From: an uncultured bacterium | Lineage (GTDB): Bacteria > UBA8481 | Direction: 5' to 3' | Assembly (NCBI GenBank): GCA_964499705.1 | Contig: CAZCME010000008.1 | Span: 62,001 to 126,000 of the forward strand | DNA length: 64,000 nt | Shown here: positions 1 through 64,000 of the stretch, piece by piece | How the letters are laid out: the number at the start of each line of letters is the position of its first letter | Numbering within the stretch: the first letter of the stretch is position 1 | Made by a program: the position numbers and the translations under genes | The notes under the pieces: generated by a model | Databases searched by the model: none | What the model was told of the DNA's origin: nothing | The model's input: only the letters and a program-made list of their open reading frames with translations

Positions 1-539
1 CTGGCCCATTCCGCCCATCGAGTCGTGGCGTGATTCGCGATGACCTCCCGATAAAACATCTTCGATTCCACGGAGCGTCCCTGGATCTCGGAAATGTCGC
101 CCATCTTGAACTTGGCTTCCGCGAGTCGTTCCTGGCCGTAATCCTTGTGCTTTTCGATGAGATACCTGAACGCTTCCGCAGCTCCGTCCAGATCGCCGTT
201 TGCCTGCTGACACAAGCCGAGCATGTACACGCCATGCGCGGCGTACGAATCAGCCGGATTTTTCAGGACGATAGCCGCGAAATAAGGGGCGGCCTCGCCG
301 TATTGCTTCTGGTCGAATCGTGTAACGCCGTTCTGAAAGAGTTGATCGGGCCTCGATGCGAGATCCATGTTGAAGGGGGCCATGCCGTCCAAGCCATTCG
401 CCAACCGCAACGGAACCCGCGCGGGGGACTGCGTCGTCATCGAAGGCGACGGCGGCGACGACGGCTCCTTTCCGCATGATGTTCCCAGGAGAAACGCAAT
501 CAGAAACAGAAGACCTCGCACCACAAGACGTTTCATCAT
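1..539 (-). CDS. TPR-containing lipoprotein (BamD/CpoB-like), runs off window start
   Basis: Hand translation MMKRLVVRGLLFLIAFLLGTSC (lipobox-like), then TPR-like helices (QLFQNGVTRFDQKQYGEAAPYF, YMLGLCQQANGDLDGAAEAF); frame open to position 1; GAGGTG upstream; not in ORF track. Confidence 0.7.
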   Translation of the reverse strand, partial: MMKRLVVRGLLFLIAFLLGTSCGKEPSSPPSPSMTTQSPARVPLRLANGLDGMAPFNMDLASRPDQLFQNGVTRFDQKQYGEAAPYFAAIVLKNPADSYAAHGVYMLGLCQQANGDLDGAAEAFRYLIEKHKDYGQERLAEAKFKMGDISEIQGRSVESKMFYREVIANHATTRWAEWA

Positions 540-609
540 CTCATCATCACCTCTATCGTAGGAGTTTAAGCATAACGGTCATATCGGATGGCCTCAAGCC
601 CGCACATGC

Positions 610-1287
610 TCATGATCGGTGTGCTCCGCAGACCTGGCAGGTTGTGTCCGCCTGGAAGGATTGAAATCGAGCGCGCGCGGAACGCGCATGGAATGTCCAA
701 AGGTTCCTTTCCCATCGCCCCACTTGTCCCGACAGCAGTCGAACAGCTTCATCCGCGGCAAGAAGGCCCGCCAGACCGGCGACCGGACCTAGGATTCCGT
801 CCCGTTGGCAATCGGCGGTATCCACTGAATCCGCGGTATCGAAAAGGCATCGCAGGCATCCTGGGCCGCGAATTGTAAGACCCTGAGCTTCCCATCCCGA
901 TGCGCCTGCATGAACGAGCGTGATCCCGCGGCGAACTATAGCATCGTGAAGGACAAGCTTGGCATCTGCCCGGTCTACCGCCTCTATGATTATGTCATAC
1001 CGATCAAGGAATTCCTCATCGCCTCTCACCACCTGATCGTGAGTAAAAAACCGTACGGACGCGGCGCCCGGCAACCGGCTCAGCGCGACGGCCGCGCGCT
1101 CAACCTTTCGCATTCCCAGGTCCTGCTCCGTGAATAAGAGCTGCCTATGAAGATTGGATACTTGAACGACATCATGGTCGGCCAGGCCGATAACGGGCAC
1201 GCCCGAAGATGCGAGGTGCAACAAGGCGGGGCATCCGATTCCCCCGACTCCCATCACCAGAACACTCTGATTTGTCGCCGTCGCCAT
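610..1287 (-). CDS. HesA/MoeB/ThiF family adenylyltransferase
   Basis: GVGGIG, DHDVVQVSNLHRQLLF, CLRC and C-terminal CQVC zinc motifs. Confidence 0.9.
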   Translation of the reverse strand: MATATNQSVLVMGVGGIGCPALLHLASSGVPVIGLADHDVVQVSNLHRQLLFTEQDLGMRKVERAAVALSRLPGAASVRFFTHDQVVRGDEEFLDRYDIIIEAVDRADAKLVLHDAIVRRGITLVHAGASGWEAQGLTIRGPGCLRCLFDTADSVDTADCQRDGILGPVAGLAGLLAADEAVRLLSGQVGRWERNLWTFHARSARARFQSFQADTTCQVCGAHRS

Positions 1288-1324
1288 TGTGTCAAATCTT
1301 ACTGTAATTAGAGATGGCGAACTA

Positions 1325-1353
1325 TTGCAAAGGCATATTTAAGAAGTTACACT
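1325..1353 (+). promoter_or_regulatory. sigma70-type promoter of the pilin-like gene, probably leaderless
   Basis: TTGCAA (1325-1330), 17-nt spacer, TACACT (1348-1353), ATG 6 nt downstream, no SD. Confidence 0.6.
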
Positions 1354-1359
1354 TCAGGC

Positions 1360-2664
1360 ATGCGGCGCTTGAAAAATGTTCGTCGACTCGTGGACGGACA
1401 AGGCATGGTGGAAACCGGCCTGGTGATGGGGCTTATCGCCGTGCTTGCTCTCGCGTCCATCTGGGTCCTTGCGACCTATCTCGGTAAGGAAGCCAAGGGC
1501 GAGGCCGGTGCCCAATCTCAAAGCCAAAGCGAATTCAATCAAGCCATGACCGATGCTGCTGGCGGCAAAGCGCTCAACACAACATCCGTCCAGACCACCG
1601 TAACCACGGGCGCTACGACAACGACCGTGGCTACGACAACTACGGTCGCAACGACTACCGCTGCGACGACGACAGCCGCGACAACGACTGCCGCGACAAC
1701 GACTGCCGCGACAACGACTGCCGCGACAACGACTGCCGCGACTACCACCGCCGCGACTACCACCGCTGCAACGACGACTACAACGACGACAACTACCACC
1801 ACTACTGCCGCGACTACAACCGCGGCAACAACAACGGGCGCTACTACGACAGGTGCCACCACGACCGCCGCGACGACAACAACAGCAGCGACCACCACCA
1901 CGAGCACAACGACTACAACAACCACCCCCGCCTGCAATCCCACGATCACCAGCGTAAGCTGGGGTTCGACGAGCTGGCCCACCTCCTTCTTATATGATTA
2001 CAGGGAAATTCCACCCGGCGAAACGCGTACGATCACCGTCACCGTTTCAGATGGAGCCGGCTGCGCAACGAGCGTGGTCGCCAGGACCACTTTTGGCAGC
2101 GGACTAACAATCAGCGGAAATACAACCGATTCGACGGCGCCTTATACGTTCACAGGCATATCCTCAGAACAAAACGATGAATTCTCAGAAATGGAATTCG
2201 ATGTCTATGTAGGAGGATCTTTAAGGAATACGTTCGGTATCAGCGCGTCCACGTCGACATGTACAGCCAGGATCACATCGGTCAGCGTGGGAAGCGGCGG
2301 CACCATATGCAATTGGACAGTTTCCGGCCAATCGAAAACCGTGAATAAAAATTTCAACGATAAGACTTTCGTCACAGTGGTGACGGATTCCTCAAACAAT
2401 TGCGCGCCTGGATCATTGAGCGTAAAGTTGTCCGGCATGGTCAGCAGTGGATGCTTCACCTCGGCGGGACTCGTCGGCGGGACTCAGGGAACATCCGCAA
2501 TCGTGGATAGTTCGGCTCCCTATCAATTCGTCATCGACGGGAATTCAGCGAGCGGGAAGAGCAATACGCTGACTTTCCAGCTTTTGAACCATGACGGCAG
2601 GATGTTGCTCAATACATTCACCATTGTCGGTTCAACGGTAACTTCCGGCGGGTGCACTCCGTAG
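1360..2664 (+). CDS. Flp/type IVb pilin-like protein with Thr-rich stalk and two C-terminal Ig-like repeats
   Basis: Basic leader, then G|QGMVE prepilin cleavage motif and hydrophobic helix; about 115 aa of T/A repeats; duplicated domain (CNPTITSVS..DSTAPYTF / CTARITSVS..DSSAPYQF). Confidence 0.75.
   Translation: MRRLKNVRRLVDGQGMVETGLVMGLIAVLALASIWVLATYLGKEAKGEAGAQSQSQSEFNQAMTDAAGGKALNTTSVQTTVTTGATTTTVATTTTVATTTAATTTAATTTAATTTAATTTAATTTAATTTAATTTAATTTTTTTTTTTTAATTTAATTTGATTTGATTTAATTTTAATTTTSTTTTTTTPACNPTITSVSWGSTSWPTSFLYDYREIPPGETRTITVTVSDGAGCATSVVARTTFGSGLTISGNTTDSTAPYTFTGISSEQNDEFSEMEFDVYVGGSLRNTFGISASTSTCTARITSVSVGSGGTICNWTVSGQSKTVNKNFNDKTFVTVVTDSSNNCAPGSLSVKLSGMVSSGCFTSAGLVGGTQGTSAIVDSSAPYQFVIDGNSASGKSNTLTFQLLNHDGRMLLNTFTIVGSTVTSGGCTP
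1579..1926 (+). repeat. Coding tandem repeat (TTTAA)n, 15-nt unit
   Basis: Four perfect ACAACGACTGCCGCG copies at 1681-1740 within a longer degenerate Thr-codon array. Confidence 0.9.
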
Positions 2665-2732
2665 GAGCATTGTCCTGCGGAAGATCGAAATCAACCGCGT
2701 GCGTTTCAGGCAATGAATCGACCGAAGAAGTT

Positions 2733-5273
2733 TCAGTCTCCCGGATTCGCCCTGAGCCGCTTCAATTCCTCTGCGATCTGCGCCGCCGCTTCCCTGTTTC
2801 CCGACTTCAATGCTGCATCCCGAACTCTCTGCCAAGCTTCGATCGTCCATTCGCTTTCCGGAAATTCGCCAATGAGCGTCACATAATCCATCATGGCTCG
2901 CGATTCATCGCCGGCGGCGGTAGCCGCGATCGCGCGCCAGCGAAGCGCTTTGACGCGTATCGATTCCATCGCTGGTTTGCGGTCGCACTCTTCAATCACA
3001 GAGGAGAATTCCTTCACCGCATCGACAGGCTGATAGCGCTTCAAAGCGTCTTCGCCCCACCATTGATGCTCCTGCGGAAGTCGGCCGGACCGGAAGGAGG
3101 AAATCGTAAGCAGGCACGAGAGCGATGTCGCGATGGCAAAATCGACAAGACGCCGTTCAAGTTTTGAATCACCTTGCGTCGATGGTGGCGTCGCGCCACG
3201 CCATTGCAGAGAAATTAGAAAAAGAATCGCGGCGCACGTCGCGGCCATACCTGTCCACTCGACGGGTGTCAGCGCAAATTTCAGCGTCACTTCATTTTTC
3301 TCCGGCACGATCATGAAAAATCCTGGCGTGCAGGGATACATGGTTCCTCCTTCGATCCGCCACCTGGGATGCCACGCCATCGAAAGCCTGACTGGCCATC
3401 CCGGCCGTGTCGTTCGAATCGTCACTTTCTCCTCCGCCATCGCGCACGTGACCTCCGGAGGCGAATCCTGCGAGCCGGACATTCCGGCATAATAAGGTCG
3501 CATCGGAATCGAATCGGCGTCCTCTCCACATCGCAGCCATTCCTGCGGTGGCTCGACTCCTCCCAACGGAAGAATCACCGCCGGTTCTCCGTCGGGATGC
3601 GCTATGAAATGCCGATAGGCGTACATCTTCGGATTCGCTCCTGCGTACACGAGCGGCTCCAGCTTCACCGGCGTCGCGAAACTTTTCCTTCCGCCGGTCC
3701 GCTCATAGATGCTGTAACCGCCCACGGCGGCCGTTCGCGTCACGTCGCTCCGGCGGTCCAGGCGCCTCTTCATCGCATCCGAGCGGATGAGGAGCGTCCG
3801 GGCGTTGAAGAGGTCGAGATGAGCGAGGCCCGCGTCGACATCCGGATGCGCATAGTGATAATCGGGCAGCGCCGCCGAGGTCACCTGCGAAAGTTCCGAC
3901 TGGATGTAGTACACGAAGGGCGAAAGAATCGACGACTGGATATAGATGCCCTCCAGCGTCTGCCGCCCGGCCAGATACGGCAGGCTCTCGAAGATGCGGA
4001 CGGTGCCGAGCATACCGTTGTCCGGACCATGCTCGTAGTAGACGCGATGTCGCGACAGATCCCCTTGGAGCCGTTCTCGCAGATCGGCAAGCGTCTCCCA
4101 TGATGCTTTCGCCTCCAGGCCGGAAAAATTCCAATTCGCCCATTGAGAAGCCGCGATCGTGGAGCCGGGGACGATGAACGCGAGACCGGCGGCCAGGGCC
4201 ATGGGCAGCACCCACGCCGCGCGTTCCACTTCCTTCGCGCGCGCGAACGCGGACGCGCCGAGCATCAGGAGACCGACGAACCAGAACGGAAGGAAGCGGA
4301 TATCCACGACATGGAGCCGGTATCCGACGCGATAGATGAGAAGAGCGAGAACGGACGTGCCGGCGAAAAGAAAAATGCGGTCGTCGATGCGACGACCACG
4401 AATCCGGGTCGCGAGAGAGGCAGCCAGCGGGAAAAGCGCCAGGAGCGCGACCGCGACAATGATGGGAGGCAGGAGGTCGTCCGGCTTATCGAGGACCCAG
4501 ATGTGGTTGAAGGCGGTGGAGTAGGGCAGATAAGCGATGAGCGGAATGATCCAGCCGCCGAGGAGAAGAAACGCGAGCAGATGGGTCGAGGCGATGATGC
4601 GAATCGCGTTGCGTATCGATGGTCCAGCCATCATGAGGAAGAGCGAGGCGCAACCTCCGTAAAGAAGAGCGTATCCGTGCGAGAAACCCATGGCCGCTTC
4701 GCACACGACGGCCAGCGGAGAGATGCGCCCTGCGTGAACGGAGCGCCATAATTCGGCGAGGAAGAGAGGAAAGAAAAGATAACCGTATGAGTAGCCGATT
4801 TCGCCGGCCAGGAGGCTCTGCAGATTGCCGCCCCATACCGTCTGGCGGTCATTGCAGAGAACCAGGAGCGAGAGCAGCGCTCCGGCGGCGGGCACGGGCG
4901 CGGGGAATTTCAAGCGCCGGAGCGAAACCGCGACGGCGGCCGGAAAGAGAACCGCGGCGAGAACGGCGCCGAGCTTGAAGGCTACGTGAAACGGGAAGAT
5001 CGCACAGAGGAGGGCCATCACGAGAAAAGGAAATGGAAAATAAAGCTGGAAGAGCGGGTAGCCGCCGAGATTTCCCTGGGTCCAGCCCACGAGTTTTCCC
5101 TGCGGCAGAAGTTCATGGACCAGCTTGTCCAGGGCGACGATGTGCGACGTCATGTCGCCGCCGGAGACGATCGTGTCGGTGAAGAGGAGCCGCGGTTCCA
5201 TCAGGTTGAAGATGAATCCGCACGCGACGAGGACCGATAGGAACTCGGCGGCTTTTTCCGTCCTATCCGACAA
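2733..5273 (-). CDS. Multi-pass membrane protein, PTPS-related/YfhO-like (GT-C-like), with C-terminal TPR-like helices
   Basis: GGDMTSH, GYPLFQLYFPFPF, GGNLQSLLAGEI motifs; many TM segments; TTG start 5273 overlaps the upstream stop. Confidence 0.7.
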   Translation of the reverse strand: MSDRTEKAAEFLSVLVACGFIFNLMEPRLLFTDTIVSGGDMTSHIVALDKLVHELLPQGKLVGWTQGNLGGYPLFQLYFPFPFLVMALLCAIFPFHVAFKLGAVLAAVLFPAAVAVSLRRLKFPAPVPAAGALLSLLVLCNDRQTVWGGNLQSLLAGEIGYSYGYLFFPLFLAELWRSVHAGRISPLAVVCEAAMGFSHGYALLYGGCASLFLMMAGPSIRNAIRIIASTHLLAFLLLGGWIIPLIAYLPYSTAFNHIWVLDKPDDLLPPIIVAVALLALFPLAASLATRIRGRRIDDRIFLFAGTSVLALLIYRVGYRLHVVDIRFLPFWFVGLLMLGASAFARAKEVERAAWVLPMALAAGLAFIVPGSTIAASQWANWNFSGLEAKASWETLADLRERLQGDLSRHRVYYEHGPDNGMLGTVRIFESLPYLAGRQTLEGIYIQSSILSPFVYYIQSELSQVTSAALPDYHYAHPDVDAGLAHLDLFNARTLLIRSDAMKRRLDRRSDVTRTAAVGGYSIYERTGGRKSFATPVKLEPLVYAGANPKMYAYRHFIAHPDGEPAVILPLGGVEPPQEWLRCGEDADSIPMRPYYAGMSGSQDSPPEVTCAMAEEKVTIRTTRPGWPVRLSMAWHPRWRIEGGTMYPCTPGFFMIVPEKNEVTLKFALTPVEWTGMAATCAAILFLISLQWRGATPPSTQGDSKLERRLVDFAIATSLSCLLTISSFRSGRLPQEHQWWGEDALKRYQPVDAVKEFSSVIEECDRKPAMESIRVKALRWRAIAATAAGDESRAMMDYVTLIGEFPESEWTIEAWQRVRDAALKSGNREAAAQIAEELKRLRANPGD

Positions 5274-6060
5274 TTTTTTTCCGGCGGCGCAGGATGGGTT
5301 GAAGCAGGAGTGCCAGGGAAATCGCCAGCACGGCAAGAGCGGCGATCTTCCACTCCATGTTCCCCTCGTCCGGCTTCACGACGTTCACCTGGATCGTGCC
5401 CATGCCCACCTCATGGATTCCTCCTTGCTCCCCTTCCATGATGATGTACACGGTGGTGCGCGTCCCGGGCAAGGCTCCCCCGGTTCCCATGCCGATCGGG
5501 ATGACGAGCTCCTGGCCGGGTCTGAAATGGAGCTTGAGCGCGGATTTCGGCTCGGTGACATCCAGTTCCACCGGAGCGACGACCCTGCACGTGACCTCAA
5601 CGTCGCTGTCGCCCGCATACTTGACACGTACGCTCGTGGCGCCGGTCCGCGAAAGAGTCAGGCCCGCGGGTTCGATAAGGAATCGGAGCGGCGGGGGCGT
5701 ATCGACGGACTGGAGGTGAACGAGGATGCTGGAGAAGGGATAACCGTTCGCGTCGGCATAATTGAGCCGGGCGATGACGGGATACCATCCAGGGAGAGCG
5801 GGACGCTGGAAGATCGCGGTATCGGTATGAACCACGGTCCCCGGTAAATAATCCCGGTCGGACCGGCTCGATTCTTTCTCGCCGGCGAACTCCCAGTCGA
5901 CGGAAACGGCCCGCGCCAGATCATCGCCGGTCTGGGAGAGCTTCATCGAGCAGTGAACCTGCGAGTCTCGCAACTCCGAGTGGAGAACCTGCTGCCACTG
6001 GATCGTGCCGGCATGCACCGGCAAGGCCAGAAACAGAAGCGCTGTGAAGAGCATCCGCAT
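5263..6060 (-). CDS. Secreted beta-rich hypothetical protein with C-terminal membrane anchor
   Basis: Signal peptide MRMLFTALLFLALPVHA; C-terminal TM followed by RRRKK; start moved to ATG 6060. Confidence 0.65.
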   Translation of the reverse strand: MRMLFTALLFLALPVHAGTIQWQQVLHSELRDSQVHCSMKLSQTGDDLARAVSVDWEFAGEKESSRSDRDYLPGTVVHTDTAIFQRPALPGWYPVIARLNYADANGYPFSSILVHLQSVDTPPPLRFLIEPAGLTLSRTGATSVRVKYAGDSDVEVTCRVVAPVELDVTEPKSALKLHFRPGQELVIPIGMGTGGALPGTRTTVYIIMEGEQGGIHEVGMGTIQVNVVKPDEGNMEWKIAALAVLAISLALLLQPILRRRKKIVG

Positions 6061-6170
6061 GAGCCGAAACTTTATCAGAGGACCGCTTCCAGTGGGAGAA
6101 ATGGTACTGGAATGTGGATGGACAGGATGGAGCTTTGCCCTCACAATTAAAGGACCCATCCCGGGCCGGC

Positions 6171-9100
6171 ATGAACTGGAAAGCGAAGATAATCCTGCAT
6201 CTGCACCTGATATTCGTGGCGGCGAACGTCATCGTGCCCGCGCACGCCCAGCGGTCATCCGTCCCCCGCATCGGAATATCCCGATCGACCGATCCCGGAA
6301 CGCTCGAACTTCAGCGATCGTTCCGGCGCGATGCTCCCGAATCCATCGCGGCGCGATTGCGCGCCTACGCGACGGAACGCGGCATTCCCAGCCGCGAGCG
6401 AATGAGCCGCGCTCCGGAACCCGTGGGCGTTCCCGCGCCCGGCACGCGCGTCTCGCTCCGACCTCATCTTCCTCGGATTCAGCCCGCCTACGGACTCGAT
6501 CAGAGGCTTGCCGGCGCCTCCGGTCCCGGCGACAGGATTTTCGGAGTTCTCGTGGAACTGGATCATGCGCTCTCCCTGGACGAGGCAATCCGATTCCTCG
6601 AGAACGGATTCGCCGTCACCCATCGCGTGAGCGATCGGGCCATCATACTGCTGGTGCGCAAGAACAGGCTTATGGCTCTGGCCGGACTGCCGTTCGTCCG
6701 CGGCGTCACGCCGCTCCTTCCCGAGCACAAATTCGATCCCTCCGATCCGACTCCCGATGACGGTCTGCTGGCCGTTCATCCGATCGCGGCGGGCCGGGAT
6801 GAATATCGAGCGGAATTAATCTCATCGGGATACGCGATCCGCTCGTTCGATCCCGTCGCGAATATCTATCTCGTCGCGGCGCCGAAGGGGGCTCGACTTT
6901 CTCTCGCGTCCCTGTATTGGGTCGGTTATGTCGCACCCGTCGCCATCGGCGAAGCGGAAGCCGTGAACTTCGAGCCGGACGATGCGCGGGAGATTGTCGG
7001 CTCGTCCTGGATCTGGCGCGGCGATACGGGATCCCTCGGCGCGCCGCGCTACACGGGCCGCGATATCCGCGTGGGAATGATCGACGAGGGTTTCAACGAG
7101 CTGCACCCGGATTTTTCCGGCGATACGAAGGTGCTGGCCGGAAGCGATCTCGGCGGAAGCGATCCATCGGTCAACCGCGAACACGGGACGCACGTCGCGG
7201 GCCTCATCGCGTCCCGCTCCGGGAGCAGAACTCTTCCCGGCCGCTGGAATTCGCGCGGAGTCGCGCATGATGCCCAGGTCGCGTTCTTCTCGGGATTTTC
7301 CGCCGTGATGGCGCGCGCCTTCACGTTCTTCAATGCGAATAACATTGTCGTCTCCAACCATTCCTGGGGCGCGTCCTCGACGCACGGATATTCCTCCACC
7401 TCGCAGACGTACGATGCCTGGATGGTGGAGACAGGATCGCAACTGATGTTCAAATCCGCCGGAAACTCCGGATCGCAGGCGACAATCACGGCGCCGGGAA
7501 CGGGGAAAAACCTGCTCGTGATCGGCGCTCTGAACCAGGTCACCGACGCGACCCTGGGGCAGACCCTGGGCGAGATCGCGAGCTACTCATCGCGCGGCCC
7601 GACGCGCGACGAAAATTCCACGTCGAGCGCGCAAGGGCGGCTGAAGCCGGACCTTGTGGCCCCGGGCGGCGGAAGCGGCGGGACCCTGGGCGTTGTCTCG
7701 GCGAACGGATTCAACGATCCCGGATTCTTCACGCCGAGCACGGCGTACTGGGAGACGGACACGTATTATCTCCGGATGAGCGGCACGAGCATGGCGGCGC
7801 CCCTGGCCACCGGATCCGCGGCTCTTGTGCAAGAGATGCTGATGCGCGCGAATCCGGGCAATCCCGGCGCGGCCAGGAACGCAAATCTCATCAAGGCGCT
7901 TCTCATTAATACCGCCTTGCCGCTGACCGGCAATTCCGGTTCGAATAACCGGAGCGGGTATGCGAACACGACGTACGGTTATGGACTTGTGAATCCCTAC
8001 TCCGCGATCTACGACGTCGCGGGAGAGAATGTCCGGCTCCTCGCGGAGACCGGGCTGGTGATTCTGACGACGCGCGATTCCGAAACCAGATCGATCACTG
8101 TGCCGGCCGGCGCGAAATTCCTCGCGGCGACACTGGCCTACAACGATATCGCCGGCAACGAAGCGGGCGGAGCGACGGGAGATCTGAAGGACGACCTCGA
8201 CCTCGTGCTCGTGGAACCGGGCGGCACCGAGCACCGGTACGATCTGGCCGGGATCGGCGGCAACGCGACGTATCCCTCCCCGCTGGAGAAGATCACGATC
8301 CAGAATCCCGCCGCGGGAAACTGGAACGCGCGGGTGGAATACGTGACGTCCTTCGACAACATCCCGAACATATCCAGCCGTGAGTATGCGATCGTAGCGC
8401 ATGCGATCCTCGCCGAGCCGGCCCTGGCGGTGACGGTTCCCGCCGACACGATCATCGTCGAAACGGGAGGCGTCGTGATCCTCACGCCGACATTCACAAA
8501 CACGGGCGGCCACGTCGCCGCGGCCGTGAGCGCCGACCTGGCGAAGGTATCCGGCATGTACGATTTCACCGGCGACGTGAACCGAGTCTTCTTCATAAAC
8601 ACGCTCCCCTTCGCCGGCGCGGCCGATACAAGAACGTTCACATGCACGGCGCCCGTGTATCGAGGAACGTATCGATTCATGATCACCGCTCGTGGCATCA
8701 ACCGATTCGGCGCCGGAGCCGCCACGAAGACGATCACGGTCATCGTGGGCGACACGACTCCGAATCCCTCGGCTCCGATCCCCCGCGCGACGATCACGAA
8801 AGCGAATATCGTCCTCGGCGAAACGACGACGCTCGACGGAGCCACGTCGTCAGACTCCGACGGCGAAAGTCTCACGTACGCCTGGACGATCTCCCCCATG
8901 ACGGGCGTTACGGTTTCGGACACGGCGCAGCCGTCGATCACATTCTCCAGCGCGGAATCGACGCTGTACGCGATCATCCTCCGAGTCCGCGACAGGGACA
9001 CGACCGTCGCCGCCGAAACGATAGCGATCCGGGTCGTGCGGATGAAGGGCGACATCGTGGGAGCGAATTCCGCAACGCCGGATGCGCGGATCGACTCCGC

Positions 9101-9236
9101 GGACGTGAAAGCACTCCTGCCGTTCTACGGCCGCCGTTCCGGGCAGAGCGAATACGATCCCTCCTACGACCTGAACGCGGACGGGGTAATTTCGCACGAG
9201 GACTACCTGCTGCTCGGAAAGAGTTACGGCCAGTGA
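6171..9236 (+). CDS. Secreted S8 (subtilisin-like) serine peptidase with PKD-like and dockerin-like C-terminal domains
   Basis: Triad motifs IDEG, HGTHVAG, GTSMAAP; SAGN; KPDLVAPG; LDGATSSDSDGESLTYAW (PKD-like); DLNADGVISHEDY (dockerin-like). Confidence 0.9.
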   Translation: MNWKAKIILHLHLIFVAANVIVPAHAQRSSVPRIGISRSTDPGTLELQRSFRRDAPESIAARLRAYATERGIPSRERMSRAPEPVGVPAPGTRVSLRPHLPRIQPAYGLDQRLAGASGPGDRIFGVLVELDHALSLDEAIRFLENGFAVTHRVSDRAIILLVRKNRLMALAGLPFVRGVTPLLPEHKFDPSDPTPDDGLLAVHPIAAGRDEYRAELISSGYAIRSFDPVANIYLVAAPKGARLSLASLYWVGYVAPVAIGEAEAVNFEPDDAREIVGSSWIWRGDTGSLGAPRYTGRDIRVGMIDEGFNELHPDFSGDTKVLAGSDLGGSDPSVNREHGTHVAGLIASRSGSRTLPGRWNSRGVAHDAQVAFFSGFSAVMARAFTFFNANNIVVSNHSWGASSTHGYSSTSQTYDAWMVETGSQLMFKSAGNSGSQATITAPGTGKNLLVIGALNQVTDATLGQTLGEIASYSSRGPTRDENSTSSAQGRLKPDLVAPGGGSGGTLGVVSANGFNDPGFFTPSTAYWETDTYYLRMSGTSMAAPLATGSAALVQEMLMRANPGNPGAARNANLIKALLINTALPLTGNSGSNNRSGYANTTYGYGLVNPYSAIYDVAGENVRLLAETGLVILTTRDSETRSITVPAGAKFLAATLAYNDIAGNEAGGATGDLKDDLDLVLVEPGGTEHRYDLAGIGGNATYPSPLEKITIQNPAAGNWNARVEYVTSFDNIPNISSREYAIVAHAILAEPALAVTVPADTIIVETGGVVILTPTFTNTGGHVAAAVSADLAKVSGMYDFTGDVNRVFFINTLPFAGAADTRTFTCTAPVYRGTYRFMITARGINRFGAGAATKTITVIVGDTTPNPSAPIPRATITKANIVLGETTTLDGATSSDSDGESLTYAWTISPMTGVTVSDTAQPSITFSSAESTLYAIILRVRDRDTTVAAETIAIRVVRMKGDIVGANSATPDARIDSADVKALLPFYGRRSGQSEYDPSYDLNADGVISHEDYLLLGKSYGQ

Positions 9237-9258
9237 ATATTCGGCAGATAATACGGTG

Positions 9259-9328
9259 ATAATACGGGGACAGTATACTATTTTCCGTGAAATTCTTCAC
9301 GGAAAATAGTATACTGTCCCCGTATTAT
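9259..9328. repeat. 70-bp perfect palindromic element, copy 1
   Basis: 33-bp arms ATAATACGGGGACAGTATACTATTTTCCGTGAA with loop ATTC; second copy at 45899-45970. Confidence 0.95.
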
Positions 9329-9776
9329 GGACGTCTTGCCGTGGATCATCGTTCCGGTCTTTCCCGTGTTCTGGTGCGGTGTTGTCATCCTCGTCGGGCG
9401 CGTGAGCGGGTGGGCGGAGCTGGCGGAGAAGTATGGAGCCGGGATGGAGTATCCCGGGGCTCGCTGGAGATTCCAGTCGGCTCAGATGCGATGGACCAGC
9501 AATTACAGCGGAGTCATCACTCTGGGCGCCGACATGGCGGGCCTGCATTTTTCCGTCATGCCGCTTTTTCGCGCGGGGCATGCTCCGTTCTTCATTCCCT
9601 GGAATGAAATCACCGTGACCGCGCTGAATCCCCTCATGCCCATCCTGACGTATGCTTACGAACTGCGTTTCGATCGCGCGCCGCAGATTCCATTCCGGAT
9701 CTTTCGCGGCACATACGAAAAAATCCAGAGCGTGGGCGGACCGCTCTGGCGCAAGAAGAAGGACGCCATCGCGTGA
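9327..9776 (+). CDS. Hypothetical membrane protein
   Basis: N-terminal TM; stop overlaps the GTG of the next gene. Confidence 0.65.
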   Translation: MDVLPWIIVPVFPVFWCGVVILVGRVSGWAELAEKYGAGMEYPGARWRFQSAQMRWTSNYSGVITLGADMAGLHFSVMPLFRAGHAPFFIPWNEITVTALNPLMPILTYAYELRFDRAPQIPFRIFRGTYEKIQSVGGPLWRKKKDAIA

Positions 9777-11113
9777 AAGGCCGGAGAATTCTTCTTGTCA
9801 ACGCGCCGCATACAGACGCGGGTGAGGAGATCCGCCGCTTCAGCCGGCCGTGGCCCGCGCTTGACCTCCTGAACTGCGCCGCGCTCCTGCGATCAAGGGG
9901 GCATGACGCGGGCCTTCTGGATTATCGCGCGGAATCCTTCACGGACGGCACGCTTCGCGCGGCGATCCGCTGGGCCGACCGCATTGTCGTCACGACGACT
10001 CCCCTGGACCGCTGGCAATGTCCCACATTGAACACCGGCGCGCTCTTCCGGTTCATCCGTCGATTTCCATCCGAGAAAACATTCGTCGCGGGAACGCATG
10101 GCACGATGAAGCCGGAATGGGTTCTGCGGGAAACCGGTGCCGCGGGGATCATCGTCGGGGAACCGGAGAGCGCGATGGAGTCGCTCGCCGCGGAAGGCGA
10201 TCCCGCGGGCCGTCCCGGCCTGGCGGTCCTCCGGGACGGCGGACTGATCCGGAATCGCGCGGCGCCGCTCGATCTCACGAGCTTTCCCGTTCCCGCATTC
10301 GACCTGCTTCGCCTCGAAAAATACCGCTATGAGCTCCTGGGCGAACGATTTCTTCTCCTGGAAGCCGCGCGCGGATGTCCCTACGCCTGCACGTTCTGCT
10401 CGCGCGAGATGTACGGCAAGCCCGTCCGCCGCAAGCATGTCGACCAGGTGATCGAGGAGATCCGGCGCGCCCGCGTAGAGACGAATTTCCTGTGCGCGTA
10501 CTTCATCGATCTCGAATTCACATTTCACCGCGCCCCCGTCATCGAGTTGTGCGAAAAGCTGCTGGCGCTCCCCTTCCACTTCGACTGGGCCTGCCAGACG
10601 AGGCTCGACCAGGTCGACGAGGATCTGCTGCTCCTCATGCGCCGCGCCGGCTGCAGGCTCATTCACCTCGGCGTCGAGTCAGGCTCGGAAAAGCACAACA
10701 AGCTCCTGAAGAAGGGCATCGCGCTCGACAAGATCCGCGCGCAGCATGCCCTGGTGAAACGCTGCGGATTCGAGACCGCGCTCTTCTTCCTGATCGGCCA
10801 CCCCGGGGAAACTCCGGACGAGCAGCGCGAGACGATCCAATTCGCGTGCGACCTCGATCCGGATTACGCCTCCTTCCACATCGCGTCGCCGTATCCGGGC
10901 ACGACGTTCCACGAGACATCGGAACATTTCGCGGAACCCTTTCCCGCGTTCGATTCGCACCATCACAAGCTCGCCGACCTGGATCAGATGCGCCGCCATG
11001 CGCTCCGGAAATTCTACCTCCGCCCCCGCTATATCGCCCGCTCGCTCCAGCCGCACCGGTTCCGGCATGCGCTCCACGGCGGAGCGGAACTCTTCTGGCG
11101 CCTCCTCTCATGA
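9773..11113 (+). CDS. B12-binding-domain radical SAM protein
   Basis: RGCPYACTFC CxxxCxxC; GEPE in N-terminal domain; GVESG; IGHPGET. Confidence 0.9.
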   Translation: MKGRRILLVNAPHTDAGEEIRRFSRPWPALDLLNCAALLRSRGHDAGLLDYRAESFTDGTLRAAIRWADRIVVTTTPLDRWQCPTLNTGALFRFIRRFPSEKTFVAGTHGTMKPEWVLRETGAAGIIVGEPESAMESLAAEGDPAGRPGLAVLRDGGLIRNRAAPLDLTSFPVPAFDLLRLEKYRYELLGERFLLLEAARGCPYACTFCSREMYGKPVRRKHVDQVIEEIRRARVETNFLCAYFIDLEFTFHRAPVIELCEKLLALPFHFDWACQTRLDQVDEDLLLLMRRAGCRLIHLGVESGSEKHNKLLKKGIALDKIRAQHALVKRCGFETALFFLIGHPGETPDEQRETIQFACDLDPDYASFHIASPYPGTTFHETSEHFAEPFPAFDSHHHKLADLDQMRRHALRKFYLRPRYIARSLQPHRFRHALHGGAELFWRLLS

Positions 11114-11793
11114 CGGGAATCTCGCTCTTCGTACCCGTCCTGAATGAAGAGGCGATCCTCGAAAAGAATGCGCGCGTTCTCCTGGATTACCTCGCGGGCA
11201 CCGGCCGGCCGCATGAACTGGTGATCATCTCCAACGGCTCCACCGACGGCACCGAGGAGATCGGGCGACGCATGTCCGACAGCGTTCCGAACTTCGTCTT
11301 CGATCACATGGACGAGCGGGGACCGGGGGGCGCCTTGAAGCGCGGCATCGATTTATTCCGACACGATCACGTCATCGCGATGGACATGGATCTCTCCGTC
11401 GCCTCGGATTTCATATCGGCGGCCGACCGGGCGCTCGATACGCACGCGCTCGTCCTCGGATCCAAGCAGGCAGGACACCAGAACCGTTCGCTCATCCGTA
11501 GAACGGGAAGCGCGCTCTTCATCGGAACGAGCATCCTGCTGCTCGGACTGCCCTACCGGGATTACTCCATCGGCGCGAAAGGTTATCGCCTCGATTTTCT
11601 AGCGGCGCACAGGCATCTCATCGACCGGGAGACCGGATATGTTCTTCCCCTGGCCTACGCGGCTCAATCGGAGAAGAAGGGCGTCGTCGAAATTCCGATC
11701 GAATGCGTCGATCTCCGGGCTTCCCGATTCAATCTCCCCTACGAAGCCGTCTATCGATTCGGTCATCTCGCCAGGTTCTGGTGGAGCCGGTAG
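11110..11793 (+). CDS. Glycosyltransferase family 2 (Dol-P-sugar synthase-like)
   Basis: MTGISLFVPVLNEE, NGSTDGT, DMD motif; ATGA overlap with the radical SAM gene. Confidence 0.85.
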   Translation: MTGISLFVPVLNEEAILEKNARVLLDYLAGTGRPHELVIISNGSTDGTEEIGRRMSDSVPNFVFDHMDERGPGGALKRGIDLFRHDHVIAMDMDLSVASDFISAADRALDTHALVLGSKQAGHQNRSLIRRTGSALFIGTSILLLGLPYRDYSIGAKGYRLDFLAAHRHLIDRETGYVLPLAYAAQSEKKGVVEIPIECVDLRASRFNLPYEAVYRFGHLARFWWSR

Positions 11794-13529
11794 AGACGGA
11801 ACACCCATTTACCTTCCGATTCAACGCGGCGCATCTCCGTCGCGGTCATGAGAGGCAGGTATCGTTCGGGACCGGGATTTTTGGATTCGTAGGAGATGTC
11901 CCAGTAGCCCGCGTGATAATAGAGAGAATAGCGCCGCGCGGCGTCCAAGAGCCATTCCGGATGAGCCTGGGCAAAGCTCACCTGCGCCGACGCGACATTG
12001 CGGAGCGCCCACATCGACGGCGTATGCGAAAGGACAAGCGCATCGGGCGGCAGCCCGCGGGAAAAGAGTTCGACGGAAGCATGATCGGCCCGGGCCTGCC
12101 GGGCTTCGGCAGTGGGGGACGCCAGCGGCATGACCTGAGGAATCACGACGGGCGCCGCGATCGTCAATGCCGCCATGGCATAAACCGAAGGGTGACCGAC
12201 TAACCGCGCGCACAGTGATGAGAGAGCATCGATACCGCAGGCGGCCAGGATCATGACGGGAGCGATGACGAGAAGCGAAAAGCGGATGTCGGCGCCGTAG
12301 AAATAGGAACCCGCGTAGAACGGGATGAAAACGGCGAAAAAGAGAACGAACCAGGACACGACGACGGAGATCGCCCTGACCGCACCGGCACGCTCGACCG
12401 TTCCTCTTGCGCGAAGGATGAGTGTGACAAGACCGAGAAGACTGAACCAGGACCAGGCGGCCGAGGGGGCAGGCGTCATCCTGACGTCGGCGCCGCGAGT
12501 CCAATATCCCAGGTTGGCTTTCAGATTCGGCAGAACATGACTCACCGCGAATTTCGGCCCGCCCGCTCCCCAATCTTCCCCGGACATCGCGAGGAGATGA
12601 ACCGCATGCGGCGCCAGAATCACGATGAACGCGGCGGCGGCCGTCGAGTTACGGATCTTACCATCCTTGCCGATCCAGACATTCCTGCCCGCCAACGCCA
12701 GAAATGGAAGAACGAGGAGCAGGCCTTCCGGCCGCTGCTGAACAGCCAACGCGAGCATCAGCATGGCAGCATTTGTCTCGATGAAACCTCCTTCGCGCGC
12801 GGCCTCCCGGGCGAGAATCAGCGACCAGACCGCAAGCGACGCGGCGGTAACTTCGACCGCGCCCGTGACGGCCCAGCGGAGATTCTCGGGCCAGAGTGCG
12901 AACAGCAGCGCCGCGAGGAGCGCTCCTCGATCGCGCGAAGCGTCCGGCAGAAATCCCCTCGCCAGGACGGCCATGCCGACGATTCCCATGACGAAGAAGA
13001 AGAGATTGGTCGTGCGCCCCGCATCATCGGGACTGGCCTTGCGATCCGCGAGGTCCAGGATTCGTCCCGTCAGTGACACCAGGAACGGAAACCCCGTCGG
13101 CTCCTTGTTGAGAAGGTAGGAAACACCGCGCCAACCTCCTTCGCTGCCGGCGCGAGGCTCCGAGGCTTCCAGCATCCCCGCGCGCGACTCCCGCGCCATG
13201 GAGAAACCGATCTGACCGTAGATATCCTCGTCGAAGTAGATCCGATGTGTTTCGGGAGGAAGAAGCAATGCCACGAATAGCCCGAGAAGACCCGCGAGAC
13301 AGGCCCCGCTCAGAAATCGCGCATGAGCATCAAGGCGGCCCCTGTTCTTCCAGACCAGCAATGCCAGGAAGCAGGAGAGAAAGAGCGCGTGAGCCGCGAG
13401 CCATCTCGGCTCAAGCTCGATGAGCAACAGCAGCAGCGATGCACGTGGAAGAAGCAGCATGAAGCCCGCCAGGAAAACGGCGGCGACAATGAGAAGCGTG
13501 GAAGTTCGAGCCGAACCGCTCTTCAGCAT
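11763..13529 (-). CDS. Multi-pass membrane glycosyltransferase (GT-C/ArnT-like)
   Basis: YFDE motif after first TMs, RPEG motif, many TM helices; ATG 13529 overlaps upstream stop. Confidence 0.65.
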   Translation of the reverse strand: MLKSGSARTSTLLIVAAVFLAGFMLLLPRASLLLLLIELEPRWLAAHALFLSCFLALLVWKNRGRLDAHARFLSGACLAGLLGLFVALLLPPETHRIYFDEDIYGQIGFSMARESRAGMLEASEPRAGSEGGWRGVSYLLNKEPTGFPFLVSLTGRILDLADRKASPDDAGRTTNLFFFVMGIVGMAVLARGFLPDASRDRGALLAALLFALWPENLRWAVTGAVEVTAASLAVWSLILAREAAREGGFIETNAAMLMLALAVQQRPEGLLLVLPFLALAGRNVWIGKDGKIRNSTAAAAFIVILAPHAVHLLAMSGEDWGAGGPKFAVSHVLPNLKANLGYWTRGADVRMTPAPSAAWSWFSLLGLVTLILRARGTVERAGAVRAISVVVSWFVLFFAVFIPFYAGSYFYGADIRFSLLVIAPVMILAACGIDALSSLCARLVGHPSVYAMAALTIAAPVVIPQVMPLASPTAEARQARADHASVELFSRGLPPDALVLSHTPSMWALRNVASAQVSFAQAHPEWLLDAARRYSLYYHAGYWDISYESKNPGPERYLPLMTATEMRRVESEGKWVFRLYRLHQNLAR

Positions 13530-15202
13530 TTCCTGATCAACGTGATGCCGTCCGCCACGAGCGCATCGAGGCCCGTTTCCAGGAACGCATCGAGCGCGTC
13601 GGGCGAAGTCCTCACTATGGGCTGGCCGTGCGGATTGAACGAAGTGTTCAGGAGGGCCTCGACGCCAATGAGCTTTCCGACAGCCTGTAGTAGCGCGAGG
13701 AATTTTTCCTCTTCCGGTTCGAGTCGGGCTCCGTTGAATCCCGCGGGATCGATCACCTGTGGGCGGCAGGATGCATCCGGGCCGATCACGCCCGCCAGGT
13801 TTTCCGACCCGACCGCCGTCGTGCCGTACAGGGTCGTCATCCATCTTTCGGCGCGCCCATCAAAGCCGGCGAGCGAGCGTTCCGCTTCCTTCCTTGTCAT
13901 CGCAGGGCAGAAGGGCTGGTAGAAGACGCGCCTCTTCTGCGCGAGGTTCAACCGGTTCCGGATGGAGAGATCGTCCGGCCGCGCCAGGATGCTCCGTGCT
14001 CCGAGGGCTCGCGGACCATATTCCATCTGGCCGCAGACCCAAGCGATTGTCTTCCCTTCCGCGATGAATTGAGCAATCTCATCGGGGCTCGATTCCTTCA
14101 CATGAAGGCCGCGACCGGAGGCGCGCGATGCCAGGCGCGCCGCGTTGAGGGTCGTGCCGAGAAAAGGATGAAGGCGCGTCGGGGCCCGCAGCGCCGCGCC
14201 CAGAGCCAGTCCGCCGTCGCCCATGTGCGGAAAAATCCAGAGCCCGTCCAGTTCCAGCTGCTCGCGCAATAACCGATTCACGCGGACGTTCGCGAAGAGT
14301 CCACCCGCGACGGCAAGCCGTGCCTGCCCTGTCATTCGTAACGCGGCCTGAGCGATCTCCACGGCGCGAGTCTCCACGAGCGCCTGCACCGCGGCCGCGA
14401 ATCGCTCCGGACCGAATCTCCAGAGCGTCTCGCGTAGCCTCCGTTCCATGTGCGGAGCCGCATGCAGGCGAAGTTCGTGATCCTTCTGCTCCACGGTGAC
14501 GAGATCGTACAGCGCCTCGCGGTCCGCGCCGTTCAAATCGGCGTAGGCCGCCAGCGCCATCACCTTGCCCTCATCCTCCAGTTCGCGCATCCGAAGAAGG
14601 CGCGTGGCTTCCTCATAGATGAGCCCGAGCGATTCGCGGCCCGAAAATCGAGCCACGATCTTCAGCCCGTCCGGCCGGCCGACAGCAACGGCGCCGGACG
14701 AACCGTCGCCCACGCCGTCGAGCGACAGGACCGCGGCTTCCTCATAACCGGACGTGAAGAACGCCGCGGCCAGGTGCGCGCGGTGATGATCGATGGTGCG
14801 GATCGGGACATCGCCAAGTCCCGCGCGCAGCGACGTGATGAACGCGGTGAGAGCGGAAGCTCCGCGGAACGGCGCCATCAGCGTCATCCCGGACTTGAAG
14901 CGGCGCTTGAAGTCATCCAGCATCGTGGGAGTTTCGATATGCCGCCTGAATGCGTAGTATTTGCGCGCGGCGAGCGGGAGAAACCGGGAGAGAAGCTTGG
15001 CGGGATCCGTCGTGGATATGACTACCTCGTCCGGCGCGCCGGTCTTCTCGATCGCTTCGTGGAACGACTCCGAGGGAAACCCGACATCGAGCTTGCGGCG
15101 CGTGAAACGTTCCTCGTTCGCAGCGTAGAGAACGGAGCCCCTCGACTCGTCCACGACCGCGACACCGGCGTCGTGGCCGTCCCAGATACCCATGCGGATC
15201 AT
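13523..15202 (-). CDS. Carbamoyltransferase (NodU/CmcH family)
   Basis: GHDAG, EERFTRRK, HHRAH, DGVGD, EGKVMALA, EYGPRALGARSIL, LNTSFN. Confidence 0.92.
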   Translation of the reverse strand: MIRMGIWDGHDAGVAVVDESRGSVLYAANEERFTRRKLDVGFPSESFHEAIEKTGAPDEVVISTTDPAKLLSRFLPLAARKYYAFRRHIETPTMLDDFKRRFKSGMTLMAPFRGASALTAFITSLRAGLGDVPIRTIDHHRAHLAAAFFTSGYEEAAVLSLDGVGDGSSGAVAVGRPDGLKIVARFSGRESLGLIYEEATRLLRMRELEDEGKVMALAAYADLNGADREALYDLVTVEQKDHELRLHAAPHMERRLRETLWRFGPERFAAAVQALVETRAVEIAQAALRMTGQARLAVAGGLFANVRVNRLLREQLELDGLWIFPHMGDGGLALGAALRAPTRLHPFLGTTLNAARLASRASGRGLHVKESSPDEIAQFIAEGKTIAWVCGQMEYGPRALGARSILARPDDLSIRNRLNLAQKRRVFYQPFCPAMTRKEAERSLAGFDGRAERWMTTLYGTTAVGSENLAGVIGPDASCRPQVIDPAGFNGARLEPEEEKFLALLQAVGKLIGVEALLNTSFNPHGQPIVRTSPDALDAFLETGLDALVADGITLIRKC

Positions 15203-15882
15203 GCGAGGATCACATCCTTCAGGAGCGAAAGAAGATATTTCGGCGCATCGAGAACGGGATCGATGTGGGAGGAACCTGCTTTCCTGGGACCTTCATGCGA
15301 CGGAACTTCCGCCATGCGCCCGCCCAACTTGAGCGTCCGAGCAATCATTTCCTGTTCGATCGTCGTGCCCTTTGACGTCAGTCTCATGCGGGAGAGCAGA
15401 TCGCGCCGGATGGCCCGGAAGCCGTTCTGAGAATCGGAGAGCCTCACCCGGAATTTCCTGTTGATGCAGGCGGTGATGAAGGCGGAGCCGGCGAGGCGGA
15501 GAAATTCATCGAAGCCGCCGTGCAGCTCGGACGAGCCGCCCAACAGGCGGGACCCCGAGACATGATCGGCTCGGCCTTCCGCGATCGGCAGGATCAGCTT
15601 CGGAATATCGGCCGCATCGTGCGATCCATCCGCGTCCATGAAGACGATGATCTCCCCCGAGGCTTCGCGCGCCGCGGCACGAATCGCCGCGCCCTTGCCT
15701 CCTCCGCCATCGAAAACGACGCGCGCTCCCGCCGTCTCGGCTTCCGCCCGCGTCCGATCACGAGATCCGCCGTCCATCACAAGAACTTCTCCGCCATGAA
15801 CAAGCGCGGAACGGACGACATCCGCGATCGTGGCCTCCTCGTCAAGAGCGGGAATCACGATGGAGACCGGCACACCCGTCAT
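15199..15882 (-). CDS. Glycosyltransferase family 2 (DPM1-like)
   Basis: SIVIPALDEE, DGGSRD, GKGAA, DADGSH, DSQNGFRA. Confidence 0.9.
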   Translation of the reverse strand: MTGVPVSIVIPALDEEATIADVVRSALVHGGEVLVMDGGSRDRTRAEAETAGARVVFDGGGGKGAAIRAAAREASGEIIVFMDADGSHDAADIPKLILPIAEGRADHVSGSRLLGGSSELHGGFDEFLRLAGSAFITACINRKFRVRLSDSQNGFRAIRRDLLSRMRLTSKGTTIEQEMIARTLKLGGRMAEVPSHEGPRKAGSSHIDPVLDAPKYLLSLLKDVILA

Positions 15883-15912
15883 TGATGATCCGCTTTTTCT
15901 ACCGTAACGTTC

Positions 15913-17265
15913 ATGATTATGGCGCATCATACAGTTTCCGGTCTTCTTCTCGCACTCTATCTTTTCTCCATACCCGCCGCAGACGCCTCCGAACGGGCCC
16001 GCGGCGGCTCGCGACCCCGGCGACTCTTCACCGTGAATTCATCCGGGATCACGTTTCAGGCGCGCGGCGACAGCATCCTGCCTCCGAGGACGATGCGATT
16101 CAGCTTCTCGGATCTCGAACCTGGATACTCCCGCGATACGCGGACTCCCGACGACGTTTTCCGCGACCTGATCGAACAATCGGCGCGGATCAGGATTCCA
16201 GCCCAGACATGGATTCTCCACAAGTGGGACGAGCCTCCCGCGATGGGTTTTCGCCGCGTCCTTCCTCCGGCCCCGCGCCCCGACGACACCTCTTACCTCT
16301 TCTGGGTCGGCAACGTGTTCGCGTCGTTCGAGGGGCTCCGGACATCGATATCCGCCGGACTTTACCTGACCAGGCTGGGCATGCCGTTCTGGGGACATGA
16401 CATCGGAGGTTATCTCGTCAACGGCGAGCAGGCGCTCATGAGCGCCGAGCTCTTCATCCGTTGGACAGAGTATGCCGCCCTGACGCCGATGATGCGGCTG
16501 CATGGCCGGTATATCCCGAACGATCCGTGGCTATACGCGGAGCCTATCGCCGCGCAGACGTTCCGCGATTATTCGCTCCTTCACAAGAACCTGCGGCCGT
16601 ATTTCATTTCCGAGCTGGCGCGAGTCGCGAAGGATCCGGGCCGGAGCGGAATCATGACATCGCTGGATACTTCCCCTTCCTACATGCTGGGAGCATCCCT
16701 TCTCGTTTCTCCCGTCGTTCATGCCCGGCGAAACACAAGGGCCGTAACATTGCCCCGGGGAACATGGTGGGATTTCTGGACGGATCACAAGTTCGAAGGA
16801 CCGGTCGAGCTGCCGGAACATCCCGCTCCGCTGGAGATCATTCCGTTCTTCGTTCGCGGAGGATCGGTCATCCCGATGGAACTGGACGGCTCGTATTCCC
16901 CCATGACTGTTCCGACTGATTCTCCACGCTGGGCGCTACGGTTCTATCCGGAGAACGGATCCGCGTCTGCCGTCATTTTCACTCCCCGGCGTATGGATGT
17001 GCACATGAAACGCATGGGAGAAAATCGGAGCCGCATCACGATTATGGGCGTGGATCGCGCGATGAGCCTTATCATCCCCGACATCGACACGCCGCCGACA
17101 AAGGTAATGCGAAACGGAAGCTTGCTCCCGCAAACAACGACCCGGCAGGAGTTATCCGGTGTGAAGTCAGGATGGTTTCATGACGCTCTCCTGAGGCGAG
17201 TGATCATCCCCGTGAAGCCGGGCCCGACCATCACGATTACAATTGATTATGCGTCCCTCTCTTGA
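15913..17265 (+). CDS. GH31-like protein, N-terminally reduced and apparently catalytically degenerate
   Basis: GMPFWGHDIGGY, ELFIRW, PMMRLHG, YMLGASLLVSPV, LPRGTWWDFW, IPFFVRGG. Confidence 0.75.
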   Translation: MIMAHHTVSGLLLALYLFSIPAADASERARGGSRPRRLFTVNSSGITFQARGDSILPPRTMRFSFSDLEPGYSRDTRTPDDVFRDLIEQSARIRIPAQTWILHKWDEPPAMGFRRVLPPAPRPDDTSYLFWVGNVFASFEGLRTSISAGLYLTRLGMPFWGHDIGGYLVNGEQALMSAELFIRWTEYAALTPMMRLHGRYIPNDPWLYAEPIAAQTFRDYSLLHKNLRPYFISELARVAKDPGRSGIMTSLDTSPSYMLGASLLVSPVVHARRNTRAVTLPRGTWWDFWTDHKFEGPVELPEHPAPLEIIPFFVRGGSVIPMELDGSYSPMTVPTDSPRWALRFYPENGSASAVIFTPRRMDVHMKRMGENRSRITIMGVDRAMSLIIPDIDTPPTKVMRNGSLLPQTTTRQELSGVKSGWFHDALLRRVIIPVKPGPTITITIDYASLS

Positions 17266-17295
17266 CCTGAAGCCAAACGCGATGTTTCATTCCTC

Positions 17296-18174
17296 ATGAT
17301 GAAGCCTAACGAAACATCCGTCCGGATCGCGCTCGTTCAGACCGCGTCCGAACACGTGCCAGGCCTCAACCTGGAAAAAGCCGTCGGGCGGTGCCGCGAG
17401 GCCGCCGACCGGGGCGCCCGGATCGTCTGCCTGCAGGAGCTTTTCCGATCCGACTATTTCTGCATCGAGGAGAATCACGCGTCGTTCGCTCTGGCGGAGT
17501 CAATTCCGGGCCCCAGCACGGAGGCTCTCTCCGCGATCGCCAGGGAGAAGAAGATCGTCATCATTGCGAGTCTTTTCGAGCAGCGCGCTCCGGGCCTGTA
17601 TCACAACACTGCGGCCGTCATCGACGCAGACGGATCCCTGCTCGGGCTGTATCGCAAGATGCACATTCCGGACGATCCCGGTTTCTACGAGAAATTCTAT
17701 TTTACGCCGGGCGATCTCGGATTCCGGACTTTCGAGACGCATCATGGAAAAATCGGCGTCCTCGTCTGCTGGGACCAGTGGTATCCGGAAGCCGCGCGCC
17801 TGACGGCGCTGTCCGGCGCGAACATTCTCTTCTATCCGACCGCGATCGGATGGGCGCGCGATGAGAAGCCGGATGTAAAAAAGGCCCAGCACGACGCGTG
17901 GGAGACGGTCCAACGCGGGCATGCCATCTGCAACGGTGTCTTCGTCGCCGCGGCGAACCGGATCGGAACCGAAGGGCACCTGAATTTCTGGGGAGCGTCT
18001 TTCGTGTCGGATCCCTTCGGCAGACTGCTGGCACGCGCGACGCACGACCGCGAGGAGATCCTCCTCGTCGACTGCGACCTGTCGATCGTGGGAGACACGC
18101 GGAGGCACTGGCCCTTTCTGCGGGATCGTCGCATCGACGCGTACGAAGACATCCTGAAAAGATTCCGCGACTGA
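17296..18174 (+). CDS. aguB: N-carbamoylputrescine amidase (carbon-nitrogen hydrolase)
   Basis: LQELF, YRKMHIPDDPGFYEKFYF, CWDQWYPE, YPTAIGW; adjacent to agmatine deiminase. Confidence 0.88.
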   Translation: MMKPNETSVRIALVQTASEHVPGLNLEKAVGRCREAADRGARIVCLQELFRSDYFCIEENHASFALAESIPGPSTEALSAIAREKKIVIIASLFEQRAPGLYHNTAAVIDADGSLLGLYRKMHIPDDPGFYEKFYFTPGDLGFRTFETHHGKIGVLVCWDQWYPEAARLTALSGANILFYPTAIGWARDEKPDVKKAQHDAWETVQRGHAICNGVFVAAANRIGTEGHLNFWGASFVSDPFGRLLARATHDREEILLVDCDLSIVGDTRRHWPFLRDRRIDAYEDILKRFRD

Positions 18175-19295
18175 GCACTCGACGCGCGCGCGTCCCGCGA
18201 CTGGCCGCCGAATGGGAACCCCACGAGGCGACATGGATCGGGTGGCCGCATAACCGCACCGACTGGCCCGGCAAGTTCGCCGCCATTCCCTGGGTCTACG
18301 GGGAAATCGTCCGGCACCTGGCACCCGGCGAAATCGTCAGGATCATCGTCTCATCCGCGGTGCACGAGGATTCGGCGCGGCGGATTCTCCGCCGGAACGG
18401 CGTTCCTCCGGCGAGAGTGGAATTTTACCGATGGCCGACGAACCGCGGCTGGACTCGCGACTTCATGCCGGCGTTTGTCTCACGGGGAAACAAGATCTCC
18501 GCCGTTCACTTCCGGTTCAACGCCTGGGCGAAATACCCGGACTGGCCGCTGGATGCGGCGATTCCTCCCCGCGTCGCGCGAGCTTTCCGCCTTCCCCTGG
18601 TTCCCGCTCGTATCGGAAAAAGGCCGATCGTCCTGGAAGGCGGCGCGATCGACGCCAACGGCGAAGGCACGCTCCTGACAACGGAGGAGTGTCTTCTCGA
18701 CACGAAAGTCCAGGTTCGCAATCCGGGCCTGACGCGCGCGGACATGGAGCAGATCTTTCTCCGACACCTGGGAATCCGGCAGGTCATCTGGCTCGGCAGA
18801 GGCATCGCGGGCGACGACACGCACGGGCACGTGGACGACCTTTGCCGCTTTGTCTCAAGCGACACCGTGGTCTTGTGCGAGGAGAAGAACGCCCGTGACG
18901 AAAATCATGAAGTGCTCCTCGAAAACCGGAAACGGCTCCGTAACATCCGGCTCGCCAACGGAAAATCGCTGAAGGTGATATCCCTTCCCATGCCTGCTCC
19001 TCTCGTCTTCGAAGGCCGGAGGCTCCCCGCCAGCTATGCCAACTTCTACATTGGAAATGGCGTCGTGCTGGTCCCGACCTTCAACGATCCGGCGGACCGC
19101 ATCGCGCTCGGCATCCTGACCAGGCTCTTCCCCACGCGACGCGTCACGGGAATCCACGCGGTCGATCTCGTCTGGGGCCTGGGCACGCTGCACTGCCTGA
19201 CGCACGAGCACCTTTCTTCACCCGAGCTGAGAAACCACTCCCCCAGAAGTTCCCCATCCGATGGCGGGAATTTTAACAGGATGGGCAGGATATGA
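18171..19295 (+). CDS. aguA: Agmatine deiminase
   Basis: AEWEPH, WTRD, LEGGAID, DDTHGHVD, SYANFY, GTLHCLT; start uncertain (CTG overlapping the aguB stop). Confidence 0.88.
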   Translation: MSTRRARVPRLAAEWEPHEATWIGWPHNRTDWPGKFAAIPWVYGEIVRHLAPGEIVRIIVSSAVHEDSARRILRRNGVPPARVEFYRWPTNRGWTRDFMPAFVSRGNKISAVHFRFNAWAKYPDWPLDAAIPPRVARAFRLPLVPARIGKRPIVLEGGAIDANGEGTLLTTEECLLDTKVQVRNPGLTRADMEQIFLRHLGIRQVIWLGRGIAGDDTHGHVDDLCRFVSSDTVVLCEEKNARDENHEVLLENRKRLRNIRLANGKSLKVISLPMPAPLVFEGRRLPASYANFYIGNGVVLVPTFNDPADRIALGILTRLFPTRRVTGIHAVDLVWGLGTLHCLTHEHLSSPELRNHSPRSSPSDGGNFNRMGRI

Positions 19296-19382
19296 GAGGA
19301 ATGAAAACCACTTCCCGATTTTGAACTAATCGCCTTCAATTCCACCCTGAATCGATCCTGCCTATCCTGTTCATCCTGTTAA
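19273..19382. repeat. Imperfect inverted repeat built of 9-nt (A/G)CAGGAT-type units
   Basis: TTAACAGGATGGGCAGGAT ... ATCCTGCCTATCCTGTTCATCCTGTTAA. Confidence 0.75.
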
Positions 19383-19415
19383 TATTGTTTTGATGGGGAA
19401 GTTCCGTCCCTCCCC

Positions 19416-19444
19416 TTTTGCATTTTGCCTTTTGCTTTTTGCCT
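19416..19444. repeat. Heptamer tandem array (TTTTGCN)x4
   Basis: TTTTGCA TTTTGCC TTTTGCT TTTTTGCC. Confidence 0.7.
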
Positions 19445-19458
19445 AGTAGATTGTCTCC

Positions 19459-20430
19459 ATGTACATCGTCACCGGCGGAGCGGGATTCATCGGGAGCGCC
19501 TTCATCGCGCATCTGAACAGCATGGGGATCGACGATATCCTCGTCGTCGATTCGCTGGGAACGTCCGAGAAATGGAAGAATCTCGTCAACAGGCGCTACA
19601 TGGATTACATCCAGAAGAGCGACTTTATCGAGATCATCGCCCGCGATCGCGTTCCGGAGCCCGTGACCGCGCTTATCCACATGGGCGCCTGTTCGTCCAC
19701 GACCGAGCGGAACGTGGACTACCTGATGAAGAACAACACGCGCTACACGCAGACCCTCGCCAAGTGGGCGCTCGAACACGGCGTCCGGTTCGTGTATGCG
19801 TCGAGCGCCGCGACGTACGGCGATGGATCGGCGGGATATGCTGATGACGACGAGACGACAAGGCGCCTGAAGCCTTTGAACGCCTACGGATTTTCCAAGC
19901 AGGTCTTCGATCTCTGGTCCCTGAAGGCGGGGCTCGATTCGAAGATGGCCGGCTTGAAATTCTTCAACGTGTACGGCCCGAACGAGTATCACAAGGGCGA
20001 CATGTCGAGCGTCATCTACAAGGCGTACAACCAGATTCGCGAGACCGGACGAGTCCGGCTCTTCAAGTCCTACCGAAAGGAATTCGCGGACGGCGAGCAG
20101 GTGCGCGACTTCATCTACGTGAAGGATTGCATCGACGTGATCTGGTGGTTCGTCCAGAACGGGAACGTCAACGGGATCTTCAACCTCGGCACGGGCAGGG
20201 CTCGAACATGGAAGGATCTCGTGAACGCCGTCTTCCGCGCCATGGAAAAGACTCCGGTGATCGACTACATCGACATGCCTCTCTCGATCCGGGATCGTTA
20301 TCAGTATCATACGGAAGCGGTCATGACACGTCTCCGGGAAGCCGGATACGAATCGCCCTTCCGTTCGCTCGAGGACGGCGTGACTGACTACGTGAGGAAT
20401 CACCTGGCCGGCATCGATCCGTACCTGTAA
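19459..20430 (+). CDS. hldD: ADP-L-glycero-D-manno-heptose 6-epimerase
   Basis: TGGAGFIGS, HMGACSSTTE, YASSAATYG, YGFSK, FNVYGPNEYHKG, YQYHTEA. Confidence 0.93.
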   Translation: MYIVTGGAGFIGSAFIAHLNSMGIDDILVVDSLGTSEKWKNLVNRRYMDYIQKSDFIEIIARDRVPEPVTALIHMGACSSTTERNVDYLMKNNTRYTQTLAKWALEHGVRFVYASSAATYGDGSAGYADDDETTRRLKPLNAYGFSKQVFDLWSLKAGLDSKMAGLKFFNVYGPNEYHKGDMSSVIYKAYNQIRETGRVRLFKSYRKEFADGEQVRDFIYVKDCIDVIWWFVQNGNVNGIFNLGTGRARTWKDLVNAVFRAMEKTPVIDYIDMPLSIRDRYQYHTEAVMTRLREAGYESPFRSLEDGVTDYVRNHLAGIDPYL

Positions 20431-20442
20431 CAAACTTACTCC

Positions 20443-21642
20443 ATGTCCGCTCCCATCATTATCGTCGGCGGAGGCATCGTCGGCCTGGCCACCGCTCGGG
20501 AACTTCTCCTGCGAAATCCGGGCGCGGATGTGCTTCTATTGGAAAAAGAGGCGCACCTCGCCACGCATCAGACCGGGCACAACAGCGGCGTGATTCATTC
20601 CGGCGTTTATTATGCTCCGGGATCAGCCAAGGCTCTGGGTTGCCGCGAAGGCGTAGCCCTGATGAACGAGTTCTGCGATCGTCACGACATCCCGAGGCGT
20701 GCCGTCGGCAAGGTGATCGTCGCGACACTTCCTGGAGAACTTCCCGGGCTGGAAAAGCTCCACCGGCAGGGCGTCGCGAACGGACTTTCAGATCTCCGTA
20801 TGCTCGATCGGGATGCTCTCCGCGAAGTAGAGCCCGCCGTGACGGGTCTGGCCGCGCTGCACATCCCCGGCGTCGCGATCGTGGACTACACGCGGGTCTG
20901 CGAAAAACTGCGGAAGGAAATCGATGAAGCCGGAGGCATCATTCGCACCCACAGTCACGTCTACAAGGTCATTTGCTACCCATCTGAAATCATTGCCGTG
21001 ACAGATACCGATGAATACCGCGGCACATTTCTCATCAACTGCGGAGGGCTCCAATGCGACCGCGTCGCCCGGGCCTCCGGCATCGAGCCGCCGGTTCGCC
21101 TCATTCCGTTCCGCGGCGAGTATTACACGCTCCGCAAGGAAGTCGCCGATACCGTGCGGGGCCTCGTGTATCCGGTACCCGATCCTCGCTATCCCTTTCT
21201 CGGAGTTCACCTCACGCCGACGCTGACCGGCGACGTGACGGCGGGCCCCAACGCCGTCCTGGCGCTGGCGCGCGAGGGCTATCGCTGGACCGACATCTCT
21301 CTGCGCGACATCAGGGAAATGACAATGTACTCCGGATTCTGGCGGATGGCGGCGCAGCATTGGCGAACGGGCGTGTACGAGGTATCCCGTTCGCTCTCCC
21401 GGAAATCCTACGCCGATTGCGTCCGCAGGTTTCTTTCCGACCTCTCGGTCGACGATCTCGGTCCCGGAGGATCAGGCGTACGGGCCCAGGCGGTCGATGC
21501 GTCAGGACAACTGATCCACGATTTTCTGCACGTTCGGCAGGAACGCGCCGTGCATATCCTGAACGCTCCTTCTCCGGCCGCGACCGCGTCGCTCTCGATC
21601 GCGAAGAGGATCGTGGATCTTATCGAGCCAGGTTCAATTTGA
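20443..21642 (+). CDS. lhgO: L-2-hydroxyglutarate oxidase
   Basis: GGGIVG, HQTGHNSGVIHSG, PFRGEY, YPVPDP, GVRAQA, NAPSPAATAS. Confidence 0.9.
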   Translation: MSAPIIIVGGGIVGLATARELLLRNPGADVLLLEKEAHLATHQTGHNSGVIHSGVYYAPGSAKALGCREGVALMNEFCDRHDIPRRAVGKVIVATLPGELPGLEKLHRQGVANGLSDLRMLDRDALREVEPAVTGLAALHIPGVAIVDYTRVCEKLRKEIDEAGGIIRTHSHVYKVICYPSEIIAVTDTDEYRGTFLINCGGLQCDRVARASGIEPPVRLIPFRGEYYTLRKEVADTVRGLVYPVPDPRYPFLGVHLTPTLTGDVTAGPNAVLALAREGYRWTDISLRDIREMTMYSGFWRMAAQHWRTGVYEVSRSLSRKSYADCVRRFLSDLSVDDLGPGGSGVRAQAVDASGQLIHDFLHVRQERAVHILNAPSPAATASLSIAKRIVDLIEPGSI

Positions 21643-24600
21643 CTCCGGCCCGGCCGTACGCTCCCGAGCCATCTCCTGCACCGCCCTCAGATCCAGCTTG
21701 CCCGTGCCCAGCACCGGAATCCTCTCCACTCGGAAGTACGATTCCCTGCGTGGAATCCAGAGATTAGGGAGCCCCGCGTCGCGCAGGGATTTTGTCAGGG
21801 CATCCACATCCAGCGACACCGCGTGAAGAACCACGAGTCGCTCGCCCTTCTCCTCATCCGGCACGCCGGTCACGGCCATGGGAACACCGCTCTCGGCGAT
21901 CGAGGAATCACCGGCCTGCTTCGCGAGAGCCGCCAGGAGCGCCTCCTCCACGCGTCCGTGCGGCACCATCTCACCCGCGATCTTCGAAAAACGCGACAGC
22001 CTGCCCGTGATCCGGACATATCCGTCGCGGTCCATCGCTCCGATGTCCCCCGTCACGTACCACCCGTCGCGGATCACCTGCGCGGTCCTGTCGGGATCTC
22101 CGAGGTAACCCTTCATCACATTCGGTCCCTTCACCTGGAGCATGCCTTCCTCGCCGGTCTTCAGGAGCATTCCGGAATCGGGATCGACGACGCGGATCGT
22201 GACGCCCGGCAGGGGATGACCGATCGAACCTTCCTTGTTGTGCCGGGGAATATTGACCGAGACAACAGGCGCGCATTCCGTCGCACCGTATCCCTCCAGC
22301 AGAGGTGACCCGAACTTGACGCGCCAGGCGCGTCCCAGGTCGAGCGGAAGCTTTTCCGCTCCGACAAGCGTCAGGCGCAGCGCATGGAAATGCTCCTCGG
22401 GAATTTTTCGCAGATACGCGGACGCGAACGTCGGCGTCGCGACAAGGAGCGTGGCACCCATCTCGCCGCTCAACTTCCCGAGGCCTTTCGGATCGAGCGG
22501 ATTCGGATGATAGGCCGCGCCGAAACCGGCGACAAAAGGAAACCAGAGCGTCGCGGTGAAGCCGAAGGAATGGAAGAACGGCAGAGCTCCGAGAATGCGG
22601 TCCGTCGGGCGGATATCGAAGACCTGGGCAAGCCCCTCGATATTCGCGCGGATATTCGAATGCGTCAGCTCTACGCCTTTCGGCAGACCCGTGGATCCCG
22701 AGGAAAATATGATCGTAGCCGTGGAATCGGGATTCGGCTCGCGGGGAAGAACATATCGCCGGAGGAGCGGCAGAGGCATCGGCAGCATGAACATTTCGGT
22801 GAGGAATATTTTCCACTTCGGAATGGACGGAAGGAGATCCTCGACGAAGGCTTCCTCCGCATCACCGAAGGAAACCTTCACCTTCTCGCGAAACTTTCGG
22901 GATGTGATGACCTTTTTAATCCCGCATCGCTCGATCGCGGAGGAAATCGCCTCCTGCGACGACGTGAAGTTCAGGTTCACGGGAACCTTGCCCGCGATCG
23001 TCGCCGCGATATTGACGATCGCTCCGGCGGCCGAGGGCGGAAGCACAACACCGATACACGCCTCTTCGCCGGCCCATCGATCCGCCAGCAGTTTCGAAAC
23101 GGCGAGGAACCGGCCGTAGGGAAGCTTCACTCCCGTCGAATCGGCGACGGCGATCCGGAACCAGCGGCGGCGGGCGGCGCGGACAAATCCCCGCGCCAGC
23201 GTTCCCTTTTCCTCCAGGCTCTCGGCCATCACCTCCGAGCCCATCTCCGCGACCGCGTGGCGGACTTCCTCCACGGTCGAATCGGGCGGCATCGGTTTCC
23301 CGAAGGAGACGGTGACGGGGTATGGAATCTGCCTCGGCCACTTCGTGATGATCCGTCCACCCTCGAACGAGAAGATCGACCCCCAGACCCCTCCGAGGTG
23401 AACGGGAATGATCGGCGCGTTCGCCTCGCGCGCAACCGCTTCGAATCCGCGCCGAAACGCCAGCAGATTGCCGGTGCGGGTGATCTCCCCTTCCGCGAAA
23501 ATGCAGACGATGTGCCCGGCCTTCAATTCCCCGGCGGCCTGCGCCAACGCAATCCTGGTCGACGAGCGAAGGCCCGGCGAGATCGGAATCGCCTTCATCA
23601 GGCGGCAGACCCAGTGGAAGGCGGGATTATCGTAATAACCGCGCAGCATGAGAAAGCGGATGAACCTCTGGACGCAGGCGCCGATGAGGAGCGAATCCGC
23701 GAAGGAGACGTGATTCGCCACGAGGAGAGCCGGACCGCGCTCGGGAATGTTGTCGCGCCCGCGGATGCGGACATCGTAAATCGTGTGAGTGAGGAGCCAC
23801 ATGAGGAAGCGTACGAAGAATTCCTTCAACCAGAGCGAGAGCCCGATGCCGACGATGAGGCTGAAGACGCCCATCACGACAAGAATCCCGGAGGGCGAGA
23901 CGCCGAGCGCCCGAAAACCGGGGAGGACACCGGAGGCGGCGAGCACGCCGACGAAGGTGAGAAAGCCGGAGGCCGCCAGGACCGCGCCGCGTTCCTTCGC
24001 GGGAGCGCGAACCTGGATGATGGACTGGAGCGGAACGGCGAAACAGCCGGATCCGCACCCGAGCAGAAGGACTCCGACCATGACATGCGCTTCCGTCCGG
24101 CCGAAAAGTCCGAGGTCAAGGAGCATGAATGAGATGCCGAGCGCGCCCAGGGGAACGAGTCCGATCTCCACCTTGGGACCGGACCATCGCGCCGCGAGAA
24201 GGGAACCGGCGCCGATGCCGACAGCCAGGATGGTAAGCAGAATACCCGACCAGAGCTCGATTTCCGTGAGCGGGAGATCGGCATACAACGTAAATTTCGC
24301 GAGCAGAAGAAGCGTGAGCTTGATCATCTGGCCGAGAAACCAGAAGTACATGAGGCCGATCATGGGCGCACCGAGCCCCGCGTACGGCAGATGCTTCCGG
24401 ATCGTGCGGAAGACATCGCCGAAGGGATTGAACCAGTCGACCTTGTTGTCCGGCGCGGCCGGTGGCGACTTCCAAACACCGGTGGAGCACAACCACCCAA
24501 GGGACGCCGTACCAAGGCAAAAGAGCGATGCTCCTGAAGGCGATCCATTAAAGAGTCTCAGGAGAAACGATCCGGACGCAGTTCCCAGGACGATGGCGAC

Positions 24601-25056
24601 CAGCGTGACGGCCTGGAGCACGCCATTCGCGCGCGTGATCCGGTCGACGGGAACCGATTCCGGAAGGAGCCCGTATTTCGCGGGCGAGTAGAATGCGGAC
24701 TGCGCGCCTGTCCAGAAGAGCGCGGCCAGGACCAGCGGAACGGAATCCACGTAAAAGGCATAAGCCGCGATCGACATCGCGAGGAGTTCATAGCCGTGCA
24801 TCACGATGAAGACGGAGCGCTTCGAATAACGATCCGCGAGGGCGCCTGCCCACGCCGAGAAGAGCAGGAACGGCACGACGAAGACGCCGGCTGTCATCGC
24901 GAGGATCGCTGATGATGATTCCTCCGAAGCGCTCCTCAGGACAACGAGCGCGACGATCGTCTGGAACGCGCTGTCATTGAAGGCGTTGAAGAAACAGGCC
25001 GCGAGATAGGAGACGAAGGAGGCCGATCGCAGGGGCGAAGGGCCCGATGAATTCAA
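21634..25056 (-). CDS. aas: Fused MFS lysophospholipid transporter / acyltransferase / acyl-ACP synthetase
   Basis: N-terminal MFS (AFND, PAKYG), NHVSFAD and FAEG acyltransferase, SSGSTGLPKG and EGYGATE AMP-binding motifs. Confidence 0.9.
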   Translation of the reverse strand: MNSSGPSPLRSASFVSYLAACFFNAFNDSAFQTIVALVVLRSASEESSSAILAMTAGVFVVPFLLFSAWAGALADRYSKRSVFIVMHGYELLAMSIAAYAFYVDSVPLVLAALFWTGAQSAFYSPAKYGLLPESVPVDRITRANGVLQAVTLVAIVLGTASGSFLLRLFNGSPSGASLFCLGTASLGWLCSTGVWKSPPAAPDNKVDWFNPFGDVFRTIRKHLPYAGLGAPMIGLMYFWFLGQMIKLTLLLLAKFTLYADLPLTEIELWSGILLTILAVGIGAGSLLAARWSGPKVEIGLVPLGALGISFMLLDLGLFGRTEAHVMVGVLLLGCGSGCFAVPLQSIIQVRAPAKERGAVLAASGFLTFVGVLAASGVLPGFRALGVSPSGILVVMGVFSLIVGIGLSLWLKEFFVRFLMWLLTHTIYDVRIRGRDNIPERGPALLVANHVSFADSLLIGACVQRFIRFLMLRGYYDNPAFHWVCRLMKAIPISPGLRSSTRIALAQAAGELKAGHIVCIFAEGEITRTGNLLAFRRGFEAVAREANAPIIPVHLGGVWGSIFSFEGGRIITKWPRQIPYPVTVSFGKPMPPDSTVEEVRHAVAEMGSEVMAESLEEKGTLARGFVRAARRRWFRIAVADSTGVKLPYGRFLAVSKLLADRWAGEEACIGVVLPPSAAGAIVNIAATIAGKVPVNLNFTSSQEAISSAIERCGIKKVITSRKFREKVKVSFGDAEEAFVEDLLPSIPKWKIFLTEMFMLPMPLPLLRRYVLPREPNPDSTATIIFSSGSTGLPKGVELTHSNIRANIEGLAQVFDIRPTDRILGALPFFHSFGFTATLWFPFVAGFGAAYHPNPLDPKGLGKLSGEMGATLLVATPTFASAYLRKIPEEHFHALRLTLVGAEKLPLDLGRAWRVKFGSPLLEGYGATECAPVVSVNIPRHNKEGSIGHPLPGVTIRVVDPDSGMLLKTGEEGMLQVKGPNVMKGYLGDPDRTAQVIRDGWYVTGDIGAMDRDGYVRITGRLSRFSKIAGEMVPHGRVEEALLAALAKQAGDSSIAESGVPMAVTGVPDEEKGERLVVLHAVSLDVDALTKSLRDAGLPNLWIPRRESYFRVERIPVLGTGKLDLRAVQEMARERTAGPESN

Positions 25057-25060
25057 TCGA

Positions 25061-26026
25061 CTACTTGCCCAGGACGTACTGGAATATCAGAGGCGCGACG
25101 ATCGACGCGTCCGACTCGATGATGAAGCGCGGGGTGTCGATATCGAGCTTGCCCCAGGTGATCTTCTCGTTCGGCACCGCGCCGCTGTAGGATCCGAAGG
25201 ACGTCGTCGAGTCGGAGATCTGGCAGAAGTAATCCCAGTACGGGCATTTCTCCTGGAGATCCTGGTGGATGAGCGGAACGACGCAGATCGGGAAATCGCC
25301 CGCGATGCCGCCGGCGATCTGGAAAAATCCGACCGTGTTCTTCTTCGTCATTTTCTTGTACCACCCGATCAGGTTCGCCATCTGCTCCAGTCCCGACCGG
25401 ACGACGCGATCGGTGGAAAGGTCGCCTCTGACGACATGCGAGACGATGATATTCCCGAGCGTGGAGTCCTCCCAGCCGGGCGTGTAGATCGGGAGATTTT
25501 TTTCCGCCGCGGCGATGAGCCAGGAATTCTTCGGATCGATCTGGTAATGCTTCTTCAGGACGCCGCTCCTCAGGAGTTCGTACTTGTATTCATACGGAAA
25601 GTAGCTCTTCCCCGCGCGGTCGGCGGCCTGCCAGAGCTTCAGGATGTGTTTCTCGATCCGGCGGATCGCCTGGTCCTCGGGAATGCAGGTATCGGTGACC
25701 CGGTTCATCCCCTTGTCGCGGAGCGCGGCTTCTTCCTTCGCGGACAGGTTCCTGTAATGGGGAACGCGGATATAGAAATCATGGGCGACGAGATTGAAGA
25801 CATCCTCCTCGAGATTGGCGCCGGTGCAGCAGATGGCGTGCACCTTGTTCTTCCGGATCATCTCCGCGAGCGAGATCCCCAGCTCCGCCGTGCTCATGGC
25901 GCCTCCCAGCGTCATGAACATCTTCCCGCCCTTCTTAAGATGGGCGATGTAGGCTTCCGCGGCGTCCACGATCACGGCGGCATTGAAGTGCCTGTAATTT
26001 TTCCTGATGAATTGCTTGACGGTCAT
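25061..26026 (-). CDS. Deoxyhypusine synthase-like protein (possible homospermidine synthase)
   Basis: GAMSTAELG, TGANLEED, GSYSGAVPNEKITWGK, IESDA. Confidence 0.88.
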   Translation of the reverse strand: MTVKQFIRKNYRHFNAAVIVDAAEAYIAHLKKGGKMFMTLGGAMSTAELGISLAEMIRKNKVHAICCTGANLEEDVFNLVAHDFYIRVPHYRNLSAKEEAALRDKGMNRVTDTCIPEDQAIRRIEKHILKLWQAADRAGKSYFPYEYKYELLRSGVLKKHYQIDPKNSWLIAAAEKNLPIYTPGWEDSTLGNIIVSHVVRGDLSTDRVVRSGLEQMANLIGWYKKMTKKNTVGFFQIAGGIAGDFPICVVPLIHQDLQEKCPYWDYFCQISDSTTSFGSYSGAVPNEKITWGKLDIDTPRFIIESDASIVAPLIFQYVLGK

Positions 26027-26132
26027 TCCTGGATCAACCTCCCGGTGCACGGCATTTTTCGATTGTTAATGCGTTCGTGCGACAATACACTTCCCGAAGA
26101 AAAAATCAATTTTTTCAATGCGGAGGAATGGC

Positions 26133-27260
26133 ATGGCGTCTCGCGCGGGATCTTCAGGAATCACGGCTCTTCTGGCGGCCGCAATCGTCGTCGCGGGATG
26201 TTATCCGCTGGAACTTTCCGTCTCATCCGGAGGCGAGATCGCGATCGCCCGGGCGGAAGGCATCGTCGTCTACAACCCGAAGACCGGCGAAGGGACGATG
26301 ATCCCGCGCGGACACCAGGCCGACGCGCCCGCCTTCGCCGTCATCTCACCGGACGGCTCGAAAGTGCTGCATTCCTGCCTGGAGATCGACGAGAAGGGCA
26401 ACACCGGCAGCCAGTCGCGGATCATCCTGAGCCTCGTGAAGCCCTCGGGCGAAGCGGAAAGCTCCGGCGAGACGGGCGAGATGGCCGTCGTGGAGAACGG
26501 CTGTTTCCTGCAATGGGCTCCGGATGCGAAGGTCTTCTCCTACGGATACGTGAGCGGACAGACGTACGACGGGATCGAGGAGAACCTGCCGGAGATCAAG
26601 ATCATGAATCCGGCGGACAAGAGCGAGCGGCTCGTCAGCCGCAACACATCGCTCATGCACCGCTGGACGCCGGACGGGAAGGGAATCGTCTTCCTGAAGA
26701 CGGAAGCGAAGGACACCGACGGCCGGCTCGGCTCAATCGTGCTCTTCAACACCGCGAACGGCAAGACGAGGAAGATCGCGCGCATCCTGGACGCGGAATG
26801 GTTCGACCTCTCGCCGGACGGCAAGGAGATCATCCTGGCGGCCGCCGCGATGGCGGAACCGGGCAAGACGCCCGTGAAGGAAGAGTATGCCGACAAGGCG
26901 CTGTACCTGGTCACCGTCGCCGACGGAACTTTCAAGCGGCTCGACGGCAACGCGAATTTCGCCCGCTACTCGCCCGACGGAAACCACATCGCGCTCCTCG
27001 CCGAGAACGCCATCTGGGTCACCGGACGCGACGGCGTGAAACCGGAGAAGCCCCTGATGCGCGCCGTGATGGAATTCGACAACGCCAAGTTCCATCCTAC
27101 CTGGATTTCCAGCACCGAGGTGCTGTCCATCGTGAAGCGGGCTGTCTTCGGCGCCGTCGCCCATTCGTGCGAGCTCCAGGCCGGCAACGTCGAGACCGGC
27201 GAAGTGCGATCGCTCCAGGACGGCATCGAGGAATGCGTGAGGAAGGCGAAGACGAAGTAG
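26133..27260 (+). CDS. TolB-like (PD40) beta-propeller lipoprotein
   Basis: Lipobox VAGC; repeated SPDG/TPDG/APDA motifs. Confidence 0.75.
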   Translation: MASRAGSSGITALLAAAIVVAGCYPLELSVSSGGEIAIARAEGIVVYNPKTGEGTMIPRGHQADAPAFAVISPDGSKVLHSCLEIDEKGNTGSQSRIILSLVKPSGEAESSGETGEMAVVENGCFLQWAPDAKVFSYGYVSGQTYDGIEENLPEIKIMNPADKSERLVSRNTSLMHRWTPDGKGIVFLKTEAKDTDGRLGSIVLFNTANGKTRKIARILDAEWFDLSPDGKEIILAAAAMAEPGKTPVKEEYADKALYLVTVADGTFKRLDGNANFARYSPDGNHIALLAENAIWVTGRDGVKPEKPLMRAVMEFDNAKFHPTWISSTEVLSIVKRAVFGAVAHSCELQAGNVETGEVRSLQDGIEECVRKAKTK

Positions 27261-27409
27261 CGGGAGCAAAACGCGCGGACAATCGGATCGACGGATCCGT
27301 TCCGCATCTTGGAAAGAGCGCGGCGCGCGAGCTGACGAATCGACGGATCGCCCCCATCCCGGACTACGAAATGGTTTCCTGTGTCACAGAACTGCGCTAT
27401 TCTTGGCGC

Positions 27410-27808
27410 ATGCGCCTCTTCGGAACCTTCTTCGCCGTCTATGTCTTCATCTTCATTTATGAGTTCGTCTTCCACGGAGTGCTCATCAAGCCGTGGTATG
27501 AGGAGACGATGCATCTCTGGCGCGCGGAGGAGGACTGCGTCATGCCCGCGCTCATGGGCGGACAGATTCTTTTCGCCGCGGCGCTCACCGGCGTCTACGC
27601 GCTCGGATTCAAAGGCTCATCCTTGAAGGACGGGCTCCGGTACGGTGGCATGCTCATGGCGATCTTCGTTCCCCAGCACATCATGATGCACGGCGTCGCG
27701 CCCTACCCTCTCAAGATGACGCTGGGGTGGATCGCCGGCAACGGGCTTGAGATGATCCTTGTCGGAGCGATCCTGGGCGCGCTCTGGAAGCCGAAGCCCG
27801 CGCCCTGA
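27410..27808 (+). CDS. Four-TM hypothetical membrane protein
   Basis: Hydrophobic 132-aa C-terminal part of track ORF 25265..27808; TATTCT 6 nt upstream of ATG. Confidence 0.7.
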   Translation: MRLFGTFFAVYVFIFIYEFVFHGVLIKPWYEETMHLWRAEEDCVMPALMGGQILFAAALTGVYALGFKGSSLKDGLRYGGMLMAIFVPQHIMMHGVAPYPLKMTLGWIAGNGLEMILVGAILGALWKPKPAP

Positions 27809-27870
27809 GACCGCGAGCCGCGCGGGATGCTTTCCCCAGCCGACGCGGACCACGAAATTTCCTATCCGTG

Positions 27871-28464
27871 TTATTTCCGAAAGCACCGATCCTCGTGATC
27901 GTTCACGATGCCGACCGCCTGAAGGTGAGCATAGATCACGGTGGTGCCGACGAATCGAAAACCTCGCTTCTTGAGGTCCTTCGAGATGGCATCGGATAGC
28001 GGCGAAGCGGAGGGTATATCCCGCATGGACCGGATTTTATTCACGATCGGCTCCTCGCCCGCGAAGCTTCGCAGGTAGCGGTCGAACGTTCCAAATTCGT
28101 TTCGCACATCGAGAAACGGTCGCGCGTTGCCGATCGCAGAGCGGATTTTCAGCTCGTTGCGGATGACTCCGGGATCGTTCATCATGCGCCTGAAGTGAAA
28201 TTCATCGAAGCGGGCCACCTTGTTGAAATCGAAATTCGCGAAGTGCTTGCGGTAAGCGGAACGTTTTTTCAGGACCGTGAGCCAAGATAGTCCAGCCTGC
28301 GCCGCCTCCAGCACGAGAAATTCGAAGTGAACGCGGTCGTTTCTGACGCGCCGTCCCCATTCCCGGTCGTGATATCGGGTCAGGAGAGGATGAGCTTCGG
28401 CCCATGCGCAGCGCGCGGCGACCGGTATCTCGGCGGAGCCATTTTTCATGGAGCTATTTTTCAT
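27871..28464 (-). CDS. tag: DNA-3-methyladenine glycosylase I
   Basis: RCAW, YHDREWG, FEFLVLEAAQAGLSW, GFRFVG, GIVNDH. Confidence 0.93.
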   Translation of the reverse strand: MKNSSMKNGSAEIPVAARCAWAEAHPLLTRYHDREWGRRVRNDRVHFEFLVLEAAQAGLSWLTVLKKRSAYRKHFANFDFNKVARFDEFHFRRMMNDPGVIRNELKIRSAIGNARPFLDVRNEFGTFDRYLRSFAGEEPIVNKIRSMRDIPSASPLSDAISKDLKKRGFRFVGTTVIYAHLQAVGIVNDHEDRCFRK

Positions 28465-28587
28465 ATAGCTCCGCCATTATGGACAAAGCGAGATTCTTTG
28501 AAAACCGTTCTTTTTTATTCGAGCGTTCTTCGCATCATCGACAAAACCATAGTCAAGAACCTGAAGACCAGGCTCTCCATAAGCTCG

Positions 28588-28626
28588 TTGACATTCATTA
28601 ATTGAAGCGCTATTAATATATTCAAT
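28588..28626 (+). promoter_or_regulatory. Promoter and candidate TetR operator
   Basis: TTGACA at 28588; inverted repeats TTCA-N5-TGAA and ATTGAA-N14-TTCAAT just upstream of the tetR ATG. Confidence 0.55.
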
Positions 28627-28627
28627 C

Positions 28628-29314
28628 ATGGCTTCAATTAAATCAACCAAGTCGAAATCATCCGCGCCGGCGCGCGGCCGGCCACATCTCCGACCGGCGG
28701 AAAGGGCGCTCCGGCGCCGACACTTCCTGGAAGCGGCCGCGGACTGCTTCGCCCGGAAGGGGCTCGAGGAAACCACGATGGAGGAGATCGCCAGGCAGGC
28801 GGGATATTCCAGCGGCAGTCTCTACATCTACTTCAAGGACAAGCGCGAGCTCTGCCGTGCAGTCTTCGAGGAGCGCATCGCGGCCCTGATGGCCCGGGTC
28901 GCGTCGTGCCGGAATCCGAAGGATCCGGCGAGCGCGGTGCGAAGGGTCGTGCAGGTCGTCTTCGAGCACTGGGAAGCCAAGCGCGACCACTGCCGGCAAT
29001 GCCACACAGCCATGCCGGACCGCGCCTCCTTCGAGTGGAATATCCGCGAGCAGTTCGGGCAGAAGGTCTATGAACATTACCTGAAATATCTTCAGATGGT
29101 GGAGACCATCTGCCGGGACGGTGTCCGGAGAAAGATCTTTTCGGGCGAACCGAGACTGCTGGCGCACTTCCTCGTCGGCATGATGAACTCCACAGTCTTC
29201 CATTGGATGCGCGGCAAAATGAAAGGTTCTCTCACGGCGCACGCCGACGAGGTCGTGCTTTTCTTCATGCAGGGCGCGGCCGAAAAGCGGACTGCGGAGA
29301 GACGAAACCCATGA
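28628..29314 (+). CDS. TetR/AcrR family transcriptional regulator
   Basis: FARKGLEETTMEEIARQAGYSSGSLYIYFKDK HTH; heads the efflux operon. Confidence 0.92.
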   Translation: MASIKSTKSKSSAPARGRPHLRPAERALRRRHFLEAAADCFARKGLEETTMEEIARQAGYSSGSLYIYFKDKRELCRAVFEERIAALMARVASCRNPKDPASAVRRVVQVVFEHWEAKRDHCRQCHTAMPDRASFEWNIREQFGQKVYEHYLKYLQMVETICRDGVRRKIFSGEPRLLAHFLVGMMNSTVFHWMRGKMKGSLTAHADEVVLFFMQGAAEKRTAERRNP

Positions 29315-31203
29315 CCCGGATCATGAAGAATGCGGAGTCCGGAAATCGCTTTTTTCGGGGGGGAAGTTTCATGCACAAAGTGAGTTTCATGCGCGGGGCA
29401 AGTTTTATGCGCAGGGCGAGCTCCATGAGGACGCTTGGAGGCGTCGCCCTGATGATCATCGTCTTTTCAGGGATCGGCTCGTTCGCGGAATCCTCATCCT
29501 ACGTCGTGCGCCCCGGCGACACGCTTTGGAACATCGCGGCGCGCGAGATGGGCGACGGCCGGAGATGGTTGGACATCGCCCAGGCGAATCAGCTTCAGGA
29601 GCCGTACAAGATCGAAATCGGGCAGGTGCTTGCCATCCCGGATTCTGCTTCTCGCACCACCCCGGGTTCCGCTCCTCGCACCACCCCGGATTCCGCTCCT
29701 CGCACCACAACGCCCCCATCACCGATTCCGCCGATCCCATCGATGCCGGCACGGCCACCGATGCCGAAACCTTCCGCATCGACGGAGGTTTCTCCAGCGT
29801 CCGAAGCATCCTTATCCTTTTCCGCCGCCGACTCATCAACCGTATCGGATACGGCCGCGCTCGCCTTGCCCACGCTTCCGCGCACCATCGTCGCCTTGCC
29901 GTCTTTCCAGACCGACGCCACCATCGTCAGTCCCTCCTCGGTTTCCTCCGATGCCCTCACGCAACCGCTTCTTCTGGAAGACGCCGTCTCGCTCGGCTTG
30001 AAGCGGGCTCCGGAAATCGCGGGAGCCGTGGCGGCGGTCCGAAGGGCCAGGGCGGATCATGGAGTCGCATGGTCCGGAGCGCTCCCGCAGGTCTCTGCCA
30101 CGGGCGACGCGCGCCGGACGGAGACATTCAAGTCCACGTCGACGCTGGGAGTCGACGAATATTCCGCGGGCGGCGGCGTCACGATCACGCAGGCTCTCTT
30201 CAGCTTCGGCCGCCTCTCCAGCGCTCTCAAATCGGCATCGGCCCAGGAAGCCGCCTCCCTCGCTTCTCTCGCGGCGGCGAAAAGTCGGGTGCGTTTCCGC
30301 GTGGAGACCGCCTTTCTCTCGCTTCTGCTCCAGAAGATCCGCGAGGAAGTCGCGCGCGACGCGGTGGAAGCCGCCGCCGAGCTCGAGCGCCGGGCGCGTG
30401 TCCGCGAATCCGCGGGCGCCGGAACGCTCTTCGACATCTCCCGCGCGCTCGCGGAACGCGCGTCCCGCGAGGCGCGCCACGCCGCCGCGGCCGCCGGCAT
30501 CGAGACATCGCGCGAGGAGCTGGCCGTCGCCATGGGTTTTGCTCCGGGTACATCTCTCGACATCGACGGAGATCTCTTCGCGGCGCCGCTTCCTGTTCCC
30601 GCCGCGGAGGCCGTCCGGATCGGCATGACGGAACGGCCCGATCTCGCGGCGCTCTCGTATTCCGTGAAGTCGGGCGAAGCGCTGATCGACTATGAACGCG
30701 CGCAGGGCAATCCGTCGCTCGGAGCGACCGCATCCTTCAGCTACACCCGCCACGATTACATAACGGCCTCCCCTTTCTTCAAGGGCCAGGACGCCTCCTC
30801 GGGCTTCATCGGCATCGGTGTCACCATTCCGCTCTTTGACGGCTTTCGCGTCCGCGAGCGCGTCCGTTCGCAGACGGCATCGGTCGACGAGCTGAAATCG
30901 CGACAGGATCGGGCGCGGCTCGACGCGGAACGCGAAATCCGCGCGGTCTACTTCGACCTGGGCGCGGCTCAGAAGGCGATCGCGGCCCGACGCGCGGGCG
31001 TGAGCGCCGCCCGCGAAGCTCTTCGAATGGCGCAGGTCTCGTTCGAAGCCGGGCGCGCCACGGCGCTCGATGTCATCCAGGCCTCCGCCGCGCTCGCGGA
31101 GGCCGCGGGCGCGGAGGCGGAATCGGCTTATTCCTTTCGCTTCGGCCTCGCACGGCTCATCGCTGCAACTGGCACGGACGCTGTCATGGAGAAGATGCTA
31201 TGA
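29311..31203 (+). CDS. LysM-domain / TolC-family outer membrane efflux protein fusion
   Basis: YVVRPGDTLWNIA..QVLAIP LysM, Pro/Ser/Thr linker, OEP repeats (LPQVS, VTIPLFDG); start uncertain. Confidence 0.85.
   Translation: MTRIMKNAESGNRFFRGGSFMHKVSFMRGASFMRRASSMRTLGGVALMIIVFSGIGSFAESSSYVVRPGDTLWNIAAREMGDGRRWLDIAQANQLQEPYKIEIGQVLAIPDSASRTTPGSAPRTTPDSAPRTTTPPSPIPPIPSMPARPPMPKPSASTEVSPASEASLSFSAADSSTVSDTAALALPTLPRTIVALPSFQTDATIVSPSSVSSDALTQPLLLEDAVSLGLKRAPEIAGAVAAVRRARADHGVAWSGALPQVSATGDARRTETFKSTSTLGVDEYSAGGGVTITQALFSFGRLSSALKSASAQEAASLASLAAAKSRVRFRVETAFLSLLLQKIREEVARDAVEAAAELERRARVRESAGAGTLFDISRALAERASREARHAAAAAGIETSREELAVAMGFAPGTSLDIDGDLFAAPLPVPAAEAVRIGMTERPDLAALSYSVKSGEALIDYERAQGNPSLGATASFSYTRHDYITASPFFKGQDASSGFIGIGVTIPLFDGFRVRERVRSQTASVDELKSRQDRARLDAEREIRAVYFDLGAAQKAIAARRAGVSAAREALRMAQVSFEAGRATALDVIQASAALAEAAGAEAESAYSFRFGLARLIAATGTDAVMEKML
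29641..29710 (+). repeat. Coding 24-nt tandem repeat ((D/G)SAPRTTP)x3
   Basis: Near-identical TCCGCTCCTCGCACCACCCCGG units in the linker. Confidence 0.8.
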
Positions 31204-32342
31204 AGAAAAACCGGATCGCTTCGACCATCGTAATCGGAGTGATAACCCTGATGTCGGCCTGCGGCAAGCCTGCTCCCGCGCCGGAAACACCTCCCGTATC
31301 CGTGGTTTCGATGACCGTGCATCCCACCGTACTCGTCATCGCCTACAAGGGTTCCGCCACGTTGGAGGCCGCCGACAAGGCGGATGTTTCCGCGGAGATC
31401 ACGGGCCGCGTCCGCGACCTGCTCGCGGATGAGGGCGACGAGGTTCGCGCGGGTGCGCTCCTGGCGCGGCTCGATCCATCCGTTCTCGCGTCCTCCGCGT
31501 CGGAAGCTTCCGCCCGACTGGCCGACGCGCAGATCGCGCTCGACGATGCCCGGCAGGACCGGGAGCGCATCGCGCGGCTTCGACGCGAGGGTGTCGCATC
31601 GCAGGAGGAAATGGACAAGGGCGCGATGCGCGTCAAGCGCGCGGAGGAGGGCGTCGCCGCGATTCGAGGATCCTCCAGCGCCGCGACCGCTCAGCTCGCC
31701 CGGGCCTCGATCGTGTCGCCCATTCCTGGCGTCGTGACGCGCCGATGGGTCGAGATCGGCGAAACCGCGTCCACCGGCAAGATGCTTTTTCGGATCGAGG
31801 ATCTCACGTCTCTGAAAGCCGTCCTGAACGTTCCCGAGCGCGAGGTCGGTACGATCGCGGCGGGCGACCGCGTCGAGATCACGGTCGACGGAGGAACCAT
31901 CACGGGACAGGTCACGTACGTATCCCCTTCCGCGGATCCGGTCGCGAGAACTGTCAAGATCGAAGCGCTCATTCCCAACGACACGGGCCGGGTCCGGTCC
32001 GGCGTCTTCGTCGAAGTCTCCGTCATCCGCGCCGTGCTCCCCAACATCATCGCCATTCCCAAGACGGCGCTTGTGTATCGTTCCAGCGGAGCGGCGGCCC
32101 TTTACGTCATCGAGAACGACGTGGTGAAGCGTCGCGAGGTGCAGCTCGGCGCTTCAACGGAAACGCTCGTGGAGATCCGGGAGGGACTTCGATCCGGTGA
32201 GACGATCGTGCCCGCCGACGTCTCGACGCTCTCTGACGGCGTGAAGGTCAGCGCGAAAACTTCGGCGAGCGGCGAGTCCTCGCCGTCGCCGGCCTCACTG
32301 CCCCATGAGTTGCCGGCCAGGGCCCCGTCCGACACTCCCTGA
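31200..32342 (+). CDS. RND efflux periplasmic adaptor (MFP), lipoprotein
   Basis: Lipobox SAC; lipoyl motifs GRVRDLLADEGDEV and SPIPGVV. Confidence 0.92.
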   Translation: MKKNRIASTIVIGVITLMSACGKPAPAPETPPVSVVSMTVHPTVLVIAYKGSATLEAADKADVSAEITGRVRDLLADEGDEVRAGALLARLDPSVLASSASEASARLADAQIALDDARQDRERIARLRREGVASQEEMDKGAMRVKRAEEGVAAIRGSSSAATAQLARASIVSPIPGVVTRRWVEIGETASTGKMLFRIEDLTSLKAVLNVPEREVGTIAAGDRVEITVDGGTITGQVTYVSPSADPVARTVKIEALIPNDTGRVRSGVFVEVSVIRAVLPNIIAIPKTALVYRSSGAAALYVIENDVVKRREVQLGASTETLVEIREGLRSGETIVPADVSTLSDGVKVSAKTSASGESSPSPASLPHELPARAPSDTP

Positions 32343-35300
32343 ATGGCTCTCTACGATACCTGCATCAGGCGGCCCGTCTTCGCGACGATGCTCACCGTTG
32401 CGCTCGTCGTTCTCGGGCTCTTCTCCTTCCTCGACCTCGGCCTCGATCTCTTCCCCAAGATCGATCTTCCGACGATCACGATCAACACGTCCTTCCCCGG
32501 CGCGGCGCCGGAAGAAGTCGAAGCGCAGATCACGAAGCCGATCGAGGAAGCGGTCAACACGATCTCCAACATCGACGAGCTCCGCTCCACCAGCTTCGAG
32601 GGATTTTCCCAGGTCATCGTCGTCTTCAAGCTCGACAAGAACGCCGACATCGCCTCGCAGGAAGTGCGCGACCGCATCGCGAGAGTTCAGGGACTCATGC
32701 CCGAGGGCGTGCAACCGCCCGTCGTCCAGAAATTCGATCCTGACGCAGCGCCCGTCGTTTCGATCGCGGTCGCTGGAGATCTGCCGCTGCGGACGATCAC
32801 GGAGCTCGCCCGGAAGCGGGTGAAGGAGCCGCTCGAATCCGTCAACGGCGTAGGCGCGGTAGAGATCACGGGCGGCCGCGAGCGCGAAATCCGGCTTGTC
32901 CTCGACGCCGACCGGCTCGCCGCGTTCAACGTCCCCGTCCAGGATGTGGTGTCGGCGTTGCGGCGGGAGAACGTCGAAATTCCGGGCGGCAAGGTGGAAC
33001 AGCGCGATCGCCAGCTCGTCCTGCGCACCGTCGGCCGGATCGTCAAGCCCGAGGAATTCGGAGGGATCGTCGTGGCGCGACGCGGCGAAGGCGCGACTCA
33101 ATCCGAAATCCGGGTGAGCGACATCGGGCGTGTGGAGGATTCCGAGGAGGAAGCCCGGAGCGCGGCTCGGTACGACGGAAGAACGTCCGTCATGGTAGTC
33201 GTGCGGAAGCAGTCGGGACAAAACACGGTGGAAGTGGTCAAGCGCATCCAGGAGCGACTGGAGGAACTCCGCCCGTCTCTTCCTCCGGGCTTGAACGCGG
33301 AGATCGTCCGCAACCAGGCCGACTTCATCATCAACTCGATCCACGAAGTGTACATCCATCTCATCCTGGGAGGACTCCTCGCTTCGCTCACGACGTATTT
33401 CTTCATGCGCGACTGGAGATCGACGCTCATCGCGGGCGTCGCAATACCGGTCTCCATCATCGCGACATTCACGCTGATGCGCGCGCTCGGCTTCACCCTG
33501 AACAACATGACGCTGCTGGGTCTCACCATCGCGGTCGGCATCGTCATCGACGACGCGCTCGTCGTCCTGGAGAACATTTTCCGCCACATCGACGAGGAGC
33601 ATCAGAAGCCGTTCGACGCGGCGCTGAAGGGCACGCGCGAGATCGCGCTCGCCGTCACGGCGACGACCTTCTCGCTCGTCGTCATCTTCCTCCCCATCGG
33701 CTTCATGGGCGGCATCGTCGGCCGGTTCCTCTCCTCCTTCGGTCTGACGGTCGCCTGCGCGATCATGGTCTCGCTCCTCGTCTCCTTCACCCTCACGCCC
33801 ATGCTCTGCGCACGCATGCTGCGCCGCTCGCCAAAGGGCTCCGCGCACGATTCGCACCTCAACATGGCGATCTCCAACGCCTACATGAAGATGCTCCGGT
33901 GGTCGATGGCTCACCGCGTGTGGGTCGTCGTCATCGCTCTTCTCGTCGTCGTTTCGACGATCCCCGCCGGCATGGCCGTCGGCAAGGACTTCTTCCCTCC
34001 CGACGACCAGGGCGAGTTCGAGATCGTCGTCTCCGGCCCGGAAGGCTGGTCGCTCGAACGCTCCCTGAAGCTCGTCGACGAGCTCGAAGCGCAAGTGCGC
34101 GCCTTCCCCGAGGTGGCGCACATTCTTTCGAGCGTGGGCGAGGGCGACGCGTCATCGCCGTCGGATATGAAGCTCTACGTCAGGATGACGCCCCTGGAGA
34201 AGAGAAAGATCACGCAATTCGAAGTGATGGCGATGGCCCGGCAGCTCCTGAAGGCCCATCCGGAGCTGCGCGGCGCGGTGCAGTATGTCGGAGCCATTTC
34301 CGGTGGCGGCTTCCGCCAGCAGATCATCAACCTGAACCTGCACGGCCCGGATCTCTCCCGCCTCGCCGAATTCACATCGAAGCTGATCGACGCGATGAAA
34401 CGGATTCCGGGACTTGTCGACATCGATTCCACGCTTAAGCTCGGCAAGCCGGAACTGCGAGTCCGGATCGACCGGATGCGCGCCGCCGATCTCGGCGTCT
34501 CCGTCCGCGACATCGCGGACGCGCTCCGATTTCTCGTCGGCGGAGATCTGAAGGTGACGGAATACCGGGAAGGCGACGAAGTGTACGACGTGAAGATCCG
34601 CGCGGAGGAGAAGAATCGGACTCTCGCGTCGGATATCGCCAACATCCGCGTGCCGTCACGATCGGGCGTCGTCGTGCCGCTCTCGTCCTTCGCGACGATC
34701 GAGGAAGCGACGGGACCGACACAGATCGACCGGCAGAACCGGCAGCGCCAGGTGACGCTCCTGGCCAACACCGCTCCAGGCGTTACACTGGGCGACGCCG
34801 TATCGAAGATCCAGGAGACGGCGCGCGGCATGGAACTTCCCCCCGGGTATTCCTACGAGTTCACCGGCCGCGCCAAGACGATGGCCGAATCGTTCCGCAA
34901 CTTCGCGCTGGCTTTCGCGCTCTCGTTCATCTTCATGTACATGATTCTCGCCGCGCAATTCGAGTCCTTCATCCATCCGATCACGATCATGCTCGCGCTG
35001 CCGCTCTGCATTCCCTTCGCCCTCATCTCCCTGATCGCGGGCGGCATGTCCCTCAATATCTACTCGATCCTCGGCCTGTTCATGCTCTTCGGCGTCGTGA
35101 AAAAGAACGGCATCCTCCAGATCGACTACACCAACACGCTCCGAGCCCGCGGCATGGAACGGCACGAGGCGATCCTCGAGGCCAACCGCGCGCGCATCCG
35201 GCCGATTCTCATGACGACGATCACGCTCGTGCTGGGAATGGTTCCCCTGGCTCTCGGCCGGGGCTCCGGTTCCGCCTCGCGCGCCACGATGGCGATCGCC

Positions 35301-35423
35301 ATCATCGGAGGACAGACGCTATCGCTTCTGATTTCACTGCTGGTGACTCCGGTGGCGTACTCGTACTTCGACGATTTCACGCAGTGGATGAAACGAAAGC
35401 TGGGCTGGCATGCGGAGGTGTAG
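32343..35423 (+). CDS. RND efflux permease (AcrB/MdtC family)
   Basis: IRRPVFA, GIVIDDALVVLENI, GVVKKNGIL, RIRPILMT. Confidence 0.95.
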   Translation: MALYDTCIRRPVFATMLTVALVVLGLFSFLDLGLDLFPKIDLPTITINTSFPGAAPEEVEAQITKPIEEAVNTISNIDELRSTSFEGFSQVIVVFKLDKNADIASQEVRDRIARVQGLMPEGVQPPVVQKFDPDAAPVVSIAVAGDLPLRTITELARKRVKEPLESVNGVGAVEITGGREREIRLVLDADRLAAFNVPVQDVVSALRRENVEIPGGKVEQRDRQLVLRTVGRIVKPEEFGGIVVARRGEGATQSEIRVSDIGRVEDSEEEARSAARYDGRTSVMVVVRKQSGQNTVEVVKRIQERLEELRPSLPPGLNAEIVRNQADFIINSIHEVYIHLILGGLLASLTTYFFMRDWRSTLIAGVAIPVSIIATFTLMRALGFTLNNMTLLGLTIAVGIVIDDALVVLENIFRHIDEEHQKPFDAALKGTREIALAVTATTFSLVVIFLPIGFMGGIVGRFLSSFGLTVACAIMVSLLVSFTLTPMLCARMLRRSPKGSAHDSHLNMAISNAYMKMLRWSMAHRVWVVVIALLVVVSTIPAGMAVGKDFFPPDDQGEFEIVVSGPEGWSLERSLKLVDELEAQVRAFPEVAHILSSVGEGDASSPSDMKLYVRMTPLEKRKITQFEVMAMARQLLKAHPELRGAVQYVGAISGGGFRQQIINLNLHGPDLSRLAEFTSKLIDAMKRIPGLVDIDSTLKLGKPELRVRIDRMRAADLGVSVRDIADALRFLVGGDLKVTEYREGDEVYDVKIRAEEKNRTLASDIANIRVPSRSGVVVPLSSFATIEEATGPTQIDRQNRQRQVTLLANTAPGVTLGDAVSKIQETARGMELPPGYSYEFTGRAKTMAESFRNFALAFALSFIFMYMILAAQFESFIHPITIMLALPLCIPFALISLIAGGMSLNIYSILGLFMLFGVVKKNGILQIDYTNTLRARGMERHEAILEANRARIRPILMTTITLVLGMVPLALGRGSGSASRATMAIAIIGGQTLSLLISLLVTPVAYSYFDDFTQWMKRKLGWHAEV

Positions 35424-35454
35424 AGCCCCGGCTTGACACCAGACGACGTTCCCG

Positions 35455-36309
35455 TCACCCCTCGAAGCGAACGTCCTCGCAGTTCCTGAACCTCGTTCGC
35501 ATCACGGCCAACGCTTCCGGATTGCTGTCGACGAGAATGAATTTGCGGCCCTGGGCGCGGGCGGCAACGCCCGTCGTGCCGCTGCCGGCGAAGAAATCGA
35601 GAACGACGTCGCCGGGATGCGACGACGCGGAGATGATCCGGTTCATGATGCCGAGAGGTTTCTGGGTCGGATATCCGGTCTTCTCCTTGCCGGTCGGCGA
35701 GACGATCGTATGCCACCATGTGTCGGTCGGAGTCTTTCCGCGCGCGGCCTTCTCGGGCGTCACGAGTCCCGGAGCCATGTAGGGAATCCGCTCGATGGCC
35801 TCGTAGTTGAAGATGTAATTTTCCGGATCGCGCGCGTACCAGAGGATGTTGTCGTGCTTGGCGGGCCATTTGCGCCGCGTGCGCGCTCCGTAGTCGTAGG
35901 CCCAGATGATCTCGTTCAGGAACGAGGAGCGCCCGAAGATCTCGTCGAGCAACACCTTGCAGTAATGCACCTCGCGATAATCGATGTGGAAGAAGAGACT
36001 GCCGTCCTTCGTGAGGAGGCGTCGCGCCTCCCGCAGTCGCGGCTCGAGAAACGCGCAGAAATCGTTGAACCGGTCGGCATAGGAACTGCGGCTGATCTCC
36101 TCCGTGCGGAATATTCTTCCCTTGAATCCCGTTCGATCGCCGGCGTCGTCGCGCACCGTCTTCAGGTTTCTCCTCGACTGGATCTTCCCCGTGTTGAACG
36201 GCGGATCGATGTAGATGAGCCTTACCGAGTGATTCGAAAGAGTTTTCAGCACAGACAGGTTTTCGCCAAGAATGACGCGGTTCACACGCCGCTTTTCTTC
36301 ATCCTTCAT
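35455..36309 (-). CDS. Orphan N4/N6 DNA methyltransferase (beta class)
   Basis: DPPF motif IV N-terminal; YPTQKP and DFFAGSGTT motif I C-terminal. Confidence 0.92.
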   Translation of the reverse strand: MKDEEKRRVNRVILGENLSVLKTLSNHSVRLIYIDPPFNTGKIQSRRNLKTVRDDAGDRTGFKGRIFRTEEISRSSYADRFNDFCAFLEPRLREARRLLTKDGSLFFHIDYREVHYCKVLLDEIFGRSSFLNEIIWAYDYGARTRRKWPAKHDNILWYARDPENYIFNYEAIERIPYMAPGLVTPEKAARGKTPTDTWWHTIVSPTGKEKTGYPTQKPLGIMNRIISASSHPGDVVLDFFAGSGTTGVAARAQGRKFILVDSNPEALAVMRTRFRNCEDVRFEG

Positions 36310-36324
36310 TCTTCATGCTTCATC
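36297..36324. repeat. Heptamer tandem array (CTTCATN)x4
   Basis: CTTCATC CTTCATT CTTCATG CTTCATC. Confidence 0.75.
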
Positions 36325-36338
36325 CCTATAATGGGACC

Positions 36339-36695
36339 ATGGTCAGGAACATCGAGCTGGGCCGGCGGGGCGAGGAGGAAGCGGCGCGCTTTCTCGAAGC
36401 CAGGGGCTTCCGGATCGAGGCCCGCAATGTCCGGACGCGTTTCGGGGAGATCGATCTCATCGCGCGCGATGTGCGCACTGTCATCTTCGTCGAAGTGAAG
36501 ACCCGATCCTCGGACGAATCCGGGATGCCGCTGGAAGCCATTCCCGGCCGCAAGGCCGCACGGCTCCGGAGACTGGCGGAAGCCTGGGCCGCCGATCACG
36601 ATGTGCCGGATTCCATCGATCTCCGGATCGACTGCATCGGCGTCGTCTTCAAGGACGCGGGCGCGATCATCGAGCATGTGGAGGACGCCGTATAG
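36339..36695 (+). CDS. yraN: YraN family (UPF0102) putative endonuclease
   Basis: LGRRGEEEA, GEIDLIA, FVEVKTR, RIDCI; TATAAT 6 nt upstream. Confidence 0.9.
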   Translation: MVRNIELGRRGEEEAARFLEARGFRIEARNVRTRFGEIDLIARDVRTVIFVEVKTRSSDESGMPLEAIPGRKAARLRRLAEAWAADHDVPDSIDLRIDCIGVVFKDAGAIIEHVEDAV

Positions 36696-37384
36696 GTGGA
36701 CCACGTTCTCCGGAAGATGTGTTCCGCTCCATTCCCTTCATCCGCCCGGGCCCGCGCCAGGAAGGCGATCGTCTTCGGGTCGCCCGGATAGCCCGACCCG
36801 AGCGGCCCGAATCGCTCCTCGTACGTCTCGTTCAATGTCTCGATCTCCGCATCGCGCCTCGTCTTGGCGATGATCGACGCGGCGGCCGTGATCGGATACG
36901 TGCTGTCGGCCTTATGCTCGGCCACGATGACCGGGTTATCCGAGAGCAACCTCCTCAATGAAGAACAGAACTTTTCCGCCGAAGGACCGATGAGATCTAT
37001 ATAGACGCGATGAGGGGCAAGCGTTTCGACGATCCGCGCCATCCGCGAGATTTCGAGACCGTTCAACGTCATCGCGCGGTCCCGCACTGCCGCATCGATA
37101 TCCGAAGGTGGGATTACTTCCTCATGAATGATGATGCCGGGGAGCGCGCGCAATTCTTCGGCGATCGCGCGGCGACGGGATGGCGACAATTTCTTGGAAT
37201 CGCGCACACCGATCCGTGTCAATTCTTCCAGGGCGCTCTCATCAAGAAGCACTCCCGCGATCACCATCGGTCCGACGACGGGGCCCCGTCCCGCCTCGTC
37301 GATTCCCGCGATCCGCACGGTTGGGGAAAGTGCGGCGGCAATTCCCGGACGACCGGAACAACCCGCGCGCGTCGACCACGTCAC
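36596..37384 (-). CDS. rnhB: Ribonuclease HII
   Basis: GIDEAGRGPVVGPMV, DSKKL, KAD, AAASIIAK; start uncertain. Confidence 0.9.
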   Translation of the reverse strand: MTWSTRAGCSGRPGIAAALSPTVRIAGIDEAGRGPVVGPMVIAGVLLDESALEELTRIGVRDSKKLSPSRRRAIAEELRALPGIIIHEEVIPPSDIDAAVRDRAMTLNGLEISRMARIVETLAPHRVYIDLIGPSAEKFCSSLRRLLSDNPVIVAEHKADSTYPITAAASIIAKTRRDAEIETLNETYEERFGPLGSGYPGDPKTIAFLARARADEGNGAEHIFRRTWSTYTASSTCSMIAPASLKTTPMQSIRRSMESGTS

Positions 37385-38190
37385 GGTCGGAAGATCGCCA
37401 CAACCTCGACGCGGCGGTTGGCGGCCAGCGCCTCCTTCGTGCCGGACGCATCGCGCGGCACATCCTCGCCGCGCGCGATGACGGTGAAGTGATCGCCGGA
37501 AACGCCCAGCATCTCCCGGAGCACCTTCACGACGGCGGCGGCGCGGGCGGCGGAGAGTTCGATCCCATGTCCGCGCTCCTTGTTGTCCGAATGCCCGGCG
37601 ACCGTGATATGCGCGGACGATTTCAGTTTCTCCTCCGCGATCCTGATCCGCTGAACCTGCTCCGCGGACAGCCCCCTGGCGCCGGGCGCGAAGAGCAGGT
37701 CATCGAAGACGACGATCGAAGTCTCGCGGCTGGCCCGCTCGCGCACGAGCTCGTATCGCACGGCTTCAAGCTCCAGCTTCATCCGATCGATCTCCACCTG
37801 CAGATTGTCCATATCCTGGCGCGATACTCCGGCCGCGCGCTCCGCTTCCGCCAGCGTCGCGTCGAGCGTCCGCCTTGTGTTGACGAGTTCCACCGCGTTT
37901 TCCCGCAGCGTCTCGTTCTCCCGCTCCAGGGCGAGCACCCGCCCTTCCTGCCGGGCGCGCTCCGACTCCACTCCCGCCATGCGCTCCCGCAGGACCGCCT
38001 TCTCCGTCTCCGCCAGCTTTCTCTCCGCTTCCAGCTCGCGATAGAATTCCGAGCGGAGCATGTAATGTTCCTGCAACGGCACGCCTGTGCAACCGGTCAC
38101 GAACGACTGCAGCAGGATGAGAAGAAGGATCACGCGATGGCGTGGATCGGTCTTGACCGCAGCGAGAAGGGATATCAAACTTCGAGGCAT
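37381..38190 (-). CDS. Coiled-coil lipoprotein with C-terminal OmpA/MotB-like domain
   Basis: Lipobox VTGC, coiled coil, GHSD, LSAARA, NRRVEV; start uncertain. Confidence 0.75.
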   Translation of the reverse strand: MPRSLISLLAAVKTDPRHRVILLLILLQSFVTGCTGVPLQEHYMLRSEFYRELEAERKLAETEKAVLRERMAGVESERARQEGRVLALERENETLRENAVELVNTRRTLDATLAEAERAAGVSRQDMDNLQVEIDRMKLELEAVRYELVRERASRETSIVVFDDLLFAPGARGLSAEQVQRIRIAEEKLKSSAHITVAGHSDNKERGHGIELSAARAAAVVKVLREMLGVSGDHFTVIARGEDVPRDASGTKEALAANRRVEVVAIFRP

Positions 38191-39028
38191 GACGATCGAG
38201 AGTCTAACTGCTCCCACGGAGGCTATCAACATCATCGTACAGATCGCCCTGGACGAGGATGCCGCGCGACACGACAAGACGACGCAGCTGCTGCCGGAGG
38301 AAACGCTCGTGGACGGCGCGATCGTCGCGAGACACAGGTCCGTCGTCTGCGGCATCGACGCCGTCGCAGCGGCCTTCGGTAACTCGGTCCGCATCACGTC
38401 GGCGGTGCGCGACGGCGAGATCGTCGCGGCGAAGTCCGACATCGCGGTCTTCTCCGGCTCGGCGCGGGCGATCCTTCCCGCCGAACGCACGATCCTGAAT
38501 CTTCTCGGCCGACTTTCAGGAATCGCCACGCTCACCCGCAAGCACGTCGACAAGCTCGATCCGAAATCGGACACGCAGATCCTCGATACCCGCAAGACGA
38601 CGCCGGGATTGCGGCTGCTGGAAAAATACGCGGTGCGCTGCGGCGGAGGCCACAATCACCGGATGACGCTGGCGGAGATGGTCTTCATCAAGGACAACCA
38701 CATCGCGGCGGCCCGGGACCTGAAGAAACTGATCGGTGGAAGGCAGGCCAAGGATTTTCTCCTCATCGAGGTGGACAGCCTCGATCGGCTCAGGGAAATC
38801 CTTCCGTTCAAGCCCAATCGCATCCTGCTGGATAACCTCTCCGACGCCGAGGTCGCGGAAGCGCTGAAGATCGTCGGCAAGAAGAAGCGTCCGGAGATCG
38901 AAGTCTCGGGCGGCATCACGCTCGACCGCGTCACCACGCTCTCGAAGCTCGGCGTCGATTTCATTTCCGTCGGAGCGCTCACGCATTCCGCTCCCGCCGC
39001 CGATTTTGCGCTGGAGATTCGCCGTTGA
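38189..39028 (+). CDS. nadC: Quinolinate phosphoribosyltransferase
   Basis: ERTILN, SGIAT, DTRKTTPG, HR, IKDNH, LLDN, SGGI, SVGALTH. Confidence 0.93.
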   Translation: MTIESLTAPTEAINIIVQIALDEDAARHDKTTQLLPEETLVDGAIVARHRSVVCGIDAVAAAFGNSVRITSAVRDGEIVAAKSDIAVFSGSARAILPAERTILNLLGRLSGIATLTRKHVDKLDPKSDTQILDTRKTTPGLRLLEKYAVRCGGGHNHRMTLAEMVFIKDNHIAAARDLKKLIGGRQAKDFLLIEVDSLDRLREILPFKPNRILLDNLSDAEVAEALKIVGKKKRPEIEVSGGITLDRVTTLSKLGVDFISVGALTHSAPAADFALEIRR

Positions 39029-39795
39029 GCAATCGGCAGGACGCCGATTCAAGCGGGCATCGGGCGGGTCCGTGGTGGTGGATCCGCCACCTGAAGTCCA
39101 CCGACTCCACGCAGGACCAGATTTTCCGGATGACGAAGGCCCTCATCCAGCCTCCCGGCGGAACCGTCGTCGTCGCGGACAAGCAGACGAAGGGGCGCGG
39201 ACGCGAAGGTCGCTCCTGGCTCTCCCCTGTCGGTGGTTTGTACTGCTCCGTCCTGCTTCGGGACGAGGATCTCCTCGCGCGAGCGGGACAGGATCGCGCG
39301 CGTGCCGACAGGCTCGCCGCGACGCTGCCCCTCGTCGCAGGCCTGGCGGTGGCGGATGTCGTGGAGTCGTTTGGAGCCAAGGCGGAGATCAAGTGGCCGA
39401 ACGACGTGATGATCCTGGAACGCAAGCTCGCCGGGATCCTGTGCGAGCGCAAGACCGATGCGAAGGGCGAGACATTCACCGCCGTCGGCATCGGGATGAA
39501 CCTGGTGAAATCCCCCCTGGAAACCGCCGCCTACCTCGAGGAAATCGTCCCCGCGCTGCAGCGCCCGATCACCAGGGATAACATTCTCCGCCGCTTCCTC
39601 GATTCCTTCGCGGCGCGACTCGATCGCTCGGACACGGCGGCGGAAGTGGACAAGCGACTGTACGGCCGAGGGCGAACGGCCAGGCACGAGGAGAAGAAAG
39701 TCGTCATCAGGGGCGTTTCACCCCAGGGCGCACTCCTCGTTAATACGGAACAAGGTGTAACCGAGATCATATCCGGCGAGATCATCATCGATTAG
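39025..39795 (+). CDS. birA: Biotin--protein ligase (no N-terminal HTH)
   Basis: STDSTQ, QTKGRGREGRSW, KWPND, KLAGIL, GIGMN. Confidence 0.9.
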   Translation: MSNRQDADSSGHRAGPWWWIRHLKSTDSTQDQIFRMTKALIQPPGGTVVVADKQTKGRGREGRSWLSPVGGLYCSVLLRDEDLLARAGQDRARADRLAATLPLVAGLAVADVVESFGAKAEIKWPNDVMILERKLAGILCERKTDAKGETFTAVGIGMNLVKSPLETAAYLEEIVPALQRPITRDNILRRFLDSFAARLDRSDTAAEVDKRLYGRGRTARHEEKKVVIRGVSPQGALLVNTEQGVTEIISGEIIID

Positions 39796-39807
39796 AAAGA
39801 GGTTTCC

Positions 39808-41658
39808 ATGAGCGTGAAGACGACGATGCAGGAATCGATGGAAGTCGCGGAAGCGGCACGTGAAACGGAATGGACTCACCCGAGTTTCGCGGCGGGAATC
39901 TTCGACGGCTCCATCGATCTCGGATTGATCCTCCCCTACCCCGAGCAGAAATCCGAGGATGAAGCGGCGGGCCGCGAGTTCATGGACAAGCTCGCGAAAT
40001 TTCTGAAGGAAAACGTCGACGGCGAGCAGAACGACATCGACGGAAAGATTCCTCCCGTGGTTCTCGACGGCCTGAAGAAGCTCGGCTGCTTCGGGATGAA
40101 GATCCCGAAGGAATACGGAGGCCTCGCTCTATCGCAGGTGAACTACAACCGCGCGATGGCGATGGTCGCGAGCTCCTGCGCCTCGACCGCCGTCTGGCTC
40201 TCCGCGCACCAGTCGATCGGCGTGCCGCAGCCCCTGAAGATCTTCGGAACTCCGGAACAGAAGAAGAAGTTCCTGCCGCGCCTGGCCGCGGGCGCCGTCT
40301 CCGCGTTCGCACTGACGGAGCCGGACGTCGGATCGGATCCGGCGCGGATGAAGACGACAGCCGTGCCGACGGAGGATGGCAAGAGCTTCATCATCAACGG
40401 CGAGAAGCTCTGGTGCACGAACGGTCCGGACGCGGAGATCATCGTCGTGATGGCGAAGACGCCGCCCCGCGTCGAAGGCGGCAAGGAGCGGCAGCAGATC
40501 ACCGCCTTCATCGTCGAAACGGGCCTGCCCGGCAAGTGCGCGCCTGGATTCGAGGTGGCGCATCGATGCGAGTTCATGGGAATCCGCGCCATCTCGAACG
40601 GCCTGCTGAAATTCAAGAACCTCGTCGTCCCCCGGGAAAACATCCTCTGGGGCGAAGGTAAGGGATTGAAGCTGGCGCTCGTCACGCTGAACACGGGTCG
40701 CCTGACGCTTCCCGCGGCCTGCGGCGGCGCGGTGAAGCAAGCTCTCTACTACGCGCGCAAGTGGGCGGCGAAGCGGGAGCAGTGGGGCGGGCCGGTCGGA
40801 GGACACGACGCGGTCGCCGGCATGCTCTCGTCGATGGCCGCGCGGCTCTTCGCAATGGAAGCCGTCACGTATTTCGCCTCGGCCCTGGCGGACCGGGGTG
40901 ACGCCGACATCCGGCTTGAAGCGGCGATGGCGAAGATGTTCGCTACGGAGCAGGCTTGGAAGATCGCCGACGACGCGCTGCAGATCCGCGGCGGCCGCGG
41001 ATACGAGACAAGCCGATCGCTCAAGGGACGCGGCGAAGAGGGCTGGCCCGTCGAGCGCATCCTCCGCGATCTCCGGATCAACCGGATCATCGAAGGCTCC
41101 ACGGAGATCATGCATCTCTTCATCGCCCGCGAGGCGCTCGATCCTCACATGAAGGCCGCGGGCGCGCTCACGAAACCGAAGAGCCCCACGGGCGACAAGG
41201 TGAAATCCTTCTTCGGCGCCGGCCTGCATTACGCCGCGTGGTTGCCCGCGCGTTTCGTATCCCCCGCGCTGGCGCAGATCTCCTCGCTTCCGGAGGAGCT
41301 CCGCGAGGACGCGATCTGGTTCGCCGACGCCTCTCGCCTGCTATCGCGTCGCATCTTCTACGCGCTGGTCAAGAACGGCCCCGCCCTGGAGAAGCGCCAG
41401 AGAATTCTCTTCCGCTTCGTCGACATCGGCACGTGGCTCTTCGCGATGATCGCCGCCATCTCCAGCGCCGCCTCGATGGCCTCCCGGGGCAACAAGGGCG
41501 GCATCGCCCTGGCCGTTAATTTCAGCGCCCAGGCGAAACGCGAAATCGCGCGGATCTACGCGGAAGCCGACGACAACACGGACCGGAGCGACCGGGAGAT
41601 CGCCCGAAGCATGCTGAAGGACGAATATGCGTGGCTCGAAGAGGGAATCGTTCTGTAA
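39808..41658 (+). CDS. Acyl-CoA dehydrogenase (FadE10/VLCAD-like)
   Basis: AFALTEPDVGSD, NGEKLWCTNG, LQIRGGRGY, RIIEG; GAGGT SD. Confidence 0.92.
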   Translation: MSVKTTMQESMEVAEAARETEWTHPSFAAGIFDGSIDLGLILPYPEQKSEDEAAGREFMDKLAKFLKENVDGEQNDIDGKIPPVVLDGLKKLGCFGMKIPKEYGGLALSQVNYNRAMAMVASSCASTAVWLSAHQSIGVPQPLKIFGTPEQKKKFLPRLAAGAVSAFALTEPDVGSDPARMKTTAVPTEDGKSFIINGEKLWCTNGPDAEIIVVMAKTPPRVEGGKERQQITAFIVETGLPGKCAPGFEVAHRCEFMGIRAISNGLLKFKNLVVPRENILWGEGKGLKLALVTLNTGRLTLPAACGGAVKQALYYARKWAAKREQWGGPVGGHDAVAGMLSSMAARLFAMEAVTYFASALADRGDADIRLEAAMAKMFATEQAWKIADDALQIRGGRGYETSRSLKGRGEEGWPVERILRDLRINRIIEGSTEIMHLFIAREALDPHMKAAGALTKPKSPTGDKVKSFFGAGLHYAAWLPARFVSPALAQISSLPEELREDAIWFADASRLLSRRIFYALVKNGPALEKRQRILFRFVDIGTWLFAMIAAISSAASMASRGNKGGIALAVNFSAQAKREIARIYAEADDNTDRSDREIARSMLKDEYAWLEEGIVL

Positions 41659-41676
41659 GGACGATCCAGAATAATA

Positions 41677-41704
41677 TTTCATCCTTCAGACTTCATCCTT
41701 CATC
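41677..41704. repeat. Heptamer tandem array (CTTCATC-like)x4
   Basis: TTTCATC CTTCAGA CTTCATC CTTCATC; same family as 36297-36324. Confidence 0.75.
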
Positions 41705-41726
41705 TTTTTCTTGATACCATGCTCCC

Positions 41727-43058
41727 ATGCCACGATTCCTGCCGTTCAACGCGCTTGTCTGTCATCCCGCCAAGAATGAAGAAACCTCCGACCTGATCAC
41801 GCCACAGTTCGACGAGCTCCAGATGCGAAAGCGCCAGGAGCTGGCCGCGCGAAGCCGTTACAATTTCGTGCGCTTCGAAAGCGCGCGTGATCTGCCCGGC
41901 GAACATCCGGGAGAAGATCGCCACGAGCGGGCCGCCACGTCCCTGGCGGAAGCGCGCGAGACGGGACGGATCAAGAAGCAGGAGCCGGGATATTACTTCA
42001 TGGAGATCACTTCCGGCGGCCAGTGCATGAGCGGTTTCGTCGGCATGTTCGAGCTCCTGGAACACGCGAAGCCGGCCTCCTTCGAATCGAACGCGCCGGA
42101 CGCGGTCGCGGATCGCACGCGCCAGCTCGGTTCCCTCGGCATCCAGACCGCGCCGGTCACGCTCGGATACCGCACCACCGCGAGCGGAGCGCATCAACTG
42201 GAGAGCATCGCGCAGCGCGTGATGCGCCATAAGCCTCTGCTTGCCTTCACGGCCGGCGACGTCCGGTACAAGCTCTGGCGCATCGACCGCGACGCCTACC
42301 AGCTCGAACCGCTCCTCGCCAAGCGCAGCACGATCATCCTCGACGGCACCGCGCGCTACGCCGCGGCGGCCGATCATGCCGCGGCCGCCCGGAAGGCGGA
42401 TCGCGCGCCCTCCCCCTTCCGCGCCTATAACTTCGTCCTCGCGTGGATGATCGATCTCGATCGCAATCCCGTGGAGTTCCAGCCGCGGCACCGGGCCGTT
42501 CTTGCCGGCACCATTCCGCACATCGACGGCTCCAAGCTCCTTACCAAGCTGGAGGATTACTTCGAGATCGAACGCTACAAGCTGACATCGCCGGGTTCGA
42601 AGGAAGCCGAGCTCGTCAATCTCCTCGATGAGATGGACTGCATCGGAAAGCTGAATCACAGCTACGGGCTCTATATCGGGGACAAGGCGTATTATCTCCT
42701 GTATCTCCGCGATGCCGACTCGTACGAACGGCTCACGAAGGTCCAGCATTCGCGACGCTGGAAGCGGCTGGACATTTCCGTTCTGCATTCCATCGTCTTC
42801 GACGGCATTCTCGAAACCGACGCGGCGGCCGACAAGGTGAGCGCGCCTCTCTCCGCTCCCCAGGCCGTCTCTCTCGTCGATGACGGATTCGCCGACGCAT
42901 CTTTTCTCCTGAACCGTCCCGTCACGGATCACCTCATCGATATCGCGGAAGCCTCCGAGCCGATTCCGCCCGCCTCGGTCCTTCTCTCGCGCCGCCCGCT
43001 CGTCGGGCCGCTGATGGCGGAGATCGGCAACGGCGAATACGTGGGCGAAGACGCGTGA
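41727..43058 (+). CDS. DUF1015-like protein (divergent)
   Basis: N-terminal PF..L, YNFVR, IILDG, PRHR, LDISVLH resemble DUF1015. Confidence 0.6.
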   Translation: MPRFLPFNALVCHPAKNEETSDLITPQFDELQMRKRQELAARSRYNFVRFESARDLPGEHPGEDRHERAATSLAEARETGRIKKQEPGYYFMEITSGGQCMSGFVGMFELLEHAKPASFESNAPDAVADRTRQLGSLGIQTAPVTLGYRTTASGAHQLESIAQRVMRHKPLLAFTAGDVRYKLWRIDRDAYQLEPLLAKRSTIILDGTARYAAAADHAAAARKADRAPSPFRAYNFVLAWMIDLDRNPVEFQPRHRAVLAGTIPHIDGSKLLTKLEDYFEIERYKLTSPGSKEAELVNLLDEMDCIGKLNHSYGLYIGDKAYYLLYLRDADSYERLTKVQHSRRWKRLDISVLHSIVFDGILETDAAADKVSAPLSAPQAVSLVDDGFADASFLLNRPVTDHLIDIAEASEPIPPASVLLSRRPLVGPLMAEIGNGEYVGEDA

Positions 43059-43059
43059 T

Positions 43060-44100
43060 ATGTTCACCGTTCCCGTACGAATCTCCGGAGGCCGCTCCTA
43101 CGAGGTCCTGATCGGCCGCGGCATCGACCTTGCTCCGCATCTTCCTCCCCGCATCCTTCTCTGCGCCCACGACGCCCGTGTTGCTCCTCCGCGCATCCGC
43201 GGCGCGCGCTACCTGCGGCTTCCGGCCGGAGAAAGCTCCAAGACATTCGCGGTCTATCGCCGCGTCATCGATGAACTGATCGCGATGGACGACGGTCGGC
43301 CGCTGGCGCTTCTGGCCTGCGGCGGAGGTGCCGTCGGAGACCTGGCCGGGTTCGCCGCTTCGACGTACCGGCGCGGGATTCCCTTCATGCAGATTCCGAC
43401 GACGCTCCTGGCGATGGTCGACGCATCCGTCGGAGGCAAGACCGCGATCAATCATCCCCGCGCGAAGAACATGGTCGGCACGTTCCACCAGCCGGTGAAG
43501 GTTGTCGCCGATCTCGACAGGTTGCGCACGCTCCCCCCTCGGCAGTATCGATCCGGCCTCGCGGAAGTCGTGAAGCACGGGCTCATCGGAGACGCGAAGC
43601 TCTTCGAGGCCGTGGAATCCGATCCGTCCTCGTTTCTCTCGTGGGACGCCTCAGGGGTGGCGCTCGCCGTCATCCGTTCCGTGCGACTGAAAGCCGACGT
43701 GGTCCGCCGCGACGAAAGGGAAACGCAGGGCGTTCGCGAATGCCTGAACCTCGGGCATACGCTCGGACATGCCCTGGAGGCCTATCACGGCTACAGGAAG
43801 CTCCTGCACGGCGAGGCGGTCTCGATCGGCATCGCGGCGGCGGCGCGCGTTTCCATGCACCTGCTGGGTTACGACGAAACCGCCCGCGTCGATCACGTCC
43901 TCTCGAACCTGAAACTCCCCGTCCGCCTGAAAGGCGAGAGCGCGTCGAAGCTCATCGCGCTCACCAAGCTCGACAAGAAGCGGCGCGAAGGAAAGCTCCG
44001 GATGACCCTCCTGGAGGAAACGGGACGGTACAAGATCGTCGACGCGGTCGATGAGAAACTTCTCCGGGAAGCGGCGCGGGCCATCGGAGCATCGCGGTGA
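43060..44100 (+). CDS. aroB: 3-dehydroquinate synthase
   Basis: GGGAVGDLAGF, PTTLLAMVDASVGGKT, KNMVGTF, LNLGHTLGHALE, HGEAV, DKK. Confidence 0.95.
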   Translation: MFTVPVRISGGRSYEVLIGRGIDLAPHLPPRILLCAHDARVAPPRIRGARYLRLPAGESSKTFAVYRRVIDELIAMDDGRPLALLACGGGAVGDLAGFAASTYRRGIPFMQIPTTLLAMVDASVGGKTAINHPRAKNMVGTFHQPVKVVADLDRLRTLPPRQYRSGLAEVVKHGLIGDAKLFEAVESDPSSFLSWDASGVALAVIRSVRLKADVVRRDERETQGVRECLNLGHTLGHALEAYHGYRKLLHGEAVSIGIAAAARVSMHLLGYDETARVDHVLSNLKLPVRLKGESASKLIALTKLDKKRREGKLRMTLLEETGRYKIVDAVDEKLLREAARAIGASR

Positions 44101-44270
44101 CGCTGGGCCTGGCCGCGGCCGGGATCATTCTTCTGCTGATCGGCGCGGTCGTGTTGAAGCTCTTCTTCTGGACGATCTCGAAAACGATCAAGATGGCCTT
44201 CTACGGCTTGGTACTGCTCTCCGTTGTAGGCGCGGGCGTTGCGGTCTGGTGGGTCTATTTTGCCCGCTGA
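44097..44270 (+). CDS. Small two-TM protein (57 aa)
   Basis: GTGA overlap with aroB; MTLGLAAAGIILLLIGAVVLKLFF..VWWVYFAR; fills the operon gap; below track cutoff. Confidence 0.65.
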   Translation: MTLGLAAAGIILLLIGAVVLKLFFWTISKTIKMAFYGLVLLSVVGAGVAVWWVYFAR

Positions 44271-44937
44271 ATTCGCGCTCTGCCTTCTTCTCCTCTCCGC
44301 CGCGCCGCGGGCGGCGGACCCACGGGTTGCAGACCCTCGGGTCGCAGACCCCCTGGCCACGCTGGACAGCGCGCGCGCTTCGCTCCGGTCGCTCACTTTC
44401 GACGGCGTGATCGAGACACCCAAGGCCGGAGGAAGAAGCGGGCGATTTTCCATGGCATTCGCGTTCGCGGCTCCCGACAAATACCGCTGCGAGATCAGGA
44501 TGGGAGTCGAAGGCACGATCACGACGATCGCGGACGGCACCTCCATCTGGTCGATCCACTCGCGCACGAAGAAGATCCATCGCCAGGACCAGAAGATCTC
44601 CGTCGCGCGCATGAAAACGCTCGGGCCCATCGATCCTGTCGTATCGATCGCGCTTCCCGCGATTCCGCTGTCATCCCTCTTCCGCCTGGAATCCTCGCGC
44701 GAGTCAGGAGGCGTGACGATCCTCGATCTGCGCCCCCGCAAATCCGTTCCCAATTATGATCAGATCCTTTTGTCGACAAGCAAGGATGGAAGGATTCCCC
44801 TGTCCGCGGAAACATTCCATCGGGGAAAGCGCGTCGCTCGCATCACCTTCTCGTCATTCCGCCGGAACGCGGCCGTCGACGCGAGCCGCTTTCGCTATAC
44901 GCCGCCGGCGAATTCTGAGATCATTCCGCTGCGATGA
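44260..44937 (+). CDS. LolA-like outer membrane lipoprotein carrier
   Basis: Signal peptide; PDKYR, IADGTSIW, F.YTPP C-terminus; start uncertain. Confidence 0.7.
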   Translation: MPAEFALCLLLLSAAPRAADPRVADPRVADPLATLDSARASLRSLTFDGVIETPKAGGRSGRFSMAFAFAAPDKYRCEIRMGVEGTITTIADGTSIWSIHSRTKKIHRQDQKISVARMKTLGPIDPVVSIALPAIPLSSLFRLESSRESGGVTILDLRPRKSVPNYDQILLSTSKDGRIPLSAETFHRGKRVARITFSSFRRNAAVDASRFRYTPPANSEIIPLR

Positions 44938-45434
44938 ATTCCAATCCTCCTTCCATCCGTAATTTTTTTGCTCGCCTGTTTCTGTTGTCGATCCTGCTCT
45001 TCCCCTGCGCCTGCGGAGAAGCGCCGCCGCCAGCGCCGGAAACCGATCCCGGCGTCAACGTCACCCTGTCCTGGAAAAACGCCGGCGATCTCGACCTCCT
45101 CATCGACGGCACCTCCGCGCACCGCATCCCCGGAGGCTCCCCCAACATGACGAGTGGCGGAGGCTCCGAGGTCTTCGTCCTCTCCAAGTCGGGCAACAAG
45201 GACAGCGTGATCGTCGGCGTCGTCAACCGGTCCGGGGAGCCTGGCGGAAGCGGCGACACGAACATCCTCGCGAACCTGACGATCACAGACCGTTCCGGCC
45301 GATCGGAGTCATTGACGCACACGATGGTCCACGACCGCTGGGATGCCTTCGTCATCTTCCCGAAATTCGGAACGTTCGCGGCCTATGAATCCGGGAACGC
45401 TAGCGAATCCGATACGTCGCTCCCTCCGCGATAA
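44934..45434 (+). CDS. Hypothetical lipoprotein
   Basis: Hydrophobic leader ending CAC; VTLSW..DLDL motif; ATGA overlap. Confidence 0.6.
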   Translation: MNSNPPSIRNFFARLFLLSILLFPCACGEAPPPAPETDPGVNVTLSWKNAGDLDLLIDGTSAHRIPGGSPNMTSGGGSEVFVLSKSGNKDSVIVGVVNRSGEPGGSGDTNILANLTITDRSGRSESLTHTMVHDRWDAFVIFPKFGTFAAYESGNASESDTSLPPR

Positions 45435-45441
45435 GACCCGC

Positions 45442-45903
45442 ATGAAACTCGCCACGCTCTGTTACGTCCAGCACGCGGGACAAACGCTGATGCTGCACCG
45501 CGTCAAGAAAGCCGACGACGTCCACGAAGGAAAATGGAACGGGCTCGGCGGAAAATTCGAGCCGGGCGAAACTCCCGAAGCCTGTGTCATTCGGGAGATC
45601 AAGGAAGAGAGCGGGCTCCTCATACGCAACCCGGAGCTCCGCGGCATCCTCACGTTTCCCGGCTTCGCCAAGGACGAGGATTGGTACGTCTTTGTCTTCA
45701 CCGCGAGCGATTTCACCGGCGAACTGATCGAATCGGTGGAGGGAAAGCTCGAATGGATCGACGACTCCCGCCTCACCGGATTGAATCTCTGGGAGGGCGA
45801 CCTCCATTTCCTGAAATGGATCGAGGAGGACAAGTTCTTCTCCGCAAGCTTCACCTACAAGGACGGCCGCCTCGTCGACTGGAGCGTCTCGCACCACAGA
45901 TAA
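45442..45903 (+). CDS. Nudix hydrolase (8-oxo-dGTP diphosphatase, MutX/MTH1-like)
   Basis: WNGLGGKFEPGETPEACVIREIKEESGL Nudix box; LWEGD. Confidence 0.9.
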   Translation: MKLATLCYVQHAGQTLMLHRVKKADDVHEGKWNGLGGKFEPGETPEACVIREIKEESGLLIRNPELRGILTFPGFAKDEDWYVFVFTASDFTGELIESVEGKLEWIDDSRLTGLNLWEGDLHFLKWIEEDKFFSASFTYKDGRLVDWSVSHHR

Positions 45904-45970
45904 TACGGGGACAGTATACTATTTTCCGTGAAGAATTTCACGGAAAATAGTATACTGTCCCCGTATTATC
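45899..45970. repeat. 72-bp perfect palindromic element, copy 2 (opposite orientation)
   Basis: 34-bp arms with loop GAAT (reverse complement of the copy 1 loop). Confidence 0.95.
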
Positions 45971-47102
45971 CCACTTCAAGAAGCCTGTTCTTCCAGGAAT
46001 AACGCTCCGCAAGGCCCAGTTGCGCTTCTCGCGATATCGGGTGCGCTCCACGGATGACCGCCTCGCAGGCCGCGTCGTATTCTTCGTAGGAATGCGCGAA
46101 GACAAGGGCTTCAGCCAGATACGATAATTCCGGCAGGTCGGTGGAGACAATCGGCACACCCGTCGCGAGGTATTCGAAGATCTTGATCGGCTGGAGATCG
46201 CGCGTCCACTCGTTCACCTTCCAGAGCATGAGGCAGAGATCGAAGCCCTTCTCGTAGAGAGGCACATCCGCGATGGGCTTGGGACCGAGATAGTGGACAT
46301 TGCGGCGCGTCTTCAGGCGACGCCATCGTTCCATGTCCAGGTCGTGCGGATATTCCGCTCCCACGAAGACAAGGTGCCAGTCCGGATGACCACGGCTCAG
46401 GCGGTCGATAAGCTCCAGGTCCGTCTTGCCGGCGATGGAACCCATGTGGCCGAGGCGGGGATGCGGAATCGAAGCGAGGTCCGGAGGTTCTGGAGCCACG
46501 CGGTCGAACGCCGCGCGGATCCGCTCGAAGTCGCAACCGTTCGGCCAGTATCGCGTCCGCGCCTGGATGCGGGAATGCGATTCATGCACGGAGCGACTGT
46601 AGGCGAGGCAGGTCGAGACATTCCTCAGCGTGTCCGCTTCCTCCTCCAGGATGATCCGCTTCTTCCGTCCCGTGCTCTGCGCCGCGAACCGATCGATGCA
46701 ATGGTACACGGAACGCTCCTCGCCTAACGAACCGGGAAGCAGATGGCTGTTGGGCGGATAGATCCAGAGGATGGGGTTCACGGGAGAGAATGGCGCGAGC
46801 CGAGCTCGCAGCCACGCGATAAGCCTCCTCTGCGAAACCGCGTCGGCCGCGCGGCTGTAGTACCGTCCCGGCGCCATGAGCGGAGGACGGAGCAGGGTGA
46901 CGCCTCCCGCCTCACGCGCCGCGGGAACGGTCCAGCGTTTGCGGAGATGGGGATATTTCAGCAGATGCTCGGGCCCGACCTGCTTTTCGACGTAGAAGAC
47001 GCGGTTCGACTTCGCAAGCTCCGTCATGATCTGCTGCCTGGAACCCCAGACCTCGTCCCAGTCGGTCGTGGAGATGCAGAGGATGTCGCGGTTCGAGAGC
47101 AT
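45966..47102 (-). CDS. GT-B glycosyltransferase (TuaH/GT4-like)
   Basis: YHCID, PNGCD, PIKIFEYLATGVPIVST. Confidence 0.85.
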   Translation of the reverse strand: MLSNRDILCISTTDWDEVWGSRQQIMTELAKSNRVFYVEKQVGPEHLLKYPHLRKRWTVPAAREAGGVTLLRPPLMAPGRYYSRAADAVSQRRLIAWLRARLAPFSPVNPILWIYPPNSHLLPGSLGEERSVYHCIDRFAAQSTGRKKRIILEEEADTLRNVSTCLAYSRSVHESHSRIQARTRYWPNGCDFERIRAAFDRVAPEPPDLASIPHPRLGHMGSIAGKTDLELIDRLSRGHPDWHLVFVGAEYPHDLDMERWRRLKTRRNVHYLGPKPIADVPLYEKGFDLCLMLWKVNEWTRDLQPIKIFEYLATGVPIVSTDLPELSYLAEALVFAHSYEEYDAACEAVIRGAHPISREAQLGLAERYSWKNRLLEVG

Positions 47103-47221
47103 ATGATGTCATATTCATCGCTCCAAAGTCATTCTTCAATCGTTATTCACGCCCGGAGAAATAGATTACAGGCACCCAGCAGTGAGATTTACGAGCGGAA
47201 AACCTGACGATCACGTCAAGG

Positions 47222-49009
47222 TCAAGGAGCGATTTCACCACGTGCCGCGGGACGGAGTTCCACAGACGCAAGCGTCGCGACAGCGGCATGGGGGCGAGTC
47301 AGTTGGATGGATACGAAGGCGAGGATGACAAAGCCAATGATCGCCGCGGTCACTGAGGCGAACCGAATCGACCGGGATTCCCAACCGTTGCGGGCGATGA
47401 GCGGACTGGCGACGAGCGCGATCCCCGGAGCAAAGAGCCAGAGATTGCCCGAGGAAAAGGCGAGGGCGAAGAAGACCAAGCCAGCCGCAAATTCGGCGGC
47501 GGGCCACCATGATCGGGAAGTTCGCGTGCCCGCGTCGTTCGTGTTTCGAAAATCCGCGCGGCGCGTCGTCATGTAGGCGAAGACCGATCGAGCGTCGGCA
47601 AGCATCGTCGCGAGGAAGAGAAACTGCGATGCGACGACGTGCCGCATGAACCGGACCGGATGCCCGCGGAGCGCGATTCCGGCAGGAATCAGCGGAACGA
47701 CAATCGTCACCATCATGGCAAGAAAGAAATCCCAAGACCAGAAGATGTGGTAACGCGTCTGTAGAAGTAATTCAAGGGGCGGCTTGGAACCTGGAACGGG
47801 AGGGAGAAAGAACGATCCCGTATAGCGGAAGTGATCGAAGCTTGCGGGAAGAAAAGCCCCGATCGCAACGATAAAGACGAGCATCGCGGTCGACAGATAG
47901 TGGCTCGAAGCATTGATCAGAAGATCGACCTTCTCGTGCCAAGGAACGCCGTGCGCGCGAAGAAACGCCGGGCCGTGCTTGAAAAGCGCCTCAGTCGTTC
48001 CTCTGATCCACTTGTCCGTTCGCGTCCGCAATCTTTGATAGTCGGCTGGAAAGTCCTCGTAACAGATGACGTCGTCCGCATACGAACCGCGCCATCCCTT
48101 CGCACGGGCAAGCGCGGAATACGCGAGATCCTCCGTCGCAATCTCAGGAAATCCACCTACGTCGCGCCACGTGGAGGTTCGCATCAGCGCGCCATGTCCG
48201 TAAAACATCAGGAAACCCGATTCAGCACGCGCCGTGACGTTATACCTGTAATGAACACCGATCCCGACTCCGAGATCACGAGCGAATTGCTCCGGTTGTT
48301 CCTCATTCTGTTCCTGGCGCGCCTGAATGAATGCCAGGGATGCGTCTTCCTCCATTCTTGGGAGAAGTTCCGCAATGAAATTCAACGGAAGAATCGTATC
48401 GGCATCGGCCACGACGAAATACGGATATTCCGCATGGATCTGACGGAGCGCGTTGTTGAGGTTGCCCGCTTTGAATCCGACACAATTATCCCTGCGAACG
48501 ATGGAGACCTTGGCGGGGTCCCGCCCTGCCCACCGATTGATCCGATCCCTGTATTCCGGGAGAGTGCCGTCGTCGAGGATGAAGAGATGATAATTCGAGT
48601 ATTGAAGCGAAAGGCAGGAGTCCGCGCATTCCTCGCGGAAATCGTTTCGCGTCGCGTAAAGAATCGCAACGCGCGGTGATCGTTCCATAGCGAGCGTTTC
48701 ACGTGCGGTTCGAACAGACGTGCCATATTGCCGAACTCTCACCGACCATATAATGGCGCATAGTTGGTAGACGGCGTGAAGCCAGAAGAAGTTGAGACAT
48801 GCGAGAAAGAGCCAGACTGCGGCGGCTGAAAAGAAGCTCGGAGCGTATGGAACAAGCGCGGCGATACGCGGATCGAAATAGAGAACCATTCCCGTCCAGG
48901 CGACAATAACGGAAGAAAGCATTCCATCGCGGTCTTGATCAAGTTCGCGCTCCACTGATTTCCCCGAGACCGTGGCATCCATCGGTCTCGCAACACCCAT
49001 GGAAATCAC
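47222..49009 (-). CDS. Multi-TM GT2 glycosyltransferase (cellulose-synthase-like)
   Basis: ILDD, FKAGNLN, DAD, TEDL, RTDKW (QxxRW-like); N- and C-terminal TMs; GTGA overlap with the C39 gene. Confidence 0.85.
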   Translation of the reverse strand: MISMGVARPMDATVSGKSVERELDQDRDGMLSSVIVAWTGMVLYFDPRIAALVPYAPSFFSAAAVWLFLACLNFFWLHAVYQLCAIIWSVRVRQYGTSVRTARETLAMERSPRVAILYATRNDFREECADSCLSLQYSNYHLFILDDGTLPEYRDRINRWAGRDPAKVSIVRRDNCVGFKAGNLNNALRQIHAEYPYFVVADADTILPLNFIAELLPRMEEDASLAFIQARQEQNEEQPEQFARDLGVGIGVHYRYNVTARAESGFLMFYGHGALMRTSTWRDVGGFPEIATEDLAYSALARAKGWRGSYADDVICYEDFPADYQRLRTRTDKWIRGTTEALFKHGPAFLRAHGVPWHEKVDLLINASSHYLSTAMLVFIVAIGAFLPASFDHFRYTGSFFLPPVPGSKPPLELLLQTRYHIFWSWDFFLAMMVTIVVPLIPAGIALRGHPVRFMRHVVASQFLFLATMLADARSVFAYMTTRRADFRNTNDAGTRTSRSWWPAAEFAAGLVFFALAFSSGNLWLFAPGIALVASPLIARNGWESRSIRFASVTAAIIGFVILAFVSIQLTRPHAAVATLASVELRPAARGEIAP

Positions 49010-49566
49010 GATGCGCTTTGAGGCGCCTTTACCGGCGAGTACGGCTTGGGCCGCGGCCGATAAAACGGCGGCGGCGCAAGAACAAGGCACATACCTTCGC
49101 CATTCGTCACCGCGTCGTCAGGATCATCGAACCAGATCTTTCCCCACTCGTCCATCGGAACGAACCGATAACCGGGATCGCGATCCTTCACGACGAACCC
49201 GAGCGAGTGGGCATTCTTGACGTGAACGTAATGGTCGCCGTTCACAAACGCGATAACACCGTGACCTTCCTCCAGCTTCGCCCTGAGCTGATCCGCGCGA
49301 AGCCGCATCCCATCGCAGGTTATTCCATGAGATTCGACGACGCGCTTAAGCCCGATCATCGTCGTTCCCTCGGCATCCGTCCCGGCCAGCAATGCGACGG
49401 ATTCGGGCGAGGTTCTAATCCTGTATTCGGCCAGCAACGCAACCAACGCCTGAGGTCCGCAGTCGTTGGGGGCGGAAGGATTAATCGAAGCCCGGTTGCT
49501 GAAAAATAAATATAGCCCCACCGTCATGACTCCCACCAGGATGACCCAAGTAAGTATCCTCTTCAT
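49006..49566 (-). CDS. Stand-alone membrane-anchored C39-family cysteine peptidase
   Basis: N-terminal TM; NDCGPQAL (Cys), GTTMIGL, DHYV (His), D.DP; no ABC domains. Confidence 0.8.
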   Translation of the reverse strand: MKRILTWVILVGVMTVGLYLFFSNRASINPSAPNDCGPQALVALLAEYRIRTSPESVALLAGTDAEGTTMIGLKRVVESHGITCDGMRLRADQLRAKLEEGHGVIAFVNGDHYVHVKNAHSLGFVVKDRDPGYRFVPMDEWGKIWFDDPDDAVTNGEGMCLVLAPPPFYRPRPKPYSPVKAPQSAS

Positions 49567-49619
49567 AGCTCAGTCAGCCTCGATTCCAACCGCTCCTGCG
49601 GAGGAGAACGGGAGGTCAT

Positions 49620-49976
49620 TCATGAAGTTTTCTGCTCCTTGGTGTTTCGGCGACGCCAAGTTGAATCCGGATAGAAAAAGATATTTTTAACATAAGTGTA
49701 TCCGCGCTGAGAACTCAGGAAAACGGATATTCCCACTCCAATAATAAAAAATCCAATCGTGATATACGATACAACGCTACCGTTCTCGACTGAATACACC
49801 ATCATAAAGCTGGGGCCGTATGCAGCGACGCGCCCAACAACCCAAATAAGTGTGTCGAAAATGAGCTCGTTTTTCTGCCACGTCTTCCACGGATGATAGT
49901 AATAGTAGTGCAGAAGCAGGAGAAAATCGCAGAGAAAAATCATTACCATGGTCATCATAGAAGAGATACTAGCCAT
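49620..49976 (-). CDS. Low-GC membrane protein, candidate immunity protein
   Basis: Directly downstream of the RHS C-terminus; AT-rich; three hydrophobic segments. Confidence 0.6.
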   Translation of the reverse strand: MASISSMMTMVMIFLCDFLLLLHYYYYHPWKTWQKNELIFDTLIWVVGRVAAYGPSFMMVYSVENGSVVSYITIGFFIIGVGISVFLSSQRGYTYVKNIFFYPDSTWRRRNTKEQKTS

Positions 49977-49991
49977 AATATTTCGGTGTTT

Positions 49992-52900
49992 TCACGGGCA
50001 GCAGTTACCCGGCGGATTTACGGAGGGTTTGCCGGCACACGCGCTGAGGCAGTTTTGAACCGCGTTGTTAACATTATTTACCGCGAGAAGATAGCCTGCT
50101 GATGCTAATCCTGCGCAGAGTAGATAACCCCATCCTGTAACTGCCGCAGGACCACATGCTATGAGCTGTAAAGTATAGGCGGCGGATAGAGAGATCGCTG
50201 CGGTAGCTCCTGCTGCGTTGCAACAAGCCTGTGCCGTTTCCTTACACTTTATACTCGGACACTGATTTAAAGCGCTATTAGCTGCGGCAGTAATTACTGG
50301 AAAAACAACGCCTGGTGGCACTTTCCCCTCCGGGTCGGTTAAGTTTACGGGCCCGTTGAATACGTATGTGTATAAGTTGATTCCGCCGCGAATCCCGATC
50401 GGATCCACCTGCAGGAATCTCCCCAATCCCGCGCTGTAGAATCGGTTCCGGTAGTCGTAGATTGGATCGATCGGGCCGTCCTCTCGAGTCAGGCTTGATT
50501 CCAAGCGCCTTCCCGTGAAGAGCACCTCCGTCGAGGGGCGCCGATTCTTCGTTCGCCCTTCTGCGTCCAGCACCTTCACGGCGCCAAAGACGTCGTAGGC
50601 GTAACGCTCCTTCACCTTCCCGCGCTTGTCGGTCAGCGCTATGGTCGAGCCGAGATGATCGCGCAGGAGGAAGTGCTTCTCCCCCGACTCGCGTTGCGCC
50701 AGCACCTCGTCGATCAGGGGGCCGTTCACGTAGACTCGCTCGATATGCCTCGCGTGCCGCGCCTCGGCGAGCGCCTGCCAGCCGTCGTAGACGTACTGCG
50801 TCGTCCGCGAGCCGTACTCGCCTCCTGGCGCCTTCACCGTCCGCGTCAGGATCCGGTTCCCGATATCATACTGATAGCCGACGCGCATTCGCTCCTCATG
50901 CCCGTATCCGCGACCACGGCGATCCCGGTCGTGATCATCCTCGCCGTCATCGTCGCGGTCGTGGCCCTTGCCGATTCGCTTTAAGATCTCAACCAGGCGG
51001 TTCGCCGCGTCGTATCGATACGTCCTCGCGCCGTCCTTCACCAGGTTGCCGGTCTGGTCATAGGCGAGCGGCTTCGCATTCACCGTCGAATACTGGTTCA
51101 GATTGTTCGTCGCGTACGACGTGACGCCGACCGAGCCCGTTACAGTCGTTCTGTTTCCGGAAGGGTCGTAGTCGAAATTATTGTCCGGATGCGCATACCC
51201 TTCAGAATAGTCCGCCTCGTCGATCTGATGCTTGTCGTCGTACTTGTAGGCGTGCGTCCCCGCGCGATCCGTCCGTGATGTGATGTTGCCGGCAGCGTCA
51301 TAGGTGTATGATAAAGCCTCGATCGGCCCGGCCATATGACCCGTCGTGTTCGTATATGTCAGCGACGTCAATCGGCTTGCCGCGTCGAAACCGTAATCCG
51401 AACGGACGCCGTTCGGAAATAACATGGCCGTTCTACGGTTCGCCGCATCATATTCGAAGACGTACGCCGCGGAATCCATATCTACGATCTGTCCGACGCG
51501 ATTCATCGCATCGTAGTTCCATCGCACCTTGTCGCCGCCGGGATACTTGATCTTCGTCCGGTTCCCGACGGCGTCATATTCGTATCCAACCGCGAACCCG
51601 TTCGGCTGCACGACCTCGGTCGGGCGATGAAGCGCGTCATACGTGAATCGGTGCGTCCCGATGTTCTCGGTGATCCGTTCGATCCGGTTCGTGGCGGTGT
51701 ATGTCAGCCTCGCCGCACCCAGCGCGCCCGTCCGCTCGATCATCCGGTTCCCATCGTCGTACCGGAATGCGATTGCATCGCCCGCGCGATTCGTCCATGC
51801 CGTGACGTTCCCCGCCGCATCGAACGTCGATGCCTCGAAACTTCCGTCGGGATATGTCATCCTCGTCTCCCGGCCCACCGCATCGTGCTGGAATGTCGTC
51901 ACGTTCCCCTTTTCGTCCGTAAGCGAAATCATCCGCCCCGCCGCATCATACGCCGCGCGAACGATTCCGCCCTCCGCGTCCGCGGATGTCAACGGCTTGT
52001 CCCAGATATTATAGGTGAAGTGCGTCGAATTACCCAGAGGATCCATCAACTGCGTCAGTTTTCCCTTCCCGTCATACGCGAATGCCGTCACGTTTCCGAG
52101 CGGATCGATCACCGCGACCGGTTTGTCCTGGCTCTGACCGTTCCCGCCCCCTGAACAACCTCCGCACCCAACTCCTCCTCCTGCCCCTGGCGCGGCATAG
52201 ATCATCTGCGTCGTGTTCCCGAGAGGATCGACACGGGCGATCACCCGGTCGTTATCGTCAAAGTAGGTTTGGATGCGAGTCGAGTTCGGAAACTCAACTT
52301 CGACGATCCGGTTCGCCAAGTCATATGTCGATCTCATCGTATGCCCATTCGCGTCCGTCGACTCGATCGGCCTCTGGAGCGCATCATAGACGACAGTTGT
52401 CACATGACCCAGCGGATCGGTGATGGCTATGAGATTTCCCGCCGCATCATACCCGAAACGTGTCGTGCTCCCCTCGGCGTCCGTTTCCGCAATCGTCCGG
52501 CCTTCCGCGTCGAATTCGAAGGATTCCGCGTTGTCGTTCGCGTCGATTTTCCGGACAAGGTTTCCGCGCGCATCGAGCTCGTTCCGCATCACATGCCCGT
52601 TCGGATCCGTCCGGGTCTCCCAGACGTTGAAGTCCGCGTTAAAGGTGTACCGCGTCACGTGTCCCAAGGCGTCCGAGATCGATGACTGGTTCCCGTTCGC
52701 GTCATACTCGAACCGTGTGACGTTCCCGAGCGGATCCGTCCGGGTCAGCATTACGAACGTCGAAGTGTCGTAGGTATAGGACCAGATCTGTCCGTCAGGA
52801 TCGATCACCGCCGTCGGAAGGCCCGGGAACGTGTATTCGTATCGCCAAGTCTTGCCGTTCTCATCGGTCATGGTCGATGTGCCGAGGAGATTGTTCGAGG

Positions 52901-54026
52901 AGAGCGTCACCGTCCTGCCATCCGCCTTGATCTGCTGAACAACCTGATCGAGGTTGTTGTATACATATTGCGTCGTATATCCCATCGCATCCGTGATCCG
53001 GGTGATATTGAAGGGCGCGGCCGCCGACGTATAGCCATACACATTCACCCGCCCCATGGGATCGACGACGGCGGTCAGCCTTCGAGGACCATCATACTGA
53101 TAATTCCAGACCCGGCCCGTAAAGTCCGTGACTCGGATGAGCCGTCCCGATCCGTCATAGTCGAAAGAAAGTGAATGGCCGATATCGTCCATCATCGAAA
53201 CGATCCTCGATCCGGTTGTCGCGATCGAAAGCCGGTGGCCGTTCCGGTCCTCAATGCCCGCGAGCCGGCCGATGGCGCTGAATGCATGCTTCATTCCATA
53301 GGCTGAGGTCATTAGATAGCTGCCGTCCAACTCTTTCACGATTTCGATCTGACCGCCTTTCCACGGTCCGCGAAAAATCCCGCCGGCGTCGATGGCGGTA
53401 TCGGTGAGGAAATGGAGCGAGCCGCTTCCGTCCCGGACGACGCATACCGACTTGCCCGCCGGAGTATCGATCCTCTCCTGGAGATTCATGTCCAGCACAG
53501 TCACCCAGCCGACGCCGAGCACGCCTTCGAAATTGTCCTGGCTCGACCAGGAGCGGCGGAATTCGAGATTGAGGCTTGTCATCCGTCCCGGCCCCGGAAT
53601 CATCACGTCCGTCACAGGCAGGAAGAATTTGCCACCCGTGAATATGACGGGATCCTCCACGCACTGTTGACCACCCGGTCCAGGCGGCACCCCTCCGGAG
53701 CCGGGACCCGGAGGGCCGCCACAGGAACCGAAAAGCATGCAAACATTGGGATTCTGGGATGGCGGCGGCGGAGGTGGAGGCGGCTTCGGCGCCTGGCATG
53801 GCGGCAATGGATTATTCGTGCCGGGAGACGGCGGACTACCACACCCTTGAGGAGGGGGCGCGTTTCCCCCTTTGACATTCCCCATTTCGAACTCCGACAG
53901 CTTCTGGTCGTCCGTCTGAACCGACGAAGCGGCCGACCAGAATCCGAGTCCCCCTGCTTGCAAGACCAGACTCACGACGCAGAGGAAAGCGATTCTCCGC
54001 AACCAGAACCAGCGCGTCATCGTCAC
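49992..54026 (-). CDS. RHS/YD-repeat protein with double-glycine motif and Cys-rich C-terminal cargo
   Basis: DPV..G and LGVGW (DUF6531-like), many YD repeats, core RFYSAGLGRFLQVDPIG..NLYTY..PVNLTDPEG. Confidence 0.93.
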   Translation of the reverse strand: MTMTRWFWLRRIAFLCVVSLVLQAGGLGFWSAASSVQTDDQKLSEFEMGNVKGGNAPPPQGCGSPPSPGTNNPLPPCQAPKPPPPPPPPSQNPNVCMLFGSCGGPPGPGSGGVPPGPGGQQCVEDPVIFTGGKFFLPVTDVMIPGPGRMTSLNLEFRRSWSSQDNFEGVLGVGWVTVLDMNLQERIDTPAGKSVCVVRDGSGSLHFLTDTAIDAGGIFRGPWKGGQIEIVKELDGSYLMTSAYGMKHAFSAIGRLAGIEDRNGHRLSIATTGSRIVSMMDDIGHSLSFDYDGSGRLIRVTDFTGRVWNYQYDGPRRLTAVVDPMGRVNVYGYTSAAAPFNITRITDAMGYTTQYVYNNLDQVVQQIKADGRTVTLSSNNLLGTSTMTDENGKTWRYEYTFPGLPTAVIDPDGQIWSYTYDTSTFVMLTRTDPLGNVTRFEYDANGNQSSISDALGHVTRYTFNADFNVWETRTDPNGHVMRNELDARGNLVRKIDANDNAESFEFDAEGRTIAETDAEGSTTRFGYDAAGNLIAITDPLGHVTTVVYDALQRPIESTDANGHTMRSTYDLANRIVEVEFPNSTRIQTYFDDNDRVIARVDPLGNTTQMIYAAPGAGGGVGCGGCSGGGNGQSQDKPVAVIDPLGNVTAFAYDGKGKLTQLMDPLGNSTHFTYNIWDKPLTSADAEGGIVRAAYDAAGRMISLTDEKGNVTTFQHDAVGRETRMTYPDGSFEASTFDAAGNVTAWTNRAGDAIAFRYDDGNRMIERTGALGAARLTYTATNRIERITENIGTHRFTYDALHRPTEVVQPNGFAVGYEYDAVGNRTKIKYPGGDKVRWNYDAMNRVGQIVDMDSAAYVFEYDAANRRTAMLFPNGVRSDYGFDAASRLTSLTYTNTTGHMAGPIEALSYTYDAAGNITSRTDRAGTHAYKYDDKHQIDEADYSEGYAHPDNNFDYDPSGNRTTVTGSVGVTSYATNNLNQYSTVNAKPLAYDQTGNLVKDGARTYRYDAANRLVEILKRIGKGHDRDDDGEDDHDRDRRGRGYGHEERMRVGYQYDIGNRILTRTVKAPGGEYGSRTTQYVYDGWQALAEARHARHIERVYVNGPLIDEVLAQRESGEKHFLLRDHLGSTIALTDKRGKVKERYAYDVFGAVKVLDAEGRTKNRRPSTEVLFTGRRLESSLTREDGPIDPIYDYRNRFYSAGLGRFLQVDPIGIRGGINLYTYVFNGPVNLTDPEGKVPPGVVFPVITAAANSALNQCPSIKCKETAQACCNAAGATAAISLSAAYTLQLIACGPAAVTGWGYLLCAGLASAGYLLAVNNVNNAVQNCLSACAGKPSVNPPGNCCP

Positions 54027-55243
54027 AGCGTCGCCGACGGCGGGATTCTTCCGGCAAGTTTCCGCGCGATGTAATCGTTTACCGTCGCGATCGACTCGCG
54101 CGCTTCGACCGCGCAGTTGGCCGGCGCAAGATCATTCGCCGCGACAGCTTCAAACTCCCGCTTCGCGCCCGCGAGATCGCGGCGGTAGAAGAGAATTCTC
54201 CCCTTCCTCAAATGAGCCTCCGAAGCGTAGCCGTCATAGGCGGCAGCTTGATCCAGATACGCCACGGCGTCGTCGATGCGGCGCATTTCATAGAGAACAT
54301 CGGCCAGTTCCATAAGGCACTCCGGAACCATCTGACCCGCCTGCACCGCGCCGTTCCCGTACGACAGCGCCTCCTCGCGCGGGTTCGCGAGCCGGTAGTC
54401 ATTTCGAAAGCTCTGGATTACCTTTACCGGGTTGGAGTCCCGCTCGAAGCACTCCCGCGCCAGAGCGAAATTCTGCATCTGCACATGGAGATCACCAAGG
54501 CCGTTCCAGTCATTGATGCATCGAAAAAAATGTTCGGCAATCTTCCAATCGCCCTGTGACATGTAAGCATAACCGAGGCCACCGGCGTCATTGACCGAGC
54601 GAAAACACTCGATGGCCTTTGAAAAATCCCGCCGCGCCAACGCAACCAGGCCGAGACCGTGCTGATCATGCGCTTCCGCAAAAAGCGCCTCGGCGTCGTC
54701 ATACCGTTCCTCCGCCAATGCGACCAGAGCCAGGCCACTCTTGTCGCCCACTTGCTCAAAAGCGTGACGCGCGCCCGCGCAGTCTTTCTTCGCCAACGCC
54801 AGAAGCCCCAGCCCGGACCAATCATTCGCCCGTGTGAAAGCGTCGCGCGCGGATTTCTCGTCGCGCATGGCGAGAGCGACAAGTCCCAGCGCGCGATCAT
54901 CTTTCGCGGCCGCGGCCGTCGAAAGCGCGGAGCGGTAATTTCGCCGTTTCAGGTCACAGAGCGCCAATCCACTGGAGTCGTTTGCCGCACGAAAGCACCG
55001 TTCGGCGTCCTCGACCCGATGGAGCGCGAGATACGACATGCCCGCGCCGCAGTGATCGCCGATGGCGAGGTATCGTTCAAGCGCCGCCGCGTAGTCGCGC
55101 TGAGAAAAGGCGAGGTAAGCGGCTGTGCGAACGCCATCCTCGAATCCATACAGGGCTGACGAGAAGAGAATCACCGCGAAGGGGACGACCAACCGAAATC
55201 GGCATGTTTTGGAGTACCGCGTGAGAAAGGAGAAGCGGCTCAT
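54023..55243 (-). CDS. Secreted alpha-solenoid (TPR-like) protein with 26-aa repeats
   Basis: Signal-like N-terminus; about 8 repeats DxxGLGLvALxxRDyxxAxxxFxxxN; GTGA overlap with the RHS gene. Confidence 0.8.
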   Translation of the reverse strand: MSRFSFLTRYSKTCRFRLVVPFAVILFSSALYGFEDGVRTAAYLAFSQRDYAAALERYLAIGDHCGAGMSYLALHRVEDAERCFRAANDSSGLALCDLKRRNYRSALSTAAAAKDDRALGLVALAMRDEKSARDAFTRANDWSGLGLLALAKKDCAGARHAFEQVGDKSGLALVALAEERYDDAEALFAEAHDQHGLGLVALARRDFSKAIECFRSVNDAGGLGYAYMSQGDWKIAEHFFRCINDWNGLGDLHVQMQNFALARECFERDSNPVKVIQSFRNDYRLANPREEALSYGNGAVQAGQMVPECLMELADVLYEMRRIDDAVAYLDQAAAYDGYASEAHLRKGRILFYRRDLAGAKREFEAVAANDLAPANCAVEARESIATVNDYIARKLAGRIPPSATL

Positions 55244-55281
55244 TCGACCAGCCGCAGGGACGGAACCGATCGAAGAACTAC

Positions 55282-55422
55282 ATGATACCCCCCCCCCGCA
55301 TTTTATCGGAAGAGTTCAAATGATTTGCGTCCCGTTCACTCATGGCTAAGCATAGAATATGTTCATATGTTATTAAGAATGTCAAGATATGAAATGAATA
55401 TTTATAAATATAATATTCTATG
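55282..55422 (-). promoter_or_regulatory. AT-rich regulatory region of the RHS operon, with G10 tract
   Basis: Minus-strand TATCAT (55282-55287) preceded by G10; TTGACA at 55380-55385; palindrome ATATTTATAAATAT 55398-55411. Confidence 0.5.
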
Positions 55423-55463
55423 TTCCGTGCAGGCGAGATAAATCCCGGTTATCCTGGAATAAA

Positions 55464-56087
55464 CTAAGTTCCGAAAAATCGATCCCCTGCATCTCCGAGT
55501 CCCGGGACAATGTACATCTTTTCATTGAGGACGGGATCGACGGCCGCGACGATGATCGGCACGTCGGGATGAGCCTTCTTCAGGGTATCGATGCCGCGGG
55601 GGGAGGCGATGACGGAGACGAAGCGGATCGCACGCGCGCCCATCTCCTTCACCTTGTCGACGGCGAAGACGGCGGACCCGCCCGTCGCGAGCATGGGGTC
55701 GAGGATGAAGACGGAGCAGTCGCGGAGATCGCGTGGCCCGGAGCGGTGATATTCGACCGGCTGGAAAGTCTCCTCGTTTCGATACGCGCCGATGAAACCG
55801 ACGCAGGCTTCGGGGAAGACATCGAGCGCGCCTTCCAGGAGACCGAGACCGGCGCGGAGGATGGGAAAGAGAACGACGCGCGACTTGAGGCGCTTACCCT
55901 TCGCCGTGCCGCAGGGCGTCACAACCTCGTGCTCGATCGTTTCGAGACCGCGAGCGGCTTCATAGACGAGAAACGGCGCCAGCGATTTCAACGCGATCCG
56001 GAACTCGCTCGGGGTTGTCTCCTTGTCGCGCATCGTCGTCAACCTGTCGGTGACGATCGGATTCTCCGGGATGTGCAGGCCGGTCAT
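55464..56087 (-). CDS. upp: Uracil phosphoribosyltransferase
   Basis: PILRAG, LDPMLATGGS, YIVPGLGDAGDR. Confidence 0.95.
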   Translation of the reverse strand: MTGLHIPENPIVTDRLTTMRDKETTPSEFRIALKSLAPFLVYEAARGLETIEHEVVTPCGTAKGKRLKSRVVLFPILRAGLGLLEGALDVFPEACVGFIGAYRNEETFQPVEYHRSGPRDLRDCSVFILDPMLATGGSAVFAVDKVKEMGARAIRFVSVIASPRGIDTLKKAHPDVPIIVAAVDPVLNEKMYIVPGLGDAGDRFFGT

Positions 56088-56551
56088 GCGGCGTTCCCGC
56101 GCGCGGGCGAGCAGGAGCCGTCGATCATCCTGACGCGCTTATCATGGCGGCCTCCTTCGAACGGTGTCGATAGAAACGCGTCGACGCACGCCACGGCTTC
56201 CTCCTCGGAAACGAAGCGGCCGGGAAGAACGAGGATGTTCGCGTTGTTGTGTGCGCGGGAGAGTCGGGCGAATTCGCGGTTGAAGCAGAGCGCGGCGCGT
56301 GCACCGGGAACGCGGTTGGCCGCGATCGACATGCCGATGCCGCTGCCGCAGACGAGGAGCCCCACTTCGCCCGATTCCCCGGACGCGGCGATCCGCTCAG
56401 CCACGGCCCGCGCCACCCCGGGATAGTCGACGGGATTTTCGTCCCTGGCTCCGAGATCGATAATCTCCGTTCCCAGCGCGGACAGATGCGCCCTCAAGGA
56501 TTCCTTCATGACAAAACCCGCGTGATCGGCTCCGACAACGACCCGTCCCAC
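56084..56551 (-). CDS. rpiB: Ribose-5-phosphate isomerase B
   Basis: DHAG, DYP, CGSGIGMSIAANR, RAHNNAN, FEGGRH. Confidence 0.95.
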   Translation of the reverse strand: MGRVVVGADHAGFVMKESLRAHLSALGTEIIDLGARDENPVDYPGVARAVAERIAASGESGEVGLLVCGSGIGMSIAANRVPGARAALCFNREFARLSRAHNNANILVLPGRFVSEEEAVACVDAFLSTPFEGGRHDKRVRMIDGSCSPARGNAA

Positions 56552-56556
56552 CAGTT

Positions 56557-57558
56557 TCAGCGAGCGACCTTGTTGACGATCTTCGCGCGGCTCTTCAGGG
56601 ACGCGATGAGGGAGAGAACGGCGTCGGAGGACTTCTGCTGCTGAGCGGCGCGCATGCAGTTTTCCTTCGCCTCTTCGAAGGAGACGAGCTGTTCCTCCTG
56701 GTGTTCCTCCACGAGGATAATGTGATATCCGAACTGCGTCTTCACGGGGTCCGAAACTTTCCCCTTGGGCAGCGAGAAGGCGACCTTCTCGAATTCATCC
56801 ACCATCTGACCGCGTGGGAAGAAACCGAGATCGCCGCCGCGTGGAGCGCTCGGGCAGATCGACTTCGTCCGGGCCAGTTCCTCGAACGAGGCGCCTTTAT
56901 CGAGCTGGCTCTTGATCTCCTTGATGCCCTTCAGGCCGTCGGTGTCGTCCTTCACGAGAATGTGGCGCGCGTGGACGGCTTCGGGCCTCAGGAAGCGCTC
57001 CTTGTTCTCCGTGTAGAACGCCATCGCATCGGACTCGGACGCTTCCCTGTCGCCGATCCGCTTCTCGAGATACTGGCTGATAAGGAGGCTTTCCTTGATC
57101 TCCTTCATCACGCTCTCCATCGATTCGCCGTCCTTCTTGAAAGCCTCCGACATGGCTTCATCCGAAGGAAAGCTGCGGATCACGTTGTGCCAGGCGGACT
57201 GCATCGAGTCCTTGGAAACGGTATGGCGCGCCTTCTGCGCGGCCGTCAGGAGAACGAGCCTGCTGATGAGCGCATCCGCGACCTTGGATTCGAACTCCAG
57301 CCGGAACTTCGCCATCTCCGGCGCCATCAGCATCGTCTCCGTGACTCCCATCTGCATCACCTGGCGGCGCATCTCCCGCATCGCCCGCTTTTCAAACGCA
57401 TCGCGCGTGATCTTGATGCCGTTGACCTCGATGACGACCGGCGAGGCGGGCGCGGCACGGCGCACGGCGGCCTGGGCCGGCGACGCGTGGAAAAGAAACA
57501 GGGAGAACAAAGCGAGCGAACAAGCGCGGACCGCAAGCGATCCAGAAGACGGTTTCAT
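56557..57558 (-). CDS. Periplasmic parvulin-type PPIase/chaperone (SurA/PrsA-like)
   Basis: Signal peptide, ARHILV, GGDLGFF, TQFGYHII; GAGGAG SD before ATG 57558. Confidence 0.9.
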   Translation of the reverse strand: MKPSSGSLAVRACSLALFSLFLFHASPAQAAVRRAAPASPVVIEVNGIKITRDAFEKRAMREMRRQVMQMGVTETMLMAPEMAKFRLEFESKVADALISRLVLLTAAQKARHTVSKDSMQSAWHNVIRSFPSDEAMSEAFKKDGESMESVMKEIKESLLISQYLEKRIGDREASESDAMAFYTENKERFLRPEAVHARHILVKDDTDGLKGIKEIKSQLDKGASFEELARTKSICPSAPRGGDLGFFPRGQMVDEFEKVAFSLPKGKVSDPVKTQFGYHIILVEEHQEEQLVSFEEAKENCMRAAQQQKSSDAVLSLIASLKSRAKIVNKVAR

Positions 57559-57640
57559 GAAAAACTCCTCGGGTGAAGACATGGTGAATCGGCGCAATAG
57601 TATATCCCGGCCGGGTCGCGCCGTCACTCAATTCAAGCGA

Positions 57641-57805
57641 TCATCCCCGCTTCGCTCCGTACCGCTCCACAAGCCATCCCACGCCGAAAAGGGCCATTCC
57701 CATCAGCAGCAACCTCGGGCTCATCAGCTCGGGAAATTTCGCCACGAATCCGATCGCGATCATTCCCAATCCCGTCGCTTCCAATGCTTTGGCCAGATGA
57801 TACAT
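57641..57805 (-). CDS. Small two-TM protein (54 aa)
   Basis: Hand translation MYHLAKALEATGLGMIAIGFVAKFPELMSPRLLLMGMALFGVGWLVERYGAKRG; AGGAG upstream; below track cutoff. Confidence 0.6.
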   Translation of the reverse strand: MYHLAKALEATGLGMIAIGFVAKFPELMSPRLLLMGMALFGVGWLVERYGAKRG

Positions 57806-57900
57806 GGAGGGGTCATTCTCCTACATTTCGGCATTGAAATAAATGGATTTACGAAGTGTAATCACGAAAAGTAAGAGAATGGACTTTCGCGCACTGAGAT

Positions 57901-58003
57901 GCCATTCGTCATCAGTCATTGTTCACTCGCCATTTTCCATCGGATGGTCTTCATTTGGACTTTTCATTGACCAATGGCGAATGAACATCGACCGATGAAC
58001 AAT
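57901..58003. repeat. Degenerate heptamer arrays in inverted orientation
   Basis: GCCATTC GTCATCA GTCATTG TTCACTC GCCATTT ... AATGGCGAATGAACA (14/15 inverted match to TGTTCACTCGCCATT). Confidence 0.6.
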
Positions 58004-58059
58004 TCCACAATGTTGTGCAACCCCTGTACAAGATTAACGCGATCTGCCGAAATGTCCCC

Positions 58060-58383
58060 CTATGCCGCCTCCGCGAGGGAGAGATCGAGGATGATTTCAT
58101 CCGCGATGATGGACACGGGGTAGGATCGCACGCACTCGTGTTTCTCGCTTCCGGTTCCCGTTTCGAGGTTGAAACGGTGCGCGTGCAAGGGACAGATCAC
58201 CATGTTCGCTCCGATGATGCCGTCGGCCAGCGGGCCGCCGCGATGAGGACACTTGTTCTGGACCGCGCGCAAGGATCCATCGCGCTGCTTGAAGATCGCA
58301 ACCTCCTCGCCGTCGACGATGAAGCATCTCCCCTGTCCGACCGGCACCTGATGCACGGGGCCGAGGTTGACCCTGTTGCCCAT
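58060..58383 (-). CDS. nirD: Nitrite reductase small (Rieske) subunit
   Basis: CPHRGGPL and CPLH Rieske motifs; downstream of nirB; GAGGT SD. Confidence 0.85.
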   Translation of the reverse strand: MGNRVNLGPVHQVPVGQGRCFIVDGEEVAIFKQRDGSLRAVQNKCPHRGGPLADGIIGANMVICPLHAHRFNLETGTGSEKHECVRSYPVSIIADEIILDLSLAEAA

Positions 58384-58444
58384 CAGATAAACCTCGCCGC
58401 TCGATTCGATCGACGGCGTTGTAAAACCGCATTCCGCGACATAG

Positions 58445-60970
58445 TCAACCATTGGTCACTGCCTCCTTCAAGACTTGAACCAGCTCCGGCCCGCTGAACT
58501 GATGCGGATAGGCGGGCACCTCCGCTTCCTTCCATGGATCCTTGTACGCCTCCACGCTGCGCTGCATCTCCGCATCGAGCCGCGCGGCAATGCCGAGCGA
58601 ATCATCGATGAGGATGTTCTTCAGCGTGTCGATCCCGACTCTCTCGACGAAATCGTAGGTCCGCTCCAGGTATTTCCCGTGCTCGCGGTAGTACTGCATG
58701 AACCTGCCGACGAAGAGAAGAACCTGGTCGTGGCCCTTGACGGTCACGAGGAGATCGCCCTTGCGGACTTTCCCGCCGGCGGCGCCGCCGACGTAGATCT
58801 CCCACAGCCCGCCCTCTATCGCGACGGCTCCGATGTCCTTCACGTACGCCTCGGAGCAGTTGCGCGGGCAGCCGGCGGTCGCCAGCTTCATCTTGTGCGG
58901 CGACTCGATTCCCTGGAACCGGCGCTCGATTTCCTGTGCCATCGCGATTGCGTCTCCGAGCCCGTACCGGCAGAAATCGCTCCCGACACAGCTCTTGCAC
59001 GTCCGGAAGGCCTTCGTGTATGCGTGGCCGCTCGGTATGCCGAGCTCCTTCCACACGCCGGGAAGATCCTCCTTCCGGATCCCGAGGAGATCGATCCGCT
59101 GGCCGCCCGTGATCTTCACCATCCGGACGTTGTATTTCTCCGCGACGTCCGCGATCTTCCGCAGCTCCGCCGGCGAGGTCACGCCTCCGTAGATCCTCGG
59201 CACCACGGAGAATGTCCCGTCGTTCTGGATGTTGGCATGGACGCGATCATTGATGAATCTCGCGTCGCGCTCATCCTCGTACTCGTCATGCCAGATGGTC
59301 TTCAACAGGGACGCCAGTCCCACCTTGCTCGCCGGTTCCTCGCTTCCGTCGGCGAGCTCACGGAAGACGGCGCTGACGGACTTCAGCCCCCTCTGCCTGA
59401 TCTCCGCCACGAGCTGCGACTTCTCGAACGGCACGCCCGGAACGTAAAAGTGCTCGCTCGGGTCGTATCTCACTTCTCCCGCGTACGCCTCCACGAGCTG
59501 CGCGATCATCGTCTTGCACGATCCGCATCCCGCCCCCGCCTTCGTGCAGCTCCCGATCTTCGCGACGCTCGCGCAACCGTCCTTCTCGATCGCCTCGCGG
59601 ATCCTCCCCTTCGAGACTCCATTGCAGTTGCAGATCTGGGCGGTATCCGGGAGCTCCCGGATGTCGAAGAGCGACGAGACGTTCGTCGCTCCGAAGAGGA
59701 GATCGGTCGGCCGGTCGGGCACCTTCGATCCGGTCCTGTACATCTGCAGGAGCAGATCCGCCTCGTCGATGGAACCGAGGAGAATCGCGCCGGCGAGGCG
59801 CCCGTCGCGGATGATGAGCTTCTTGTACAAACCGCGTTTCGGCTCGCGATACACGATCACGTCGTCTTCGTCGCTCTTCGGGTTGGAATCCCCCATCGAA
59901 GCGAGCTCCACGCCCATCACCTTCAACTTCGTCCCGAGCTTCGATCCTTCATACCGCGACGCGGGATTGACGCCCGTCACGACGTCCGCCAGAGTCCGCG
60001 CCTGCTGCCAGATGGGTTCGACGAGCCCGTACAGCACTCCCCTGTGCTCCACGCATTCTCCGACGGAATAAATGTCCGGATCGCTCGTCCGCATCGCATC
60101 GTCGACGACGATCCCTTTCTTCACTTCCAAGCCCGAAGCGCCCGCGATCTCCGTGATCGGCCTGATGCCTGTGGAGACGACCACCATGTCCGTCTCCAGG
60201 CGCTGGCCGTCGCGAAATCTCACATGCGTCACGGGCCGCGCTTCCGTCGCATCACCGTCCGCACCGGCGATCGTCACCGTGATCCGATCGCAGAGGACGC
60301 GCACTCCCATGCCTTCCATCGTGCTCTTCAGAATCGAGCCGGATTCCGTGTCGAGCTGAAGGCCCATCAACTGCGGACCGGCCTCGATCACGGTCACCTC
60401 GACGCCGTGCGTCATGAGCCCGCGGGCGGCTTCGAGACCGAGGAGCCCGCCGCCGATCACGACGGCCTTGTGGCACTCGCGGGCGTAGTCGGCGATCCGC
60501 GAGCAATCATCGATCGTGCGGAAGAGAAAAGTGCCCGGCCGGCCGAATCCTTCGATCGGAGGAACGAACGGGCGCGATCCGGTCGCGATGATGACCACAT
60601 CGTACGGCTCCTCGATGCCTTCATCTCCCAAACCCTCATCGGAAGCCGCGTAGGCGATTGCTCCCTTGTCGAGCCGCTTACCGATGACGACCCGGCGGTC
60701 GCGATCGATCTTTACGGCCTTGACGCCCGCGTGCAGCGTGATGCCCTTCTCCACGTACCACGAAAGCGGATTCATGAAGATCTCGGTCGGCTCCTGCGTA
60801 CCGTTGAGGACATTGGACAGGAGAATGCGGTTATAGTTGCCATACGGCTCCGCGCCGAACATCGAGATGGAGAACATCCCGGGCGCGCGCTGGAGAATCT
60901 CCTCCACGACGCGCGCGCCGGCCATCCCGTTGCCGATGACAACCAGCCTCTTCTTCGCGATCGAGTTCAT
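58445..60970 (-). CDS. nirB: NAD(P)H nitrite reductase large subunit
   Basis: GNGMAG, YNRILLS, GGGLLGLEAA, CNCNGV/CGSC BFD, HANIQ, CVGSDFC and GCPRNC siroheme motifs. Confidence 0.95.
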   Translation of the reverse strand: MNSIAKKRLVVIGNGMAGARVVEEILQRAPGMFSISMFGAEPYGNYNRILLSNVLNGTQEPTEIFMNPLSWYVEKGITLHAGVKAVKIDRDRRVVIGKRLDKGAIAYAASDEGLGDEGIEEPYDVVIIATGSRPFVPPIEGFGRPGTFLFRTIDDCSRIADYARECHKAVVIGGGLLGLEAARGLMTHGVEVTVIEAGPQLMGLQLDTESGSILKSTMEGMGVRVLCDRITVTIAGADGDATEARPVTHVRFRDGQRLETDMVVVSTGIRPITEIAGASGLEVKKGIVVDDAMRTSDPDIYSVGECVEHRGVLYGLVEPIWQQARTLADVVTGVNPASRYEGSKLGTKLKVMGVELASMGDSNPKSDEDDVIVYREPKRGLYKKLIIRDGRLAGAILLGSIDEADLLLQMYRTGSKVPDRPTDLLFGATNVSSLFDIRELPDTAQICNCNGVSKGRIREAIEKDGCASVAKIGSCTKAGAGCGSCKTMIAQLVEAYAGEVRYDPSEHFYVPGVPFEKSQLVAEIRQRGLKSVSAVFRELADGSEEPASKVGLASLLKTIWHDEYEDERDARFINDRVHANIQNDGTFSVVPRIYGGVTSPAELRKIADVAEKYNVRMVKITGGQRIDLLGIRKEDLPGVWKELGIPSGHAYTKAFRTCKSCVGSDFCRYGLGDAIAMAQEIERRFQGIESPHKMKLATAGCPRNCSEAYVKDIGAVAIEGGLWEIYVGGAAGGKVRKGDLLVTVKGHDQVLLFVGRFMQYYREHGKYLERTYDFVERVGIDTLKNILIDDSLGIAARLDAEMQRSVEAYKDPWKEAEVPAYPHQFSGPELVQVLKEAVTNG

Positions 60971-60982
60971 GGCGAAGTGAAG

Positions 60983-60998
60983 AGCAATCCGCGTACCG
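60983..60998 (-). promoter_or_regulatory. sigma54 (-24/-12) promoter for nirBD
   Basis: CGGTACGCGGATTGCT, GG-N10-GC. Confidence 0.6.
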
Positions 60999-61119
60999 CC
61001 TTGAAACGAAGGAACTTCGGCTCTCATGCCGAAGAAAGCCCGATCAATTTTATTGAAAGCGACGATCAATTCTGACGCGGGATTTTTAAGCGCCGAACGT
61101 AACTTTCACCAACTGAACG

Positions 61120-61135
61120 TGGCATGAGCTTTGCG
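61120..61135 (+). promoter_or_regulatory. sigma54 (-24/-12) promoter for the FeS/anchor and nitrate reductase operon
   Basis: TGGCATGAGCTTTGCG, GG-N10-GC. Confidence 0.7.
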
Positions 61136-61147
61136 ATCACTCAGGCG

Positions 61148-62893
61148 ATGAAGGAACTCAGTCTCATCGATATGATCGATCTGCCGCTGAAGCGCCGTGT
61201 CGGATCCGACGGCACCTACGCTCCCGCCGCATTCTCCCCCGTACCATCCGCGCCCTCGACCGATCTGCCCCAATTCCGTGCGTTGGAGCGGATTCGCGCG
61301 CGCGGTTTCGACAAGGCGCCGAAGATTCCCGTCGAACCTTTGCTTCCGGACGAGCAATACCGATTCCACTTCAACGCCGGGCTCTGCATCGGATGCGAAT
61401 GCTGCGTCGTGGCGTGCAACGAGCAGAACAACAATCCCGCGAGCGTCAACTGGAGGCGCGTCGGGGAGATCGAGGGCGGCACGTGGCCCACCACCAACCG
61501 GCTCTATCTCTCCATGGGCTGCAACCATTGCATCGATCCGAGCTGCCTTTCCGGGTGCCCGACGGACGCGTACTTCAAGGATTCCGGCACGGGGATCGTC
61601 CGGCATCATGCCGATTCCTGCATCGGTTGCCAGTACTGCATCTGGAACTGTCCCTACGGCGTGCCGCAATTCAACGCCGACCGCGGGATCGTGACGAAAT
61701 GCGACATGTGCCATGCGAGGCTGTCAGAAGGGCAGGAACCGGCCTGCGTCCAGGCGTGCCCCGAGGAGGCGATCCGGATCGAGAAGGTGAATATCTCCGC
61801 GTGGAAGGCGAATCACGCCGAGGCGGACGCTCCGGGAATGCCGGACTCCAACCAGACGATCTCCACGACGCGCATCACGATGCCGGAGCAGATTCCGTTC
61901 GACACGGAACGCGTCAATGAGCATCGGATCGAGCCGGAGGATCCGCACACGCCGCTGATTTTCCTCCTGACGCTGACGCAGCTTTCCGTCGGAGGATTCG
62001 CCGCGCTCTGGCTCTGCGACATTCTCTCGATCCTTTTTCCGTCGCTGGGCCGGTTCGAGCACCGCATGGGGGCTATCGCCGCCGGCATGCTCTTCGTCGC
62101 CATGCTCGCCCTGAACGCATCCATCTTCCACCTGGGGCGCCCCATCCACGCCTGGAAGGCTCTCCGGATGTGGAAGAGGTCATGGCTCAGCCGCGAGGTC
62201 CTCCTCTTCTCCCTCTTCTCCGGATTCGCCTCGCTCTATTCCGGCCTCTGGCTCGACCGGATGTATCTCGGCCTCTTCCCCTTCACCGCTCCCGCGCGTA
62301 TTGCGCTCGGTTCGCTCGTCGTCCTCTCCGGTCTCGCGGGCGTATTTTCCAGCGCGTACATCTACATGGTTCCGGCGCGGCCCGCGTGGAACACGCCCCG
62401 GACTCTCCTGCGATTCTTCATGACCGCGTTCATCCTGGGCCCGCTCTTCGCCGCATCGCTATTGCTCGGGAGCGAATATTTCCTGTCGAGCCGCCTGCAT
62501 CATCCGGTCTATTCCATTTCTCTCTGGACGATCGTCGTCATCGCCAGCCTGACCCAGCTCGTCTCGCTCTTCACGTCCGTCATGGATCTCATCCGCGATG
62601 ACGTGGCGGAACTGAAGGGCACGGCGATGCTTCTGACACGCCGATTCCGCTCGCTCTTTCTCTCCCGCATCGCCATGCTCGGCGCCGGCGGCATTCTCCT
62701 GCCCGCCCTGCTGGCCTATTCCCTGCCGCAGTCGACCCAGTCCGACGTCGCGCGCCTCTTCCTTATCTCCGCCACGAGCTTCGCGCTCGCGTTGGCGAGC
62801 GAATTCATCGGGCGCTACCTCTTCTTCGTGACGGTCGTGCCGAAAAACATCGCCGGCGCCTTTTTCAAGCCCGCGCGGAGTCATTCGTCATGA
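61148..62893 (+). CDS. Fused 4Fe-4S (DmsB-like) and DmsC-like membrane anchor subunit
   Basis: CIGCECCVVAC, CNHCIDPSC..CP, CIGCQYC..CPY, KCDMC; HLGRP..SWLSRE and EFIGRYLFF anchor motifs. Confidence 0.88.
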   Translation: MKELSLIDMIDLPLKRRVGSDGTYAPAAFSPVPSAPSTDLPQFRALERIRARGFDKAPKIPVEPLLPDEQYRFHFNAGLCIGCECCVVACNEQNNNPASVNWRRVGEIEGGTWPTTNRLYLSMGCNHCIDPSCLSGCPTDAYFKDSGTGIVRHHADSCIGCQYCIWNCPYGVPQFNADRGIVTKCDMCHARLSEGQEPACVQACPEEAIRIEKVNISAWKANHAEADAPGMPDSNQTISTTRITMPEQIPFDTERVNEHRIEPEDPHTPLIFLLTLTQLSVGGFAALWLCDILSILFPSLGRFEHRMGAIAAGMLFVAMLALNASIFHLGRPIHAWKALRMWKRSWLSREVLLFSLFSGFASLYSGLWLDRMYLGLFPFTAPARIALGSLVVLSGLAGVFSSAYIYMVPARPAWNTPRTLLRFFMTAFILGPLFAASLLLGSEYFLSSRLHHPVYSISLWTIVVIASLTQLVSLFTSVMDLIRDDVAELKGTAMLLTRRFRSLFLSRIAMLGAGGILLPALLAYSLPQSTQSDVARLFLISATSFALALASEFIGRYLFFVTVVPKNIAGAFFKPARSHSS

Positions 62894-64000
62894 GCACGGC
62901 GGGAGGATTCAAGCCCCTGTTCGACAGGATCGCGTCGCTGGTCGGAGTCGGGCATAACGAGGAAAAATATTCCTACGGCGTCGACGAGACTTTCGGCGTC
63001 ACATCCGCCGGGAAAATTCCGGACCGGTGGATCAGGACCACCTGCGGATACTGTTCCGTCGGCTGCGGGATGCACATCGGCGTGAAGGACGGCAAAGCCA
63101 TCGCATCGCGCGGGGATTCCGATCATCCGGTCAACTACGGCAAGCTCTGCCCCAAGGGCCTCTCGGAGCACGAATCGATCGGCGCCGAAGGACGGGCGAC
63201 CACGCCGCTGTTGAAGAAGAACGGCGCGCTTCAGCCGGTCTCCTGGGACGAGGCCCTCGACACGATGATCGCGAAATTCCGCGCGGCGCAGGAGAAATAC
63301 GGCCCGGACAGCCTCGGAGTTTTGTCCACGGGACAACTTGTCACGGAGGAATTCTACGCGCTCGGCAAGCTTGTACAGCTCGGCTTCCGCACGAAAAATT
63401 ACGACGGCAACACCACGCTCTGCATGGCGACGGCCGTCGCCGGATACAAGCGCTCCTTCGGTTCCGACGGCCCGCCGGGCGCGTATGAGGACATGGCGCT
63501 GGCGGATGTGATTCTCCTCATCGGAGCCAACATCGCGGACAATCATCCGATCCTGACGTGCTGGCTGCGGGCCAACGAGAATCCGAACAAGACGCTCATC
63601 GTCGTCGATCCGCGCGCGACGAAGACCGCGATGATGGCGGACCTCTTCCTGCCCATCAAGCCCCGCTCCGATGTCGCGCTCCTTAACGGCATCATGCATA
63701 TCATTCTCCGCGACCGCCTGCACGACGGGAATTACATCGAGCGGCATACGAGCGGATTCCGGGAGCTCGCCGAGAGCCTGCTGAAATACAATCCGGAACA
63801 CGTCGCGAAACTGACGGGACTGACCGTGGAGACGATCGAGCGGGCCGCGAGGACGATCGGGCGCGCGGAATCGGCCTTCATCGGGTGGACGATGGGCGTC
63901 AATCACAGCGACCAAGGAACGGAAACGGTCAACGCCATCAATAACCTGTCGCTCCTGACCGGAAAGATCGGCAAGCCGGGTTCCGCCCCCTTTTCCATCA
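62890..64000 (+). CDS. Molybdopterin oxidoreductase catalytic subunit (NasA-like nitrate reductase), partial
   Basis: Hand translation from the ATGA overlap: TCGYCSVGCG..LCPKG, GQL, NTTLCMA, WTMGVNH; open to window end. Confidence 0.88.
   Translation, partial: MSTAGGFKPLFDRIASLVGVGHNEEKYSYGVDETFGVTSAGKIPDRWIRTTCGYCSVGCGMHIGVKDGKAIASRGDSDHPVNYGKLCPKGLSEHESIGAEGRATTPLLKKNGALQPVSWDEALDTMIAKFRAAQEKYGPDSLGVLSTGQLVTEEFYALGKLVQLGFRTKNYDGNTTLCMATAVAGYKRSFGSDGPPGAYEDMALADVILLIGANIADNHPILTCWLRANENPNKTLIVVDPRATKTAMMADLFLPIKPRSDVALLNGIMHIILRDRLHDGNYIERHTSGFRELAESLLKYNPEHVAKLTGLTVETIERAARTIGRAESAFIGWTMGVNHSDQGTETVNAINNLSLLTGKIGKPGSAPFSI

Follow-up and report, generated by a model that had tools for sequence, protein, structure and literature searches.

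The region 47222–55243 of the 64,000-nucleotide stretch of DNA analysed here (the window) carries five genes on its minus strand, which, according to the open reading frames and their translations, encode a TPR protein, an RHS protein, a small membrane protein, a C39 peptidase and a GT2. We consider it fairly probable that the five genes make up a mobile polymorphic-toxin module, which is a split form of widespread secreted (TPR-)C39-GG-RHS fusions, in which the RHS protein would be exported by Sec and then cut by C39 at a double glycine (GG) outside the cytoplasm. RHS toxins and C39 peptidases are already known; what the sequence comparison suggests as new is the pairing of C39 with a GG-motif RHS outside ABC systems. 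No published description of such a system was found in the literature.

Composition and island status of the five-gene locus

The genes and the sites within and near them are the following:

47222–49000, minus strand: multi-pass membrane GT2, 592 aa, of the processive-synthase type, BcsA/OpgH-like
49006–49566, minus strand: stand-alone C39 peptidase, 186 aa, with one N-terminal membrane anchor (residues 3–24)
49620–49976, minus strand: putative immunity protein, 118 aa, with two hydrophobic segments, GC 0.43
49992–54026, minus strand: RHS polymorphic toxin, 1344 aa, RHS_repeat E 2.3e-111 in 17 stretches
49995–50318, minus strand: variable C-terminal toxin tip, 108 aa, hydrophobic, with 10 Cys and 32 Gly+Ala, GC 0.52
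50325–50597, minus strand: RHS repeat-associated core, residues 1144–1234, with the end ...NLTDPEGK
53424–53654, minus strand: DUF6531, start of the RHS shell, residues 125–201, E 4.1e-11
53865–53903, minus strand: double-glycine leader-like motif KLSEFEMGNVKGG, RHS residues 42–54
54023–55243, minus strand: TPR-like protein, 406 aa, secreted or anchored, a conserved RHS partner, Pfam TPR_2 E 1e-18
55356–55385, minus strand: promoter-like site TTGACA, 18 nt, CATATT, with 10/12 matches, in the AT-rich 220-bp spacer 5' of the TPR gene

The preliminary description had proposed a co-directional operon, and its account of the individual genes was borne out. The TPR stop codon overlaps the GTG start of the RHS gene at 54023–54026, in the shared sequence GTGA (an in-frame ATG two codons past the GTG is an alternative RHS start); the 26-aa-repeat protein has five such repeats beginning at residues 143, 169, 195, 221 and 247, with a period of exactly 26; the low-GC membrane gene stands out against the window GC of 0.61; and the GT2 is located at the 3' end of the module. 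The GT2 ORF spans 47222–49090, but translation probably begins at the ATG at 49000, just past the C39 stop codon. The spacer upstream of the TPR gene has a GC of 0.41; the promoter-like site is suggestive by position only, because two such sites were found in the region versus 4.3 expected.

The identity of the RHS protein was confirmed by profile search, in which RHS_repeat, DUF6531 and the Rhs core (TIGR03696, Rhs_assc_core, 55.3 bits with a cut-off of 32.5) were all matched. The presence of both the repeats and the repeat-associated core places it among RHS/YD polymorphic toxins. The order of its parts is a signal-like N-terminus, the GG leader-like motif, a Cys/Pro-rich linker, DUF6531, the shell, the Rhs core and the variable tip, and the position of the motif behind the signal-like segment is as originally described. 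The hydrophobic stretch of the N-terminus (residues ~9–33) lies ahead of the GG motif and, with its ~20 or more residues, might remain in place as an anchor without being cleaved. No family was assigned to the tip in Pfam at E ≤ 1, nor was a usable match found in the ESM Atlas; the putative immunity protein gave only chance-level Pfam matches at E ≤ 1.

L031, a metagenome contig, carries the same five-gene set in a changed order on a conjugative element, and another locus (L007) has the order RHS-x-C39-GT2. The identity between the window and L031 is 44% for C39, 46% for GT2 (E 1e-176), 46% for TPR (E 1e-126) and 37% for the RHS shell over window residues 7–1231; the L007 GT2, which also adjoins C39, is 45% identical (E 2e-168). 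The window TPR is 46–48% identical to Omnitrophota TPRs adjoining GT2 and RHS. While the shell is kept, the RHS tip and the downstream gene of L031 are unrelated to those of the window (no similarity at E < 10), and in their sequences both differ between the two loci as in polymorphic toxins. The same slot after the RHS gene contains unrelated genes in L031 and L007 and an Imm50 gene in L068.

Genome comparison revealed that the five-gene block is an insertion between two genes which adjoin each other in a family relative. The search for direct and inverted repeats around the island returned nothing but repeats internal to the RHS gene and short pairs that are probably due to chance, and its flanks yielded no att-like sites and no integrase. 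The GT1 gene at 45966–47102 was considered as a sixth module gene and rejected, as it is kept beside upp in the relative G003, which is without the module.

The double-glycine motif and the C39 peptidase

In KLSEFEMGNVKGG, the motif positions are L-12, E-8, M-7, V-4, G-2 and G-1, and the C39 cut site is predicted after G54 of the RHS protein. Thirty fused C39-RHS junctions were searched with the strict pattern [LIVMF]x4[LMIVF]x2[IVLAMF]xG[GAS]: the motif was strict in 22, matched two of three positions in 6 and was absent in 2, one of which is cut by the contig end. The 331 control windows gave 8 strict and 55 two-of-three matches. In the junctions, the motif mostly starts 10–12 residues past model position 160, that is, at a fixed offset after C39; G occupies position -2 in 28/28 motifs, and position -1 is G or A. 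Judged by these counts, the GG motif is more than chance. The ORFs of the compared loci were called with a simple script, and locus counts overstate independence, because many of the loci are related, some to the point of near-duplication (L127/L128, L122/L125, L064–L066).

The only other split RHS with a readable N-terminus, that of L031, carries the motif QLTSAEMAAIKGG; in both split systems (2/2), the motif goes with the RHS protein and not with C39. No strict motif is present in the RHS N-terminal 110–120 residues of the GT2-(TPR-)RHS loci without a linked C39 (4/4). C39 and the GG motif are thus strongly linked, on purely comparative grounds. These four loci also led us to reject a constant association of C39 with GT2-TPR-RHS. 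As C39 is dispensable in such related loci, it appears to be an add-on rather than a core need. Their genomes contain C39 domains elsewhere, mostly in giant open frames, with one frame of 365 aa (G328).

The suggestion that the locus is a split form of fused TPR-C39-RHS proteins agrees with the fusions found: among 14 longer matches scanned, from the best 150 of 363, six are (TPR-)C39-(DUF6531-)RHS fusions. The fused forms begin with signal-like peptides and have Cys-rich linkers after the GG site. The window's own genome encodes one in a second gene, with the arrangement SP-C39-VLSDFELLRIQGG-DUF6531. The fused junction is present in 35 of 135 Hydrogenedentota genomes, so the C39-RHS fusion is a major undescribed architecture and not a curiosity. 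Two observations had been named in advance as speaking against the proposal, namely a GG motif not conserved among RHS homologues and a C39 not linked to such RHS genes elsewhere. Neither was made: the motif recurs in L031 and in the fused relatives, and C39 is linked to such RHS proteins in L031, L007, the own-genome fusion and the Hydrogenedentota genomes mentioned above.

The stand-alone, membrane-anchored C39 was recovered as described; its PF03412 match scores 56.7 bits with a cut-off of 22 and covers residues 32–145. Cys36, His112 and Asp128 are present. Among the RHS-linked C39 rows (43 RHS-linked C39 domains plus one reference row), Cys and His are kept in 44/44 and Asp in 41/44, and the wider alignment (n = 61) has Cys in 59/61, His in 61/61 and Asp in 58/61. 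The oxyanion-hole Gln, expected shortly ahead of the Cys, is replaced by Ser in the window C39. Catalysis by this C39 is plausible. Alternatively, C39 might be a non-cutting receptor or chaperone that binds the RHS leader-like helix, like degenerate HlyB-type C39-like domains. This is consistent with the rarity of the oxyanion Gln in the RHS-linked rows (3/44 versus 40/61 in the wider alignment), the loss of the catalytic Cys in 2/61 stand-alone relatives and the match of the family profile to the HlyB C39-like domain (E 5e-9). However, true GG peptidases are matched far better (PCAT1 1e-31, LahT 1e-28, ComA 1e-25), conservation within the motif is highest at the G-G pair, which fits a scissile site, and retention of Cys, His and Asp is not expected without catalysis, which makes a non-cutting C39 unlikely.

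Docking of C39 (residues 24–170) with the RHS segment 30–72 gave a score of 0.45, against 0.00 for the best of three controls, which is a weak pass: the mark is reached by 116 of 157 solved complexes and by 2 of 215 mismatches, and scores of 0.60 or lower reached it in only 18 of the 157 complexes and in both mismatches. The contacts agreed between runs in at least 81% of cases, and the partner pLDDT was at least 52. Similar complexes of this peptidase family have already been solved, so the pass may reflect memorised structures. Modelling of C39 with the leader was one of the checks proposed at the outset.

Topology of C39 and the GT2 partner

Lys/Arg residues precede the anchor of the C39, RHS and TPR proteins, and the C39 domain is predicted to lie outside the cytoplasm. 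Neither the module nor its flanks contain an ABC domain, and a search of the window's own 96%-complete genome matched PF03412 only at two RHS-linked places, the second being the C39 fused to RHS. A 186-aa C39 with a single anchor and no ABC is not a PCAT.

By sequence comparison, the GT2 is a conserved core partner of the module, a role that had escaped the preliminary description, as had the insertion of the module as an island and the missing oxyanion Gln of the RHS-linked C39s. Its closest solved structure is BcsA (5e-9) and its closest NCBIfam model MdoH/OpgH; since the best score with the latter is 66.6 bits versus a cut-off of 328, it is a processive-synthase type and not an OpgH orthologue. 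The sequence contains DDG, DAD and TED motifs, which we take to be those so named in this family, and a ...DKWIRG stretch. The GT2 subfamily comprises 249 clusters at E ≤ 1e-30 and also occurs without RHS (L069, L073, L074, L075 and a second copy in L066). The idea that the GT2 always accompanies C39-RHS was discarded, as such GT2s are missing from G042 and G043.

These data bear on two further explanations. The first is cytoplasmic, transporter-coupled processing as in PCATs, where C39 would face the cytoplasm, there would be no Sec signal, and the GT2 would be the platform or conduit that replaces ABC. To our knowledge, all characterised C39/GG systems act at the cytoplasmic side (PCATs), and that precedent favours this explanation, as do the C39 and GT2 genes being immediate neighbours in 3/3 split loci, with stop and start within 5 nt or overlapping. 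However, the charges around the C39 anchor favour an outward domain, the fused C39 sits behind a signal-like peptide and TPR in one chain with RHS, the linkers are Cys-rich, the fused Hydrogenedentota genome G042 has 0 GT2-subfamily matches, and a 140-kDa protein would hardly pass through a glycan channel; we regard it as very unlikely. Still less credible, and already largely refuted, is the second, that C39 and GT2 form an exopolysaccharide or envelope pathway lying beside RHS by chance, with a coincidental GG-like motif: the GT2 subfamily is indeed widespread and also found without RHS, and a GT2 with a TPR protein recalls synthase-dependent polysaccharide export, but the motif stands at a fixed offset in 28/30 fused junctions, against the control matches given above, and occurs in those loci, and only those, that have C39, a conjugative element carries the gene set in shuffled order, and the five genes were inserted as a single block.

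Proposed route and known systems

In the preferred reading, Sec export followed by a C39 cut, the RHS precursor would leave the cytoplasm by Sec through its N-terminal hydrophobic segment. The membrane-anchored C39 would then recognise, outside the cytoplasm, the leader-like helix (L-12, E-8, M-7, V-4) and cut after Gly53-Gly54; this would remove a short propeptide if signal peptidase had acted first, or else free the RHS cage from its membrane anchor. The TPR protein is probably a periplasmic scaffold or chaperone, the RHS shell would enclose the tip, whose 108 residues are Cys-rich and hydrophobic and which probably acts on membranes, and the small membrane protein would be the cognate immunity. 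The conserved GT2 may work with the system, and passage of the outer membrane would be T6SS-independent, possibly via a type II secretion-like secretin.

More tentatively, the locus may represent an undescribed RHS route, possible but on balance doubtful, in which a Sec-exported 'prepro' RHS, with a Sec signal and a double-glycine propeptide of ~20 residues, would be processed by a periplasmic C39 uncoupled from ABC and pass, with the help of a TPR scaffold and a cellulose-synthase-like GT2, to a T2SS-like secretin. Such a route would cover some little-studied diderm phyla (Omnitrophota, Hydrogenedentota and the sparsely sampled lineage of the window), and C39/GG processing outside the cytoplasm would, by the same principle, extend to small bacteriocin-like peptides.

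Secretin or T2SS-like genes were not found within the window module. The window's own genome has 6 secretin matches, and the end of its second RHS is followed at a distance of 2.5 kb by a secretin and a pseudopilin-like gene. In L061, a full T2SS-like operon leads into GT2-TPR, and secretin and GspF genes adjoin the C39 gene in L014. Small bacteriocin-like peptides with a signal peptide and a GG motif can be noted in L004 and L014.

Compared with PCATs (PCAT1, ComA, LahT), the window C39 belongs to the same fold family and keeps Cys, His and Asp, and the RHS motif resembles PCAT substrates in its hydrophobic -12, -7 and -4 positions and G-G at -2/-1. Unlike PCATs, it has no fused or nearby ABC transporter, it has a single anchor and a predicted location outside the cytoplasm, its substrate is a 1344-aa RHS protein behind a Sec-type signal and not a small leader-first peptide, and the RHS-linked C39s are without the oxyanion Gln. 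Synthase-dependent polysaccharide systems (BcsA/BcsC, PgaC/PgaA, OpgH) likewise combine a multi-pass GT2, whose catalytic domain lies in the cytoplasm, with a secreted TPR protein encoded beside it; here, however, the MdoH score is far under its cut-off, the module yielded no beta-barrel porin domain, and the partner is a toxin.

With its signal-like N-terminus, RHS repeats, variable C-terminal toxin and putative downstream immunity gene, the module resembles the Sec-dependent ('T2SS' class) RHS toxins as outlined in Zhang et al. 2012 (PMC3482391), where TPR is among the accessory repeats and in-built toxin-releasing peptidases appear as a concept. Table 1 of that paper gives caspase, HINT, MCF1-SHE, subtilisin and ZU5 as processing proteases of the Sec-dependent class, C39 not being among them; in the sections of the paper drawn on here, C39 occurs only as the C-terminal toxin domain Tox-PL-C39, and a conserved GT2 partner is not described (PMC3482391). 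In the loci analysed here, by contrast, C39 is either an N-terminal domain or a separate protein, and the GG site with which it is paired precedes the cage. A toxin-domain role of C39 (Tox-PL-C39) was rejected, as it is anchored when stand-alone and is not at the RHS C-terminus. T6SS Rhs effectors and Tc (TcB/TcC) cocoons also have an RHS shell and core around a variable C-terminal toxin. However, the 96%-complete genome gave no match to PAAR (PF05488) or TssC/VipB (PF05943), which extends to the whole genome the earlier remark that PAAR and VgrG are not visible in the window; the RHS protein has no such domain, its N-terminus is signal-like and not PAAR/VgrG-binding, and the module contains no Tc or SpvB domains.

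Processing of double-glycine leaders is linked in textbooks to the cytoplasmic face of ABC exporters. The module suggests that bacteriocin-style processing can run beyond the cell membrane, with no need of the ABC transporter that normally goes with it, and the predicted cut after Gly54 makes the idea directly testable. If it is true, the C39 peptidase family would have a wider range than known, with a giant Sec-exported toxin as substrate, and C39 would be a new type of releasing peptidase for polymorphic toxin systems. This bears on how diderms mature and release those RHS toxins that lack T6SS, Tc or T7SS partners.

Gene content and genomic setting of the module

The module consists of five co-directional genes of the minus strand, running from 55243 to 47222 according to the window ORFs and their translations. 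The preliminary description had reported an RHS gene with a double-glycine (GG) motif in an operon with a stand-alone C39 peptidase gene, and the gene content read at this location confirms the observation as real. The features are as follows.

TPR-like protein, 406 aa, minus strand: signal-like N-terminus and five repeats, the starts of which are exactly 26 residues apart
RHS protein, 1344 aa, minus strand: DUF6531 at 125–201, 17 RHS-repeat stretches, and repeat-associated core at 1144–1234
RHS tip, 108 residues directly after ...NLTDPEGK, minus strand: 10 Cys and 32 Gly+Ala
Small protein, 118 aa, minus strand: two hydrophobic segments, GC 0.43
C39 peptidase, 186 aa, minus strand: one N-terminal hydrophobic segment
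GT2, 592 aa, minus strand: multi-pass, likely ATG at 49000, immediately past the C39 stop
Promoter-like site in the AT-rich spacer preceding the TPR gene, suggestive by position only
Flank on one side: upp, rpiB, a SurA-like gene, and nirB (housekeeping)
Flank on the other side: GT1, NUDIX, LolA, and aroB (housekeeping)

Residues 42–54 of the RHS protein read KLSEFEMGNVKGG and map to 53865–53903 of the window, where the motif had been placed originally. Numbered backwards from the glycine pair, they contain L-12, E-8, M-7, and V-4, which is how double-glycine leaders are spaced. Family and database searches matched no family to the 108-residue tip.

In a relative from the same family (genome G003), the gap between GT1 (65% identical) and upp (82%) is 268 bp, and the 8-kb module occupies this gap in the window; by this comparison, the five genes read as one inserted block. 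Neither flanking repeats nor an integrase were found around it. The C39 protein was detected in none of the three family relatives and not in the one order relative searched, and outside its own genome it is present in one of 40 relatives, in a thinly sampled lineage for which the next available relatives beyond the order share only the domain.

Several other loci of the window can be noted. A subtilase (Peptidase_S8) of 1040 aa that has a PKD-like domain and no relation to the module is encoded at 6114–9236, and an RND efflux operon at 29203–35423 comprises a LysM-containing outer-membrane factor, an HlyD-type adaptor, and an AcrB-type pump. At 58445–61075, two long open frames on opposite strands (874 aa minus, 866 aa plus) overlap almost fully; families were found on the minus-strand frame only (NirB-like nitrite reductase), and the frame on the plus strand is a probable artefact of high GC.

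Split and fused C39–RHS systems

The metagenome contig L031 also carries C39, GT2, TPR, and RHS in separate genes, together with a gene for a 181-aa signal-bearing protein, in an order different from that of the window; the set is adjoined by a TrwC relaxase, a coupling protein, ParA, and an AbiE pair. The level of identity to the window proteins is 44% for C39, 46% for GT2 (E 1e-176), 46% for TPR (E 1e-126), and 37% for the RHS shell, while similarity is absent from the RHS tip and the downstream gene. Since the shell is kept but the tip and downstream gene are unrelated, the two loci bear the signature of polymorphic toxins with swappable toxin/immunity cassettes. At the N-terminus of the L031 RHS, a signal-like peptide precedes QLTSAEMAAIKGG. 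The Omnitrophota MAG contig L007 contains RHS (ending at the contig edge), a 232-aa gene, C39, and GT2. In another group of metagenome contigs (L033–L037), RHS fragments and the gene for a membrane protein of 204 aa precede that for an anchored C39 protein of 264–439 aa; the genes next in line in L035 are for multihaem cytochrome and cytochrome c assembly.

Searched exhaustively without a profile, the C39 query yielded 363 representatives at E ≤ 1e-3, the best 150 of which are mostly short, stand-alone proteins. Among the 14 longer proteins scanned within these best 150 of 363, six are (TPR-)C39-(DUF6531-)RHS fusions and one is a classical ABC exporter. The window's own genome (G000) has C39 in two places only. 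The second is a fused C39-GG-DUF6531 RHS gene interrupted by contig ends (C28:46479–47851 and C35:1–7400; L096 and L095), the product of which, up to the contig edge, has a signal-like peptide and C39 followed by VLSDFELLRIQGG, a linker rich in Gly, and DUF6531. Contig C35 probably begins with the C-terminal end of this RHS, the C28–C35 join being assumed; behind this end lie a 192-aa gene, an orphan RHS-core fragment, a GspD-like secretin gene, and a pseudopilin-like gene. In Hydrogenedentota, C39–RHS junctions were found at 49 places in 35 of 135 genomes, mostly within open frames of 1000–2400 aa or more.

Besides the GG motif after C39, some fused proteins have a second GG-like motif shortly past the signal peptide (L011/L012, residues 88–99, LPEAMMELMHGG; protein P0034, about residues 52–64, LIPEETLEVYRGG), and such chains may contain two cleavage sites. 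One fused Hydrogenedentota RHS has a typical array of displaced toxin/immunity modules downstream (L009:15204–19567), made up of a DUF6714 gene and orphan RHS C-terminal cassettes, of which one contains Ntox16.

The GG motif and the C39 peptidase

The strict motif was found at the expected place, i.e., after the signal or about 10–20 residues past C39, in 9 of the 12 C39-linked RHS proteins; the shuffled-sequence control gave about 5 strict matches over all 19,871 residues. Thirty Hydrogenedentota junctions contain 22 strict and six two-of-three motifs, and one of the two junctions lacking it is truncated by a contig end. Control windows from the same frames (n = 331) gave 8 and 55 such matches, respectively. 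The motif, with the consensus L-x2-[EA]-x-L-x2-[ALV]-[RK]-G-G, mostly starts 10–12 residues past profile position 160 in these junctions. In stand-alone C39s, it was absent after the last strand, where it was sought; in split systems, it is located on the RHS rather than on C39.

The window GT2 subfamily occurs at 18 places in 13 of 401 Omnitrophota genomes, and their surroundings were analyzed with our own ORF script and a C39 profile. In four loci, GT2 is followed by a fused TPR-C39-RHS; three of them have the motif FAYDEL[AV]SIKGG, and L071 has, by eye, an A-G variant. Four other loci (L062, L063, L068, and L070) are GT2-(TPR-)RHS without C39; the RHS proteins of all four begin with a plain signal-like peptide and lack the motif there. 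The genomes of these four loci and genome G130 have C39 matches elsewhere, nearly all in giant open frames (G328 has one in a 365-aa frame), and action of C39 in trans is therefore conceivable for the four loci; their RHS proteins present no GG site for it. Taken together, the sequence comparisons give good support to C39 and the GG-bearing RHS being functionally linked.

The catalytic residues were compared in 44 aligned rows (43 RHS-linked C39 domains and one reference). Cys and His are retained in all 44 rows and Asp in 41. The usual oxyanion glutamine occurs in 3 of the 44 rows of this clade versus 40 of 61 relatives. The catalytic Cys is missing in two of the 61 stand-alone relatives. With E values as low as 1e-31, the C39 family profile also finds GG peptidases of known structure. 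C39 is predicted to lie outside the membrane on three grounds: positively charged residues precede the anchors, the fused proteins begin in a signal-like manner, and the linkers past the GG site are rich in Cys.

Docking of C39 with RHS residues 30–72 scored 0.45 (best of three controls, 0.00), in the range of ≤0.60 where passes comprised 18 of 157 solved complexes and both passing mismatches out of 215; contacts agreed by at least 81% between runs, and partner pLDDT was at least 52. These models weakly back the pairing. Structures of similar complexes have been solved, and the pass may reflect the predictor's prior exposure to them.

Stand-alone anchored C39 genes also neighbour small proteins with a signal-like peptide and then a GG motif (L004:1276–2286 in genome G032, and L014:190–4246). 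One of these has 96 aa, with ...LSIESMQINYGG preceding a Gly/Ala-rich hydrophobic peptide; the other has 146 aa, with ...VLSLDQMCSIWGG preceding a Cys-rich part. The combination of a signal with a GG propeptide may also serve bacteriocin-like peptides.

Route of export and the GT2 partner

We infer that the RHS would be exported by Sec and then cut outside the cytoplasm by C39. In the window's own genome (96% complete), neither TssC nor PAAR was matched, and six secretin matches were found. A complete T2SS-like operon (secretin GspD, GspF, GspG, GspK-like, PilN-like, and GspE) is present in genome G130 (L061:886–11389); it overlaps the GT2 start by a few bases, the TPR gene is next, and the contig stops ahead of any RHS. 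In L014, secretin, GspF, and pseudopilin-like genes adjoin a C39 gene. Together with the genes behind the own-genome second RHS, these loci provide a lead to a type II secretion-like link; the window module itself contains no T2SS-like genes.

By sequence, the module GT2 is of the processive-synthase type: its closest solved structure is BcsA (5e-9), and it scores well under the MdoH cut-off. The family is widespread under generic names only (249 clusters at E ≤ 1e-30, 8000 candidates scored). GT2 adjoins C39 in all three split loci and TPR/RHS in most Omnitrophota loci; with the window GT2 as a query, it was not found in the fused-form genome G042. Further Omnitrophota copies have non-RHS contexts, and the GT2 may serve secreted cargoes of more than one type. 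The subfamily heads RHS-free clusters in Omnitrophota (L069, L073, L074, L075, and L066:16633–18300), in which several signal-bearing proteins of about 250–470 aa recur across genomes.

In Zhang et al. 2012 (PMC3482391), C39 is given solely as a toxin domain, and it does not occur among the proteases named there for processing in the Sec-dependent class. For giant genes of Omnitrophota, a preprint (10.1101/2023.11.21.568195) places C39 domains near signal peptides and guesses at self-cleavage. No description of the C39/GG-RHS pairing was found in the literature covered, which lay largely outside subscription journals. Polymorphic RHS toxins and C39 leader peptidases are both known kinds, and their pairing through a GG-bearing RHS is a new variation on them.
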